This document shows, in pieces, positions 1 to 56,768 of a stretch of DNA of 56,768 bases. A program made the translations under genes and the position numbers. The number at the start of each line of letters is the position of its first letter. Position 1 is the stretch's first letter. The notes beneath the pieces were generated by a model. That model did not search any database, was not told the origin of the DNA, and saw only the letters and a list, made by a program, of their open reading frames with translations. Source of the stretch: Ylistrum balloti (lineage: Eukaryota); contig NW_026782945.1 in assembly GCF_031769215.1 (NCBI RefSeq), forward strand, positions 1-56,768. The letters are read 5' to 3'.

Positions 1-1
1 A

Positions 2-1642
2 GATACCGTGTTTTGCAAAATAGTCAGCAGTTGTTTGTGATCGTAGCGCCTTGCCAAAAGCTTGAATCTCTTGTGCTAGAAAATAAGTCTGCTGATTTGG
101 TTGGGTTGATGTCAAATGATTATAGACATTGACATAGGGCTTACGTATTTTTGGTTCAATAGTTGAGGTATAACGTTCTTTTGTAAGTGGTGCTTTTGAG
201 ACATAAATTAAGGTAATTTCATTATCACCTAAAATTTCTATTTTTGTTTGGATACCAAGAATCTGAAGATGTTTTTCTGGGTAGATAACACCTTCAGCGT
301 ATAGTGCTTGCATAGCTGTCAAAACTAATTTAAAGACTTCTTTATTACGGTTTGTCGAAAATGAACCAAATTTAGAAACATATAAAGAACCTGTTGGCGT
401 TAATTTTTGCCAGTATCCTTGAAAACCTTCGACCGTATAAAGATAGGTTTCTACAAAAACGTAAGAATAAGGTAGTGGGAAATAAAGTTCGGCGAAACTG
501 ATATGGATTAGGTCGAATAAGTTATCTGTGTGACGAATTAGAGTACGGCCATCAATGAGGGTTTCTTCAACAGCATCATAAATGTTTCCTGAAGCATAGC
601 GGCCTTGATCAGATGTCATCAGCGCAATTGTCGCTGGTTTTATTTCGGCTGCCGTAATATCTGTTATACCGTTTGCCCTAAGGAAATGGATATCAGAACC
701 ACCACCGAGACCAATAATTAATGCTTTTGTTTTGGGGGAGGCAAAGCCAAAATGTTCGCTAGGATAGCCCGCGTCTCGTACAGAATTAGAAAAAAAGCCA
801 TCATAATATAGGCCATAAGAGTAGGGAGCATTATATAATGGGTTCACTTTTCCAAATGGCTCCATTTCTTTTTCGTCAAAAACCTGTGAGCCTATCGATT
901 GTGTTGTTTTAATTAAGTCTGTTCGGGATAGATAATCCCACTGTGTTGCAATAATACGAGCATAATGAGGAGGTTCTGGTTTTTGGTTAAGTAAAAACGT
1001 ATTATATTTTCCTGAAGCGCCATGTTTAAGCTTGTTTTGTAGTTGAAAGAAATCCCAAGCCAGAGGTTCCGGTGTCCTATAGAGCGCTGTTAATGTAACC
1101 AGGAGTAATAGGCCTAGACTAATACCAACAGTTATGTAGCGCCACCAGCTTTTCAACAAAATCCAGAAGTCGACGGTTAATGGTAATAGAATGCAGACTA
1201 AAATTAAGGATTCTGCACCGATAACTGGTAAAAAAAGTGCGATAAAGAATGTACCAATAGCAAAGCCGCTAAGGTCAGCAAAATAGATAATATTTTGGTC
1301 ATGATCACGAAAGGCAATGCCTAAAAGTGTACCTGTGATGATAAATGGAAAGATAGATACTAGTTTTATTAGTTCTAAATTGCTAAGCAATAAAATACCG
1401 AATGCTGAAAAGGTTGTTGCTATAGCTAAAGATAAGATAAAGTGGCCATAGGTTTTAGGTGATGGTATGAAATAAGCAATAAGTGCCCCTAGGCTCATAC
1501 CAAGATAGTAATAAGGTAATAGTTCAAATAAATTACCCCAAAAAGCATGTAGCCGAATTAGTTTAGGAAAAAGGATTTCAAGTAAAAGCGTAACGCAGGT
1601 CGCAGTAAAGATAGCCAGAGCATGTTTACGTGTCGATATGAT
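2..1642 (-). CDS. Membrane-fused spermidine-synthase-like SAM-dependent protein, partial (runs off window start; start codon uncertain)
   Basis: Not in the ORF track; translated by hand in parts. Hydrophobic N-terminal helices (TLLLEILFPK), then a SAM-binding motif ALIIGLGGGSD...AAEI. The frame is open where checked, down to base 2. Confidence 0.65.
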   Translation of the reverse strand, partial: MISTRKHALAIFTATCVTLLLEILFPKLIRLHAFWGNLFELLPYYYLGMSLGALIAYFIPSPKTYGHFILSLAIATTFSAFGILLLSNLELIKLVSIFPFIITGTLLGIAFRDHDQNIIYFADLSGFAIGTFFIALFLPVIGAESLILVCILLPLTVDFWILLKSWWRYITVGISLGLLLLVTLTALYRTPEPLAWDFFQLQNKLKHGASGKYNTFLLNQKPEPPHYARIIATQWDYLSRTDLIKTTQSIGSQVFDEKEMEPFGKVNPLYNAPYSYGLYYDGFFSNSVRDAGYPSEHFGFASPKTKALIIGLGGGSDIHFLRANGITDITAAEIKPATIALMTSDQGRYASGNIYDAVEETLIDGRTLIRHTDNLFDLIHISFAELYFPLPYSYVFVETYLYTVEGFQGYWQKLTPTGSLYVSKFGSFSTNRNKEVFKLVLTAMQALYAEGVIYPEKHLQILGIQTKIEILGDNEITLIYVSKAPLTKERYTSTIEPKIRKPYVNVYNHLTSTQPNQQTYFLAQEIQAFGKALRSQTTADYFAKHGI

Positions 1643-1694
1643 GAATGTTTCCTTTTAAACAGACGTTAATTAAAAGTAGGAAATATCATTTGTG

Positions 1695-2168
1695 TCAGCC
1701 ATAGGTAATATTAAGTATTTCGTAAGCCCGTTCACCACCAGGTGCCTGAAACTCAGCTTCATCTCCAACCCGTTTGCCGATTAATGCTTTTGCAAGTGGA
1801 CTTAAAACATTAATTTTGCCTTCGTCGGGATTGGCTTCGTCATCACCAACTATCGTGTAGGTGTTTTTTTTGTCGGTATCTAGATCAATTACTTCAACGG
1901 TTGCACCAAATTCAACTTTATCTGAATTGATTGTTGCTGGATCAATGACCTCGGCTAAACCAATTTTACTTTCTAGTTCACGAATGCGTGCCTCGATAAA
2001 ACCTTGGCGTTCCTTTGCTGCATCATATTCCGCATTTTCTGATAAATCGCCATGTGCACGAGCAGTAGCAATATCTTCAATGACTTTTGGTCGTTCAATT
2101 TTTTTAAGTTGTTCAAGCTCTTGTTGTAATACTTGATAGCCATTTGGTGTCATTGGTACACGTTGCAT
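1695..2168 (-). CDS. greA: Transcription elongation factor GreA
   Basis: GDLSENAEYDAAK and SPLAKALIGK motifs; 157 aa. Confidence 0.97.
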   Translation of the reverse strand: MQRVPMTPNGYQVLQQELEQLKKIERPKVIEDIATARAHGDLSENAEYDAAKERQGFIEARIRELESKIGLAEVIDPATINSDKVEFGATVEVIDLDTDKKNTYTIVGDDEANPDEGKINVLSPLAKALIGKRVGDEAEFQAPGGERAYEILNITYG

Positions 2169-2372
2169 ATCTAAAAGACCTCTTAGAACACTCCGCTTTG
2201 TTTGTTATGTTTTGCAGAGTCTTTGTTTATTGAAAAAATTGAATTGTCGTTACTTGACAATTCTGGATGGCGATGCCAAAAGTTAAAAATAACTATTATT
2301 TTAGCTACTCTAAATTTGAAAAGCACAATTTGTATTTTCGTATACGTTACAAAAATACAAATTGATAATGTA

Positions 2373-2981
2373 TTAAGTTAGTGTACTTAATACAATGGCC
2401 CCGATAAGTAAAAGTGCTGAAACAATCGTTATTTTGTCAAAATGATGGTCTATCCATGTTGCTGCTCGGTCACCAAAAAAATTTAGTAAGCCGGCAATTA
2501 AGAAAAATCTTGCACCACGACTTAGAATGCTCGCTAATATAAATACAGACAGGTTAACGCCTGCCGCACCACTTGAAATCGTAATTAATTTGTAAGGAAT
2601 TGGCGAAAAACCCGCAATTATTACAATCCAAGCATCATAATCTTGATAATACGTAAATAGCGTTTCTAGTTTTGTTTCTAAACCATAGAGTTTCACAATG
2701 TAAGTACCAATGGTGTCCATGGCAACGGTTCCTAAATAATAGCCAATTAATGCACCGATAATAGAAGTAATGAGACATACGCTTGCGTAAAAAAGAGCAC
2801 GCTTTGGTTTAGCAACACACATAGGTACAAGCATGGCATCTGGTGGTACAGGAAAGAAAATAGATTCTGTTAACGATACGATACCGAGCAAATAGCTAGC
2901 TGCTGGACGCTGGGCAAGATTAACAACCCAATCATAAAGTTGTCGTGACCAGGTAAGTGGTTTTTTGAGTAGTGAATTCAA
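2373..2981 (-). CDS. YqaA/DedA (VTT domain) membrane protein
   Basis: ESIFFPVPPD, GFSPIPYKLITI and SRGARFF motifs. Confidence 0.9.
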   Translation of the reverse strand: MNSLLKKPLTWSRQLYDWVVNLAQRPAASYLLGIVSLTESIFFPVPPDAMLVPMCVAKPKRALFYASVCLITSIIGALIGYYLGTVAMDTIGTYIVKLYGLETKLETLFTYYQDYDAWIVIIAGFSPIPYKLITISSGAAGVNLSVFILASILSRGARFFLIAGLLNFFGDRAATWIDHHFDKITIVSALLLIGAIVLSTLT

Positions 2982-3826
2982 GGTCTCTCCAAGGGAATTA
3001 CATTGGTTAAGTTTTGTAGAGAGTCTGATATATCATTATTTGATAGTAAACTAGATGCCAGGTGGTTACATTCTAAATTCGTTTGTTTTAATGCTGTTAC
3101 CATTTTATGGTCTGTTAATTTTAAATGTAGTGGCGTTACAGAGACAAAACCAGATTCGATTGCTTCGACATCACTACCTGGTTCAGTTGGTTGATCGATG
3201 ACATCGCCACCAATCCAGTAATAACGGCGTTCTCGTGGGTCTGATTTCTCAACAACTTCTGCACCATAAACACGAGTGCCTTGCGTTGTCACACGTAAAC
3301 CTTCTATTTTGCTGCGTCGTGGATCTGGAAAATTAACATTTAAAAAAGTTCCTTTCGGAAGACCAGTTTTAAGGACGTAGGTCACAATATGATGAACCCA
3401 TAGTCGTAAAGCTTCCAAATCATTACGACTATGACCAGCAGAGAGACAACTAAAGGCAATCGATGGTACACCCAGTAGACAGGCTTCCATTGCCCCTGCG
3501 ACTGTGCCGGAATAGGTAATTTCATCACCCAAATTACTACCATGGTTAATACCTGTTAAAACAAGTTTTGGTTGCTGTGGTAGAACCGTGCTGCGTAGAC
3601 CTAAATGAACGCAATCTGTTGGTGTGCCATCGACAGACCAAAGGTGTTTGCCTTCTTTTGTAACACGAAGGGGACGGTGTAAGGTTAGTGCATGGCCACA
3701 GGAACTTTGTTCTTGATCTGGTGCAATTGTATAGGTTATACCTAAGTCTTGAACAAAGTTTAAAAGTGATGCGATACCATTGGCACGATAACCATCATCA
3801 TTTGAAATGAGAATAATAGCAGACAT
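2978..3826 (-). CDS. surE: 5'/3'-nucleotidase SurE
   Basis: SNDDG, GTPTDCV, GINHGSNLG, YSGTVAGAMEA motifs. Confidence 0.97.
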   Translation of the reverse strand: MSAIILISNDDGYRANGIASLLNFVQDLGITYTIAPDQEQSSCGHALTLHRPLRVTKEGKHLWSVDGTPTDCVHLGLRSTVLPQQPKLVLTGINHGSNLGDEITYSGTVAGAMEACLLGVPSIAFSCLSAGHSRNDLEALRLWVHHIVTYVLKTGLPKGTFLNVNFPDPRRSKIEGLRVTTQGTRVYGAEVVEKSDPRERRYYWIGGDVIDQPTEPGSDVEAIESGFVSVTPLHLKLTDHKMVTALKQTNLECNHLASSLLSNNDISDSLQNLTNVIPLERP

Positions 3827-3919
3827 GGTTTAAACATAGGTTATTTCGGAGACGACCGCAAATTTGTGTGCCATATTTTACAATATAGATTGAGTCGTAA
3901 CACGCTTAGGTTAGCAGTC

Positions 3920-4933
3920 ATGCAGTATGTAGAACGTCCTTTTATATCCATGGTTATTCCCTTTTTTAATGCTGAGGCGACACTTGGGCAGTTACTGCAC
4001 TCTGTCGATGCGTCTTTTTTTATTCATAACGAGCTTATTTTGGTTGATGACGGTAGCTGTGATCACTCTTCTGAGTTGGCTCAGTTGTTTATTGAGCAGC
4101 AACCAGCAGCACGCTTGATTGCTTTAGATTGCAATCAAGGACCTGCAGTAGCACGGAATCGTGGTGCGCAAGCAGCTAAAGGTATTTTCCTTTGGTTTTT
4201 AGATGCTGATGTGATGTTAACAAAGACAACTTGGCCTAGATTAGAACAGCAACTTGACAGCTTGAGAGATAATGTTGATGCGGTGATGGGGATTTATGCT
4301 AAGGAACCGGCTAATCCAGGTTTTTTCCCTCGTTATAAAGCGATGCTTATGGCATATTACAATACGGTTGGTACGCAGATGGAATGTTTTGAAGCCTGCT
4401 GTGGTGTTATCCGCAAACAACTTTTTGATACTCTTCAAGGGTTTAATGAAACCTACCGAGATGCTGATGTCGAAGATTATGAATTTGGTTATCGGCTTTT
4501 AAATGAGACCCATGTAAACTTTGACAAAGAATTCATTGTCATACATCATTTTCCTCATTTTTTACCTAATGCTGTTAAATTTTTTCGTCGTACAAAGCTT
4601 TGGGTTCAACTATTTTGGCAGCGGCGACAGTTTGATTCGACTGTCGCAACATCTCAAGAAGCTGTCTGCCGTTTACTTGCCATCGCAAGTATAACTATTC
4701 TTGCTTTATGGCTTTTGCAGCTATTACCGTTAGGTATTGCTATTTTTTCCTATAGCTTTTTTATCATCAGTATTTCGCCACTATTTATGTTTGCATTTAA
4801 ATTGTATGGTGCTGGTATGGCTTTAAGTCTTCTTGTTGTCTATCCACTCAATAGTATTATTATTTTTTGTGGAGCTATTTGGGGAACGTTTAGTCTTATA
4901 CAAAGTAAGATGTTCGCGTGGGGTAAACATTGA
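3920..4933 (+). CDS. Family 2 glycosyltransferase with C-terminal membrane helices
   Basis: VIPFFNA, LVDDGS, GPAVARNRG, FLDAD, EDYEFGYRL. ATG at 3920 preferred over the ORF-track start at 3866. Confidence 0.88.
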   Translation: MQYVERPFISMVIPFFNAEATLGQLLHSVDASFFIHNELILVDDGSCDHSSELAQLFIEQQPAARLIALDCNQGPAVARNRGAQAAKGIFLWFLDADVMLTKTTWPRLEQQLDSLRDNVDAVMGIYAKEPANPGFFPRYKAMLMAYYNTVGTQMECFEACCGVIRKQLFDTLQGFNETYRDADVEDYEFGYRLLNETHVNFDKEFIVIHHFPHFLPNAVKFFRRTKLWVQLFWQRRQFDSTVATSQEAVCRLLAIASITILALWLLQLLPLGIAIFSYSFFIISISPLFMFAFKLYGAGMALSLLVVYPLNSIIIFCGAIWGTFSLIQSKMFAWGKH

Positions 4934-6060
4934 GTTTCCTCAATGCTGCTACTCGTGTTGCTACAGCGTCTTGGCATTCAAAACCTAGCTATCTCATTTT
5001 ATTTGTGACAAGCCTTTGCAATGCACGTTGTGACCATTGTTTTTATTGGCAGGAATTAGAAGACAATGGTCGTAGTGATTTAACCCTTGCGGAGATAGAA
5101 AAAATAGCTAGACATTTCAACCACCTTGTTCAACTCACCATCGGGGGAGGTGAACCTTTTTTAAGACAAGATTTGGTTGAGATTGTTAATGCATTTGTAC
5201 AGCATAATCCTTTGACACATATCACAGTTAATACGAATGGTTATCAACCACAGAAGATCGTTACCCAAACTGAGCGCATTTTAAATATTTTGCCAAGTAG
5301 CGTTCATTTGAATTTTTGTGTTTCTGTTGATGATTTGGATGAACGTCATGACCAGCTACGTAAAACACCTAATGGTTTTTTACGCTTATGTGACACGATT
5401 GATAGAGCTGCAAGTTTAAAAAAACGGTTTAGTAATGTCTCTATTCATACAACAACATGTTTGATGTCAACAAACCAGGATCGTATTATTGATATTTTAC
5501 GTTGGCTAGGTCGCCATTTACCTATAGACTATCGTGACCTTGTTTTGACACGTGGTTTACCAAAAGATGCAACCTTAAAAATAGTTGATCCAGAGATTTA
5601 TAAACAAGCATGTACCTATTTACAAGCGGAGCAAAAAAAAGAACCTTTTAGCCTTCGTGGTCTTATGGTACAGGGGCTTACACGACAGCAACAAAAAGTT
5701 GTATTAGAAACTTATCGCCATCATACATTTATACATCCTTGCAATGCGGGGCAAAAATTTATTGTGGTTCGTCATAATGGTATGGTTGATCCATGCGAAA
5801 TTATTGAGACGTTACCTAAGTCAAGAGATCAAGAGAATAAGCTTACAAGTTATAGTTTTGGTAATCTACGTGATTACCAATATGATATTCATCGTGTGAT
5901 GAACAGTAAGCAAGCCAGAAATGTGCGTGAGTATATTGAGCAGACTCGCTGTCGTTGTACGTTTGAGTGTGCCACGATGTCTAATCTGGTATTTAATCCT
6001 CGTCGTTATCCTAAGATTGCTACTGAAGTTGTGCGTACAGCTTTAGATCGTCTAACTTAA
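4930..6060 (+). CDS. Radical SAM protein with C-terminal SPASM/Twitch-like Cys region
   Basis: CxxxCxxC (CNARCDHC), GGEPF, and C-terminal CNAG...PCE...CRCTFEC. Confidence 0.88.
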   Translation: MSFLNAATRVATASWHSKPSYLILFVTSLCNARCDHCFYWQELEDNGRSDLTLAEIEKIARHFNHLVQLTIGGGEPFLRQDLVEIVNAFVQHNPLTHITVNTNGYQPQKIVTQTERILNILPSSVHLNFCVSVDDLDERHDQLRKTPNGFLRLCDTIDRAASLKKRFSNVSIHTTTCLMSTNQDRIIDILRWLGRHLPIDYRDLVLTRGLPKDATLKIVDPEIYKQACTYLQAEQKKEPFSLRGLMVQGLTRQQQKVVLETYRHHTFIHPCNAGQKFIVVRHNGMVDPCEIIETLPKSRDQENKLTSYSFGNLRDYQYDIHRVMNSKQARNVREYIEQTRCRCTFECATMSNLVFNPRRYPKIATEVVRTALDRLT

Positions 6061-6066
6061 ACCGTC

Positions 6067-7179
6067 TTAAGCTGGCTCCGCAATTTTAAGCACAGTTTCG
6101 CAAATGTAATCTATTTGGGCCTCTGTTAGACCTTCCCATAAAGGTAGTGCCAGATTATGTTTTGCATGAAAATAGCAATTAGGTATCTCTTCAAACGTTT
6201 CAATATGGCCTAAAGACATCTGGTGTTCCAGTAGGGTTACAGGAAAGTAAGTTCCTGTTCCAATACTTTTCTGTTGCAGTTGTTTACGGATGTTGTCGCG
6301 ATTTTTAACATAAATGATGTAGTGATGGTAGGCAGAGCCATCTTGGGGAAGGGCGCGTGGGCCGTGAAAAGTTGTATCTAAATGTTGTTGGTAGCGTTTA
6401 AAGAGTTGCTCTCGTTCATATCGTAGTGTTTCAAAATAGGATAAACCCCGCAAAGCAGCGCCGGCAGATAATTCTGACATACGTGCATGGACAAGAGGCT
6501 CATTTGCATAGCCAGCATCTAAACCAAAAAAGCGTCCACGACGGCACCAATCAGCATGGTCGGTATGGTTTGTTAAAATGGCTCCTCCTGTTGCAATACC
6601 AGCTAAAGGTTTTGTTGGGTAGATAGATGTGACACTTAAATTACCATAGGTGCCAACAAGACCTTTTTCACAAGATGCACCAGCACTTTGTGCAAAGTCT
6701 TCAATCATTGGAATGCCATATTGATCAGCGAGCCTGCGTAAGTCTGTAAGTGGTGCTGCGATACCATGAAGGCTTGCAACATAAAGACAAGCAATATCGT
6801 TTTTACGTAAACAAGCTTCGACGTGATTAGTGTCAATTTGTCCTGTTTCTAACGTGCAATCTACTAAAATTACAGGTTTTTGGATGCGGTGACTGGCCAT
6901 AATTTGTGCAACAAATCCGTGACCGCAAGTCAGAATGGCTCCATTGCGGTCTGCACAAAGCTTATGAATTGCTAGTGTTAGACCATCTGTTGCACTACCG
7001 ATTAAAACAGCATGCTGCATACCAAAGTATTCAGCTAATGCCATTTCTAATGTTTGTGTGTAGTGTCCGTCAAGAGCATTTCCTGAATTCAGGATTTTTT
7101 TCTTATAGGTATCTATTTCTGCTAGTAGTAAACTTGCGCGTCGTGTGAAATCAAAAAATGGAATAGAGTGTGTTGACAT
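6067..7179 (-). CDS. DegT/DnrJ/EryC1/StrS PLP-dependent sugar aminotransferase
   Basis: IEDFAQSAG and SIYPTKPLAG with the PLP lysine retained; LALPL near the C-terminus. Confidence 0.88.
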   Translation of the reverse strand: MSTHSIPFFDFTRRASLLLAEIDTYKKKILNSGNALDGHYTQTLEMALAEYFGMQHAVLIGSATDGLTLAIHKLCADRNGAILTCGHGFVAQIMASHRIQKPVILVDCTLETGQIDTNHVEACLRKNDIACLYVASLHGIAAPLTDLRRLADQYGIPMIEDFAQSAGASCEKGLVGTYGNLSVTSIYPTKPLAGIATGGAILTNHTDHADWCRRGRFFGLDAGYANEPLVHARMSELSAGAALRGLSYFETLRYEREQLFKRYQQHLDTTFHGPRALPQDGSAYHHYIIYVKNRDNIRKQLQQKSIGTGTYFPVTLLEHQMSLGHIETFEEIPNCYFHAKHNLALPLWEGLTEAQIDYICETVLKIAEPA

Positions 7180-7245
7180 TATCTTACTTACGCCCAGTAT
7201 ATTCTTTTTTGTTTAAAAGTTATATCGTCGCTAAAGTATTTAGTT

Positions 7246-8127
7246 ATGACACGTTATGTAACAAAGCCAGTTCTATCTATTATAGTGCCTGTTTATAATG
7301 AAGAAGCTATCTTTAGTTTATTCTATCAACAGCTTAAACTAGTACTTGCTGAGATCTCGGTGGCATATGAACTTATTTTTGTTGACGATGCAAGTACAGA
7401 TGATTCTGTTGAGTTCATCACACAATTTACGCAGCACGATAACCATATTCATGTCATAAAGCACCAAACGAATTTAGGAGAATGTGCAGCAATTTTAACA
7501 GGCCTGCGAGTAGCTAGAGGTGATTTTATTACGACAGTTGATTGTGATTTAGAAGACCGTCTTGACTATTTATCTGATCTTTTTCAGCAGGCGCAGACAC
7601 AAAAACGTTGCATCTTAGCGGTTCGCCAAAAAAGACCTTACCATTTTTTGCGTAACCTAGGATCACGCTGTTTTTATTATTTACTCAACCTACTATCGCG
7701 GCAAAATTTTGTCGATGGTATTGGTAATTTTCGTGTGATGCTAGCAGCAGATGCGCAAAAAATTCTTAATTATCCTAAAGCGTGTTCACATTTTGGTTTA
7801 TTAACACAGCTCTCGGGCATTTCTTATGAGCTTGTTTATCTTCCAGCCGGTAAACGGACTGCTGGTTCTAGTTCTTATTCTTTATTACAGCTTGTTTTTT
7901 GGGGCAGTGAGCTTATTTATGGGTGTCTTAGTTATGTACGTGTCGTCGCTCTTTTAGGACTTTTTAGTACGCTTGGTGTTGTGATGCTTTATGTCTCTTT
8001 ATTGAGTTCTAAGGGGTCTATTATTATGCTGATGTTCTCACTTCTTTTTTTGAGCAGTAGTGGTTTGATTACAGGCATCTTTATATTTGGTCATCAACAG
8101 ATGAAGCGGCGGAGAATTTTAGATTAG
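7246..8127 (+). CDS. GT2 polyprenol-phosphate glycosyltransferase (ArnC/GtrB-like)
   Basis: IIVPVYNEE, FVDDASTD, VDCDLED; two C-terminal hydrophobic helices. Confidence 0.88.
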   Translation: MTRYVTKPVLSIIVPVYNEEAIFSLFYQQLKLVLAEISVAYELIFVDDASTDDSVEFITQFTQHDNHIHVIKHQTNLGECAAILTGLRVARGDFITTVDCDLEDRLDYLSDLFQQAQTQKRCILAVRQKRPYHFLRNLGSRCFYYLLNLLSRQNFVDGIGNFRVMLAADAQKILNYPKACSHFGLLTQLSGISYELVYLPAGKRTAGSSSYSLLQLVFWGSELIYGCLSYVRVVALLGLFSTLGVVMLYVSLLSSKGSIIMLMFSLLFLSSSGLITGIFIFGHQQMKRRRILD

Positions 8128-9542
8128 TTAAATAATAATGTTGCGATTTGGTGCCACTCATTAATCAATAAGATATTGAGTACAAAAACTATTATAGGTA
8201 TTAAGGTTAATAATATATGTATTGGCTGCTGTTTTAAACTATGGTAGCAGTGTTTGAAGTTGATTTTTTTATGGCTAACGATTGCTGCCGCAATGGAAAA
8301 AAAAGGTATATAGCGTAGATGGTAGCGTGAGTTTCCGTTAACAATAAAAGCAATAATTGTTAAGTGTGCAATAAAGACAATTGTACAGACCGTTACAATA
8401 GTTATCGGTGAGCTACGTAGGCCAATGATGGTATAAAGCAGTAATAGAAATGATGTCACGGAAATAAGTAGTAATATGATAAATATTCCGGTTTGTGAGA
8501 TTTCTACGTGGAGATGATTACTTTTAGTAAAAGCCCAAAGGTAAGGGCGAATTTCAATATTCCATAGATAACCAATACGGCGAATACCACGGAGAAACGA
8601 TTCTTTAGGGGTATCCAAAATACTTTGGTAACTCGCTACTCGTAGGTTTTTGTCCCAGGCTAGTTCTTGATTAGGAAAACGGTATAGCTCTTGTTTGACA
8701 ATGTCCGGTAATGGTTTGTTCGATAACCAACGTGAAAAGTCATCACCAGAGGCTCCTGGGTAGTTCCCTTCCCATAAAGAACGCCCAGAACTTGTTTGTA
8801 GAACTAAGGATTGATGAACAATATAGTTGCGAATTAGCCAAGGAAATAACCCAAGAAAAAAAGCGAGTAGAAAAATAATAATCCCCAAAGATTTTAATGG
8901 GCGAACATCGTTCCATTTTGTAAAACAAAAACAGACAATGATCAATAGAAACGGTACGATTAAAAATTCGGCCCGTGTTAATGTCGCCGCTGCAGCAAAT
9001 AAACCTGCTGCTAGTGTATACCAAGGATCTGCTAAATAATCTGATTTTTGAATGTAATAGACAAACAGCACAATAAAAAATGTATGCAGGGTCAGTGGTA
9101 AAAGTGTTATTTGATGCATTACCAGAGATGGGTAACATAGAGTTATCAAAAAACTACGAAAGGCGATTTGGTTGTCATAAGCATTGCGTGCAATGAGAAA
9201 AGTCAACCAAGCAATGAGTATTCCTAGGAGCGCTTGGATAAATCGTATATGGTTTAAATTTTCTCCTAGTGTTGTTTTAATGATTGCTAAAAATAATGGA
9301 TAGATAGGTACCCAATAGCTACGAAATGTACCGTATTGTGTTTTAGTTGCTAACGTGTGCTGTTGGGTTATATTGTTTGCCGTTTGGTTAAATAACTGTT
9401 CATCAATTAGTAATTCTTGTGCATTGCCGCTAAAGACAACATATGTATTTAAGGTTTGAAAAGTTAATATAGAGATAACCGCAATCAAAAACCAACGTTT
9501 TTGGTTACGAGTTAGATCTAAATGGTGGTTTGTATTAAGCAA
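8124..9542 (-). CDS. ArnT/GT39-like (GT-C) integral membrane glycosyltransferase
   Basis: Multi-pass membrane protein; early DE motif, P.YP.FLA, LTRAE, PWLIRN, RYHL. Confidence 0.8.
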   Translation of the reverse strand: MLNTNHHLDLTRNQKRWFLIAVISILTFQTLNTYVVFSGNAQELLIDEQLFNQTANNITQQHTLATKTQYGTFRSYWVPIYPLFLAIIKTTLGENLNHIRFIQALLGILIAWLTFLIARNAYDNQIAFRSFLITLCYPSLVMHQITLLPLTLHTFFIVLFVYYIQKSDYLADPWYTLAAGLFAAAATLTRAEFLIVPFLLIIVCFCFTKWNDVRPLKSLGIIIFLLAFFLGLFPWLIRNYIVHQSLVLQTSSGRSLWEGNYPGASGDDFSRWLSNKPLPDIVKQELYRFPNQELAWDKNLRVASYQSILDTPKESFLRGIRRIGYLWNIEIRPYLWAFTKSNHLHVEISQTGIFIILLLISVTSFLLLLYTIIGLRSSPITIVTVCTIVFIAHLTIIAFIVNGNSRYHLRYIPFFSIAAAIVSHKKINFKHCYHSLKQQPIHILLTLIPIIVFVLNILLINEWHQIATLLFN

Positions 9543-9662
9543 TATTTGACGTTGTGGTGAATGGGTATAGTAGGTGAAAAAGTAACCTGTTATATTATAA
9601 ATTCTATACGTTTATACGTTGCCAGCTAGTTTCATTCAGTAAGTTTATTATATTACGTATGT

Positions 9663-9739
9663 CGGGGCGTGGCGCAGTCTGGTAGCGCACACGGCTGGGG
9701 GTCGTGTGGTCGCTGGTTCGAATCCAGTCGCCCCGACCA
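9663..9739 (+). tRNA. tRNA-Pro (GGG)
   Basis: Cloverleaf: CGGGGCG/CGCCCCG acceptor stem, D-loop AGTCTGGTA, anticodon loop CTGGGGG, T-loop GGTTCGAATCC, encoded CCA. Confidence 0.97.
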
Positions 9740-9771
9740 TTTATGTATGCATTAAGTGGACTCTTATTAAA

Positions 9772-10536
9772 ATGAATCGTATGTTAAGGCTTCTTGGATT
9801 GTTATGTTTTCTTTTGTCCTCCTGTAGCTCTCCTTTTCAGACTGAGCAATTACCTATTCAAGCACCTACTTTTATTGGTGGTTTACGTCCAGCAGAGGTG
9901 GTTGTGCCGCGAGAATATGACCATAAAGAACGTTACCCACTTATTATCCTTTTGCATGGTTATTCTGCTACTGCACGTCTTAATGATCTTATTTTTCAAT
10001 TAGAAAGACGTGTAGATATAGCTGATTTTATTTTGTTGCTACCTGAAGGTACTGAAAATCCAGATGGTGATCAATTTTGGAACGCGACGCCAGAATGTTG
10101 TGACTATTTTGGTCAAGGAGTTGATGATGTTGTATATCTAACAGCACTTATTGAAGAGGCAAAAGCAACATTGGCAGTAGACCCTCAGCATGTTGTTCTA
10201 CTTGGGCATTCTAACGGTGGCTATATGGCCTATCGAATGGCTTGCGAATATCCAAAGTTGTTCAAACGTATTGTTGTTGTAGCAGGATTATCTTTTTTGA
10301 ACCCTCAAGATTGTTTGGGCCAGGATCCTGTATCGTTAGTACATGTTCATGGCACGGAAGATGAAGTTGTTTCTTATGACTTAGGTGCTGATGAGGTCTC
10401 GCGCTGGTTATCTAAGGGTGGTTGTGATACAGGTTTTAGTTTGATGGCAACCAAAGATTTTAATAGTGGTCTTATGGGTGAAGAGACAGAGATCCTCATT
10501 GTACGGGGACACGAGGTTTGCAACTTTTTCGTGTAA
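9772..10536 (+). pseudogene. Lipoprotein alpha/beta-hydrolase (PHB-depolymerase/LpqC-like esterase), 3'-truncated by the prophage end at 10499/10500
   Basis: Lipobox LLSSC, LLHGY, GHSNGG nucleophile, HGTED acid. The last codons (IVRGHEVCNFFV) are read from the phage terminal repeat, and the usual C-terminal His segment is missing. Confidence 0.8.
10500..10523 (+). repeat. Prophage terminal inverted repeat (tail-proximal end)
   Basis: TGTACGGGGACACGAGGTTTGCAA matches the reverse complement of 50072-50095 (TGTCAGGAGTCACAACGTTTGAAA) at 17 of 24 positions. Confidence 0.85.
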
Positions 10537-10672
10537 GTAAGTCATAAATATGAAATTTTATTTATGCTTGTATTGTAAATTAATAAAACGGCGTTTTAAT
10601 TTTAGAAACGTTTCTTAATAGAAACTACTCTTGTCTCATTTAGAGACTTAAAAAGGCGTAAATACCTTGACT

Positions 10673-11428
10673 TTAGGGTGCAAATTTAGCCCGCAATCTA
10701 CCCTCTATTATCGTTGTCACATGACCATTAGATCGTGTAATTTTTACCACATACTGACTACTGTTTAACAATGCGGTCTGCTCTTTTGTTGGCTCAAATC
10801 TTAATACAGATACAGTCGCTTTCGTCTCTGGATTCGTGCCCTCAAATGTCGATCCCGCCACCTCGACAGAGTCTGTCTTGAAGACGATCGTTGATCCTGA
10901 TAAATCGCCAAATTCCCCCGTTGTTGATTCGTGAAAATCTATGGCTCTACCTTCTAAGTGATGATAGTCATCACCCTTTACTATTGTGATTGTTTTGTCA
11001 ACACCAATCGGAGATTGGATAACGATTGTCTTCTTACCAGATATCTGTGTTTGCACTGCTTTAACCTCTGCTGCAGCGTTGTTTAAAGCATCCTGCAAGC
11101 CACCTTCAAGAATCTTTTGCGCAACCTCGCCTTCATCTACTTGGATCGTATTAATCGTTCCAACATGTAATAACTCTTGTGCCACATAACCAGATACTGT
11201 TGCCTCTATCTTTAAATAGATTTCATCACCTTGTAACCAGTTATCTGGTAGATCTAGTTCCGCAGCAAAATAGCCCACATCTAATTGCGTCAGCGCTACT
11301 ACTACTGTTGTCTCTATTTCATTACGCAATACTGCAATAACAGGTGTTGCGTCGGGGTTAATGGGCTTACCATCAACCCCGCGCACATAAAATAACCTGC
11401 GGATTGTATTGCCAGGACGATACAGCAT
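10673..11428 (-). CDS. Phage distal tail-region protein (N-terminal beta-rich/Ig-like domain; C-terminal BppU-like domain)
   Basis: ORF; TIVKGDDY...DLSGSTIVF...YVVKIT...TIIEGRL resembles BppU-like adaptor domains by eye. Confidence 0.45.
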   Translation of the reverse strand: MLYRPGNTIRRLFYVRGVDGKPINPDATPVIAVLRNEIETTVVVALTQLDVGYFAAELDLPDNWLQGDEIYLKIEATVSGYVAQELLHVGTINTIQVDEGEVAQKILEGGLQDALNNAAAEVKAVQTQISGKKTIVIQSPIGVDKTITIVKGDDYHHLEGRAIDFHESTTGEFGDLSGSTIVFKTDSVEVAGSTFEGTNPETKATVSVLRFEPTKEQTALLNSSQYVVKITRSNGHVTTIIEGRLRAKFAP

Positions 11429-11766
11429 TAGCCGATACGTGGTACCTGATTTGCGTAAGATACAATCTCGTAATCGTAAACAGCGTGAGCTACGTTGCCA
11501 TCAACAATTGCTTTTACAAGAATTGAAACATGAGAGCCGACGCTTAACGATGTTGAATCTACTGTAAATTGATACAGACCTGTAATGCTTGCAGGGGTAG
11601 TGTCTTGCAACTGACTAACACCTGTTGTTAAAGATGTTGCAGTCCCGTCGACATGCACCTCTTCAATGGTTGGCGTGCTATCTGCATTTACTAACGCTCC
11701 TGTGTAATCATACACTGGAAACGTTTCTCTAATATTATTGCCTTGTGCAATCGTTCCTCTACTCAT
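11428..11766 (-). CDS. Phage beta-rich protein, paralog of the N-terminus of 10673-11428
   Basis: ORF; shared GN.IR..F.V...G..:N.D.TP.I pattern. Confidence 0.5.
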   Translation of the reverse strand: MSRGTIAQGNNIRETFPVYDYTGALVNADSTPTIEEVHVDGTATSLTTGVSQLQDTTPASITGLYQFTVDSTSLSVGSHVSILVKAIVDGNVAHAVYDYEIVSYANQVPRIG

Positions 11767-11776
11767 TATTTTTCTC

Positions 11777-13867
11777 CTATCCTATCTTTGGTTGTTGTAG
11801 GTTATTGAAACGATGTTCTAGTTTTACTTCTACTTCTTTAGCTAATAATGCTGGATCAAGCGTCGGTTTTACGGTTAAAAACGAGACAAACGTACCATCT
11901 GTAGATGACGGATTTAGGACATAGCTACTATCAATAGCAGTTGCACTATCTGTATTAAAAAAGCCGTTTAATTCAACTCGATCTGTTATGGCTAATACTG
12001 AATCACGTCGTAAAAAGACACTTGGACGATTTATCGTAATTTCATCTGATTGAATCTCTACAGATGGATTAGAACCTACCGCTAATCTAGCACGTAGACT
12101 ATTTTCTCTGCCTAAGACTTGATGAAGAACAGCTTTAATTTGTTCAATATTTAACGATACTGCGGTATTAAATGTAACGTTATATTGATTCGTTGCTAAC
12201 GACACGTTTATATCTGTCAGGATTGCACTAACATCTAGATTCGTATCGATTGCATCATTTTCGGTCAATTCTGCGATATAGCGAACACCGCCATTTTCTG
12301 TGCTTAATTCGCGATATTGAACATCGTAACCTTCTGACCAGATTGCTAATTTAATTGTGCGGTCACGTGGCACTGTATAGACCATACGATCTACATTACT
12401 AGCAAATGCTAGTTCAGTTACATTATCTTGATCGTCAATTGATTGAGCTAAGATATTAAAAGCACCCTCATGTGATACAGATACAACCACCCGAACACCT
12501 GCGCTATCCTCAATAACCCCAGAAACCGTTACACCGTTTGCTGCAAAAGTTCCTGTACCGCAATCTATTGAACCGTCAAAGCTAGCGTCTGCATAATCTG
12601 TATTAGTCGCTCCGGTTTTAATTGTGATTGTGTTTGTGCCTGCGTCATAACTTATTGGAGCCGCATTATTGTACGTGTCAATCTCTGCTTGTGTTGGGTT
12701 TTCTGGCAAGGCTAGTCGCACCAAGTTGCGGTTATTAGTAATTAGCGTGTCGCCAGACCTGTCAACCAAATCGCCTGGCAGCGTAAGATCTGTGGATAAT
12801 ATTTTTTGAATTTCGTCATAGGCTACTCTCGCATTATTAGCTTCCGCAATCGTACCAGTACTGCTCCATTTTTCATCTACTAGCATCTCTTTAATTACAA
12901 CAGGATTATTCATTGCTAGGTTATCAACTTTTATCTCCTGATAGCCCGCTCTTCTGATTAAGTAACTAATCTGGTTTCTTGCTGATGAGGTCGTATCGCC
13001 GACTGTTCTTACTAGGCAAGGAATTACTTTTTTACCAGCATAATAAGCTAGCTCGGTTGTGCCATCGTTGGCGTATATTTTTGTATTAGCATCTGTTAGA
13101 TTTTTATTGTGTTGCTCCGTATTGGTACTATCTGTTACTCGTATTTTTGCATCATCGTGCGCAATTACTGTTACATCAATCGTAAAATATTCTTTTTGAT
13201 CATTAGAACTACCACCTCCCGATCTCCTTAACGATAACAAGTTATTTACCACACCCTCATAGACAGGATCGTAAATCCGTCCATGGGACGTGCTTTGTGT
13301 ACCTTTTAAAAACACTAATGTGCCAGTAAAATTTTTAGTTCTAAATGCGGGCAAAGAGGTAAAGCCGCTGTGACTACGAGCTGGATAAATATTTAGCGTT
13401 GCTGAATTGGATGATTTTACATCGAGGGTAACGTTTGCGTATTCGCGATTAGCAAACTGCACATAGGCATTGCCAGAGGTCATATCAAAAATAAATCTAG
13501 CAAAACCTGAAAACTGATTCCTTGCGTTTTCTAAATGACTATAAACACTACCTGAGCCCAAAAACACAAACGTAATATCTGTCGCTGTAAAGCCGCCGCT
13601 AGCCCCCGCAAAGTCAGCTCTACCGTTATTAGGTTTCGCAACAAAAACAAGCCCTGTCGCCTCAACAGTACCAGCCATAAAAGAATGATTTGGATTTCCA
13701 TCGTAGACAATATGTGTATTATCTCCAACCTGCCAGGTTGCGTTAGAGCCAATATTTAATCTACCGTTTGTCGTATTGCCGTCTAGGTAGTAGATTGCAC
13801 CCTTGTCGGCTCTGCTGTCCCTGGTTCCTGAGCTTAAAGTAGAGAATGTTGTGTTATGTATTGCCAT
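11777..13867 (-). CDS. Large beta-rich hypothetical protein, candidate virion/receptor-binding protein
   Basis: 696-aa ORF rich in T/S/N/G/D, downstream of the tail fibre gene. Confidence 0.5.
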   Translation of the reverse strand: MAIHNTTFSTLSSGTRDSRADKGAIYYLDGNTTNGRLNIGSNATWQVGDNTHIVYDGNPNHSFMAGTVEATGLVFVAKPNNGRADFAGASGGFTATDITFVFLGSGSVYSHLENARNQFSGFARFIFDMTSGNAYVQFANREYANVTLDVKSSNSATLNIYPARSHSGFTSLPAFRTKNFTGTLVFLKGTQSTSHGRIYDPVYEGVVNNLLSLRRSGGGSSNDQKEYFTIDVTVIAHDDAKIRVTDSTNTEQHNKNLTDANTKIYANDGTTELAYYAGKKVIPCLVRTVGDTTSSARNQISYLIRRAGYQEIKVDNLAMNNPVVIKEMLVDEKWSSTGTIAEANNARVAYDEIQKILSTDLTLPGDLVDRSGDTLITNNRNLVRLALPENPTQAEIDTYNNAAPISYDAGTNTITIKTGATNTDYADASFDGSIDCGTGTFAANGVTVSGVIEDSAGVRVVVSVSHEGAFNILAQSIDDQDNVTELAFASNVDRMVYTVPRDRTIKLAIWSEGYDVQYRELSTENGGVRYIAELTENDAIDTNLDVSAILTDINVSLATNQYNVTFNTAVSLNIEQIKAVLHQVLGRENSLRARLAVGSNPSVEIQSDEITINRPSVFLRRDSVLAITDRVELNGFFNTDSATAIDSSYVLNPSSTDGTFVSFLTVKPTLDPALLAKEVEVKLEHRFNNLQQPKIG

Positions 13868-14212
13868 CTAGTTAAGTACCTCATTTGGCCAAAGAAGAGA
13901 CCCTAAAATAACAGCACCAATAAAAATACAAGCTGATACAAACGTATTAAGTGTGACATCAAATCGCCAGCACAAAATACTACCGACGAGCGACAACAAC
14001 ACAATGACACCAAAAGCAATTAGACGTTGATTTGCATAGGGTAAATCAACTGCAATAAAGAAATGTCCACATAAAGCACCACAAAACAAAGGCAAGATAA
14101 ACCAACCGTCATGTGTCCATTGCCGCATAAAATAACTGATTGTATCGTGCTTTTGTTTATGCAGAAATGGAACAATATCCCATAACAGACCTAACACTAA
14201 AAACAGTGGCAA
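13868..14212 (-). CDS. Small phage membrane protein (start uncertain)
   Basis: ORF with several hydrophobic segments; TTG start without a clear RBS. Confidence 0.5.
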   Translation of the reverse strand: MPLFLVLGLLWDIVPFLHKQKHDTISYFMRQWTHDGWFILPLFCGALCGHFFIAVDLPYANQRLIAFGVIVLLSLVGSILCWRFDVTLNTFVSACIFIGAVILGSLLWPNEVLN

Positions 14213-14274
14213 AATTGCTCTAGAGAGCCAATAACTTGACGATTGCTGCCTAGCTGTACATACCTATACATCTT

Positions 14275-14913
14275 CTAATCCCTAACTCTTGAAAAGATCT
14301 GAAACCAAAAAGAATAATCGACAGGACTACCTAAAACCGTTGTTCCGCTAAATAAATATGATTTTAAAATTTGAATTTCGAATCTACTGTTAGCAGCATT
14401 TCGTTTTGCTCGTATGGTAATTACATCGTTATTGCCTGTATATTTGATGCCTACATTTAACAGCACATGACCAACTGAATTAGGAAGACCAAGAGACGGT
14501 AGAGCAATATGGTAGACACCTGTCCCATGCTTACGAACTTGAGTATTTTGCTCGCCTATTGTGCCTGTATCAAACGCCTGAGTACCTCTAAAAACAACGC
14601 CACCGGTATCTGTACCTGGTGGATCACCATCAGAGCCGGTCGCATCTGCTTTTACTGCTTTAGAGGCCAGTAAATACAGATCAAATTCTATAGCTGTTTC
14701 TATTTGTTGATCTGCTATCTCTTCAATAGCCTGCCTAACTTGTGTTGTATCATTAGCGTCAGGTGTCAATCCTGCATGCTCAATTAACCCGACAAGCTCT
14801 TCTTGTGTTTGATTACGATCTGTTGCCAGTAAGGCTGTACCTTCAACACCACTGGCTAAATCACGATCTACATAACGATTATTAACATGACCTTCTGCTT
14901 CTGTTCGGTCCAT
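14275..14913 (-). CDS. Short tail fibre (Mu gp49-like N-terminus)
   Basis: NQTQEELVGLIEHAGLTPDANDTTQVRQAI baseplate-attachment pattern; follows the gp48-like gene. Confidence 0.75.
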   Translation of the reverse strand: MDRTEAEGHVNNRYVDRDLASGVEGTALLATDRNQTQEELVGLIEHAGLTPDANDTTQVRQAIEEIADQQIETAIEFDLYLLASKAVKADATGSDGDPPGTDTGGVVFRGTQAFDTGTIGEQNTQVRKHGTGVYHIALPSLGLPNSVGHVLLNVGIKYTGNNDVITIRAKRNAANSRFEIQILKSYLFSGTTVLGSPVDYSFWFQIFSRVRD

Positions 14914-14916
14914 TTC

Positions 14917-15477
14917 TTAACCTCCTCGCCGGTCGTCGTAAACAATAAGAATGCTTGGACGTTTAATGCTGTCGATATGGCATCTCAAAATATCTAAAGC
15001 GTTACTACCTGCTGTAATAACAAGCCTAAGAACACGTACTTGATCAGACTTACTACAAACAGCAGTACCACAGCGTGCTGTACCGCAACGCGCACGATCA
15101 GGATCAAAACGCTCAAGCGTTGTCGTAAATCCAAGCTTTTCTGCTTGATCAATTAAATAGCCTTGACTAATCGCACCAACAGCTGAAAACCGCGCCCTAA
15201 CAGCAGCTTGACGCTCTTGTATTGTCGGTGCAATACTCAAACACGCATCAGGAAGCTTCATAGCGCTTTCCCAGTCCGCTAATGTATGTGTTGGTTCATT
15301 AAAGGGCAGTTCATTCCAAAGCTTTAACGCGCGATTATGAACACGTACAAATTCACCTGCTAGCCCTTCGCAAAATTGATATAAGCGCGAGCCACGAAAC
15401 TTAGCCCAAGCATCACCGCGAGGTAGTAGCTTTAATAAAACACTACGGTACTGACTTGTTGTTGAACTCATGTCCAA
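14917..15477 (-). CDS. Baseplate protein, Mu gp48/YmfQ (DUF2313) family
   Basis: LLKLLPRGDAW, LADWE...LPD, ERQAAV motifs. Confidence 0.85.
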   Translation of the reverse strand: MDMSSTTSQYRSVLLKLLPRGDAWAKFRGSRLYQFCEGLAGEFVRVHNRALKLWNELPFNEPTHTLADWESAMKLPDACLSIAPTIQERQAAVRARFSAVGAISQGYLIDQAEKLGFTTTLERFDPDRARCGTARCGTAVCSKSDQVRVLRLVITAGSNALDILRCHIDSIKRPSILIVYDDRRGG

Positions 15478-16544
15478 GTAGGTATTCCTAGTGTTGCGAT
15501 TTCTGTGTTTGTTGTTGTGACATCTTCTGTTGGTGCTAGCAGTACATGACCATATTCACCAACGGCACGACTAATAGCTTCTTGAATCCATTCACGTCGA
15601 ATTGTGACACCAGGACCTGCACGTAAGGCAAGCATATCTTTAAGTTCTGAAATAACTGCTGCCTTAACGGTATCTTCGTCAGCACCAGATTCAGGAATAA
15701 GTTCAATTTCGGGATTAATTGGTACGCCCGCCAGGGCGTAGACCACAATAATGTCACCTAGTGGCCAAAAATCATCATCGGTTAAATGACCATAAAGCAG
15801 ATCAAGTTGTGCTTGAGTTGGGATAATATCGTCAGCATCGTCAAGTAGTCCCGTGACACCTACGTGGCCAACGCCGCCATAATTTGGCGTTACAAATACG
15901 CGAGTAAATCCAGTTACTTCAAGTGCGCGTAATCGATAATCAGTAACACCACCGCCCTGAGGTGGTGCCGCTAGACGCACAAACAGCCGTTCGCGTAGCG
16001 CCTCGTCTGTCTCTAAATTAAAACCATCTACATTGTTTGCACTATCTAAAACGACAGCCTCACCATCAATACCTGAAATGGTCGTTGTTAAGCTTAGCTT
16101 GCTACCTGCAGCAACATTACTAGCACTGCCTGCAACTGTTGCATTTACAAGAACCGTGGCCGAACCATTAGAGATCGTCGTAGCGCTGGCAGTCTTGAAT
16201 TCGTTGCCATCTTCATCCACATAACTTATATCTTCTGACAATATAGCGCCGTCAGTACCCGTAATTGTTATCTCACGTACTGTAAAGCTAGGTGCTTTAC
16301 GATAGATACGAAAGACGCGACACCATAGTTCTAACCAGGCTCCCGTTGCGGTTTTAGGTGATAATTGTTTGGCAAAACGCTCAATAAAACCATAAAGACC
16401 ATAAACAGCACCTGCATACGCAAGACTAAAAACAGCAATAAGTCGTCTTCTTAAAATACTTCCTTCTGTACCTAATGCCGCATTAATATCGCCCTTAATG
16501 CGGCTATCAATTTCGCGTATTGTTGGCTTTTCAAATATCGTCAT
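15468..16544 (-). CDS. Baseplate J-like wedge protein (Mu gp47)
   Basis: FEKPT, ETDEALRERL, PPQGGG..DY motifs. Confidence 0.92.
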   Translation of the reverse strand: MTIFEKPTIREIDSRIKGDINAALGTEGSILRRRLIAVFSLAYAGAVYGLYGFIERFAKQLSPKTATGAWLELWCRVFRIYRKAPSFTVREITITGTDGAILSEDISYVDEDGNEFKTASATTISNGSATVLVNATVAGSASNVAAGSKLSLTTTISGIDGEAVVLDSANNVDGFNLETDEALRERLFVRLAAPPQGGGVTDYRLRALEVTGFTRVFVTPNYGGVGHVGVTGLLDDADDIIPTQAQLDLLYGHLTDDDFWPLGDIIVVYALAGVPINPEIELIPESGADEDTVKAAVISELKDMLALRAGPGVTIRREWIQEAISRAVGEYGHVLLAPTEDVTTTNTEIATLGIPTWT

Positions 16545-17044
16545 GCCACACTCCAGAAAGATTCAAAGCGGTACTTATGGGGTGTATCTTCGCGTCTTTC
16601 AATCTGAATTAAGCTACAGAGACGGTAACTGCCAGGTGCTTCTAATTGTTCTGCAGTAACGTCTATTTGAATACCCGCAACAATACCATCATCAAGCAAC
16701 CACTGTAATGCTTCTTGTGTGTAATCTTTCCTGCGAGCAGTAGCATCCTGAACATTTTTAGCACCCTCTACAAGCCAAGTTCTTGATCCAATTAAATCAC
16801 CTGGTATGTCACTGTAAGAATCACCCCACCAGCCACGACGATCTGTTGTGCCATCTGGAAGTTCATCATCCTCATCTGCAAGTCTGTCTGTGCCGATACT
16901 CAAGATAATAGCGGTCGCCAAACCGTCATCCGTTTTTAAGTCGCCGTTCGCTAGAACATCGCCGCCCGCTAGGGTATCGCCGTCCGCTAGGACTAAGTCC
17001 CAGAAACCTACGCTTTCGTTAAATTCTAAAGCTAGATCAGTCAT
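16541..17044 (-). CDS. Baseplate protein, Mu gp46 family
   Basis: GDL..DDGLATAIILS..TDR, RRGWWGD, GSR.WL, EALQWL..DG motifs. Confidence 0.92.
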   Translation of the reverse strand: MTDLALEFNESVGFWDLVLADGDTLAGGDVLANGDLKTDDGLATAIILSIGTDRLADEDDELPDGTTDRRGWWGDSYSDIPGDLIGSRTWLVEGAKNVQDATARRKDYTQEALQWLLDDGIVAGIQIDVTAEQLEAPGSYRLCSLIQIERREDTPHKYRFESFWSVA

Positions 17045-17280
17045 AGAACTGTACCTGGCGACGTTGTGGTTCCAGTTTGACTAACAGCACTTCCTGTTGT
17101 TGAAACAGCAATGCCAGCAGGTACCTGTGCATTGGCTTGAATATGAGCAATAACTGCCGTTGCAATGGCATTGCAAATAGCTTGAAAGCGTGGTTCAGCT
17201 CCAGTTACGAGTTCAAAATCAGCAGTAGCCTTAATGGCTGCTTGTATTTCAGAACCTAGCGATGTTGCATTAAGCGGCAC
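17041..17280 (-). CDS. Small conserved baseplate-region protein (candidate spike tip)
   Basis: 79-aa ORF between the gp45-like and gp46 genes; AIATAVIAHI helix plus a Thr/Gly-rich C-terminus. Confidence 0.5.
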   Translation of the reverse strand: MPLNATSLGSEIQAAIKATADFELVTGAEPRFQAICNAIATAVIAHIQANAQVPAGIAVSTTGSAVSQTGTTTSPGTVL

Positions 17281-17762
17281 TACGCTGACCCCTTAATGGT
17301 ATTAAGTTCAGTTTTTAATTGCGTTAACGTTGTTTGTGTTGCTGGATCTAGAGGTTGATTGCCCATCAGCGTTGCTGTTGTTGCTGACTGCAAAACTGCA
17401 ATTAGACGATCTACAATATCTAATAATTCCGCAGCGCTACTGCTACCAATAGCTACTTTTGCTTCTGGTAGATTTTTAATACGACTATTTTTATCTACTG
17501 CTGCAATCACAACTAAATCATCTGGATCAGATCCAACTTGCAATAAATATACTTCACTACCAAGCGGTGGATGTGCGTTAAAGCCATAAGGATAAACTGC
17601 TAGCGCATCGCGATCTTGATCACCGTTAAAACGTATTTGCTGTTTTTGTGTATCGTGCTGATCTTGGACAGCGACAAGCGTAGCTCTACGAAATAGATTA
17701 TTTAATCTATCTTCAAAAGGTTTTAGCATGCGCTCGACATCATCTAGCGTTATTGCGCCCAC
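17280..17762 (-). CDS. Baseplate spike/assembly protein (Mu gp45-like N-terminus)
   Basis: YPYGF..HPP.G.E...L.VG motif; gene position. Confidence 0.8.
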   Translation of the reverse strand: MGAITLDDVERMLKPFEDRLNNLFRRATLVAVQDQHDTQKQQIRFNGDQDRDALAVYPYGFNAHPPLGSEVYLLQVGSDPDDLVVIAAVDKNSRIKNLPEAKVAIGSSSAAELLDIVDRLIAVLQSATTATLMGNQPLDPATQTTLTQLKTELNTIKGSA

Positions 17763-18814
17763 AAAACACCTCCTACTGGTTCCGATTGTTCCATGGGACT
17801 TAGAGCTTCTTTAGGCATTAACGACAGACGTGATACTAAGCCATCCTGATCATTAAAGATATACTCAACTGTTGTAATAAGTAGTTCTTGATCTATGCCT
17901 AAATACTGCTGATCTCGAAGACGTATTAAACGATTCACAGGCCATGGATTTTGTGCTACATCGTCCATTGTCCAGCCTGGTGCTGTAATGACATACCGTC
18001 TAGATTTACCGCTAGCAACATTTCTGCGCCAGGTCGCTAGTGTTTTTAAACGCTCGTGATCTGCTTGTGCTTTTGCATGTACGATAGTTGGTCGGTAGCG
18101 ACCTATAGCGTCATCTTTAGCCTCAACAACAAGATCGGTACGATCTTTAGGAGATAATGCTAAATCACCATTTTGAGCTTTAGCACGGTAAATACTAAAT
18201 CGACGTAAAAAACTAAACCGTCCAGTTGCTTTGACGATATTAACACCAGATTCTAAAACAGATGCTAATCGTTTACTGCTAGCTTGCGTTAAAACAAGAT
18301 CGCCTTGATGATTTGCTGTTAAAAGTAGACCACGATAACCCGCAACACGAGCTAGCGCCTGCTGTACGGTTTCGCCATCATTTAAGCTAAATGTTGCTAG
18401 TGGCTTGCCAGGATCAACCTCTGCAATAACGTTAATACCAAATGGTTTACAAAGATCTGTTGCGATATCAAAAACAGTACGTTTTTTCCAAGTGCCTGTG
18501 CCATAGATCGCAGCACAGTCAACAAGATCTCCCGTCTTACTACGACCGGTAAGCGTAACACGATAGTGTTTATCGTCATACTCAGGAACAACGTCATCAA
18601 TGTAGCCTGTAATAATCTGTTTACCTAAAACATAGATCTCGACTTTTGTTCCACAATAGAGTTTTTTTAAGCCTTGATTTTGTTTTCCGATCGTATCAAC
18701 AGCTGTAATATTAAAAGCGCCTGAGATTGCTTCAATCGTATGCGTAACATGAACGGTCTGCCAAGCATTAAAAACTTCACCATTTGCGACAAGCTTTAAG
18801 TCAAGCATAAGCAA
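17750..18814 (-). CDS. Baseplate hub protein (Mu gpP/gp44 family)
   Basis: GRSKTGDLVDC, GET....L.R.A...G.LL, RFS.Y motifs. Confidence 0.92.
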   Translation of the reverse strand: MLMLDLKLVANGEVFNAWQTVHVTHTIEAISGAFNITAVDTIGKQNQGLKKLYCGTKVEIYVLGKQIITGYIDDVVPEYDDKHYRVTLTGRSKTGDLVDCAAIYGTGTWKKRTVFDIATDLCKPFGINVIAEVDPGKPLATFSLNDGETVQQALARVAGYRGLLLTANHQGDLVLTQASSKRLASVLESGVNIVKATGRFSFLRRFSIYRAKAQNGDLALSPKDRTDLVVEAKDDAIGRYRPTIVHAKAQADHERLKTLATWRRNVASGKSRRYVITAPGWTMDDVAQNPWPVNRLIRLRDQQYLGIDQELLITTVEYIFNDQDGLVSRLSLMPKEALSPMEQSEPVGGVLWAQ

Positions 18815-20045
18815 CCACCTTAAGATCTTGGCCAGCGCTTATAATGTTTGGATTTTCAATCTGGTTACGCTGTACAATCTCATCAGCTCTCGTTGCATCA
18901 GCGTATAAGCTATGTGCTAACACAAGAGCTGGCAGTGGTGAACTTGGTGCGTAATTAACAAGTTGCGGTAGTTTTAATGCCCGTGCATTAAGATCTTCAA
19001 TCAGGGCAGCTTGTAGATCTTGTAATGCAAACAGAGTTGTATTTGAAATAGGTATTTGCTTACCCGTTAAATCGGACTCTGTTTCAAGGATCAGGTTACG
19101 TATTTGAGTCGTAACAAGATCACGATCAGAGACAGCCTCATCAAAAACATCGTAGTCTTGTTTGCTGACAGCACGAACTTGTTCTGCAACGCTAATGCGT
19201 TTCATTAATTGAACAAGTGCTTCTTGATTAACGCGGGCTTGTCTTCTGCGTGGCGTATTACCAATAACGTTGGGTAATGTGAGCAGAGACTCAATAGCGT
19301 ACAAATTACTAAGGGCTGCGCGACTTAATGTATCTGGTGTCATGACAGCCAGTGTCACGATAAGGGATCTTATACTATCAGCTAAATTAGCAGGCTGTGT
19401 CAGTAGATTCGCAATGCCAGAATTTAGTGTTTTAATATTGCTTTCAAAGCTAGCTGTAAGATTAGATGTTGCTGCTAGTGGTGCAGCAATGCCTTGCAAA
19501 ATACCTGTTGTTGCACCAATAACTGTTGTGGCGTGATTTGCAGCAAAGCCCGTTTCAGCACGAAACTTATCTGCAAAATCAGAAAGAGCAGCTTGAATCA
19601 ACTGATCAGCTCGCAAATCAGATACACCTTGTGTATCAGGTGTAATATCAGGAAACGCGATACGCTCTGCAATAATCGTAAAAGGAATTGTAAAGGTTGA
19701 GCGGCCACCTTGTGTGTCAACGTCTTCGCTAACGGTTGCAGGATCGTAGACGACAGCGGTAAGTAGTCCTAATGTTGGATGAACTAATCTGCCTGGTGTA
19801 TCTTTTTCTAGAGCTTTGATTAGCTGACTACGTTTTGCAATATAGCTAGGCTCAAAAACCGAACAGCGCACCCGCAGACGCCAAGCCCGTTTTCCAAATC
19901 CCTGCGCAACAGGCAATGGTACTTGATCTTGCGATGCGGGCAATTCTATGATTTGCCCTCTAGCACCAATCTGAATAGAGCCGCCATGATAGGCAAACTC
20001 AATTCCTCGAAAACTACCTGGACGGTATTCGTCTCGCCAGGTCAT
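18801..20045 (-). CDS. DNA circularization protein (Mu gpN/gp43 family)
   Basis: WRDEYRPGSFRG.EF, G.LVHP.LG; C-terminal LPALVLAH.LY.DA.RA.EIV.RN. Confidence 0.92.
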   Translation of the reverse strand: MTWRDEYRPGSFRGIEFAYHGGSIQIGARGQIIELPASQDQVPLPVAQGFGKRAWRLRVRCSVFEPSYIAKRSQLIKALEKDTPGRLVHPTLGLLTAVVYDPATVSEDVDTQGGRSTFTIPFTIIAERIAFPDITPDTQGVSDLRADQLIQAALSDFADKFRAETGFAANHATTVIGATTGILQGIAAPLAATSNLTASFESNIKTLNSGIANLLTQPANLADSIRSLIVTLAVMTPDTLSRAALSNLYAIESLLTLPNVIGNTPRRRQARVNQEALVQLMKRISVAEQVRAVSKQDYDVFDEAVSDRDLVTTQIRNLILETESDLTGKQIPISNTTLFALQDLQAALIEDLNARALKLPQLVNYAPSSPLPALVLAHSLYADATRADEIVQRNQIENPNIISAGQDLKVVAYA

Positions 20046-21937
20046 TCGAGAACTCCATGCTGGACAGTAATATTAGCTTGCGTAGCTGAGGTTGGTCGAA
20101 CAGAGGCATTCGCGGTTAGGCCATCTGCTGCACCAACATTAACATCAACAACTAAAGGCTCTCTACCTTTACCGCCAAACAAGGCACTGTCTGCACCTTC
20201 ACGAAGTACATCAATAACTTCACCAACAAATTCTTTTGCGACAAAGCCGCCACCAAAAGCCCCAGCAAGACTAAGGGCACCGCCAAGAATACCACCAACA
20301 GCAGTGCCAGCACCAGGCACAATCGAGCCAAGCGCCGCACCAAGGGCTGCGCCACCAAAGACACCTAATCCTGCGCCAGCCGTCTTAGCAGCAACTTTAG
20401 AAATATCGCCTGCCTTATCAATAAGATGACCTTCCTTACTGGTTGCAATCTTATACGTATCGACCGCACCAGAAAAGACAGCGCTAGCAGCTGCCATTGT
20501 GGCAGCAGATCTAGCAAAGGTTAAAGCTTGTGTTGTTGCTGCGTCAAGACCGCGCTTACCTGTACCAGTAAAAACACCACCATTTACAGCACCACCGCCT
20601 CCAGGTGCGCCATTTACTACCATCACAGGTAAAGGATTTTCAACGCTGTAACCGCCAGGCGCTCCTGGCAGGCCTGTCGCACCTCCTAAAAAATCACCAT
20701 GGGCTTTACTAAATTTTGCACCGATTCCTAATGTAGTGGCAGTACCTAAAAAGACACCAAGCCCACCTGCCAGTCTCTCTGGATCAATAGCACTGATAGC
20801 ATCAGCTAAACGTGTAAGTGGTCCTGCTAAGTTTTTATCTGCAAAACGTTGAAAGACATTACCTAATTGCGTTAGAGATGCGCTTAAACCTTCTGCATTT
20901 CTTCGTGCATCGTTAAGTAAAATACTTGAATCACCAGCAACACCATAAAACTCTTCGACACTTTTTAAGGTGCCTGTATTTTGAAACTCAATAGCGAAAG
21001 CACGCAGACCGCGTAATGCCTGAATATCAAAAACTTGGCCAAGCAGTGTCGTGTCGCCCTTGGTTGCCTTAATAATATCTTTGACAATTTCTGTAAGCGG
21101 CCTTGCGACCCGAACGCCTTCTTTAATCTTTTGTGGATCAAAGATCTCAATACCAACACCGGTAAGCTCCTTAACCTTATCGATTGTAATAGCATCAAAT
21201 AGTCGCTCAAAAGCTGTTGTGGCTTGCTCTGATGAGCCAGTTGATTGTCTAATAATTTGTATGAGCGCACCAACTTCTCTTGCTGCCTCAACACCACGTC
21301 GCCCTGTGCCTGCGGCACTGGCAAAGATGCGCTCAGACAATGCTGCAATATCGCGTAACTCAAAAGCACCGTCTTTACCTTGTTGCGCCAATATCGATAA
21401 AACTTCTAAGACCTCTTGCGGTCCTCGAAGGTCAAACTTCTGAATCAGATCTGCAATTGTACTACCAACATCACGACCCGCTGAGCCCGTTGCCCGCATA
21501 ACAAGTGCGATATTGTGTAAATTTTCCTCTGCAACTTGAAGGCCAGCACCTTTTGTAACAATCTCCTCAACAGCAAAGAGTAGTTCATTTACTTGTAACT
21601 TAAACTGTGGATCTAGAGCAGTATTGAAAAGCGTATCTTTTAGTTTCTGCATTTGGCCATCGGTAATACCTGCCTGATTGGCAAGTAGTCGCATGCGTGT
21701 GTCAAGATCGGCAATATCGCGAACGGCCTTTGCAGCTGCAGCACCACCTATAATTGCAGTGTAACGATTAGCAAATCTATCCAACCCTGCATTAACACGA
21801 CCAGCTAAACGATCAAGGCGACTAAAAACACGAGCACCTTGATTTGCTGCATTACTTAGATTTTGACCAATACGTTTGCCAGCAGTGGCTGCATTGTCAT
21901 TAATCCGAACAAAGACTTCTGCGGTTCTGCTAGGCAT
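20042..21937 (-). CDS. Tail tape measure protein
   Basis: 631 aa, Ala/Gly-rich and helical; lies after the tail assembly chaperone. Confidence 0.88.
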   Translation of the reverse strand: MPSRTAEVFVRINDNAATAGKRIGQNLSNAANQGARVFSRLDRLAGRVNAGLDRFANRYTAIIGGAAAAKAVRDIADLDTRMRLLANQAGITDGQMQKLKDTLFNTALDPQFKLQVNELLFAVEEIVTKGAGLQVAEENLHNIALVMRATGSAGRDVGSTIADLIQKFDLRGPQEVLEVLSILAQQGKDGAFELRDIAALSERIFASAAGTGRRGVEAAREVGALIQIIRQSTGSSEQATTAFERLFDAITIDKVKELTGVGIEIFDPQKIKEGVRVARPLTEIVKDIIKATKGDTTLLGQVFDIQALRGLRAFAIEFQNTGTLKSVEEFYGVAGDSSILLNDARRNAEGLSASLTQLGNVFQRFADKNLAGPLTRLADAISAIDPERLAGGLGVFLGTATTLGIGAKFSKAHGDFLGGATGLPGAPGGYSVENPLPVMVVNGAPGGGGAVNGGVFTGTGKRGLDAATTQALTFARSAATMAAASAVFSGAVDTYKIATSKEGHLIDKAGDISKVAAKTAGAGLGVFGGAALGAALGSIVPGAGTAVGGILGGALSLAGAFGGGFVAKEFVGEVIDVLREGADSALFGGKGREPLVVDVNVGAADGLTANASVRPTSATQANITVQHGVLE

Positions 21938-22102
21938 TTAAGTAACACCCCGCAAGGCAAACTGAGCGCGTAGTGCATTGACATGCACAAAAAATAGCGG
22001 TAGTTCTAAATCAACCGTTTCTGCGCGCGTCCAACCAGTATGAATAGCTAACAGCTGCACGCCCGCTATGACGTAACTGACCCAGCGGGCTGTTGCTCCC
22101 CC
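21938..22102 (-). CDS. -1 frame extension of the tail assembly chaperone (gpE'/GT-like)
   Basis: Hand-translated frame GGATARWVSYVIAGVQLLAIHTGWTRAETVDLELP...RGVT*, entered at a G5 run; its TAA abuts the tape measure ATG. Confidence 0.65.
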   Translation of the reverse strand, partial: GGATARWVSYVIAGVQLLAIHTGWTRAETVDLELPLFFVHVNALRAQFALRGVT

Positions 22103-22461
22103 AGCTTAGCTAAATTCTCCAGTGTTGTTGGTCCTAGCGTATAAGCAATTTCAACAAGATACTCAAATTCATGCCCTGGCATCTTCGCTAGTGCCGCCTG
22201 AGTAACTGCTGTCAAGTCATCTCTCTCGCCAACACCTTGAACCATAATTTCTACCAGCTCTTTACCAAGCAGCACATTACTAACCTTAGCTACGTACTGC
22301 GGATTCTTTTCGGTACCTGGCACTAAAAACAGACGCTCCGAGTTAAGGGTGGCATTCATAACGTCCTGAGCTGTAAACTGCTTTTTGATCCAAACTTTTT
22401 TATATGTCGTATTACCAACCGTAATACCTGTCTCTAGCTTAACTAAGCGCAAATCTGGCAT
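22066..22461 (-). CDS. Tail assembly chaperone (Mu gp41-like)
   Basis: Lies between tube and tape measure; ATG at 22461 directly after the tube stop. Confidence 0.75.
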   Translation of the reverse strand: MPDLRLVKLETGITVGNTTYKKVWIKKQFTAQDVMNATLNSERLFLVPGTEKNPQYVAKVSNVLLGKELVEIMVQGVGERDDLTAVTQAALAKMPGHEFEYLVEIAYTLGPTTLENLAKLGEQQPAGSVTS

Positions 22462-22462
22462 T

Positions 22463-22825
22463 TTACAAATCCTCCGCTGGTGCACTATAGATATCAACAG
22501 GCACGACACCACCGCTCATATCGGGCGTTGTTGCGTGTTTGACTTTTCTCATTTTGTACACCTGTCCAGTTGCTAGAGCTTCGATTGTGATATTTTTACC
22601 TGCTATTGCCCGGAATTCTGCAAGGCTAAAACCAGCATCAAGCACCATATTGCCTTTAAGCGTTGCAGGCACTTCCCGATCAGTGTGATTTCGGCCAGCT
22701 TTGCCATCGGTGCTTACATCTTCTGAAACAATGCCACCAGGATTAAAGGTAACGCTATCGGTCACCATCTCTTCAGGGACACCTTCAACTTTTATAATTA
22801 ATATGTTTGCGTTTTTACCAACCAT
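22463..22825 (-). CDS. Tail tube protein
   Basis: 120 aa, directly after the sheath; PATLKG and LATGQVY resemble the Mu tube family. Confidence 0.85.
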   Translation of the reverse strand: MVGKNANILIIKVEGVPEEMVTDSVTFNPGGIVSEDVSTDGKAGRNHTDREVPATLKGNMVLDAGFSLAEFRAIAGKNITIEALATGQVYKMRKVKHATTPDMSGGVVPVDIYSAPAEDL

Positions 22826-22839
22826 AATATATAGCGCCT

Positions 22840-24318
22840 CTACTTAACAATGGGTTGAACACGGGTTAATACTTGACGAAATTGACCAATAAGGTGTGGT
22901 GGCAAAATCATTGCTGCCTGCGTATCGCTTAAAGCAATGGCACGTAGATCTTTTTTATATTGATCACGATCTTGCACTAAGACTTCATCAAACCAATCAT
23001 CAAACTGAAATAGTGCTTCTGCTTTTAAGACATTAGGTGTAACAACACGTTTACCAGGGCCGCCTGCGTTGTTATCGCTTGCAAATTTCCAGTCAGCAAA
23101 TTTTAAATGAATGCGTCGTTGCCAGTCGTAGCGCATAGCTTGCAACATACGCATAACAACAAAGTCACGGAACCGGTAATCATCTTCACCTGCGCTGTTT
23201 CGTTTATAGGTTGCTCTTAAGCGCTCAATGCGAAGCTTACCAAAATCATCAACGTAAAATGTACTTAAGCCTGCTTGAAGTTGTGCTTCTCGTTCCGCTC
23301 CTGTAAATCGATGCTCTTCATTTGGTACCAAGGTATTTGGAACAACTTGTCGCTGGCAAGGTCTACCAACTTCAATATCGTTAACATTTGTCTCTATTGC
23401 ACCAACACGAGCTGCAACCTCCCATGGTGTTGCAGGAATATTGCTTGGCAGACTAAGTGGACAAATAAATTGTGTATTTAAACCTTCAGCTAATGTTGTG
23501 TTTGCTGAGTGGGTACCAAAGACAGGAACCATCATGACGCTATTTAGGTTTTCGTCATCACCCCAACGTCGCTGCAATTCTTCTTCCCAATCAGATAACG
23601 CTTGCGAATCGGAAAAAGGCTGCACAATTAATTCATAGGGACTGTCACCCATAACAGCCGTAATCGTTGTAATGTCAATAACGCCACTACCAGCGGTGCC
23701 GTCAGCAATGGCCAGGCTAATACCAGCAGGTAATGTTTGATTATCTTCGTCTTGACGGTAGTTAACACGCACGTCATGGTGATTACCATGAACACCTTTA
23801 TGATTAGCGCTTAAGGTCACAACACCACTAGAAACACTACTTGTCATTTGCAGATCTGTGCGTGCCGCTAGTGCAGTCTGTACAGCTGTAGCAACATCCG
23901 CTGCCGCGTCGCCGCTGGCAACGGAAACAGGCACGTAGATGCCATCTATATATAGATGAATGATACCTGCCTCTGTTGCGGTACCTGTAAATGTCAGTGT
24001 TTTTGTTGCTTTAGTACCAGAGCTAGGCTCATCTACTGCAATACAGGTAACCTTAAATCGTTGGTGAATCTCCCAAAACGCCGCAAACTTTTTAGCGAGC
24101 ATGGAAGTTGCGCCAAAATAGTCTTGGGCTTGGCTAATACGTGTTGGTTTCCTAGGTGTTAAAGCCGCAACACTACCATTACTAGACCGGTACCCAACAA
24201 GCAGCACGCGATTTGGACGGTTGCCTGTCTCTATCTGTGTTGCGCTTTCTGCAATCTCTTGCAGGACGCCAGGCCTTAAGATGTTAGCCGACAAGGTATC
24301 AAAGGTGATTGTCGTCAT
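22840..24318 (-). CDS. Contractile tail sheath protein (Mu gpL family)
   Basis: ILRPGV, FG..SML, GRPCQ, ERE..L..G.ST..VD..G...IER..TY motifs; 492 aa. Confidence 0.95.
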   Translation of the reverse strand: MTTITFDTLSANILRPGVLQEIAESATQIETGNRPNRVLLVGYRSSNGSVAALTPRKPTRISQAQDYFGATSMLAKKFAAFWEIHQRFKVTCIAVDEPSSGTKATKTLTFTGTATEAGIIHLYIDGIYVPVSVASGDAAADVATAVQTALAARTDLQMTSSVSSGVVTLSANHKGVHGNHHDVRVNYRQDEDNQTLPAGISLAIADGTAGSGVIDITTITAVMGDSPYELIVQPFSDSQALSDWEEELQRRWGDDENLNSVMMVPVFGTHSANTTLAEGLNTQFICPLSLPSNIPATPWEVAARVGAIETNVNDIEVGRPCQRQVVPNTLVPNEEHRFTGAEREAQLQAGLSTFYVDDFGKLRIERLRATYKRNSAGEDDYRFRDFVVMRMLQAMRYDWQRRIHLKFADWKFASDNNAGGPGKRVVTPNVLKAEALFQFDDWFDEVLVQDRDQYKKDLRAIALSDTQAAMILPPHLIGQFRQVLTRVQPIVK

Positions 24319-24545
24319 GAGGTTTTACCTTTCTTTGATTTCGTAGGTTGTTTTTTAGACTCCGTCTGTGTTGACGATGCAGCCTGCGCTAGCAGCAGCA
24401 GGTCGCCTACCTGAATGGCACGTTGTGCCATTGTTGTTCGCCTAATACGTGCACCTTTCTCAGGTACCCCGCTTGGGTGATCAGGTAGTTTTACGGTAAT
24501 GCCTGCTCTTGGTACATAAGTACCTCTGAGTAATTTCTGTGGCAT
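24315..24545 (-). CDS. DUF2635/Mu gp38-like small tail protein
   Basis: VP..G..V..P......PE.G......T...R.I..GDL pattern; directly before the sheath. Confidence 0.7.
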   Translation of the reverse strand: MPQKLLRGTYVPRAGITVKLPDHPSGVPEKGARIRRTTMAQRAIQVGDLLLLAQAASSTQTESKKQPTKSKKGKTS

Positions 24546-24546
24546 G

Positions 24547-25188
24547 TTATGATTCCTCCTGTAAATTAATACTGTCCTGTGCTGCTGGCGCAGTACCTAG
24601 TGCTGGCTCCAACTGATCAGCTGGTGCAGCAGCACTATCGTAGGGCAGCGGTGTTTCGTCACTGACACCTTCGCCGCCTGGATACCAATCTGTTTGCAAT
24701 GATTCAAAATCACCAAGGGTGCTGCAATCTGGGAACTTACCGGTAAACTCATGGCTCCAGAGTGTTGACCAAAGCGCTACGCGCTTTGTGCCTACTTTTC
24801 CGTTAAAAAGATTTCGCTGATTAATGTCTTGAGCGTCATTAATATCAAGACCAAAATCTTGGCCAGCTAAATTTTTTCCAGATAAATAGATAGCTAATTG
24901 CTGAACAAGGTCAAGGGCTAAATCATCCGCATCAACACCAGCACCATGTACCGTAATTAAAAAGGCAGCAAAATCACCGCGCTGTTGTGTTGTGCCAGCG
25001 GTTGTTTGAATAATATCCGTACTAGAAAGACAAGACACAAATAGTGCTGGCGCTTTAAAGGAGCGACTTAAAGCTTGACGCAAGTCAAATCGTCCACCCC
25101 ACTTGTCAACTGTTTTTAGTGTCGTAAGCTCAGTCTTAATGCCAGCAATGGCAGCGTCACGAATTTCTCTTAAGCTAACCTGGCTCAT
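24547..25188 (-). CDS. Tail terminator-like protein (Mu gp37/DUF1834-like)
   Basis: WGGRFD, APALFVS.L, ALWS..W motifs; position. Confidence 0.7.
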   Translation of the reverse strand: MSQVSLREIRDAAIAGIKTELTTLKTVDKWGGRFDLRQALSRSFKAPALFVSCLSSTDIIQTTAGTTQQRGDFAAFLITVHGAGVDADDLALDLVQQLAIYLSGKNLAGQDFGLDINDAQDINQRNLFNGKVGTKRVALWSTLWSHEFTGKFPDCSTLGDFESLQTDWYPGGEGVSDETPLPYDSAAAPADQLEPALGTAPAAQDSINLQEES

Positions 25189-25218
25189 GTGCGTACCTCA
25201 TTCATGTGAGCGCCTCAC

Positions 25219-25668
25219 TCATGTGAGGGCCTGCTGCAATCTTAAGGTGTACCAGTCTTGTAAGACTAGCGAAATCGTATCTAATTCTTTGCTACTAACC
25301 CCCAAATACTCACGCTGCAAAATACCGCGATCTGGATCACCAAATTGATGGGTAGCTGCGTAAATAAGTGTTGAGCCTGCGCCCGCACCATCTGTGGCAA
25401 TAAAGCCTTGAATATCATCTTCAAGATCACCGCCTAGGCGTAGCAGTGTATGCTCTGGATGTTTTGGGCCATAATCTGGATCTTGCCATTCTGGCCATAA
25501 ACTACCGTCAGGTGCAGGTCCACCACTGGCAATGCGCTCACGAGCTGCTGTTTCAAGTAGGCCTGCAATTTGCCATTTAACGTTTGCGTCATCGATCTTA
25601 AGCTGTTCGACGTCACGGATTAAAGACCGTAGCTCGCGATCATCAAAAATAACAGCTGCCCCAGTCAT
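25219..25668 (-). CDS. Phage virion morphogenesis protein (Mu gpG family)
   Basis: GPAPDG..WP, LRLGGDL, GSTLIYAATHQFG, REYLG.S motifs. Start taken at ATG 25668; GTG 25743 is possible. Confidence 0.88.
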   Translation of the reverse strand: MTGAAVIFDDRELRSLIRDVEQLKIDDANVKWQIAGLLETAARERIASGGPAPDGSLWPEWQDPDYGPKHPEHTLLRLGGDLEDDIQGFIATDGAGAGSTLIYAATHQFGDPDRGILQREYLGVSSKELDTISLVLQDWYTLRLQQALT

Positions 25669-25744
25669 AAAACAGGCACCCGTAAAACTACTTGCAAGCA
25701 GATTGCAAAGACAGATAATGGTTGTTGCAAGATACGTAAACACA

Positions 25745-26173
25745 TTAAAAACCCTGTAACCTTTGACGGCCCATAACGCGCTCTTGGGCACCAACAGTGA
25801 CCGCGCCACCAACGGTAGGCGCTGGTTCGTCATGAAGCTCTGCTAGAGCTGCTTGCCCTTTGGCGATATTTTTTAAATGTTCAATGTGGTCTCTATAGGT
25901 TGCGACCATGTCCTCTGTACGTTGATCTGGACCTGTTGCCATGTAATAGATCGCCATATCGATACACATTTGTTTTAAGATCTCTGGCACAGGATTAAGA
26001 GCCTGTACCTCTTTAATGTCGTAACGTGCAGCAAGATGACTATCAATACGACTACTAGCACGCTCAAGATAAACATCTGGATCTTGCACATCGTCGCCAT
26101 AGCCAGACTGAACAATATCTAATAGATCCTGTCCAGCTTGATCAACAATATCTTGAATGGTGGCATAGGCCAT
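25745..26173 (-). CDS. Mu gp36/DUF1320 head-tail connector
   Basis: MAYAT..D, AS..IDSHL..RY, L...C.D.A.Y, L..IAKG motifs. Confidence 0.9.
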   Translation of the reverse strand: MAYATIQDIVDQAGQDLLDIVQSGYGDDVQDPDVYLERASSRIDSHLAARYDIKEVQALNPVPEILKQMCIDMAIYYMATGPDQRTEDMVATYRDHIEHLKNIAKGQAALAELHDEPAPTVGGAVTVGAQERVMGRQRLQGF

Positions 26174-26181
26174 AGAACTAC

Positions 26182-26661
26182 CTAGCCCTTACTGTCTTTT
26201 GCCAATTCAACGCCGCCAATAAGTACACGTAGTGACGTATCAGCACTTAATAGATCGCGTTGTTTTCTACTTAACTTGATGGCTCCTAGCTCATTCCAGC
26301 CATGTTGAAACTGGAGACCAGCACGACGTCGTTGTGGTGTCTCACAAAAAACACGAACTACTTGAGGTTTAGTACTGCTTGCTTTTGGCGCGTCAGTATC
26401 GGGATCTGGTTTGTCTCCCTGTTGTTCGGGCTTCTTTGTGTCTAGCTCTGTTGCTTTTGGCTCTTTTGGTGTAGCTGTCTTTTTTGGTGCTCGAGACCGC
26501 CTAGATTTACCCTGCGTGCTAGCGTTTACTTTTTTTGTTTTCGGTGTTTTAGATTTACTTTGCGTATCTGCGGTTGCCTGATCCTGCCCCGCAGGTTTTG
26601 TTCCTGTAGGCTCTTTTGTATCTGGTTCTTTTTCTTTTGATGTTTTACCTTGCTCTGTCAT
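26182..26661 (-). CDS. HI1506-like Mu protein with low-complexity N-terminus
   Basis: C-terminal RRRAGLQF...W; K/T/P-rich N-terminal part. Confidence 0.6.
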   Translation of the reverse strand: MTEQGKTSKEKEPDTKEPTGTKPAGQDQATADTQSKSKTPKTKKVNASTQGKSRRSRAPKKTATPKEPKATELDTKKPEQQGDKPDPDTDAPKASSTKPQVVRVFCETPQRRRAGLQFQHGWNELGAIKLSRKQRDLLSADTSLRVLIGGVELAKDSKG

Positions 26662-26692
26662 CTATTTTTCCTTATGTCTTTTTTTAAGATCT

Positions 26693-26720
26693 AAAACAGC
26701 CTTACCCTCAAGGGTAAGGC
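26693..26720 (-). terminator. Putative intrinsic terminator after the major capsid gene
   Basis: Minus strand GCCTTACCC-TTGA-GGGTAAGGC then TGTTTT, about 20 nt past the capsid stop. Confidence 0.6.
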
Positions 26721-26741
26721 TAGCTCTTTAGGAATGTGGTC

Positions 26742-27779
26742 TTAATTTAAGTAAGGCTCAACAAGAAGTTCTGTTGTTCCTGCGTATTTATTGGTTGCAC
26801 CATTTGCTAAACGATCAACTTCTACGACTTCTTTCGCTGCACCCTCAAGTGCTGTTGGTACAACAAGCAGTGTTGGTACAATTCCTAATGGATCACCTCC
26901 GTCTGCAGTAACAGACATCATTGCTTGACGTGCGGCCTCGTAGTTTTCTGCTGTTAGCGGTTGATTGCTAGCGTAAGCAAGCTGCCAAAACGAATACCCA
27001 ACATTAACGCGAGCATCAACACCATAAAGATATTGACGGTGCATAAAAACGTTAGGATCCGTTTCGTTAAAGAGGGCTACAAAATTGTAGTCTTTGCGGA
27101 CTTGGAAAATAAGCGGTTTTACAAATTGACTTGTATCAATGAGATACCAGTATGGACCGTTGCCGCCTGAATCAATATTAGAGACACTTTGAGAACGACC
27201 ATTTGCATCAAGTACCGGATGATCTGTGTCAAAGAAATTTTGTCCATCAAAACAAGGTTGCAAGTGGCCATTTTTTAATGCGCTAAAAACAAGTCGACCA
27301 GGATGTCTGGCTGCCGCCTGACCCATTGCTCTAGCAACGAGCGCAAACTGACCAAGCTGGTTATCTTCAAATTTATTGCGATCAATTGGAATAGTGTTTT
27401 CAAAATCTTTGTTAACAATTGAGTAGGCATGTTGCAATAGAGTTTTAATGACACGTTCACCCACCCATTCACGAAGTCCAGGTATAGCTCCAAGCCAGCT
27501 GTAATCCTCAGCGGCGGCGGTGCTTGGCACACGTTCAGCAACACGCTCCCATTGTGCTTTTACAGCTTGCAATCCCTTAAGGTAACTACCGTTAAGGTTT
27601 CGGTATACTTCTTGTAGTGTTTCAGCATTCACAACAATACCTGCTGCTAAAAAGCCAAGTAGATGTTCAATGCCAAAATCAGTTAACAGCTGAGGTGTTA
27701 GGGTTGCGCTGGCAGCAATTGCAAAATCGCCTACCAGGACAATCGCAAACGTCCATATACATAAAAAAAGCTTACTCAT
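26742..27779 (-). CDS. Major capsid protein (Mu gpT family) with N-terminal hydrophobic extension
   Basis: YSWLG.IP.LREWVGER, NK.FE.T..I.R..FED.QLG, GVDAR.NVGY.FWQLAY motifs. Confidence 0.95.
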   Translation of the reverse strand: MSKLFLCIWTFAIVLVGDFAIAASATLTPQLLTDFGIEHLLGFLAAGIVVNAETLQEVYRNLNGSYLKGLQAVKAQWERVAERVPSTAAAEDYSWLGAIPGLREWVGERVIKTLLQHAYSIVNKDFENTIPIDRNKFEDNQLGQFALVARAMGQAAARHPGRLVFSALKNGHLQPCFDGQNFFDTDHPVLDANGRSQSVSNIDSGGNGPYWYLIDTSQFVKPLIFQVRKDYNFVALFNETDPNVFMHRQYLYGVDARVNVGYSFWQLAYASNQPLTAENYEAARQAMMSVTADGGDPLGIVPTLLVVPTALEGAAKEVVEVDRLANGATNKYAGTTELLVEPYLN

Positions 27780-27838
27780 GTTTTTTCTCTCCTACGTGGA
27801 TCATTAATCGTCGTTTTCTTCGTCACTTCATTTATTGT

Positions 27839-28264
27839 TTACAGCTGCACGCCAGGGTAAATTTTTACCCAAACGCGGTTACCATCAACACCGGTAACCA
27901 CACCAGCAACAGGTCGCGCGTTACTGTTATGGGTTTTAGCTACGCTCTGATTGTCAACGACATAGCAGAAGCTACCGATATCAGCGGCTACAATTTCATC
28001 TGCGCCTGTACTGTTTTCAAACAGAAATTCACCGCTAACAATATCTGTATCAACACTACCTGCGGTACCGTCTTGGTTATCGTAGGCTTGATTAGACATG
28101 CCAAGTGGCTTTAGGGCTGCTGTTTCGCTACCCATAACCGCATGACCATTTGCATCAAGCATGGCAATAGTGCCTGCGGGTACTTTAATATTTGATAGCG
28201 GCACGCTATAGCGCGCTCCTAGCGCTCGCTGCTGTGTTCCTCTGTCTAAAGTTGTGGCTGGCAT
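27839..28264 (-). CDS. Head decoration/cement-like protein
   Basis: GEFLF.NS..ADEI..ADIG..CYVVDNQ.VAKT motif; lies between I and T. Confidence 0.7.
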   Translation of the reverse strand: MPATTLDRGTQQRALGARYSVPLSNIKVPAGTIAMLDANGHAVMGSETAALKPLGMSNQAYDNQDGTAGSVDTDIVSGEFLFENSTGADEIVAADIGSFCYVVDNQSVAKTHNSNARPVAGVVTGVDGNRVWVKIYPGVQL

Positions 28265-28295
28265 ATACGTATCCTTTTAGCTAATTAATCTTGTT

Positions 28296-28841
28296 TTAAG
28301 CGTTTCGTTTGTTAATATCTTCAACGCTCTTTTGGTATTCTTCTGGTGTTAAATCAAACATTTGACGCATTTCGTTCTGTGCACTGTTTAGAGATAGGCT
28401 TCCTGCTTCAGGATCTGGAACCTTTGCCTCTGGTGCGATTTCGGGTGTTGCATCAAAAAGCGCTGGCAACTGTTTAATAACAGCGTGATTAAGATCTAAA
28501 ACAGTTCCAGATTCATCACGATTCATTGCCATGTCTTCGTACTGCTTACGTGTTGCAGGTGTAATCTTCTTCTGCTCGACAGCATCATCGAGTATTTTTG
28601 TTAGCTCAGCTGTTTGCTGACCTAGCTTTTCCCGCTGAAGCTCTTCCTTAACTTCATTAAGTTCTAGCGTTAAGGCTGCACTTTTTTTCTGTTCGTCTTT
28701 AAGGTGTGAAACAGGTACATGATTTAAGTCAAGTGTTGTTTCTTGAGTACGACTGTTTTTGAGTTCACTGATTGCAGCAACAGCATCAGCAGGTGTTGCG
28801 TCAGCATTTAGTGATAACGCTGCTAAAATTTCAGGATCCAT
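28296..28841 (-). CDS. Internal scaffold protein (Mu gpZ-like) from an in-frame start inside I
   Basis: GAGGAG RBS then ATG (MDPEILAAL) at 28841; unaffected by the upstream frameshift. Confidence 0.65.
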   Translation of the reverse strand: MDPEILAALSLNADATPADAVAAISELKNSRTQETTLDLNHVPVSHLKDEQKKSAALTLELNEVKEELQREKLGQQTAELTKILDDAVEQKKITPATRKQYEDMAMNRDESGTVLDLNHAVIKQLPALFDATPEIAPEAKVPDPEAGSLSLNSAQNEMRQMFDLTPEEYQKSVEDINKRNA

Positions 28842-29341
28842 GCAAGACTCCTCATTGTTTAATTGGTTTAAGATTGCGCTATTGAGCGCCATATTTGGTA
28901 AGTTTGGAGCATTTGTTAGAGCAACAGAATGCAAGGATCGTACACGTCCAAGACGGTCACGACGAAACACAGGACTTAAAAAACGGTATTCACGTTCTTG
29001 GACAGAACGCTTACCAGCTTCATTAAGTGCTAGTCGTCCTTCGACAGCACCCTCAGATGTAACACGCACTTCTTCAATCCAGCCACGAGCTGGAGATTAT
29101 CTTCACCTTTATTACCCTTAAGTACAGTTGCGTGGTTAACGTCTAGAGGGATTGCTTGTTCAAACGCCTGCTTAACAGCTTGCGGTGTTGGGTTACTAAA
29201 CCGTCTCCCGTCTTGGCCACTAAAATTACCTGCGGGCACAAGAGTATGCCAGCGCTCATTTTCTGATGCTGTTACTTCAAAATTAAGCGATAGTGATACG
29301 GTATCGTATTCTAGTGCTGTTTCTGGCTGTGGTTTTGTCAT
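28296..29341 (-). pseudogene. Mu gpI-like prohead protease/scaffold, split by a 1-nt frameshift near 29095
   Basis: The 5' ORF has PAG.F.GQDGR and PLDVNH. The other frame has PARGWI, YRFLSPVF and SVALTN.PNL. The span is 1046 nt, one base short of a codon multiple. Confidence 0.85.
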
Positions 29342-29370
29342 ACCACCATCGTCCCACGGGATATGGACGA

Positions 29371-29399
29371 TTTATAGTGCAAGGTTGCACTATTTTAGT
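29371..29399 (-). promoter_or_regulatory. Dyad motif copy 1 upstream of the I/head operon (candidate Mor/C-type activator site)
   Basis: TTTATAGTGCAAGGTTGCACTATTTTAGT; 27/29 identical to 40842-40870; contains the ATAGTGCAA-NN-TTGCACTAT inverted repeat. Confidence 0.7.
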
Positions 29400-29646
29400 A
29401 GCTAGGTGTGACGGTAGAAAAATAGACCTAAGTCACCATGCCAGTCGTATGGTATTTCGTCAATTTAGGTGCATTTTTGCTAAAAAAGAGAGAATTGAAT
29501 GAGGGGCGGTTTTAAATGTTGTTGCATGTACGTTGCAAATCCCCTGCATCCATTGCAAGATTTTTAAAACTATCGTTGCCTAGGTTTAAAAAGATATGGC
29601 GTTTAAGGGCAGATTTGGGCGCTAATCACTAAAAATAAGTCGTTAG

Positions 29647-31377
29647 CTAATTTTCTATCCTAAAAAGTTTATCATTTTGAGATAAGCGAAGAACAATATT
29701 TTGTTGATTGTTTAATGTATCAGGTAACTTATCTTGAAGAATTGACGTAATAAATTGAATACCAACCTGATCAACATATTGGCCAATTTTAATTAGTTGA
29801 TTATCATGCATCAATTCTTTTTTATCAGTCAACAGGAAATGCATACAGGGGATTGTATTTTCATCAGCATAAAGGATATATGCAATATCAAAACAAGAGA
29901 CTTCACCTTGTTTTTTGCCTGAACTAAAGTTCAAACTAAAAACTCTAAACCGATAAATATTTCGTTTAGATTTTTTATGCTCAACTATATCCCAAGTTAA
30001 ACCATATTCTTCTCCATAAAGTTTTCTCGAGACTTCAGAAAAACATGTATTAAATTTGTTGATTTTCACCTCTAACTCTTTTTTAAATGAATCAGAGAAA
30101 AAGTAATCATCTATCCCATCTAAGTCTTTAGACAAACGCTCAATCTCATCATCAACCTCTATAATCTGTTTTAACTTTTGCTCTAATTCTCCTCTAATCT
30201 TATGCTTTTCGTTCAATTCAGAAATAATACTCTCTAGTTCTTCAAAAGCATCACCTTTAGTCATCCAATGCCGTAAACGTATTTCCTCTTTCTTAAGCTT
30301 ATCTACAGAACGATAGAGATCACTTATCTGAGTTTCAAGCTCTGGTAATTCTTTGGAAATAAAATCATATTGGTTTTTTAACATATCATTATGATAGGTT
30401 TGAAGATCAGAAAATGTCTTTTGCAACTCTGGAAAAAAACCTTGGGCTTGCTGGTATATTAGACGTAGCTTATTAATGTCTACCTGGCTATGCTGTTCTT
30501 TTAAATCATGTTGTGATTCAAAAATTAGCTCTCGCCATAACTCTTTCTGTGCAATTTGGGAAGACAACATATTTACTTCATAGTTAATCTCACTAATTCT
30601 AGTAATTGCCGTTTCACGATCTTTTGTTAAGCTAAGGCTTTGCTTTCGAGATAACAGTTTATTAATTTTGTTGTTATTAAGGGCAATAGCCGCCTGATAT
30701 GTCTGCCGTGTCTCACTTGATTCAAGCCGTAATTTAAAGCTCTTTTCTAGACTTAGCTGTTGCAAAAAATTCTGCCTAAGTTCGGACTTGTCATTTGGAA
30801 AGCCAAGCATAAACATATGTAGCGTTTCATATTCCACATCTGAAGTAAATACATCTAAGAACTTCAAAGTTGAAGCAAGGCTATGGTCATCGTATCTGAT
30901 ATTGTGACCAATAATTTGTTTAAATGTAGGTTTTTTTCCGTAGTGGCCAGGAAGTAAGATATCTGACAAAGCTTCTTCATATTTTTTATCTGTTAGATCT
31001 ACACCATCAATACGTTGAATTTTTTGATTTCTTTGCAAAAAGTTTCTTTGTATTTCTATCTCTCTAGAGCTTTCTTTATTTAAATCCTCTTTTAGCTTGA
31101 GAGAAACAGTTACATTTCGTGCTGGCTCCTGCAAAAAATCTTGAACACGTTTATAAACCCGCTTAGAATTCTCTGGATCTGTATATAGCTTTTTTTTATC
31201 ACCGCCAAGGCAAAAATGTATCAGCTTTAAAACTGTTGTTTTGCCAACATTATTGCCTGTTTCAGTACCTGTTTCAGTTAATGTTTCATCTACAATCAGA
31301 TTAAGACCAGAGACAAAGTTGATTTCACGAATCAGCTCACCATTGCCCGTTTCTATAGTCAGTGACTTTAAGAACAT
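29647..31377 (-). CDS. ABC-3C/Lamassu SMC-like ABC ATPase (DUF2326-type, LmuB-like)
   Basis: Walker A GNNVGKTT, long central coiled coil, signature FSSGKKQG, Walker B FLLTD, H-loop MHD. Confidence 0.85.
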   Translation of the reverse strand: MFLKSLTIETGNGELIREINFVSGLNLIVDETLTETGTETGNNVGKTTVLKLIHFCLGGDKKKLYTDPENSKRVYKRVQDFLQEPARNVTVSLKLKEDLNKESSREIEIQRNFLQRNQKIQRIDGVDLTDKKYEEALSDILLPGHYGKKPTFKQIIGHNIRYDDHSLASTLKFLDVFTSDVEYETLHMFMLGFPNDKSELRQNFLQQLSLEKSFKLRLESSETRQTYQAAIALNNNKINKLLSRKQSLSLTKDRETAITRISEINYEVNMLSSQIAQKELWRELIFESQHDLKEQHSQVDINKLRLIYQQAQGFFPELQKTFSDLQTYHNDMLKNQYDFISKELPELETQISDLYRSVDKLKKEEIRLRHWMTKGDAFEELESIISELNEKHKIRGELEQKLKQIIEVDDEIERLSKDLDGIDDYFFSDSFKKELEVKINKFNTCFSEVSRKLYGEEYGLTWDIVEHKKSKRNIYRFRVFSLNFSSGKKQGEVSCFDIAYILYADENTIPCMHFLLTDKKELMHDNQLIKIGQYVDQVGIQFITSILQDKLPDTLNNQQNIVLRLSQNDKLFRIEN

Positions 31378-31595
31378 AAGGTTACTTTTTGGTCTGAGCC
31401 ACAGATAGCAGTATCTATTAGAAACAACCAGTCAAGACATAATAAAAATAAATTAATAGACATTTTTTTAATACTGTTGACTCTTATATATAGCTCGTTA
31501 AGCTCCAAATTGTCTTCTTTTAGCAAAACTTCTAACAATATTGAGCTATTGTAATAAACACTATTTTCTGGATGGATATTATCAGGAATCAACAT
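31368..31595 (-). CDS. ABC-3C middle component (LmuC-like)
   Basis: 75 aa from ATG 31595 (MLIPDNIHPENSVYY...LCLDWLFLID); overlaps both neighbours. Confidence 0.8.
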   Translation of the reverse strand: MLIPDNIHPENSVYYNSSILLEVLLKEDNLELNELYIRVNSIKKMSINLFLLCLDWLFLIDTAICGSDQKVTLCS

Positions 31596-32550
31596 CTGCT
31601 TTTGGTGGCTTTTTAAAAATTTTACATCTAAGGAATGTGTCAACTACCAGTATCGCAGCACATAACCGAACTTCCTCTTCAGCAAGATCTATAACTTCAT
31701 TACGAGACGCAACATACGAAACAATGCCATCAATAGTATTTAAAAAACGTTTACTAGAAGTCAAGCTAGAGTCCGTGCTTAAATAATTATTCCGAATTTG
31801 TTCAATTACGGAAAGACTTTTATTATCACCAGCACTATCAAACTCATTATAGATAGCCTTAATACGTACTACTTGTAGACTATGCTCTTTTATTAATTCT
31901 CCAATATCGTCAAGCTCATTGTAATCAATTTTATCTTGAATTTGAATGGGTAGCACTTCTAAATTAGAAGAATCTATATTTAGGTCGTTCTGTGCCAATA
32001 TTTTAATAATTTTTGTAAGATTTGAAGGTAATCTATTTATAGAAGTAAAGGCACTAGGGCACTCTCTTTTAAAAAAACTAACTACCTTTTCTTGCCCCTC
32101 AATAGTCAAAGCTAAGATTGCTTTTTGTAATGAGGTAATGTCCAAAATATCTTTATTGAGATCAAATGGAACAGAATTGCTATTTTTAAGGTTTTGCAAC
32201 TTCTTTAAGTCAACAGCCTTAGATATTGACATAAATATAAATCTATATTGTCGGTATGATTCTGGAACTTTACTCAGCGACTCCTCAAGCTTAGATTTAG
32301 TATTCGTTGAAGAAACTTGAACCATGATTTTATTATCATCATCAATTAAGTCTATTCCAGGAACATTTTGTTGATCTACATTTAAATTTTTAAGACTATA
32401 CCCATATATAAGATTTAGCAATTCACAATAAAAGTATTCGGAAAAAACGTTTAGATCAAAAATACCCGCCCCAGCTCGAATTTCGACCTCACTGGCCAGA
32501 ATGCTAAAAACCCTACTAACTACAACTGAATTTTCTTGTCTTTGTTCCAT
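31582..32550 (-). CDS. ABC-3C/Lamassu effector (LmuA-like): SMEK-type N-terminal domain plus ABC-3C C-terminal domain
   Basis: DLNVFSE....LLNLIYGY.L.NLN...N.PGIDL.D....I.VQVS at the N-terminus; KIDYN...LVVDTF.RCKIF..P at the C-terminus. Confidence 0.8.
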   Translation of the reverse strand: MEQRQENSVVVSRVFSILASEVEIRAGAGIFDLNVFSEYFYCELLNLIYGYSLKNLNVDQQNVPGIDLIDDDNKIMVQVSSTNTKSKLEESLSKVPESYRQYRFIFMSISKAVDLKKLQNLKNSNSVPFDLNKDILDITSLQKAILALTIEGQEKVVSFFKRECPSAFTSINRLPSNLTKIIKILAQNDLNIDSSNLEVLPIQIQDKIDYNELDDIGELIKEHSLQVVRIKAIYNEFDSAGDNKSLSVIEQIRNNYLSTDSSLTSSKRFLNTIDGIVSYVASRNEVIDLAEEEVRLCAAILVVDTFLRCKIFKKPPKADVDS

Positions 32551-32664
32551 TAATATTTATACCCCTGCTTAAACATTACGTCGGCAATTGCAAGTCATTA
32601 TTAACGCCACAGACACCCGCCAGGCGAAAAAAATCAGCGTTGCTTTTTTTGTAGAACAAGATTT

Positions 32665-33858
32665 TTACCCTAGAACATTATTCGCAAAACCATCCAACAC
32701 TTCTCCGTCGCGAACACGCTTCTTTACGTTACCAGGATCCGTTTTTTCAAACAGCCTTAACGATGCTTGACCTTCCTCGATATTAGCCGAAACCATAACC
32801 ACCTCATCATCAACCTTACGAAAAAAGAATGCATGTCTATTTACTCTTACCAGTAAATCTGAATTGCTAAATACTTCCATAACACCTAAAAGCGGTAAGC
32901 CATCTTGAATAATACTGCTGGCGGCATGATGTTCTGTTAGCTGTATCATTGATTCTTTTAAGCCTAACGCTTTCTGCGACTTTTCAGTTAACACAGCTAC
33001 TGGAATACGTCCATTGCCGTTTCGCTTAGCTAGCTTTAGGAACGTATTTACATAACCACTGTCATGTAAATCCTGTATTGCAGTTCTTCTGGCCTGAGCT
33101 GGCAATGCCTCGATACGACCCGACAATGCATCTGTAACAAATCGTTTACGCGTTAGTCCAGGGTTTGTGTGCCAGCCTGGATCTACACCCACTGGAACAC
33201 GTACCTCTTCGCCTGTACGACGATTAACAACTGTTCTGTTTTTTAACCGAGGTTTACTCGGTTTTAAACCCATAGCCTTAAGCTGCCTGTCGCTAACTTG
33301 CGTAACTCTGCATTTACAACCATGGCCATTTGGTGGGAACAGGCGCTTCCAGATTGGATCATCGACATGAGCCACAAGAGGTCTTTCTGCCCATTTAACA
33401 TGTTGCTCTCGATGATTTTCACTAGGACCTAAACGGTAAACAAACCAAGGTCTTGTCTCTTTTGTACGCTGCGAGCGCTCATATTGGCCAGCAGCTCTAG
33501 CACTGCGAATATTGGCACGATAAATGGTTTTTAAACGACGTGGACTACCTAATTCTGCAAGTTGCTTTCGTCCTGTTATTGGATCTGTAACTTGCCTAAC
33601 ACCGTACCAGCCTTTCTTTTCTAATAGCGGCTGCAAGCCCTTTTGAAATTGTCTTAGGGTTTGACCTTCTTTAATTGCTACCCGTAGCGCACCTCGAATA
33701 TCTTCTAAAACATCAAAGCCTACTGTTTTAGCAACCGTAAAGGCATGATGATGCTCTTCTGCAAAGACATCTAGATAACTAAAAGATGGCTTAAGTTGTT
33801 TATTACGTAAAAACTGTAATGCATCTTTTGGGACTGGCGGTGTAAACGGTCTTGGCAT
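32665..33858 (-). CDS. Mu gpF (gp30) minor head protein with C-terminal extension
   Basis: HHAFTVAK, LQP.L..KGW.G, GSPRRLKTIYRAN, HREQH, PPNGHGC.C.V motifs; about 130 extra C-terminal residues. Confidence 0.9.
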   Translation of the reverse strand: MPRPFTPPVPKDALQFLRNKQLKPSFSYLDVFAEEHHHAFTVAKTVGFDVLEDIRGALRVAIKEGQTLRQFQKGLQPLLEKKGWYGVRQVTDPITGRKQLAELGSPRRLKTIYRANIRSARAAGQYERSQRTKETRPWFVYRLGPSENHREQHVKWAERPLVAHVDDPIWKRLFPPNGHGCKCRVTQVSDRQLKAMGLKPSKPRLKNRTVVNRRTGEEVRVPVGVDPGWHTNPGLTRKRFVTDALSGRIEALPAQARRTAIQDLHDSGYVNTFLKLAKRNGNGRIPVAVLTEKSQKALGLKESMIQLTEHHAASSIIQDGLPLLGVMEVFSNSDLLVRVNRHAFFFRKVDDEVVMVSANIEEGQASLRLFEKTDPGNVKKRVRDGEVLDGFANNVLG

Positions 33859-33860
33859 TA

Positions 33861-35465
33861 CTAGCCACTATCGCGCACATCACCAACGCTACGCGCCGCG
33901 AGCATTGCGCTTGCTAGTTCTTTAGCTAATGGATTTATATCTAGATCTAATTCAAGTAGTGCTGTTTCTAGCTCTTCAAGGTTTTGAGCATTAGCAATCA
34001 CTTCTTTTATGGGATCAAGAATAGGATCCATCTGTTCTTGCCAATCAGACAGTCCCATCTCTTCTAATTCTTCGTCTAGCGTTGCTTGTTGTTCTGGATT
34101 ACCGCTATCAATGGCTGCATTGTTAGCACCTGCAAGTAATGCCTCTATGTTTTCTAATCGTTGATTAATGGCTAATGTCGTCTCCGTTGGTGCAGGGGCG
34201 GCTTGTGCTACGGGTGCTTTTACTTCGGGGGTTAGTAGTTCGTCGTCAGCCTCTGGTGCTTCTAAGCCAAATTTCTCATTGAGTTGTCGTTACGATACTT
34301 TAAAACCGCGATCAATCATTGGACCGACTGCTTGACTAAACGTCTTGATATCTTCAGGATCACGAACCGGTAGCAAAATCTCTGGATAATTTTCCTGTGG
34401 TCCATAATTAATATCAATATATGGCCTGATTAAATCACGATTCAAGGTAGCTGCAAGCTGTTTTGCGTCGCTACGCTTAATCTCTATTCTGATGTCATCA
34501 TGGACTTTTGCTTGACCTAGACTACTACCATCATCAGTAGTCATAGTCTGACCAAGTACAGTTTTACTAATTTGTTTATCGCAGTAGGTAGCTAAACGCT
34601 CAAACACATCTGCTGCTGCTTGGCCACCAACAGCTTCTAAAAGCTCAATCTCCATTGACTTATGAATAACCGCACCAGCATCACTACCTAAACTATGAAT
34701 TGCTTCAATTAAGGTCTGAATATCATCTTCACTAGCACCTTGACCATAACGACCAATCTTAATCGGGATACCAAAGACTTCTGCAAACGCTAGCCAGTCT
34801 TTGATGGTATAGTTTTGAAAGAGGTAATACCACGCAGCAGGCAATGCTAGCCCGCCACGAATCGGATGACCGCATTTTAGCTTAGGAATATGACAAATAA
34901 ACTTATAGGCTGGCAGCTCCAAACCCTGAACTAAATCTGCCTCATCACGAATACGTAATTCGTTTTTACGTTCAGGATGAAACATAAAAGAGCGTGGATC
35001 ACGTCTTTCATACGTAGGCCACCATTTAGATCTACTAGACTCCCAGACAAGCTCAACAAGAGCATAACCTTTACCAAAGGCATCTAATAAATTATCGAGC
35101 ATTGGCTCAAACTCAGGGCCAGAAGCCAATCGTTCTACATCTTCAGCAATAGCTAAGCTTTTTGCATCATCGCCGCCAGGCTGCACAATTGGTTCAATAC
35201 CCGTTACTGCAACACGTCGCATGCTTAAAACACTACGGTAATGGGGATATCGTTCCTCCATTTCTTCTGCTAGTGTTAAGTAATCGCGGGTATTATTGGT
35301 GCTTGTTGCTTCTCGTAAAATACGAGTTAATCTAGCTGGTGTCAGTCCAGACGCTATAGCGTCCTGCCAAAAACTACGTACCCCTAAATGACTAGGCTGT
35401 GCAATTTTTTGTTTTAGCAGTTCTTTTTTAATGGGTTGATTGCGATAGTCATACAACATTACCAT
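33861..35465 (-). pseudogene. Portal protein (Mu gp29/DUF935 family) interrupted by an in-frame TAA at 34290-34292
   Basis: F.E.FG.P..IG.YG..A and ISK.VLGQTMTTD motifs. The same frame stays open after the TAA (RQLNEKFGLEAP...) and joins ORF 33861-34058, for 534 aa if read through. Confidence 0.88.
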
Positions 35466-35480
35466 ATTGTCTAAGCTCCT

Positions 35481-37079
35481 TTAATACGCACCACGCAGGC
35501 TACCAATTCCGCTTTTACCTCTGCGTACTTGCCTGTGGCTGCGGTCTTGGTGATTTGGACGCATCCAATCGCGTGCGCTGTCTTGATGCAAGCTATGATG
35601 CTCGTATACTTCTATTTCTAAAGAGGTGGAATAACTTAAAAGCGCCAAAGCAATCGCGCTATCACCATGACGAAGTCCGCCGTCAGCACCACGAAACCTA
35701 GCATCACTGGGTATACTGGTAACACCTTTGTCTGTTTTAAGTAGTCGTAAATCTTTTAAAATATCGCTATCTTGTGGTAGCTCAATTGTCGCATCACTAA
35801 AACGAGCTAAAAACGGTGGCATGTTTTCTTGGTACCACTTAGGCGTTAGCATCACCTGTTCAACACGATTATGATCAAACTGATCTGCGGCCTCTTCTGC
35901 AATCTGGCTACCATTACCACGGGCATCAAAAGCTGCTTTTACAAAACGAGGTAGCCGTTCTAAAACAAACTCAATAACCTGGTATTGCTGTCTAAAAGGT
36001 ATGGTTCTGAGTTCAATGATCAGCGGTACAGTTAATACAAGATCACGTCGCATCTCCCCAATTGCAAGCACTGTTAAGTCTCCCGTACGTCCAAAGTCTT
36101 CACCTAGATAATGATCTAAACGTGGGCTGAGACGTGCTAGTATTGGCTCGACTTGCAAGGCTAGCCATTCTTGGATTTCTTGACGACGGACAGGCTCTGG
36201 TAATAACTTCCAATCATCTGGCCTTGAAAACCGTAAAACAGGTGCTGACTGCATACGTGCTTCAATAAGTGCTCGCGATAATGCCGCACCACCTGATTGC
36301 GATGGAATACAAAATAGCTCTTCGTCTGCACCAGAACCATAAAAATCAATAATTTCTTGCCGCCAAGCTTCTTGTGCTTTAGGTGACCAATCTCGACCGG
36401 TTACCTGAAAGATACGCTTACAGAGTCCTTGATCAATTGCGTCATCGAGTGTTACGCGGTGAAGCCTGTAAGGTTTTCTGCCTTCTTTAACATCGTTGAT
36501 TAAGTCATTAAACGGATTATCAACACCATTATGAGTTGAGATAATAGCAACACAGCCACCCCACATTAAAAAAGCCATAGCTGCCTTAATAACTTCTTCG
36601 GGATTATCATGGAAAGCGGCCTCATCAAAGCAGAACCTACCTTGTTTACTACGCAGGTTTCTCGCATGTCCAGATAATGCTTCAACAACATGGCCGCTAT
36701 CAAAGTTAACCTTAAAGACATGAGAGCTTTTATCTTCGTCGCCATCTTTCCAGACTTCTTCATATTCTGAGACATTAGAGACTGCAGCATTGTAGATACC
36801 AGCCCAAAACACGGCATCACGAATATACTGCTGTGTCATATCTTTGTTATAGGCCATGTAATAACAATTCATACCGCCTGCAGTTTTGTTTTTCATGGCC
36901 ACAAAGGTTGCCTTAGCAGCATCTACCCAGCTAATACCTGTACGACGCGATTTTTCCATAATGTCGACTTGCGAGGTGCTAGAAAACCATCTTTTTTGAT
37001 AATCCAAAAGCAGAGATTTTGGATCGTAGTTATCTAAATAACCTTTAGGTAGGTTTTTAAGATCGAGGGGCTTGTTCAT
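35481..37079 (-). CDS. Large terminase subunit (Mu gp28 family)
   Basis: EKSRRTGISW (Walker A), FDEAAFH (Walker B), ISTHNG, G.DFGRTGD, HGD...ALAL. Confidence 0.95.
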   Translation of the reverse strand: MNKPLDLKNLPKGYLDNYDPKSLLLDYQKRWFSSTSQVDIMEKSRRTGISWVDAAKATFVAMKNKTAGGMNCYYMAYNKDMTQQYIRDAVFWAGIYNAAVSNVSEYEEVWKDGDEDKSSHVFKVNFDSGHVVEALSGHARNLRSKQGRFCFDEAAFHDNPEEVIKAAMAFLMWGGCVAIISTHNGVDNPFNDLINDVKEGRKPYRLHRVTLDDAIDQGLCKRIFQVTGRDWSPKAQEAWRQEIIDFYGSGADEELFCIPSQSGGAALSRALIEARMQSAPVLRFSRPDDWKLLPEPVRRQEIQEWLALQVEPILARLSPRLDHYLGEDFGRTGDLTVLAIGEMRRDLVLTVPLIIELRTIPFRQQYQVIEFVLERLPRFVKAAFDARGNGSQIAEEAADQFDHNRVEQVMLTPKWYQENMPPFLARFSDATIELPQDSDILKDLRLLKTDKGVTSIPSDARFRGADGGLRHGDSAIALALLSYSTSLEIEVYEHHSLHQDSARDWMRPNHQDRSHRQVRRGKSGIGSLRGAY

Positions 37080-37869
37080 TAAAAAGCCTCTCGCAGAATC
37101 AAGACTTGTTTTAATTTATTTTTCTTACCGTTGCCACGATTACCAATACCCATAGGTGTCGCAACTTCAATAAACTGGCAGCCCTGATACAGCTCCCGAA
37201 TAAATGGATCATCGTCGTAACTCACAATAAAGCTACCCTGCAATCTTAAAACAGCATCCCTTAAACAAACATGTTCTTCTTTGCTAAAAGCATAGTCGTA
37301 TTGCAGACCTTTTATATAGGGCGGATCAAGAAAAAAAACGCGCCATCATAGTCATATTTCTTTAAAACCTCTTGCCAAGGTAAGTTTTCAATTGTTACAC
37401 GATCAAATCGCCCGTATACGCGACGCAGTACTTTTTGTTTTTCCTGCCTAGAGCTACAACCTTGTTTTTTGCTGATGCCAAAATGACTGCCTTGCCCACC
37501 AAAAGACATCTGGTTACATAAATAAAAACGGGCAGCTTGTTGAATATCTGTTAAACCAGGACGCTCTAGATACTCTAAAAATTCTTGACGACTATGGGGT
37601 ACTAGATCTATTTCATCTATGAGGGCTTCGTAATGATATTTCAAACATCTAAAAAAGGTAACCAGATGATTATTGATGTCGTTATAGATTTCAACTTTTG
37701 AAGGTTCTTTTTTAATTAAGACAGACGCACCGCCACCAAATACTTCTACATAGGTACGGTGTTCTGGTATCAGAGAGGCTATCTGTTTAAATAGTAATGC
37801 CTTGCCACCTGGCCACCGAATGGGTGAACGCAGTGTTTTCATGTTTGGCAGTTTATGTTTTGTCATCAC
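37079..37869 (-). pseudogene. DNA adenine methyltransferase (Dam/D12 family), frameshifted at a T8 tract
   Basis: W.GGK, YVEVFGGGASV, EIYND.N in the annotated frame. LDPPY and SYDD are in the -1 frame after T8 (37331-37338), whose TAA overlaps the terminase ATG (TAATG). Confidence 0.88.
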
Positions 37870-38414
37870 GCCGCCACTGCAATGTTTAATACGTCACGCT
37901 CAACGATCGCTGCTGTTTCTTCGTCAATGCCTGCCTTCTTGAGGCGTTTACCAATCTTGACAGCAGCAGCTTCTGCGCGTGCACGAAGCTCTTGTTTAAA
38001 CTTAAGATCTGTAACGCTTGCTCTTGTAATGTCAGCAACCGCGCGTGTGATTTTAGTAATCTCTGATGTTTTTAAGTCTTTATTCTGAGCGCCGCGAATA
38101 AGCTTTAAAATCTTATCTTGAGTTAGACGTACCAATGCTTGATTTACTTGACCCTCATCATCTGGACAAGCTTCACTTAAATAGCGTGCAAACTCTGTCG
38201 ATTCGCGTACACTCTCTAGAAAATCTTTATACTTTTTTGCAGCCGCACCAACAGCACTGCGGCTAACGTTAAGCTCAATACCTGCTTCCTCAATCCACTG
38301 ATTTAATAAAACTGAAATATCGTCATAATTACTAAAATTACGACGTTTAAATTCTTCACGTAACTTTTCTTGTATCTCTTCTGGAAGCTGTGAGATTTTA
38401 CTGCGATCTGTCAT
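37866..38414 (-). CDS. Small terminase subunit (Mu gp27/DUF3486 family)
   Basis: SKI.QLP, VSRSAVG motifs; position before the large terminase. Confidence 0.85.
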   Translation of the reverse strand: MTDRSKISQLPEEIQEKLREEFKRRNFSNYDDISVLLNQWIEEAGIELNVSRSAVGAAAKKYKDFLESVRESTEFARYLSEACPDDEGQVNQALVRLTQDKILKLIRGAQNKDLKTSEITKITRAVADITRASVTDLKFKQELRARAEAAAVKIGKRLKKAGIDEETAAIVERDVLNIAVAA

Positions 38415-38707
38415 GATGGCCTACGTATACCTGCAGGTGGCTTCTTTGAACCTTCTGCTACTTGATAGCCTGCTGCCTTAAGATCAATACGACGGCCTTC
38501 AACTGATGTTTCAATACGTATCAGCTCTAATTCACTTAAAAAATCAAGAGCGACATTAAACATCTTTTTTGTCGTTTGCGGCTCTGCGATGCGCACACCC
38601 TCAAATAGTATCGATTCACTTAAACCCAAAGGCTGTGCTTCTCGTAAGATTTCTAACATGCGCCAGCGGATCATTTCGTGCTGCAACTGCTCTAGATTCA
38701 TTGACAT
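38411..38707 (-). CDS. Mu gp26-like winged-helix protein
   Basis: RWRMLEIL, LDFL.E..L, L...G..VAEG....GI.RP pattern. Confidence 0.7.
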   Translation of the reverse strand: MSMNLEQLQHEMIRWRMLEILREAQPLGLSESILFEGVRIAEPQTTKKMFNVALDFLSELELIRIETSVEGRRIDLKAAGYQVAEGSKKPPAGIRRPS

Positions 38708-38751
38708 ACCCCTGATCCATTTGCTTGCGACAGACGTAACTTACCCAATTC

Positions 38752-39315
38752 CTAATGGATAATTTTCTTACTGCGGTCAAGCTCTTTTTTATCAACAAAG
38801 TCTTCTCTAATTTTTGAAATCTCTTTTTCTATAACACGAATATCTTGAGCTTCTCGCACATTAGTATCTTCAATGGCGCTTAGTCGTACATCGATCAATT
38901 GCTCTAAATGCCTGTGCTGCTGATTGCTTCGTTCTTCAAAAGAGCGCAAACGCTCTGATTGTTTTTCGTCAAGCTCTGTCATCTTTTTTTCTAATCCCTC
39001 AACAGCGCCTTGCTGAGATTGAATAAGGGAAGCTAATCGTTCATCTCCATGCTTGTCTCGCCATTTAATAATTCCTCCCACAACAACAACCGCTACCCCA
39101 AAAAAGAATGTAACCGATTGCCACGTCAGCACGATTTCATCTTGAGGTGCTGTTTTTGCCGCATAAGCTACTCTTAAGCAAAGTCCAAAAACAAAAAGAA
39201 TAAATGCAGTAACGACACCTACTAACAAAAAAATATACACATAAGGACGCTCGCGCTGTAGATCGTTAAGCATGTCTTCAAACCAAATAAATAGCTTTAT
39301 CATCGAAGCTGACAC
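38752..39315 (-). CDS. Phage membrane protein with coiled-coil C-terminus
   Basis: Two hydrophobic helices then a charged heptad-rich region; occupies the Mu gp25-like position. Confidence 0.55.
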   Translation of the reverse strand: MSASMIKLFIWFEDMLNDLQRERPYVYIFLLVGVVTAFILFVFGLCLRVAYAAKTAPQDEIVLTWQSVTFFFGVAVVVVGGIIKWRDKHGDERLASLIQSQQGAVEGLEKKMTELDEKQSERLRSFEERSNQQHRHLEQLIDVRLSAIEDTNVREAQDIRVIEKEISKIREDFVDKKELDRSKKIIH

Positions 39316-39674
39316 CCCCCTAAAAGGTTTTCTATTTCTTTGCTATATTCAATAAGCTGCAACAAAGACAGTACCTGCGCTGCCACCTTAACGTGCACCT
39401 CTGTCTCTTTTGTTACAGCATGTAGCGCTAAAAACGGGCGCTCAGGGATCGGTAGCTCTGGATACGGTATTGGTATGGGTATCGGTACTGTTTTTCGTTG
39501 GTGCGTGCAGGCAGACAGAAAAGATAACAGAAGAGCAAGCCCAACAATGGTAAGGCCAGTGAATATACCTTCAAGTAATGCAGTATATATATCCCAAAGA
39601 CGCTCTTTGCGATTAACCTTCCAGTCCTCCCTTAACCCACCTATAAGATTTTTTAATTCCTGCCAGATTTTCAT
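39300..39674 (-). CDS. Lipoprotein, candidate outer-membrane spanin (Rz1-like)
   Basis: Hydrophobic stretch ending in lipobox LSAC, then Pro-rich PIPIPIPYPELPIPERP. Confidence 0.65.
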   Translation of the reverse strand: MKIWQELKNLIGGLREDWKVNRKERLWDIYTALLEGIFTGLTIVGLALLLSFLSACTHQRKTVPIPIPIPYPELPIPERPFLALHAVTKETEVHVKVAAQVLSLLQLIEYSKEIENLLGGCQLR

Positions 39675-40069
39675 GGCGAGAGTCCATTAAATTCTTTGGA
39701 AATAATCAGGCTCTGCCTGTGCATCCAGGAGACAGCTTCAGTACAGGCTTTAGGAACAACCTCTTGCTTAAGCTTGGTCATACGACTGTTCGCTTTTTTT
39801 CTTAATTCGGGCAATTTAGCAATAGCCTTAAGGGCATGCTTTTTTTGTTTTTCTGCTTCTGCTTGCCAAAGCTCAATACGACCGCTTTGCAATTCTAGTT
39901 GCTGGCCTTGCTGAACAAGTTCTGCTTTTAGGTTTGTTACTTTTTTACGCATTACTTTTGTTGTGATAAAAAAACCAGCACACACAACGACTAAAGCTAA
40001 CGCAATTGTTCGCCATGGATTTTCTGTTAGAAAGCGACCCACAAACCCTAATGCAGCAAAAGCACCCAT
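39671..40069 (-). CDS. Candidate inner-membrane spanin (Rz-like)
   Basis: N-terminal transmembrane helix plus coiled coil; C-terminal Cys; lysis module. Confidence 0.6.
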   Translation of the reverse strand: MGAFAALGFVGRFLTENPWRTIALALVVVCAGFFITTKVMRKKVTNLKAELVQQGQQLELQSGRIELWQAEAEKQKKHALKAIAKLPELRKKANSRMTKLKQEVVPKACTEAVSWMHRQSLIISKEFNGLSP

Positions 40070-40284
40070 TAAGATTTTCCTGTCAGGGTGATACCTTGGC
40101 TAGTAATCATGCGTAAGAAAACATTAACGATTGCAATAACCGCAATAATACGAGCTGTCATCTGTGACTCTAACCCAAAGACATGCAACTGAACACCAAT
40201 TTCTTCTAAGATCGCTGGCAGCATTAGCAGCGTATTAAAAATGATGGTTTTAGATTTATGAGGTTGTTTCGTTACCTTTTCCAT
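40069..40284 (-). CDS. Candidate holin
   Basis: 71 aa, two hydrophobic segments, KSKTI.FN and N..LR..T motifs; next to the endolysin. Confidence 0.6.
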   Translation of the reverse strand: MEKVTKQPHKSKTIIFNTLLMLPAILEEIGVQLHVFGLESQMTARIIAVIAIVNVFLRMITSQGITLTGKS

Positions 40285-40808
40285 AATTTGCTGACCTTAT
40301 CGACATAAGCTTGATTTTTAAAGCGATCAAAAATGTACTGCGGGCTACCCGCGTTATAGGCAGCAATGACACCATCCCAGTCATGGTCAGATAGATGCCT
40401 CGAACACATCCTTGCAAGGTGCTTGCAACCATATTCCAAGCCTGTCTCAATATCACATAACTGTGTTAAGTAGCGGCCAGTAAAACCATGCTCACGAGCA
40501 ACTGCACCCATCACCTGCATTAATCCATAACTTGTTTTTTGTCCGGTCCATTCTGTAGCACGGGAGGTGTGTCGCGGTGAGGTAAAATCTTTTGGTGGAT
40601 TAATATCTTTGCGCTCAAGACGACTAAGCTCACGAAATGGCTTTCTGTTTGCGTAGTCCCACATGTAGCGATAATGAGGCTCAAAACGAAACGCAAACGG
40701 CCGAAAGCCAGATTCCACCTCTATAATTGCCTGAACAAGCGGCACAGGTAAATACATACGTGTCGCGTGGACAGCGATAAGCGCTAACATGTCTGTTTTT
40801 GAGATCAT
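40272..40808 (-). CDS. Endolysin, SLT lytic transglycosylase
   Basis: AII.VES (catalytic Glu), SYGLMQV, AAYNAG; start taken at ATG 40808. Confidence 0.9.
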   Translation of the reverse strand: MISKTDMLALIAVHATRMYLPVPLVQAIIEVESGFRPFAFRFEPHYRYMWDYANRKPFRELSRLERKDINPPKDFTSPRHTSRATEWTGQKTSYGLMQVMGAVAREHGFTGRYLTQLCDIETGLEYGCKHLARMCSRHLSDHDWDGVIAAYNAGSPQYIFDRFKNQAYVDKVSKLWKR

Positions 40809-40841
40809 CCTAGTATTTAGGATGACAAGAAAAATGTGCAG

Positions 40842-40870
40842 TTTATAGTGCAAAATTGCACTATTTTAGT
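40842..40870 (-). promoter_or_regulatory. Dyad motif copy 2 upstream of the lysis operon (candidate Mor/C-type activator site)
   Basis: TTTATAGTGCAAAATTGCACTATTTTAGT, directly after the Mor-family stop codon. Confidence 0.7.
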
Positions 40871-41241
40871 TAATTGTTTTGTGGGGTATTACGAAACAAG
40901 GAGAACTGATTTTGATCAATCAGTGTGCTTCTTGCTCTTTTGATAATGTTATAAAAATTACGTCGCGTCAAGCCATAAGCTTTCATTAATTCAATATCAG
41001 AAATACCGCTACGATATTTTTGATAGATCTCCTGATCTCTTTTTTGTAGATTGTACTGTGCTGCTTTTGGGATGTAGAGATTTCTACCGCCAACGTGATG
41101 ACGTAGTATTTCAATAACACGCCTACCGATTATGTCGGACTCTTGCTTACTTAAGCGCGTACGCTCTTCCACCTCGCTAGCAACAATAGCTGCCATTTCA
41201 GCAAAGACTTCAGGGTAACTATCTTTGTAATCTGTTTTCAT
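40870..41241 (-). CDS. mor: Mor/C family transcription activator
   Basis: GGRNLYIPK, RD..IY..Y, L...YGLT....Y.II motifs. Confidence 0.9.
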   Translation of the reverse strand: MKTDYKDSYPEVFAEMAAIVASEVEERTRLSKQESDIIGRRVIEILRHHVGGRNLYIPKAAQYNLQKRDQEIYQKYRSGISDIELMKAYGLTRRNFYNIIKRARSTLIDQNQFSLFRNTPQNN

Positions 41242-41639
41242 TGGTTTAGTCGCTCAAAGTAATACCAAAACAGCAGGCACGCATCCTTAGTTTTTGTGTA
41301 CTCTTTTGCCCAACTAAAAAAGCTTTCGACATCAATAAAGCCATCTAGTAAAGCCAAGTCAAAAACCTCTTGATCTGTTAAGACACGAATACCCCACAGA
41401 ACATCATCCATAACTAAAACACTGCAATCTTCAGAGAAGTTAATAATTAAGACTGCCCGTCGTGAAACCTTAGCTTCACCGAGCAGACGACAAGATTTAT
41501 GCCGCATGCCTGTATAGAGCTTCATCTTTTCGCCAACTTCAGGATTACGCTTGTCCTTGCGAGGTTTACGAATCGTTGTGGTTTTGCGGTTTGACTCAAT
41601 CAGATCGGCAAACTCGCTAGCGAAATTCCAGGCTCCCAT
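41238..41639 (-). CDS. ASCH-domain protein
   Basis: KTTTIR, G....LYTGMR.K.C.LLG, A..DGF motifs. Confidence 0.75.
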   Translation of the reverse strand: MGAWNFASEFADLIESNRKTTTIRKPRKDKRNPEVGEKMKLYTGMRHKSCRLLGEAKVSRRAVLIINFSEDCSVLVMDDVLWGIRVLTDQEVFDLALLDGFIDVESFFSWAKEYTKTKDACLLFWYYFERLNQ

Positions 41640-41869
41640 TACTCGCCATCTTCTTCTTTAATAGCCTGCAAACCAATACGTGCGGCCTGCTCAAGTACCC
41701 ACATAAGCTCAGGCTCCCGAACCAGTAGCGCATCATCAACACTTAAGCGTCCCATTACTCTTGATAAAACAGTTGCAAAATCAATTAGATCTGCATGCTT
41801 TAATGTGTCCTCTGCTTTAACATCAAGGACACCTTCTAGAACTTGTATGTACTTTTCTGCCTGCGTCAT
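41639..41869 (-). CDS. Hypothetical phage protein
   Basis: ORF, translationally coupled to both neighbours. Confidence 0.55.
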   Translation of the reverse strand: MTQAEKYIQVLEGVLDVKAEDTLKHADLIDFATVLSRVMGRLSVDDALLVREPELMWVLEQAARIGLQAIKEEDGE

Positions 41870-42348
41870 CTTGTTTGCTCTCTTTTTTGCTGTTTTTCAA
41901 GCTGTGCAATAATCCAGCCTAGTTGCTCATTTGTACAAAACCGCACATGGTCAACTTTCGTATGTGTTAGCTTTTTCATAAGTGGATCAATATAGCTCCA
42001 TGGCTTTTTTAAGTCAGCCAGTAGTGCATGGATCTTGTTAATTTGACCTTGCTTTTTAGCTGCAACATTTAATGGCTTACCGTAAGGGCCAGTACGATTA
42101 GAGCCTTGATAGCCTGGCAACCTAATAGATGCACCCTGTTTAACCAAATGCTCAATAACTGCTTTTCGCTCGCTAGCAGTTAGCTCTGCTGCAGAAGTTT
42201 TACCTGCCACCTGATGCAGCATTTCTTCATAAGCAATGCGTGTAGAACTATCTTGCGATGAATCTAGTCCAATCTCTTTAGCACCCTTATGAATCAACCA
42301 AATGTCGCGATTACGAGCACTTAAGCGTTTACGTGTTTTTGCACTCAT
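41866..42348 (-). CDS. GemA/Mu gp16 (DUF1018) regulatory protein
   Basis: IH.GA..IGLD, Y..ML....GK.SA..LT, KI.AL...L, L..II..L motifs. Confidence 0.85.
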   Translation of the reverse strand: MSAKTRKRLSARNRDIWLIHKGAKEIGLDSSQDSSTRIAYEEMLHQVAGKTSAAELTASERKAVIEHLVKQGASIRLPGYQGSNRTGPYGKPLNVAAKKQGQINKIHALLADLKKPWSYIDPLMKKLTHTKVDHVRFCTNEQLGWIIAQLEKQQKREQTR

Positions 42349-42737
42349 AATCTTTGCTTCATGTCGTTTGTTAATAATTCTAAAGAGATTCGATCAACAA
42401 AGGCTAGACTCTGTAGATCGAGGGATTTAATTTTAGTAAGGCGTTGCGGCTTACTTATCTGATCGTATAAACGATGGCCTGATTCCGTGCAGTAAATTAT
42501 AGCCATGCCGTTCCAGCGCCAAGCCCGTCCAAATCCTTCTACAAGTGCGCCCTGGACAGATAGATATTCACCATCCCTAAGCAGGCGAACATGATAGACA
42601 AACTCCGTAAACTGATGATCTTTAGGATCGCCAGTTAAGTGAAGCTCATGAATCAGGTCAGACAGCGTTATATATAGTCTGTCGTTTTCAATTAATGCTT
42701 CTAGTAAATCCTTAACGACATCTAAATTGAGTTTCAT
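42345..42737 (-). CDS. DUF2513-like protein
   Basis: MKLNLD.VKDLL and YHV.LL.D..YL; GGAGG RBS before ATG 42737. Confidence 0.6.
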   Translation of the reverse strand: MKLNLDVVKDLLEALIENDRLYITLSDLIHELHLTGDPKDHQFTEFVYHVRLLRDGEYLSVQGALVEGFGRAWRWNGMAIIYCTESGHRLYDQISKPQRLTKIKSLDLQSLAFVDRISLELLTNDMKQRL

Positions 42738-42946
42738 GCAACCTCCTTCAGAAGCAACGCGTACTGGCCAAGCTTGTAGGCAATTATATGGGTTGCAGCA
42801 CAAAAGGCCATGTACAGCATGAAAAGAACAGAGCTTCTTTCTTCTTTCAGAAACAGAGAAGCAGCAACAGCAAACCTCGCACATACCAGCGGCAAGGCAA
42901 TCAAAACGACAGCAATCGAAATCTTAAATATTAATTCATCAAACAC
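42734..42946 (-). CDS. Small phage membrane protein
   Basis: GTG start with GGAG RBS overlapping the upstream stop; two hydrophobic helices. Confidence 0.5.
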   Translation of the reverse strand: MFDELIFKISIAVVLIALPLVCARFAVAASLFLKEERSSVLFMLYMAFCAATHIIAYKLGQYALLLKEVA

Positions 42947-43133
42947 GCTTAAATTCTCCCTTAAAAACCCAATGCTTTTTACCACGCTTGTCTTGTAATA
43001 GATACTGTTTGCCATAACGTGTTTCTGCTATTTCGGTTGCGATGACTTTTTTACCAATAGACCAAGGTGTACGACTGCTAGCTACAGCTACCGTTATTGG
43101 TGGATTTATTTGACGACTAAATACTTCTTTCAT
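42939..43133 (-). CDS. Hypothetical phage protein
   Basis: ORF in the coupled early/middle operon. Confidence 0.5.
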   Translation of the reverse strand: MKEVFSRQINPPITVAVASSRTPWSIGKKVIATEIAETRYGKQYLLQDKRGKKHWVFKGEFKRV

Positions 43134-43318
43134 TTAGGTTTCTCCGATTTCCCAAGCTCATAGGTTGCAGAAGATGAAGCCACAGCAACAACATAGTAAA
43201 CACAGCAGGCGACCATTAGCCCGTCTTCACGCTTAGCCGCCGCCAGCAGTATGGCAAAAAAAGCAGCATGCAGCGCTGGCGCAAAAAATAGCAGCATAAT
43301 AAAAGGAGTTTTATTCAT
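43130..43318 (-). CDS. Small phage membrane protein
   Basis: Two hydrophobic helices; coupled ORF. Confidence 0.5.
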   Translation of the reverse strand: MNKTPFIMLLFFAPALHAAFFAILLAAAKREDGLMVACCVYYVVAVASSSATYELGKSEKPK

Positions 43319-43845
43319 TTCTCTACCTCCTTATCTACACTTTCAGCATTGGTTTTAATAAAAAACTCATCTTCTTGTTTTAGACATAGCCCTAAAGCCT
43401 CCAAATTAAAGCTATTTATCTTTTTAAGCTCTTCTTTTTTAAGCTTCGTAGTTCGATCTAGATAGCGATACGCGGTACCGTCAATTGAATATCTTTCTTC
43501 AATTCGACTAACAACTTCCTCTTCCTTTATACCCTCAAGTCTTACTAGCTTTTTTCTTGATTTGCGGTACCCAAATTCACCAGATGGAATCTTAATGCTA
43601 CGTGGCTTTACAAATAGTTTTGGGTTCTTGTCTGCGAAATACGTTAATTTTGATTCTAGATCTGCTTTTCTAGTTAAATAATCTGCTGCCAACGCCTCAG
43701 CTCTAGCTTTTGCAGCCTCAACCTGTTCGTTTAGTTCATGGTCTATTGCTTCTATGGCTCTATTAATAAGAGCAAGCTCACTATGAACCTCTTTTGCTTC
43801 ATTAAGATTTTTTATTGGTTGTATTTTTGGCTTAACACGGTTCAT
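43315..43845 (-). CDS. gam: Mu Gam-like host-nuclease inhibitor (DNA end-binding)
   Basis: N-terminal coiled coil, RSI..PSGEFGYRKS, C-terminal EDEFFI; follows MuB. Confidence 0.82.
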   Translation of the reverse strand: MNRVKPKIQPIKNLNEAKEVHSELALINRAIEAIDHELNEQVEAAKARAEALAADYLTRKADLESKLTYFADKNPKLFVKPRSIKIPSGEFGYRKSRKKLVRLEGIKEEEVVSRIEERYSIDGTAYRYLDRTTKLKKEELKKINSFNLEALGLCLKQEDEFFIKTNAESVDKEVEK

Positions 43846-44072
43846 TGCAAAAACTCCGGTAATACTGATTGATATAGTTTTCTTAGCTGATTTACTTCTG
43901 TTAGGGTTGGTTGCTCATCTGCAGCAATAACGCGAATAAAATCAATCTGATCTGAGTCAAGCGTTATAACAGCTTCCCTATGTAGCTGAAAAAGTTTTTC
44001 GCAAACAAATTTTATTGCTGTCAATCTCAAGCTTTTTTGTGTCACTGACGGTGGTAATGTTTTAAAGTTCAT
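43842..44072 (-). CDS. Hypothetical phage protein (paralog pair, copy 2)
   Basis: ORF; similar to 44069-44275. Confidence 0.5.
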   Translation of the reverse strand: MNFKTLPPSVTQKSLRLTAIKFVCEKLFQLHREAVITLDSDQIDFIRVIAADEQPTLTEVNQLRKLYQSVLPEFLQ

Positions 44073-44275
44073 AACCGTTCTCCCCTTAAAGCCCAGCTAG
44101 CTATATTGTTTACAGCTCTAACTTGGGCATAGGTAAGCGCATCTTGCGTAAGAATGTCTTCTAAAAAGTCTAGAGTTTGGGCTTTTAAATTGATCACGTC
44201 GTTGCGATAACACTCTAAGATGCGCTCAATTAGCTCGTGAGTACCTGTTGCATCGTGGCAAGCAAGTCCGCTCAT
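44069..44275 (-). CDS. Hypothetical phage protein (paralog pair, copy 1)
   Basis: ORF; similar to 43842-44072. Confidence 0.5.
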   Translation of the reverse strand: MSGLACHDATGTHELIERILECYRNDVINLKAQTLDFLEDILTQDALTYAQVRAVNNIASWALRGERL

Positions 44276-45186
44276 TACGCAGCTCCCTGCAGGCTTTGAT
44301 AGGCAAGCCTTAGATTCTTGTCTGTAATGCTACCTTCGCCCTCTGCTAGCACCGCTAGGCGTATTGTTTTTACAACACCCCGCAAGGCTCCTGGCTCTTT
44401 TGCTACCTCTTGTAATAACTTAAGTTCTTCTTTACCGGTAATCTCCCACTGCTTAGCTAATGCGTTAACGTCTTTTACTAAAGGCTTACTAAGTCTTAAT
44501 TTTCTACCAACGCGACTAAAGAGCTGTGCAAAGGTTGCTTGCCTGCCTGCACCGCTAAGCTTGACATAAACAGACTCATTGCCGACAAGGGCGATACCAA
44601 TACCGCTTGCATCGTAGATAGAACGCAATTCCTCAACACTTTCCTGTCTTAAATGCTGTGCTTCATCAATGATTAATAAGCCACCAGTACCGGAAAGACG
44701 TGCAATAATATCTTTTTCCATGCGGTCTACAGGCTGGTAGCGATCGTACTTAAGAGCAATGGTATGACAGATTGCTACCAGGCAGTTCTGTAGTGATGCG
44801 GTAGCAGGGGTTGCGGTAAACAGATAAACATTGTTGTGTTGGGCTTGATAACGCCTGCAGGTCACAGTCTTACCTAATCCCGCGCCTCCGTAGATAACCG
44901 ACAAGTCTTCTGCGTTATGAGCGTACCTTAGTGATGCAAAGATCTTACGGCTTGTTGGGGTTTCAATATAGGCAAGCTGCCTTAGTCGCAAACTTGCCTT
45001 TTGCTTACGCGTCTCTAGCCATTTCTCAGCTTTTTCGGTAACAGCATCGTTATCGCCTTCATACGCACCCTTAAGCCAGCGGCTAAGTACAGCAGCACTT
45101 ACACCAATTTCTTTGGCTGTCTGCTCCTGAGTGAGGTTGTGCTTCTCGGCTTCCGCCTTTACACTACTAATAAGTTCCTTGGTCAC
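44275..45186 (-). CDS. MuB-like transposition AAA+ ATPase
   Basis: N-terminal HTH, Walker A GGAGLGKT, Walker B LIIDEAQHL, LR.IYD, ALVGN, LFSR.G. Confidence 0.95.
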   Translation of the reverse strand: MTKELISSVKAEAEKHNLTQEQTAKEIGVSAAVLSRWLKGAYEGDNDAVTEKAEKWLETRKQKASLRLRQLAYIETPTSRKIFASLRYAHNAEDLSVIYGGAGLGKTVTCRRYQAQHNNVYLFTATPATASLQNCLVAICHTIALKYDRYQPVDRMEKDIIARLSGTGGLLIIDEAQHLRQESVEELRSIYDASGIGIALVGNESVYVKLSGAGRQATFAQLFSRVGRKLRLSKPLVKDVNALAKQWEITGKEELKLLQEVAKEPGALRGVVKTIRLAVLAEGEGSITDKNLRLAYQSLQGAA

Positions 45187-47318
45187 AAGATACTCCTTTT
45201 GACTGGGAGCTCAAGAGTTGCGGCGGTGAGGCGTTCCTCAAAGTCTGATTGGTCGTCTTCCTTTAAGGAAACCTCACCGCCGTTCGCTACTTTCTTAAGC
45301 TCTGGGGTTGTAAATAATCCTTCAATAATATTGGGTTCTGGTAGATCTACTGCTGGTATATTTGCATTTATTTCTAATGCTCTTTTACCAACTTCAAGTG
45401 CATCTAAAGCAGTCTTAGCATTTGCTGCTTTCTTAACTGATTTTTGCCAGGTACGTTTAGCACGGTTATATGTTTGAGCGTCTTTTCGACTTTGATAACC
45501 ACCTTTTAATTGACATTCAGCTTTTCCTAGATATCTGCCAGACAAATCATAGACGAACAAAGTCTCATGTAGGTCATCAGGATCAAACCGAACCGTTACT
45601 TTTTGTCCTGCATATTTCAAAAGAAACTCAGACCAATAGCGATTCTCAAACAGTCTTATCTGGCCAGCATGGGTCTTTGTTTTGACCATTACCGATTCAG
45701 CCATTGTTAGTAGCTCTCGTTCTTGCTGATCAGTTAAATACCGTACTCGTGTACGTGCGTAAGATTCGTTAAAGGTTTCATCAAAACTACGACCGTTTGC
45801 GGTTTTCGTTCTGCGACCTTCACGGCTGTTATGTAGGGATATACCTTGCTCGACAACTGTTAGAAATGTTTGATAATTAGCTGGCTTACCTTTTCCGCTT
45901 TTACCCCAACCGTAATCTGGTTTACTTGTTGGTTTATTACCGGTATAACTACCGGCTAAGGCTGGATGTTTCGCAATATTGGCAACAAGGTCACCAAAAG
46001 CGCGTTCAATTGGCTTGCTTTGACCATGTCCTGGTGTGACAAAAACACAATTGACATCAAGAAGCTTTAGTGTTCCTACTGGATCACAGTCTTTAATTTT
46101 GAAACGAAAACGCTTATTAGTACCGCCTGTAAATTGTTTAGAGCTAAAAGCTCTACCGTTATCTAAATGTGCAGATCTAGGTACTCCATAACTGCGACAT
46201 AAGTCACCAAAAGAGGCCATGATGCTATTTAGACATTCTGTTTCAGTTAGTCGCCAAGCTAAAACTTTGCGACTATAGACATCCTGCCAGGCTAGTAGTG
46301 ACAGGCGGATAACCCGCTTATCTGGCATTTCTACCCAGGTATCAAAGGTGTGGCCATCAGCGTTTACGATCTCTAGTGCAGATAGATTAGTTTCATCTCG
46401 TTCCTGGTAAGGGTAGAGCCTTTCTAATGCTTTTGGACCTTCTCGTTTTAATGTAATTTCAGCGGGTTTAAACTCTTTTTCAAGACGACGTTTAAAGGTC
46501 TTTTCACTCGCAATTTTGGTGTAGCCTAGAGTTTTGGCTTGTTTTTTTGTTCTAAGCCAGCAAGCTCTGAGTCCTGGCTTCTCGACTCTCAAATAATCAG
46601 CAATGAAATACTGCCAAATATCTTGTGGTATGCTTTCTTCTTTACCAATACCGCGATAGGTTGGGAGCAGTAAACATAGCCAATCTTGTTTCTGGTAATT
46701 TTGGGTGGCGCTTAGCCATCGTCTTAAAGAGGCAGTGCTAGTATTAAATTCTTGAGCTGTTAGTGCTAGAGCCGCTGTTTTCTTGGTCTTTTTGGTAACA
46801 AGAGACGTATAATACTTAACAGCTTCTAGACGTTTCTGTGCCTCTTCTCGATGTCTGTCTGTTGCTTGATCCCAGCGTAGCCACAGCTGCTCTGAGGCGA
46901 TAGGCTTTTTTTGCACATTTTTCTTCACTTTTTTCAATACTGGCTTAGAGTTCTTGATGGATGTTTGTGTATCATCTGTTAACGTCAAATCTTCTTGTGT
47001 ATCACTTTTCTTATTTTTTGAGAGACAAGATGTCGGAGCCGGCAAGGCAGCCAATCCATTGTTTAGGTGTGTTTCTGGTTGGTTAAGTGCCGGCTCCGAT
47101 AAAGATTGTTCTAGTGTTTTCTTAAGTCGCTCTAACTCTGGATCGATTCTGATTGTTTGTTTTTCTAGCCAATCCTCAACCTCAGATTCCAGGTAGTAGA
47201 CTTTGCCTAGGCGTTTATAGGAAGCAGGGCCGTAATCACGGGATCGCCAGCACTCCAGGGTTCTGATTGACCTATCCATCAATTTGGCTGCCTGAGCTGT
47301 AGTGAGCTTAGTGGTCAT
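45183..47318 (-). CDS. MuA-like DDE transposase
   Basis: ADGHTFD, DV.SRK.L.W, DNGRAF, KPIERAF motifs; C-terminal Mu domain; 711 aa. Confidence 0.95.
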   Translation of the reverse strand: MTTKLTTAQAAKLMDRSIRTLECWRSRDYGPASYKRLGKVYYLESEVEDWLEKQTIRIDPELERLKKTLEQSLSEPALNQPETHLNNGLAALPAPTSCLSKNKKSDTQEDLTLTDDTQTSIKNSKPVLKKVKKNVQKKPIASEQLWLRWDQATDRHREEAQKRLEAVKYYTSLVTKKTKKTAALALTAQEFNTSTASLRRWLSATQNYQKQDWLCLLLPTYRGIGKEESIPQDIWQYFIADYLRVEKPGLRACWLRTKKQAKTLGYTKIASEKTFKRRLEKEFKPAEITLKREGPKALERLYPYQERDETNLSALEIVNADGHTFDTWVEMPDKRVIRLSLLAWQDVYSRKVLAWRLTETECLNSIMASFGDLCRSYGVPRSAHLDNGRAFSSKQFTGGTNKRFRFKIKDCDPVGTLKLLDVNCVFVTPGHGQSKPIERAFGDLVANIAKHPALAGSYTGNKPTSKPDYGWGKSGKGKPANYQTFLTVVEQGISLHNSREGRRTKTANGRSFDETFNESYARTRVRYLTDQQERELLTMAESVMVKTKTHAGQIRLFENRYWSEFLLKYAGQKVTVRFDPDDLHETLFVYDLSGRYLGKAECQLKGGYQSRKDAQTYNRAKRTWQKSVKKAANAKTALDALEVGKRALEINANIPAVDLPEPNIIEGLFTTPELKKVANGGEVSLKEDDQSDFEERLTAATLELPVKRSIL

Positions 47319-47761
47319 TTAGGCTTGCGGATCACTTCTTTTAGGGGGTAATAACCTAAACTTCTGTCTCTTTTGGCACTTAACCATTCATCAGCCATCA
47401 CACAGCATTCTTCTAAAGTCTCGCCCTCAAACCGCTTACCGCAGTCATCGCCCTCATCAGCCCATGTGTGAACATATACAGGTGGCGTACAGCCATTAAA
47501 GCTGATATCAATAATGTTTAACCGGCAAAACGTTAATAAATCTTCTGCTGTATGTCTAGGTTTTACACTTTTACCATGAGGTGCCATAACACGGTTCCAG
47601 GTTTCGGTTACTTCCTGCTCTGTTGATTCTTCTGGGCCAAGCGCACCACAAAGGCACCAAGCCCTATAAGAAAAGACCTTTTCATTGGCGTAGATTTTTT
47701 CTATACTTACATCGCCAGCACCGCAAAATCTACAGTTTTCTATTTTTAGGTCTTTACTCAT
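47315..47761 (-). CDS. Lar-like restriction-alleviation/Zn-finger protein
   Basis: CRFCG...CLCGA.GP......A/V...WN.R pattern. Confidence 0.6.
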   Translation of the reverse strand: MSKDLKIENCRFCGAGDVSIEKIYANEKVFSYRAWCLCGALGPEESTEQEVTETWNRVMAPHGKSVKPRHTAEDLLTFCRLNIIDISFNGCTPPVYVHTWADEGDDCGKRFEGETLEECCVMADEWLSAKRDRSLGYYPLKEVIRKPK

Positions 47762-47952
47762 CGTAAATACCTCTTAGCTATATCTATACTCATGGCAAAG
47801 GTGCCAAAGATTAGAAAGCATAGTTCGATTAGGATTACTGTTTTTTCAAAGGTTCCTACTTCTGGCATGACTCGTAAGAACATATAAAAGAAGACAGAAC
47901 CTAGTGTTATGATTGTTAGAATACCTAGCTTGGCTAGTGTTTTAGATGTCAT
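47758..47952 (-). CDS. Small phage membrane protein
   Basis: ATG 47952 overlapping the upstream TGA; two hydrophobic helices. Confidence 0.5.
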   Translation of the reverse strand: MTSKTLAKLGILTIITLGSVFFYMFLRVMPEVGTFEKTVILIELCFLIFGTFAMSIDIAKRYLR

Positions 47953-48098
47953 TTCTTTACGTATCCCGCTGTTTCGCAAAGCTCTTTAATCTCCGATGGG
48001 TTAATGTTTTTACTTTCAGAAACAATAGCAACACCCGCGAAAATAAGAGGAGCCACGATAAGCACTATAAAAACTAAATCTTCGCCATCCAGTCTCAT
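47949..48098 (-). CDS. 49-aa single-helix membrane protein (not in ORF track)
   Basis: Hand translation MRLDGEDLVFIVLIVAPLIFAGVAIVSESK...GYVKK*; ATGA overlaps at both ends. Confidence 0.55.
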   Translation of the reverse strand: MRLDGEDLVFIVLIVAPLIFAGVAIVSESKNINPSEIKELCETAGYVKK

Positions 48099-48346
48099 GG
48101 CTTACTACCTTCTAGTTCGTTAATAATTGCGCTTAAATGTTTGGCTACACTGGCTAGTTTTTCAACGTCTTTCCAAGTTAGGGTTTCGGGTTCGCGCATG
48201 AGGGTATCTGTGTATGTCCTACTATCACGAGAGGCGCATGCAAGGCTATCGTTAATGTCAATAAGGCAGCAACGGATAGCGTTTTTTATGCGTATGGCTG
48301 GTGTGCCAAAATCTATCCTTTCGGGTGTTTCTTTATATGTGTTCAT
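48095..48346 (-). CDS. Hypothetical phage protein
   Basis: ORF in the early operon. Confidence 0.5.
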   Translation of the reverse strand: MNTYKETPERIDFGTPAIRIKNAIRCCLIDINDSLACASRDSRTYTDTLMREPETLTWKDVEKLASVAKHLSAIINELEGSKP

Positions 48347-48401
48347 TTTTGTTCCTTTTTTTAGTTTTAAAACGGTGCTTTAGGTTCTAAGTATTTCTTT
48401 C

Positions 48402-48447
48402 TAGTAACCGAAACTGACCGCAGTTCGCCGAAGTTGACCGAAGCTGG
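48402..48447. repeat. Phased 10-bp tandem repeat (consensus AAGTTGACCG)
   Basis: TAGTAACCG/AAACTGACCG/CAGTTCGCCG/AAGTTGACCG/AAGCTGG; CCG recurs every 10 nt. Confidence 0.7.
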
Positions 48448-48458
48448 TACTGCATTTG

Positions 48459-48698
48459 TCATTCTTGATATATGTCATTACCCGTTAACCGCTTTTTGAT
48501 TTTCGGGTCGACATATTCGGAATTTTTAATCATCCACGCTATAATGTCAGCCTTAAGGTAGCGCACGAAACGCCCTTTTTTAAAGTACTCAGGGCCTTTA
48601 CCGTCGCTACGCCACTGACGTAATGTATTAGGAGATAAGCCTAAAATGTCGGCCGCCTTTTTCTCATTTAATAAAACTAATGCTTTAGATGATTCCAT
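48459..48698 (-). CDS. AlpA/excisionase-type HTH early regulator (Ner position)
   Basis: AADILGLSPNTLRQWR..GKGP.Y.K.GR.VRY motif; divergent from the repressor. Confidence 0.85.
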   Translation of the reverse strand: MESSKALVLLNEKKAADILGLSPNTLRQWRSDGKGPEYFKKGRFVRYLKADIIAWMIKNSEYVDPKIKKRLTGNDIYQE

Positions 48699-48783
48699 AT
48701 TTTTCGTTTATTTTTATTATTTATGTATATTTGAGTATATTATTCCAAATTTGTCATATAAAGTCAAGTAAAAGGCGACATAA

Positions 48784-49305
48784 ATGGAAACAATTGGAAT
48801 AAGATTAAAAAAAATAAGGAACATCAACGACTTAACACAAAAGCAGATATCTAATGAATTAAAAATAACCGCTAGAAGCTGGCAACGATACGAAACAGAT
48901 GAAACATTTCCGACTACAGATCTAGCTATAAAGATCTGTTCCTTGTTCGACATCGACCCGACCTGGCTGCTAACAGGCGAAGGCGAAGAGCCGCAGCCTA
49001 TAAATAACCAGCAACAAAAAGCAGAGGTCGTGGTGCCGATCAACAAGAGGGTTGAACCCCACGCAACAACTCATGAAGGTGAAGCGTTATGCGCATCGCT
49101 GATCAACGCAGGAATAACCCTGGATTATTTAGCAAATATAGCTTTTATGAGGCCCGACGAAATACATAAAATGCTAGAACTAGACCAAATTCCACAAGAA
49201 AAACTAAATAGAATAAAGCTAGCCTTGGGGTACAACCCCTTAACCGAAGATCCACCTGACCTGGGGATAGACGGAACTGGAGGGCGGGAAACAGAAGTAA
49301 TATAA
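48784..49305 (+). CDS. XRE-family prophage repressor (no S24 peptidase domain seen)
   Basis: IG.RLK.IR....LTQ......L........RYE and WLLTGEG; divergent from the early operon. Confidence 0.85.
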   Translation: METIGIRLKKIRNINDLTQKQISNELKITARSWQRYETDETFPTTDLAIKICSLFDIDPTWLLTGEGEEPQPINNQQQKAEVVVPINKRVEPHATTHEGEALCASLINAGITLDYLANIAFMRPDEIHKMLELDQIPQEKLNRIKLALGYNPLTEDPPDLGIDGTGGRETEVI

Positions 49306-49425
49306 TATCATTATCAACTAAAAAGAAGCTAAATAGAAATATTATTTACACTAAAAGAAGACAAAAATTACATTTAATCAATAACCAAAACCTACAGCTT
49401 GTAATGAGTTTTTAAGGGGGGAGCC

Positions 49426-49881
49426 ATGAAAACAGTTAAATATATGGTTATATTAACCATTTTATTGCAAGCCCATACAAGCAACGCGGAGGTAGCCACC
49501 GCCATCCCAGCACTAAAGGGTAAAAAAGAACACGTAGATCTCATTTACAGTAAATGGCGTATCCTACATCAGCATTGTCCAGGGCTGTCTAAATATCAAC
49601 ACCTTTTAGAATTTCAGGGAATTACCCCCTTCTTCCTAACACAAGACCCAAATGACCCACTATCACGTATCGAAGTCGTATACAAAGTTACAGATGATTA
49701 TAAAAAGCTTCCTTATGAAATATTTTCAGCAAATGGCCATACCTGTCGTTACGGTATATCACCTAACGGCAATATGATAAGAATACAGAAATCTATATGT
49801 ACATCGGTTTGCCTAGCCAGAAAGTACGACAATGGCGGCGCGGACTACTACCGCAGGCTTGATCGACCACCGTTGCAATAA
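49426..49881 (+). CDS. Secreted hypothetical protein co-oriented with the repressor
   Basis: GGGGGAG RBS, signal-peptide-like N-terminus, four Cys. Confidence 0.65.
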   Translation: MKTVKYMVILTILLQAHTSNAEVATAIPALKGKKEHVDLIYSKWRILHQHCPGLSKYQHLLEFQGITPFFLTQDPNDPLSRIEVVYKVTDDYKKLPYEIFSANGHTCRYGISPNGNMIRIQKSICTSVCLARKYDNGGADYYRRLDRPPLQ

Positions 49882-49955
49882 TCTTACAATTTCTTTGCAG
49901 CGAATTATAAATATTGCAAGCAAATTGTCCTTTTTGGTGGAAATGGCTAAAAACA

Positions 49956-49984
49956 GGGACAGAGGTTTGCAAATCTTTTTCGTG
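49956..49984 (+). repeat. Internal direct copy of the opposite terminal site (candidate transposase-binding site)
   Basis: GGGACAGAGGTTTGCAAATCTTTTTCGTG vs 10506-10533 GGGACACGAGGTTTGCAACTTTTTCGTG. Confidence 0.7.
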
Positions 49985-50030
49985 ATTTTTAATTGTTTGA
50001 TGTTGCTTGAGGCCGCATAAACATTAATTC

Positions 50031-50070
50031 CATCCAGCCTCATCCAGCTTTATCCGATCCCATCCAGCTT
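50031..50070. repeat. Phased 10-bp subterminal tandem repeat (consensus CATCCAGCTT)
   Basis: CATCCAGCCT/CATCCAGCTT/TATCCGATCC/CATCCAGCTT. Confidence 0.75.
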
Positions 50071-50071
50071 T

Positions 50072-50095
50072 TTTCAAACGTTGTGACTCCTGACA
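50072..50095 (-). repeat. Prophage terminal inverted repeat (repressor end)
   Basis: Ends in ...TGACA; 17/24 match to the other terminus. Confidence 0.85.
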
Positions 50096-50547
50096 GCAGC
50101 AAAACAACTAAAGAGTACTAATTCTTCTTTAGCGATTATTAGCGCACGTTGAAAACGTTTGATGGCCAAATTATAGCGAAATAGTTTCAAAATATGTACT
50201 AATCTAAAAAGTCTAAAGATACGTACCATACGGAGATCAAGGCCAGGAAAACAGTAAAATGGGACTATTGCTATCAAATCTAAGACGCCATAAAAACTAA
50301 ATACAAAATTACATTTCTTTTCTTTTGCCAAAAATCGCAGCAGATATTCTAATGTAAAAATACCTACTGTAATAGCTTCGATCATATGTAATATTTTTTT
50401 TGTGCTATCGGATAAATTTGGTAACGTCTCAACAGAAAAAGATATAAGCGAAAGAATGATTAGTATTTCTATAGAAAAAGTAAAAATCTTCCCTGCTAGA
50501 TGATCTGTATCATTAACAACTTTTTGCAGTATATTTTTATGTATCAA
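50074..50547 (-). pseudogene. Voltage-gated-type K+ channel (ion_trans family), truncated by the prophage end at 50095/50096
   Basis: FTLEY.LR, DLIAIVPF, S4-like LRMVRIFRLFRL..ILKLFRY. Stops in S5 with no pore loop (no TVGYG). The last residues VRSHNV come from the phage end. Confidence 0.88.
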
Positions 50548-50704
50548 ACTGTAATTCTCCTTTTAGGCTTGCTCAGCAAATGACACGCATTTATATTCGA
50601 CTCAGCAACATCAATCATATTAGCTTTTACAACAAATATTGTATATCTATAGGCTACTTTCAGAATTTATATTGACCTGAATTACCTTTGATCTGTTACC
50701 ATAA

Positions 50705-50890
50705 GCATACACAGGTGGTATAAGGCTTTATCTTAAGTTCTTGCCATAATCGGGAAGCCGGTGTAATTCCGGCACGGTCGCGCCACTGTGAACGTAGAAT
50801 TTGGTCTCATATAGATACCACTGTTCGACTTTTAGAATGGGAAGGTAAGATCAAATAATGATACGTAAGTCAGGAGACCGGCCTGTGTAT
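50705..50890 (+). ncRNA. Cobalamin riboswitch
   Basis: AGGTG...AATCGGGAAGCCGGTGTAATTCCGGCACGGTCGCGCCACTGTGA...CCACTG...TGGGAAGG...AAGTCAGGAGACCGGCCTGT; lies upstream of an ABC uptake operon. Confidence 0.93.
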
Positions 50891-50988
50891 TAATCGACAG
50901 TTGCTCTTCGCGAAAAAGGGCTTATGTCTTGCGAGGTATTGCTGGATATCTTAAGTATTTCTTCTAGCTGCCATCTGCAAACAGCCAC

Positions 50989-52293
50989 GTGTTTTCTTCT
51001 GTCATTCTAAGTGAAAAATTAAACTCTTCTGGAACTTACAGAATAAAAGCTTTAAGTATGATGGCTATCAAACAACAATACAAAATGTGCTCTTTATACA
51101 TAGTAGTCTGCTTTTTTACAGCTATCTGGTTAGCGTTCTTATTACTATCTACGGTATGGGCTGCTTCTAACCAACAATTGTCAACTTCTGTATCTATAGT
51201 AGCAACTCCTCTAAAACCAACAACACAATTACCTATAGATTTTTGTCATTCAGATACCTCTTGGAAAAGGTTAGCTAAAAAAGTTCACATTCGTCGTGCT
51301 AATTTTCAGATTGAATATGGCCCTGGTTATAAGAAGCTTATTGTTAAGCAACCCTGGAAAAATGCACCACCAAGGATACTACTTTTAAAGTGTCAAAATA
51401 CTCAGGCTCATAATATTGATTACGATTATATTGTAGATTTACCTTTACAGCGTATTGCGATAAATGGTAGTCCTGTTGTTCACCATTTTGTCCTCCTTAA
51501 TGCTGTAGATAAAATTGCTGCCATTCATAATGCAGACCTTATTGTCGATCTTAATATAAAGCATCTCCTTATTAATAAGAAAATCATTTCTTTAGGTTCT
51601 GGCCCCAAAATTGCTCCTGAGCCGGTTTTAAGAGCTAATCTAGACTTGTTTTATAGCTTTATTTTTGGCAATCCAGAAGACACAATTCATCCTGTTTTGA
51701 AATCACAAATTCCGTTTGCCATTTTTGCAGACTACCTAGAAAACCATCCTCTAGGTAGAGCCGAATGGTTACTATTTACAGCAGCACTTGTAGATCAAGA
51801 AGAGATTGCACTTGCGATGTTAAACGATGTGGAACAACAATATCAACGGATTAAAAACGATATTCAACAACAACCTATTCCTGTACTTGCAGGCGAGGCT
51901 TATGGTGGCGTTTGGTATATAGCAGGCAAAGACAGCTATAAAGCACAACTAATACGTGATGCAGGTGGCTATACATTGCCGCAACGGGATGGTCCTATGA
52001 GTATTAGTGTCGATTTTGAAACAATCTTACGAGAAGCACATACTACCCAAATATGGTTAGTCAATCAGGTTAAACATAAACAAGAACTTTTGGCAGCAGA
52101 ACCACACGTAGAAACACTTCCTGTGTGGAAAAACAAACAAATTTATGCCCACGATTTGCGTAATGATTACTGGGAACGAGGGGTTGTTAACCCTCATATT
52201 CTCTTACAAGATTTAGCAACTATTTTTAATGCTATCACACGTCAACATCGCCCAAACCACCTCTATTTTTATCGTCAGGTTCCAGGTCTGTAA
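50989..52293 (+). CDS. Cobalamin/iron-chelate ABC transporter substrate-binding protein (true start probably a downstream ATG)
   Basis: DY.E.HPLGRAEW, W...G..SY.A..I.DAGG, YWE.GVV.P...L.DL motifs. Confidence 0.85.
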   Translation: MFSSVILSEKLNSSGTYRIKALSMMAIKQQYKMCSLYIVVCFFTAIWLAFLLLSTVWAASNQQLSTSVSIVATPLKPTTQLPIDFCHSDTSWKRLAKKVHIRRANFQIEYGPGYKKLIVKQPWKNAPPRILLLKCQNTQAHNIDYDYIVDLPLQRIAINGSPVVHHFVLLNAVDKIAAIHNADLIVDLNIKHLLINKKIISLGSGPKIAPEPVLRANLDLFYSFIFGNPEDTIHPVLKSQIPFAIFADYLENHPLGRAEWLLFTAALVDQEEIALAMLNDVEQQYQRIKNDIQQQPIPVLAGEAYGGVWYIAGKDSYKAQLIRDAGGYTLPQRDGPMSISVDFETILREAHTTQIWLVNQVKHKQELLAAEPHVETLPVWKNKQIYAHDLRNDYWERGVVNPHILLQDLATIFNAITRQHRPNHLYFYRQVPGL

Positions 52294-52299
52294 CAAAAC

Positions 52300-53286
52300 A
52301 TGTTCACTTTCAAAGCCATACCAATAACGGTTATTTTACTTTTGATTGTCACTACCTTTTCTATCTTACTTACGGACCAACAATATGGTGTTTTTGATCT
52401 TTGGCAGGTTGCACATGCAACTAATACAGATGCTCTTATCCTGTTACAAATTCGCTTACCCCGTTTACTAGCATCAAGTTTTGGTGGCGCGGCATTAGCA
52501 CTATCAGGGCTTTTATTACAGACTTATTTTCGTAACCCTTTAGCGGGTCCATCTGTGCTTGGACATAGCTCTGGAGCTTCTTTAGCTGTTGCGACAATGG
52601 TCTTATTTGATACATCAAGCTCATTTGCTGGTGGTAGTTTTAGTCGTGCTTTTGTTGGTGGTCTTGGTGTTGCCAGTGTCAGTATATTGATTACAGTCAT
52701 TGGGACAAAACTACGACCAACAACACTCTTGTTGGTTGGGCTACTTTTAGGGTTTACACTCGGGGGTATTGTTGCCATCATGGTTCAGTTTAGTACGCCA
52801 GAACAAATTCAAAGTTTTTTAATCTGGACGTATGGCAGCTTTGGTTCTTTGAACTTACAACAAGCTAAACTTATGGTTTGTATGATATTGCCAGCATTGG
52901 CGATTGCTTGGTTCGGATGGCGGCATTGGGATGCCTTATTACTTGGAGAAGAGACTGCGACAACATTAGGATTTTCAACACAGCGTTTACAGTGGTTACT
53001 TTTGGTTATCACGTCTATTTTAACTGGTGTCACAACTGCTTTTTGTGGACCGATTGCTTTTATTGGTGTTGCAACTCCGCATTTGTCACGCACCTTATTT
53101 CGAATCTCTAGTCATAAATTTTTGGTACCAGCAACGATTATAACGGGCGCTTTAGTTGGTATGCTTGCAGATTTAGCTTGTTATCTTGTTGCTGGTCGTA
53201 TTTTGCCACTTTCTGCAGTGACTGCTCTTTTTGGGGCTCCGATTTTAATTTTGATTATTCTAAGAGGTCAACGTGCTCAGCTGTAA
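52300..53286 (+). CDS. BtuC/FecCD-family ABC permease
   Basis: IRLPR, GLLLQT.FRNPLAGP.VLG.SSGA, GPIAFIG motifs. Confidence 0.92.
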   Translation: MFTFKAIPITVILLLIVTTFSILLTDQQYGVFDLWQVAHATNTDALILLQIRLPRLLASSFGGAALALSGLLLQTYFRNPLAGPSVLGHSSGASLAVATMVLFDTSSSFAGGSFSRAFVGGLGVASVSILITVIGTKLRPTTLLLVGLLLGFTLGGIVAIMVQFSTPEQIQSFLIWTYGSFGSLNLQQAKLMVCMILPALAIAWFGWRHWDALLLGEETATTLGFSTQRLQWLLLVITSILTGVTTAFCGPIAFIGVATPHLSRTLFRISSHKFLVPATIITGALVGMLADLACYLVAGRILPLSAVTALFGAPILILIILRGQRAQL

Positions 53287-54292
53287 TGTTGCCATTGGTT
53301 ATACGAAGACGATTCAATCGGATATCTCTGGTCAACTTCGACGCGGTGAGATTTTAGCCGTTATGGGTAACAATGGCATGGGAAAATCGACTTTTTTACG
53401 GACCGCATCTGGGCTACTTCCGCCACGCAGTGGAACTATTACCTGGCTAGATGACAATCGCGAACTTAACATTTCAAAAACGTCACCTTATATGCGAAGT
53501 CAACTCTTAGGTGCTATATTTCCGAGCCAGGCACCTTTTTATTTACAGGTTTCTGACTATATTGCTGCTGCAACATTACGAGAACAAAACCTGCTCTTTT
53601 CTAAAGATCAGCAAGCAGACCTTTGGGCAGCTATGTCTGAACTCAATATTGAGCAGTTGTCAGGCAAACGTGTCAACGAATTATCTAGCGGCCAGTGGCA
53701 ACGTGTACAATTAGCTAGACTCTGGCTACAGCAGGTTCCCTTATGGTTTCTAGATGAACCAACGGCACATCTAGACTGGCATAGTTCGCTACAACTTTAC
53801 CACTGGTTGCGTCAACAAGCAGATGATTATGGCCGTACAATTGTCTTAACATCTCACGACTGGTCATCTATTTTAACCATTGCAGACCAAATTCTACTGT
53901 TTGATGATCAAGATACTCAAAATTACTTTTGGAGTCCCGAAGCCATTGCCCAACAAACACCCTGGAGCCAAGACGCTAAATATAGCTATGACCCATTACA
54001 ACATGTTATTCCTTTTCTAATAGAGCATGAAACTTGGCAAAAGATTATCGTCAAAGGTACTTATGACCAATGGAGTTTACATGCCATACGTCGGGCAGCA
54101 TTATGTCCCGTTACACACCCTAAACAGGAAAAGGAATCATTGACACAATTAACCTGCGTGTTTACAACACCTACGAGTGGTCAATTAGCTTTAGAAAATC
54201 AGCAATTTACATTTGACACGATACAAGAATTAGTACGAACTCTTCGTTACCTGACAACGTCTCATTTTAAGTCTAGAGATTTAGATATTTAA
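53273..54292 (+). CDS. BtuD-like ABC ATPase
   Basis: GNNGMGKST, LSSGQWQR, LDEPT, SHD. Confidence 0.92.
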   Translation: MLSCNVAIGYTKTIQSDISGQLRRGEILAVMGNNGMGKSTFLRTASGLLPPRSGTITWLDDNRELNISKTSPYMRSQLLGAIFPSQAPFYLQVSDYIAAATLREQNLLFSKDQQADLWAAMSELNIEQLSGKRVNELSSGQWQRVQLARLWLQQVPLWFLDEPTAHLDWHSSLQLYHWLRQQADDYGRTIVLTSHDWSSILTIADQILLFDDQDTQNYFWSPEAIAQQTPWSQDAKYSYDPLQHVIPFLIEHETWQKIIVKGTYDQWSLHAIRRAALCPVTHPKQEKESLTQLTCVFTTPTSGQLALENQQFTFDTIQELVRTLRYLTTSHFKSRDLDI

Positions 54293-54301
54293 AGGTGCAC
54301 T

Positions 54302-55228
54302 ATGAAAACAGCTGTCTCTTTTTTACCCGCTGCAACACAAACAATACTTGACCTTAATGCTAAACATTGTTTACGCGGCGTTACATTTGAATGCCCAGAG
54401 TCAGCCCGCCGCGATTTACCGATTATTGTCCACTGCCACCTTGATGTCGAACATACGACAAGCCAAGATATTGATCGTTTGTTTAGTAGTTATGCTCAAA
54501 CAGGTAAACCTTTATATTGGGTTGATGATCAGAAGCTCCAACTTGCTGCTCCTGAAGTTGTTTTTACACAAGATGTTTGTGATATCTGTCAAATTGATAC
54601 CAAATGTACACAAGCATCTTTAGACAAATTGTCTATTATGCCTGAAATCATACGTTTAACCCCACAAAGTTTAGATGATGTTTTTATGGATGCGTCACGG
54701 ATTGCCTCTGCGATTGGTCAACATGAAAGGGGTCAACAATTTATTACAAACCTACGCACGCGTTTACAAATCATTGTAGAAACGCTGCGCAAACACCAAG
54801 CGCCTTTGCGTCGTGTTTCTTTACTTGAATGGTTAGACCCTATCTATAATTGTGGCCATTGGATTCCTGAGCAACTTGCTTATGCAGGTGGTATCGACAT
54901 GCTGTCACATCCACGCGGTGACAGTATCCGTATTGATTGGGAAACCATACGCCGCTATGATCCAGAGATCATTTGTCTTGCCCCTTGTGGTTTTGATGTT
55001 ACACGTTCATTGCAAGAATTAGAACCCTTTATGCAGTTACCTGGTTTACAAGATCTACAAGCTTGGCAACAAGATACTATTTTTGTACTTGACTATACCT
55101 ATTTCACACAGCCTTCAATTCGTACCAATGTAGAAGGTATTGAACTTCTTGCCCATTTATTTCACCCAGAGCTATTTCCTGAACCTGTTCCTGAAGGAGA
55201 TACTTGGATACGTCTTAAGCATCACTAG
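54302..55228 (+). CDS. Second BtuF-like cobalamin-binding protein
   Basis: SFLPAAT, GVTFECP, EW.DP.YN.GHW.PE...AGG, PCGF, FTQPS motifs. Confidence 0.8.
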   Translation: MKTAVSFLPAATQTILDLNAKHCLRGVTFECPESARRDLPIIVHCHLDVEHTTSQDIDRLFSSYAQTGKPLYWVDDQKLQLAAPEVVFTQDVCDICQIDTKCTQASLDKLSIMPEIIRLTPQSLDDVFMDASRIASAIGQHERGQQFITNLRTRLQIIVETLRKHQAPLRRVSLLEWLDPIYNCGHWIPEQLAYAGGIDMLSHPRGDSIRIDWETIRRYDPEIICLAPCGFDVTRSLQELEPFMQLPGLQDLQAWQQDTIFVLDYTYFTQPSIRTNVEGIELLAHLFHPELFPEPVPEGDTWIRLKHH

Positions 55229-55230
55229 CT

Positions 55231-55635
55231 ATGACCGATCCCTCATTGACAACTAAATACTGCCATCACTGTCAACAATCTTTTACCTGCAAACAAGCTC
55301 AGGGTTGTTGGTGTGAGACAGTACCACCTATCTTTGCCCTCACAACAACAGGCTGTCTTTGCCCCGTCTGTCTTCAAGAGTCAGCACATCGTTTAATTCA
55401 ACAACATATGCAATCAGCACCTGCTGGTAGCCCTGCCCATGAAGCTTGGTGGGCAACGACCAAGCAAGAACAACGTTTATATGAAGGTTACGATTATACA
55501 GTTGATCCAATCACTGGCTATAAAGTTATGAGTGCTTGGTATTTATATCGACGGGGACACTGCTGTGGTAATGGTTGCCAGAACTGTCCTTATGAAAGCT
55601 TACATACAGATATTCGCGGTAGAACATTGTCATGA
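55231..55635 (+). CDS. Cys-rich CWC-like domain fused to a DUF5522-like domain
   Basis: CHHC..F.C....CWC...CLC..CL; C-terminal RG.CCG.GC..CPY. Confidence 0.75.
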   Translation: MTDPSLTTKYCHHCQQSFTCKQAQGCWCETVPPIFALTTTGCLCPVCLQESAHRLIQQHMQSAPAGSPAHEAWWATTKQEQRLYEGYDYTVDPITGYKVMSAWYLYRRGHCCGNGCQNCPYESLHTDIRGRTLS

Positions 55636-56273
55636 AATTTGTCACCAGCTGGAGCGGCGGTAAAGATAGTTTTTACGCTTTTCACTTAGCCTGCAGACAA
55701 AATCTTATTCCTACTGTTCTGCTTAATGTTACCAACGAAACTGGAACACGCTCTCGCTCTCATGGTTTACCCCCACGTATGTTACAGCAACAAGCCGATG
55801 CTATAGGTTTACCTCTTTTTTGCATCCAAGCTAGTTGGCAAAGCTATGAAACAGAATTCATTAAAGGTCTAAATATTGCCCAACAAGATTACGGCGTAGA
55901 AGCTGCTGTTTTTGGTGATATTGATCTGCAGCCCCATCGCGATTGGGAAGAAAAGGTTTGTGCCCAAGCTGACCTAAAACCGATTTTACCCTTATGGGGT
56001 GACGATCGTCGTGAACTTGTCTATGCCATGTTAGATATTGGTATTACAGCTTATATTGTTAGTTGTAACCTAACGATGGGCGCTGATTATATTGGCAAGG
56101 CCTTAAGCAAAGCGCTTGTTGACGATTTGATTGTTTTAGGGGTAGACCCATGTGGAGAGGAAGGTGAGTTTCATACCATGGTGACCGATGGTCCGGGCTT
56201 TCAATATGCCTTACCGGCACCCATCGGCAGACCTATTTTCCATGAGGATTATTGGTTTTTGGATTGGTCTTAA
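55632..56273 (+). CDS. Dph6/diphthine-ammonia-ligase-like PP-loop ATPase
   Basis: SWSGGKDS, SHG, FGDIDL.PHR.W.E.VC, DPCGE.GEFHT.V.DGP. Confidence 0.88.
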   Translation: MKFVTSWSGGKDSFYAFHLACRQNLIPTVLLNVTNETGTRSRSHGLPPRMLQQQADAIGLPLFCIQASWQSYETEFIKGLNIAQQDYGVEAAVFGDIDLQPHRDWEEKVCAQADLKPILPLWGDDRRELVYAMLDIGITAYIVSCNLTMGADYIGKALSKALVDDLIVLGVDPCGEEGEFHTMVTDGPGFQYALPAPIGRPIFHEDYWFLDWS

Positions 56274-56361
56274 CCTTCTTTTATTGAACACTGTTACCTA
56301 ATGCTGTAATTATATTAGAATAATCTATTCTAAATTGAACTAAGAGAAGGACTAGATCAAC

Positions 56362-56768
56362 ATGTTTAACCGTATTCGACATCATCAATATATTTTTTTT
56401 ACTCTCGCACTAATACTACATTTTTTTCTCCCCTCAACAACTATTTTTGCAGCTCCTCCAACTATACAGGAAGTTGCTTCAAGTATCGGAAATGGCGAAG
56501 TACGTAGCTTATTTGAGCAAAAAAAATATTGGCAAGCGATTCGTAAAGCTCACGATTTAGGATTATCGTCAGACAAAACAACTATTTATGATTTTGTAGA
56601 ACAACGCTTAACAAATGTTAAACAAGAAATTGCTAATTCAGCATCTGCACGTTTACCTTCTCATCAAGTTTCTGAAGTTGGTGATATTAAGGTCTTCTAT
56701 AAAGAAATAGGTAATGATATAGATAAAAATATAAGTGTCGATTTTTCTTTCTACAATAGATCTGAGGC
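56362..56768 (+). CDS. Secreted hypothetical protein, partial (runs off window end)
   Basis: AAGGA RBS, ATG 56362, signal-peptide-like N-terminus, open to the end of the window. Confidence 0.6.
   Translation, partial: MFNRIRHHQYIFFTLALILHFFLPSTTIFAAPPTIQEVASSIGNGEVRSLFEQKKYWQAIRKAHDLGLSSDKTTIYDFVEQRLTNVKQEIANSASARLPSHQVSEVGDIKVFYKEIGNDIDKNISVDFSFYNRSE

What the first reader, a model, noticed from the sequence alone, without database searches (positions are those of the whole stretch)
29647..32550. Complete ABC-3C/Lamassu-type anti-phage cassette inserted in the F-I slot of a Mu-like prophage
Seen: three overlapping, co-oriented, visibly AT-richer genes (SMEK-type effector with ABC-3C CTD, 75-aa middle component, 576-aa SMC-like ATPase) between the gpF and gpI genes, with no visible lesion. 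Established: this architecture matches ABC three-component/Lamassu defence systems, and the region just upstream of the I protease is the accessory slot holding anti-CRISPR genes in Mu-like Pseudomonas phages. Inference: the same hotspot here carries defence instead of anti-defence, and replicative transposition could mobilise it. The effector's GIDL...VQVS...K pattern resembles a PD-(D/E)xK-like nuclease site.
Basis: partly seen in the sequence, partly recalled or inferred. Interest (0 to 1): 0.78.

Follow-up and report, generated by a model that had tools for sequence, protein, structure and literature searches.

The report
Lamassu-type defence cassette in Mu-like prophage
A Mu-like prophage carries, between its head genes F and I, an intact three-gene Lamassu/ABC-3C-type cassette (nuclease effector, small middle protein, SMC-like ATPase) of an already catalogued subtype, so it is a tidy example of a phage carrying a likely anti-phage system, not a new kind of system.

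Summary
Three co-oriented minus-strand genes overlap by 14 and 10 nt. They are 31582-32550 (322 aa, SMEK_N + CTD10), 31368-31595 (75 aa, MC6) and 29647-31377 (576 aa, DUF2326/YydD-like SMC-fold ATPase). They sit between Mu F (32665-33858) and the Mu I protease (28296-29341). Their GC is 0.32, against 0.41±0.03 for every other window of the same size.

Every homologue checked has the same operon, in chromosomes, an ICE and a few viral contigs. The effector's N-terminal domain is homologous to the solved 'Mrr' (SMEK) nuclease domain of a short-Argonaute partner. The literature equates ABC-3C with type II Lamassu and lists SMEK among short-Lamassu effectors.

In 68 distant Mu-like relatives the F-I gap is usually empty (median about 270 bp). 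Seven carry other low-GC cargo, and one of these is a PADLOC candidate system (PDC-M53). None carries this cassette.

So it is horizontally acquired cargo in a variable slot and a new member of a known kind. Anti-phage activity is inferred, not shown. Two prophage head genes are broken as the sequence stands: the portal has one stop and the I protease has one frameshift.

The parts
31582..32550 (-). Effector (LmuA-like), 322 aa. N-terminal SMEK/Mrr-like PD-(D/E)xK-fold nuclease domain (about aa 12-145) and C-terminal ABC-3C CTD10 (about aa 176-313).
   Evidence: Pfam SMEK_N 1.1e-38 and CTD10 1.7e-23. NCBIfam SMEK_N 3e-29. PDB 26bh Mrr domain 2.6e-12 with the single sequence and 4.2e-25 with a profile. 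AF2 model pLDDT 86, with restriction-endonuclease fold matches. Invariant E38, D67, D70, Q78, K87 and K94 are retained.
31368..31595 (-). Middle component (LmuC-like), 75 aa, MC6 family. Overlaps the effector by 14 nt and the ATPase by 10 nt.
   Evidence: Pfam MC6 5e-20. ATG at 31595 and 75-aa reading. 75-aa MC6 genes with identical overlaps in homologous operons.
29647..31377 (-). SMC-like ABC ATPase (LmuB-like; DUF2326/YydD family), 576 aa. Walker A at aa 41-47, coiled coil about aa 180-455, signature motif at aa 485-490, deviant Walker B at aa 513-518 followed by K-K-E.
   Evidence: Pfam DUF2326 9.4e-19 and AAA_23. PADLOC PDC-M68B 1.4e-32 and LmuB 4.4e-13. More than 5180 homologous clusters, best 52-53% identity over full length. 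The AF2 model matches YydD (1e-9), SMC/Rad50 heads and solved LmuB chains. Motif positions.
32551..32664 (-). 114-bp spacer between the F stop and the effector start. No sigma-70-like promoter or terminator was found by the scan.
29342..29646 (-). 305-bp spacer between the ATPase stop and the I start. Similar in size to the whole F-I gap of relatives, so it is probably the ancestral intergenic region upstream of I.
   Evidence: GC 0.40.
32665..33858 (-). Mu F-like minor head protein, 397 aa. Upstream neighbour of the cassette.
   Evidence: Pfam Phage_Mu_F 7.5e-13. phrog_220 1.7e-77.
28296..29341 (-). Mu I-like head protease/scaffold gene, downstream neighbour of the cassette. Interrupted by one frameshift relative to the single ORFs of relatives.
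   Evidence: Pfam Mu-like_Pro and phrog_328 matches on two pieces in different frames. Span length is not a multiple of 3. Relatives have single ORFs of 323-376 aa.
33861..35465 (-). Mu-type portal gene, interrupted by one in-frame stop.
   Evidence: Pfam Portal_Mu 9.9e-96. phrog_113 matches on both pieces. One internal stop counted. Relatives have single ORFs of 515-543 aa.
10673..49305 (-). Mu-like myovirus-type prophage; the bounds given are those of its outermost recognised genes. Contents: HTH repressor 48784-49305 (+), MuA 45183-47318, MuB 44275-45186, Gam 43315-43845, GemA 41866-42348, Mor 40870-41241, SLT lysis enzyme 40272-40853, gp27 37866-38414, large terminase 35481-37079, major head T 26742-27779, gp36, G-like 25219-25833, gp37, and sheath 22840-24318.
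   Evidence: Exact ends are not established: one TG...CA pair with a 5-bp repeat was found, which is about what chance gives.

Best explanation
The region is an intact three-gene ABC-3C / type II (short) Lamassu-type cassette of the SMEK-CTD10 / MC6 / DUF2326 subtype. It was acquired horizontally and sits as cargo in the intergenic junction just upstream of the head protease gene I of a Mu-like prophage.

The likely mechanism is inferred by analogy with solved Lamassu complexes; none of it is shown here. A dimer of the SMC-like ATPase, together with the MC6 protein, holds a single effector molecule inactive through its CTD10 domain. When the complex meets DNA ends or replication intermediates of an invading phage or plasmid, ATP-dependent remodelling releases the effector. 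The effector then oligomerises through its C-terminal domain. Its SMEK (Mrr-like PD-(D/E)xK) nuclease domain cuts DNA without discrimination, which aborts the infection.

Carried by a prophage, the cassette would protect the lysogen, and so the prophage, against competing elements.

Shown here: the identity, completeness and conservation of the three genes; the nuclease homology; the SMC fold; the foreign composition; and the variable occupancy of the slot. Inferred: complex formation, the trigger, nuclease activity, expression and protection.
For: All three ABC-3C component families match above Pfam cut-offs. The ATPase matches PADLOC PDC-M68B and LmuB models. The operon's order, gene sizes and 14-nt/10-nt overlaps are the same in homologues from unrelated contexts: a chromosomal island, an ICE with TraH/TraF, and housekeeping neighbourhoods. 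The same holds in 8 viral contigs.

The ATPase keeps the invariant Walker A, signature and Walker B-region residues of its family. Its model has an SMC architecture. The best match is B. subtilis YydD (1e-9), with matches to solved LmuB chains 9uxh_F, 9ux7_A, 9hqx_B and 9nyg_B (9e-5 to 2e-3).

The effector's SMEK domain is homologous to PDB 26bh (4.2e-25) and keeps all family-invariant polar residues. The fold search gives EcoT38I and other restriction endonucleases, plus YydB of the YydD-YydB model.

Literature: type II Lamassu is the same as ABC-3C, and the A1B2C1 sequestration, DNA-end sensing and LmuA tetramer mechanism has been described (10.1101/2025.06.23.660979; 10.1101/2025.04.02.646746). 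SMEK is listed as a short-Lamassu effector. The SMEK domain is treated as a nuclease in short-pAgo systems (PMC10810196).

Cargo status: GC is 0.322 against 0.414±0.025. None of 68 relatives with both F and I holds the cassette, and their F-I gap has a median of about 270 bp against 3323 bp here.
Against: No experiment on this subtype was found in the held library, so protection is an extrapolation from Cap4-, Mrr-, lipase- and other Lamassu types.

The ATPase profile finds no solved LmuB by sequence at E<=1. Fold similarity to LmuB is no better than to other SMC heads. The best PADLOC model is a candidate system (PDC-M68B), not LmuB.

The Walker B region reads hhhhD-K. The short-Lamassu pattern quoted in the literature is hhhhD[Q/S/T/E].

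The scan found no promoter in the 114-bp upstream spacer, so expression in the lysogen is unknown.

The GC3 difference from phage genes is small. All phage relatives are distant (35-54% identity in F), so the timing of the gain cannot be judged.

The ATPase model has only moderate confidence (pLDDT 67).
Confidence: 0.78

Rival explanations
1. The cassette is a silent passenger in a decaying, defective prophage. It looks intact only because it arrived recently, and it confers nothing on the host.
For: The portal (one stop) and the I protease (one frameshift) are interrupted as the sequence stands. No promoter-like site lies in the upstream spacer. The D12 methylase ORF covers only part of its profile.
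Against: All three cassette genes are full length. Every family-invariant residue and the translationally coupled overlaps are preserved, while two neighbouring phage genes are broken. That pattern suggests selection on the cassette rather than neutral decay. The breaks could also be assembly errors.
Confidence: 0.12
2. The system's main targets are plasmids or other mobile elements rather than phages, as reported for the DdmABC Lamassu of Vibrio cholerae. It would then serve competition between elements.
For: Type II Lamassu (DdmABC) acts on both plasmids and phages and is triggered by palindromic DNA or DNA ends. One homologous operon lies on an ICE beside conjugation genes.
Against: Nothing in the sequence discriminates between targets. 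This is a variant of the main explanation rather than an alternative to it.
Confidence: 0.2
3. It is an ABC-3C system that lies outside Lamassu proper. This would be a separate YydD/DUF2326 clade with its own trigger and activation logic, so the Lamassu mechanism does not transfer.
For: The best PADLOC hit is PDC-M68B, not LmuB. There is no sequence-level match to solved LmuB chains. The closest structure is YydD, not LmuB. The Walker B region is hhhhD-K-K-E. CTD10 and MC6 differ from the CTD7/MC3 and CTD12 of the solved systems.
Against: A PADLOC LmuB model still aligns over nearly the whole protein (residues 1-491, 4.4e-13). The literature treats ABC-3C as the Lamassu superfamily and names SMEK among short-Lamassu effectors. 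The three-part architecture is the same.
Confidence: 0.25
4. The genes serve the phage's own life cycle, for example DNA handling during transposition or packaging, rather than conflict.
For: They are co-oriented with the late head genes, with no terminator predicted between them. An SMC-like ATPase plus a nuclease could in principle process DNA.
Against: The cassette is absent from all 68 relatives with the same head-gene order. It is present as a stand-alone operon in non-phage contexts. It is rare in viral contigs, 8 of 2.9 million. Its composition is foreign.
Confidence: 0.03

Closest known systems
Type II / short Lamassu (LmuA-LmuC-LmuB; DdmABC of Vibrio cholerae; Salmonella and Bacillus systems with solved structures)
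   Same: Three-gene order of effector, small middle protein and SMC-like ATPase of about 600 aa. The effector is an N-terminal enzyme domain plus a C-terminal docking domain. Walker A is canonical and Walker B deviant. The fold matches LmuB chains and a PADLOC LmuB model hits. SMEK is named as a short-Lamassu effector.
   Different: The effector is SMEK/Mrr-like, not Cap4. The docking domain and middle protein are CTD10 and MC6, not CTD7/MC3 or CTD12. There is no sequence-level match to solved LmuBs. The Walker B aspartate is followed by K. No experimental data were found for this subtype.
Bacillus subtilis YydB-YydC-YydD (DUF2326 family; integrative model PDB 9a6c)
   Same: The ATPase is in the same Pfam family (DUF2326), and source annotations call homologues 'YydD (DUF2326 family)'. 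YydD is the best structural match for the ATPase (1e-9). The effector model also matches YydB over 148 columns, which supports an effector-ATPase complex.
   Different: YydB is longer (481 aa) and shares only about 16% identity over the aligned part, so its enzymatic head is probably different. Its function is uncharacterised in the papers I could search.
SMEK/Mrr-APAZ partner of short prokaryotic Argonautes (Kordia jejudonensis; PDB 26bh)
   Same: The nuclease domains are homologous (4.2e-25) and share conserved E, D, Q and K positions. This domain class acts as a DNA-cutting effector that is switched on by a sensor (PMC10810196).
   Different: There the sensor is a guide-loaded Argonaute joined through an APAZ domain. 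Here it is an SMC-like ATPase joined through CTD10 and MC6.
Anti-CRISPR / accessory region upstream of the protease-scaffold gene in Pseudomonas Mu-like phages (RGP G)
   Same: The position is immediately upstream of the I-type protease/scaffold gene, it carries low-GC, horizontally acquired cargo, and its occupancy varies (PMC3993853; PMC4378225; survey).
   Different: Those phages are siphoviruses, with a G homologue on the upstream side and small anti-defence genes as cargo. Here the upstream gene is F, the G-like gene lies elsewhere, and the cargo is a 2.9-kb defence-type operon.
Defence hotspots of P2-like phages and P4-like satellites
   Same: These are prophage loci with interchangeable anti-phage cargo. 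Lamassu-family systems have been reported there (statement in 10.1101/2022.05.11.491447; PMC9122126 listed).
   Different: The phage family and slot are different. Occupancy here is low: 7 of 68 relatives carry cargo, and only one of those matches a defence model.

Membership tests
ABC-3C (ABC three-component system) | ABC/SMC-like ATPase with a coiled-coil insert | tested here: met
   Pfam DUF2326 and AAA_23. Walker A, signature and Walker B-region motifs are invariant in the family. The model has a long helical coiled coil between two head halves, with SMC-head fold matches.
ABC-3C (ABC three-component system) | Small middle-component gene between effector and ATPase | tested here: met
   Pfam MC6 5e-20 against a cut-off of 27.2 bits. 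75 aa, overlapping both neighbours.
ABC-3C (ABC three-component system) | Effector with an ABC-3C C-terminal domain fused to a variable enzymatic head | tested here: met
   CTD10 1.7e-23 and SMEK_N 1.1e-38. All 74 homologues found share this architecture.
ABC-3C (ABC three-component system) | The three genes form one conserved operon across unrelated genomes | tested here: met
   Same order, sizes and overlaps in L013-L017 and in 8 viral contigs.
Lamassu (type II, short form) | LmuB: SMC-like ATPase of about 600 aa recognised by LmuB models | tested here: inconclusive
   576 aa. PADLOC LmuB PDLC03859 4.4e-13 over residues 1-491, but PDC-M68B scores better at 1.4e-32. Fold matches to LmuB chains at 9e-5 to 2e-3 are no better than to other SMC heads. 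No sequence match to solved LmuBs at E<=1.
Lamassu (type II, short form) | Walker A Gx4GK[S/T] and Walker B hhhhD[Q/S/T/E], as quoted in 10.1101/2025.04.02.646746 | tested here: inconclusive
   Walker A is met (aa 41-47). The Walker B aspartate is followed by K, then K and E, invariant in 26 family members. It is therefore deviant, but not in the quoted way.
Lamassu (type II, short form) | SMEK-type LmuA is among the recognised effectors | tested here: met
   [quoted passage not shown] The effector here is SMEK_N.
Lamassu (type II, short form) | Called as Lamassu by DefenseFinder models | not testable with these tools
Lamassu (type II, short form) | Protection against phage that depends on the ATPase, the middle protein and the effector | not testable with these tools
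No paper on a SMEK-type system was found in the held library.
PADLOC candidate system PDC-M68 | All components match PDC-M68 models | tested here: inconclusive
   Only the B component matches (1.4e-32). The effector instead hits Aga_REase-PNTD models, and the middle protein hits nothing.
PD-(D/E)xK (Mrr/SMEK-type) nuclease domain | Homology to a solved member and retention of the conserved acidic, polar and lysine positions | tested here: met
   PDB 26bh 4.2e-25. E38, D67, D70, Q78, K87 and K94 are invariant in 27-34 sequences. Restriction-endonuclease fold matches have probability 0.89-0.99 but weak E-values. Catalysis itself was not tested.
Mu-like transposable prophage | Mu-type transposition, regulation and morphogenesis gene set in Mu order | tested here: met
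   MuA (DDE_2, HTH_Tnp_Mu_2, Mu-transpos_C), MuB, Gam, GemA, Mor, gp27, Portal_Mu, F, I, gpT, gp36, gp37, G-like and sheath.
Mu-like transposable prophage | TG...CA termini flanked by a 5-bp target duplication | tested here: inconclusive
   One candidate pair was found, about the number expected by chance. The terminal 25 nt match at 13 of 25 positions.
Phage accessory (cargo) hotspot | The same junction is variably occupied by unrelated, compositionally foreign genes in related phages | tested here: met
   Of 68 relatives, 61 have gaps of 408 bp or less. Seven carry 638-2615 bp of cargo with GC lower than the whole locus by 0.01-0.12 (0.07 or more in the five largest inserts). One is PDC-M53A+B and the rest have no family match. 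All these relatives are distant (35-54% identity in F).

The most novel reading that the evidence does not exclude
The junction immediately upstream of the head protease gene may be a general, two-way 'arms locus' of Mu-like transposable phages. Because it lies at a boundary between late-gene blocks, it can hold either anti-defence cargo (anti-CRISPRs in Pseudomonas phages) or whole defence operons (this Lamassu-type cassette; PDC-M53 in another relative). A further possibility follows from the prophage's own genes. It encodes the DNA-end-binding protein Gam (43315-43845), and this could make a DNA-end-sensing system tolerable to a phage whose own replication and packaging generate DNA ends.
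Probability: 0.25. Interest if true: 0.55.

Novelty: new member of a known kind. Interest (0 to 1): 0.35.

Why it matters
The cassette adds a clean, complete example of the SMEK-effector branch of Lamassu/ABC-3C. That branch is catalogued but, as far as the searchable literature shows, has not been studied. The cassette is also carried by a class of phage (Mu-like, transposable) in which the corresponding slot is known for anti-CRISPR genes rather than for defence systems.

Together with the PDC-M53 cargo found in a relative, this suggests the slot upstream of the protease gene could be mined for both defence and counter-defence genes. It does not reveal a new mechanism. Defence systems in prophage hotspots, Lamassu among them, are already an established theme.

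Tried and rejected
**Searches for close relatives.** I wanted a relative with an empty slot or with the same cassette.
- Megablast of 24000-38000 and tblastn of the ATPase against the phage collection found nothing.
- Exact-protein look-ups of the ATPase, F and a host permease found nothing on record.
- F-based scans of genome, metagenome and viral contigs gave only 35-54% identical relatives.
- The insertion therefore could not be dated or bracketed.

**Host identification.** A periplasmic binding protein gave at best 31% identity. That choice spent the last protein search, and the taxon remains unknown.

**Insertion and expression signals.**
- No flanking direct or inverted repeats mark an insertion mechanism; only short matches at chance level were found.
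- The promoter/terminator scan of 29000-33000 gave counts no higher than shuffles, and nothing in the upstream spacer.

**Structure-based comparisons.**
- Single-sequence and profile searches of the ATPase against PDB sequences found no LmuB or SMC. Only the fold search showed the relationship.

**Prophage ends.** A search for terminal inverted repeats printed nothing. The TG...CA plus duplication search gave one candidate, which is the number expected by chance.

**Literature.** Searches for YydD/YydB and for the original ABC-3C paper returned nothing usable.

**Rejected reading.** A role in the phage life cycle is rejected (see the rival explanations).


Full report
**Observation**

The ORF list shows three minus-strand reading frames at 31582-32550 (322 aa), 31368-31643 and 29647-31377 (576 aa).

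The middle frame, read from the ATG at 31595, gives 75 aa. It overlaps the end of the first gene by 14 nt and the start of the third by 10 nt. Gene calls for homologous operons elsewhere show the same sizes and overlaps.

The block has GC 0.322. The 476 other windows of the same length have a mean of 0.414, sd 0.025 and a minimum of 0.365. The contrast is weaker at third codon positions: 0.23-0.29 against 0.29-0.33 for phage genes. Part of the AT-richness therefore reflects amino-acid composition.

**What the genes are**

Pfam gives the following matches, all far above the curated cut-offs:
- first protein: SMEK_N (1.1e-38) plus CTD10 (1.7e-23);
- middle protein: MC6 (5e-20);
- third protein: DUF2326 (9.4e-19), with a weaker AAA_23 match.

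NCBIfam confirms SMEK_N.

PADLOC matches the ATPase to the candidate model PDC-M68B (1.4e-32) and, more weakly but over almost its whole length, to an LmuB model (4.4e-13). The effector's N-terminal half matches an Argonaute-associated restriction-endonuclease model (1.2e-27).

CTD10 and MC6 are, by their Pfam names, components of the ABC three-component (ABC-3C) systems.

**ATPase**

The protein database holds more than 5180 homologous clusters at E<=1e-5. The best are only 52-53% identical but align over the full length. They are annotated 'DUF2326' or 'YydD (DUF2326 family)' and come from many bacterial phyla and one archaeon.

In alignments of 17 and 26 sequences, 134-136 columns are invariant and the window's protein keeps them all. 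These columns include:
- Walker A at residues 41-47;
- an ABC signature-like motif at residues 485-490;
- a Walker B strand ending in D518, followed by invariant K-K-E.

The AlphaFold model has moderate confidence (pLDDT 67). It shows two head halves separated by about 270 residues of long helices.

Its best fold match is B. subtilis YydD in the integrative YydD-YydB model (9a6c_A, 1e-9). Next come Smc, condensin, cohesin, Smc5/6 and Rad50 heads. Four independently solved Lamassu LmuB chains also match, at 9e-5 to 2e-3.

By sequence alone, no solved LmuB or SMC is detected.

**Effector**

All 74 homologues found share the SMEK_N + CTD10 architecture. NCBI names some of them 'ABC-three component system protein'.

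The window's protein keeps every invariant residue, including E38, D67, D70, Q78, K87 and K94 in the N-terminal domain.

That domain is homologous to PDB 26bh, 'the Mrr domain from Kordia jejudonensis Mrr-APAZ pAgo'. The E-value is 2.6e-12 with the single sequence and 4.2e-25 with the family profile, and the same polar positions are aligned.

[quoted passage not shown] It cites DNA cleavage by a SMEK-APAZ/pAgo pair (PMC10810196).

The AlphaFold model (pLDDT 86) gives weak E-values but high-probability matches to restriction endonucleases (EcoT38I, R.BspD6I, MspJI). It also matches YydB of the YydD-YydB model over 148 columns.

Catalysis is not tested.

**Conservation of the operon and its contexts**

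Three ATPase homologues, looked up on their contigs, each sit in the same three-gene operon. The surroundings are unrelated:
- beside efflux and two-component genes;
- on an element with TraH/TraF conjugation genes;
- among housekeeping genes.

Only 8 of 2.9 million IMG/VR contigs hold a relative of the ATPase, and all 8 have the effector upstream.

One of these (L008/L103) is notable. The cassette lies convergent on a Mu-type portal-F-G block, with lanthipeptide genes on the other side. This is a second, independent association with Mu-like head genes, though there the rest of the head module is missing.

**The surroundings in the window**

The cassette lies in a Mu-like myovirus-type prophage. 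The recognised genes are:
- HTH repressor;
- MuA (DDE_2, Mu DNA-binding and C-terminal domains) and MuB;
- Gam, GemA and Mor;
- an SLT lysis enzyme;
- gp27, large terminase, Mu portal and F;
- [the cassette];
- I protease, a virion protein, major head protein T, gp36, a G-like morphogenesis protein, gp37 and sheath.

Host genes flank the prophage: surE, glycosyltransferases and tRNA-Pro on one side, and a cobalamin riboswitch with an ABC importer on the other.

The exact ends were not established.

Two head genes are interrupted as the sequence stands. The portal has one in-frame stop, and the I protease/scaffold gene has one frameshift. Relatives have single ORFs for both. Whether these are real decay or assembly errors cannot be told from one sequence.

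**Is the slot a cargo slot?**

Using an alignment of F proteins, I fetched 80 relatives from IMG/VR (35-54% identity in F) and located F and I in each.
- In 68 loci with both genes, the distance from the F stop to the I start has a median of about 270 bp.
- In 61 of them it is 408 bp or less.
- Seven carry 638-2615 bp of extra DNA.
- In the window the distance is 3323 bp, the largest seen.

The extra DNA in the seven loci has lower GC than the whole locus by 0.01-0.12, and by 0.07 or more in the five largest inserts.

Its ORFs have no Pfam match. The one exception is a locus (L050) whose two genes match both components of the PADLOC candidate system PDC-M53 (3.6e-36 and 4.3e-42).

None of these loci, nor the 11 relatives from the other scans, holds the ABC-3C cassette. 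The junction is an occasional cargo site.

The 305-bp spacer left between the cassette and I is about the size of the whole gap in relatives. It probably represents the ancestral intergenic region.

[quoted passage not shown] In the present phage group the G-like gene is downstream of T. The analogy is therefore positional (immediately upstream of I), not an identity of both flanks.

From my own knowledge, not tested here: in phage Mu a late promoter lies upstream of gene I. This would make the junction a boundary between transcription units and could explain why it tolerates insertions.

**Mechanism**

Nothing here tests function. The best-supported account is by analogy.

The literature equates type II Lamassu with ABC-3C and describes the following steps (10.1101/2025.06.23.660979; 10.1101/2025.04.02.646746):
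- an LmuA1-LmuB2-LmuC1 complex holds the effector as an inactive monomer on the coiled coil through its C-terminal domain;
- the complex senses DNA ends;
- it then releases LmuA, which forms an active tetramer.

Defence in tested family members needs the ATPase, LmuC and the effector, and it acts by abortive infection (10.1101/2022.05.11.491447). SMEK is named among short-Lamassu effectors.

I therefore infer a DNA-end-triggered release of the SMEK nuclease. Three reservations apply:
- the docking modules differ (CTD10/MC6, against CTD7/MC3 and CTD12);
- the Walker B region differs from the quoted short-Lamassu pattern;
- PADLOC's best model is a candidate system rather than LmuB.

**Expression and mobility**

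The scan found no sigma-70-like promoter in the 114-bp upstream spacer and no terminator on the coding strand between F and I. Promoter counts in the region equal those in shuffles.

The cassette may therefore be read through from the late head genes, or it may use a promoter the scan does not recognise. Expression in the lysogen is open.

The interrupted portal and protease genes, however, argue that this copy may no longer form particles. I make no proposal to test this.

**Novelty and score**

Every part belongs to described families. The subtype (SMEK, MC6, DUF2326) is common in genomes and is listed in the Lamassu literature. Lamassu-family systems in prophage hotspots are already reported.

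What is new is modest. A defence-type operon occupies the slot upstream of the protease in a Mu-like prophage, and a second relative carries a different candidate system there. This suggests that the slot, known for anti-CRISPRs, can also carry defence systems.

I rate it a new member of a known kind, interest 0.35.

While thinking about the prophage ends I began to recall the left-end sequence of phage Mu from memory.

Noticed in passing
window 33861-35465 and 28296-29341: Two head-morphogenesis genes of the prophage are interrupted as the sequence stands. The portal has one in-frame stop and the I protease/scaffold gene has one frameshift. Relatives have single ORFs for both. This could be real decay or assembly error.
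   Followed up: partly
L050:8866-10475 (IMG/VR UViG 2597489935_000001): A distant relative carries both components of the PADLOC candidate defence system PDC-M53 in the same F-I junction (3.6e-36 and 4.3e-42), plus a 163-aa ORF with no match. The insert GC is 0.42 against 0.50 for the locus.
   Followed up: partly
L008:6831-13120 (= L103; IMG/VR UViG 3300042261_002215): The same SMEK/MC6/DUF2326 cassette (ATPase 44-46% identical) lies convergent on a Mu-type portal-F-G block. An HTH gene sits between them, and lanthipeptide synthetase and M16 peptidase genes lie on the far side. The I and T genes were not found there.
   Followed up: partly
L027, L031, L033, L076 (F-I gaps): Four further relatives carry 1.3-1.9 kb of lower-GC cargo in the F-I gap. 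Their ORFs of 172-342 aa have no Pfam or PADLOC match, so they are unexplored candidates for defence or counter-defence genes.
   Followed up: partly
window 43315-43845: The prophage encodes a Mu Gam-like DNA-end-binding protein (9.7e-19). This is a curious companion for a system whose relatives sense DNA ends.
   Followed up: no
window 37312-37869: The D12-class adenine methyltransferase ORF of 185 aa covers only positions 1-180 of the 253-position profile. A 233-bp gap follows before the terminase gene. It is possibly truncated.
   Followed up: no
window 47315-47761: The ORF next to MuA has a weak, sub-threshold match to the Lar restriction-alleviation family (5.7e-4, 20.5 bits against a cut-off of 28.6).
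   Followed up: no
window 50696-50900 and 50989-55228: A cobalamin riboswitch (109 bits) lies upstream of a BtuC/Fec-type ABC importer operon in the host flank. The substrate-binding protein has no relative above 31% identity among 5.8 billion proteins.
   Followed up: partly
window 9663-9739: tRNA-Pro (GGG) lies about 0.9 kb outside the tail end of the prophage. The candidate TG...CA ends with a 5-bp repeat (10668 / 49739) are no more than chance would give.
   Followed up: partly
whole window: The lineage is poorly sampled. No phage, cassette or host protein tested has a relative above about 54% identity in any collection searched, and none of the three proteins looked up exactly is on record.
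   Followed up: partly
window 29342-29646 and 32551-32664: Short TGCAA(C/T)-type motifs recur in both spacers that flank the cassette. They were not tested for enrichment and could be regulator sites of the late genes.
   Followed up: no
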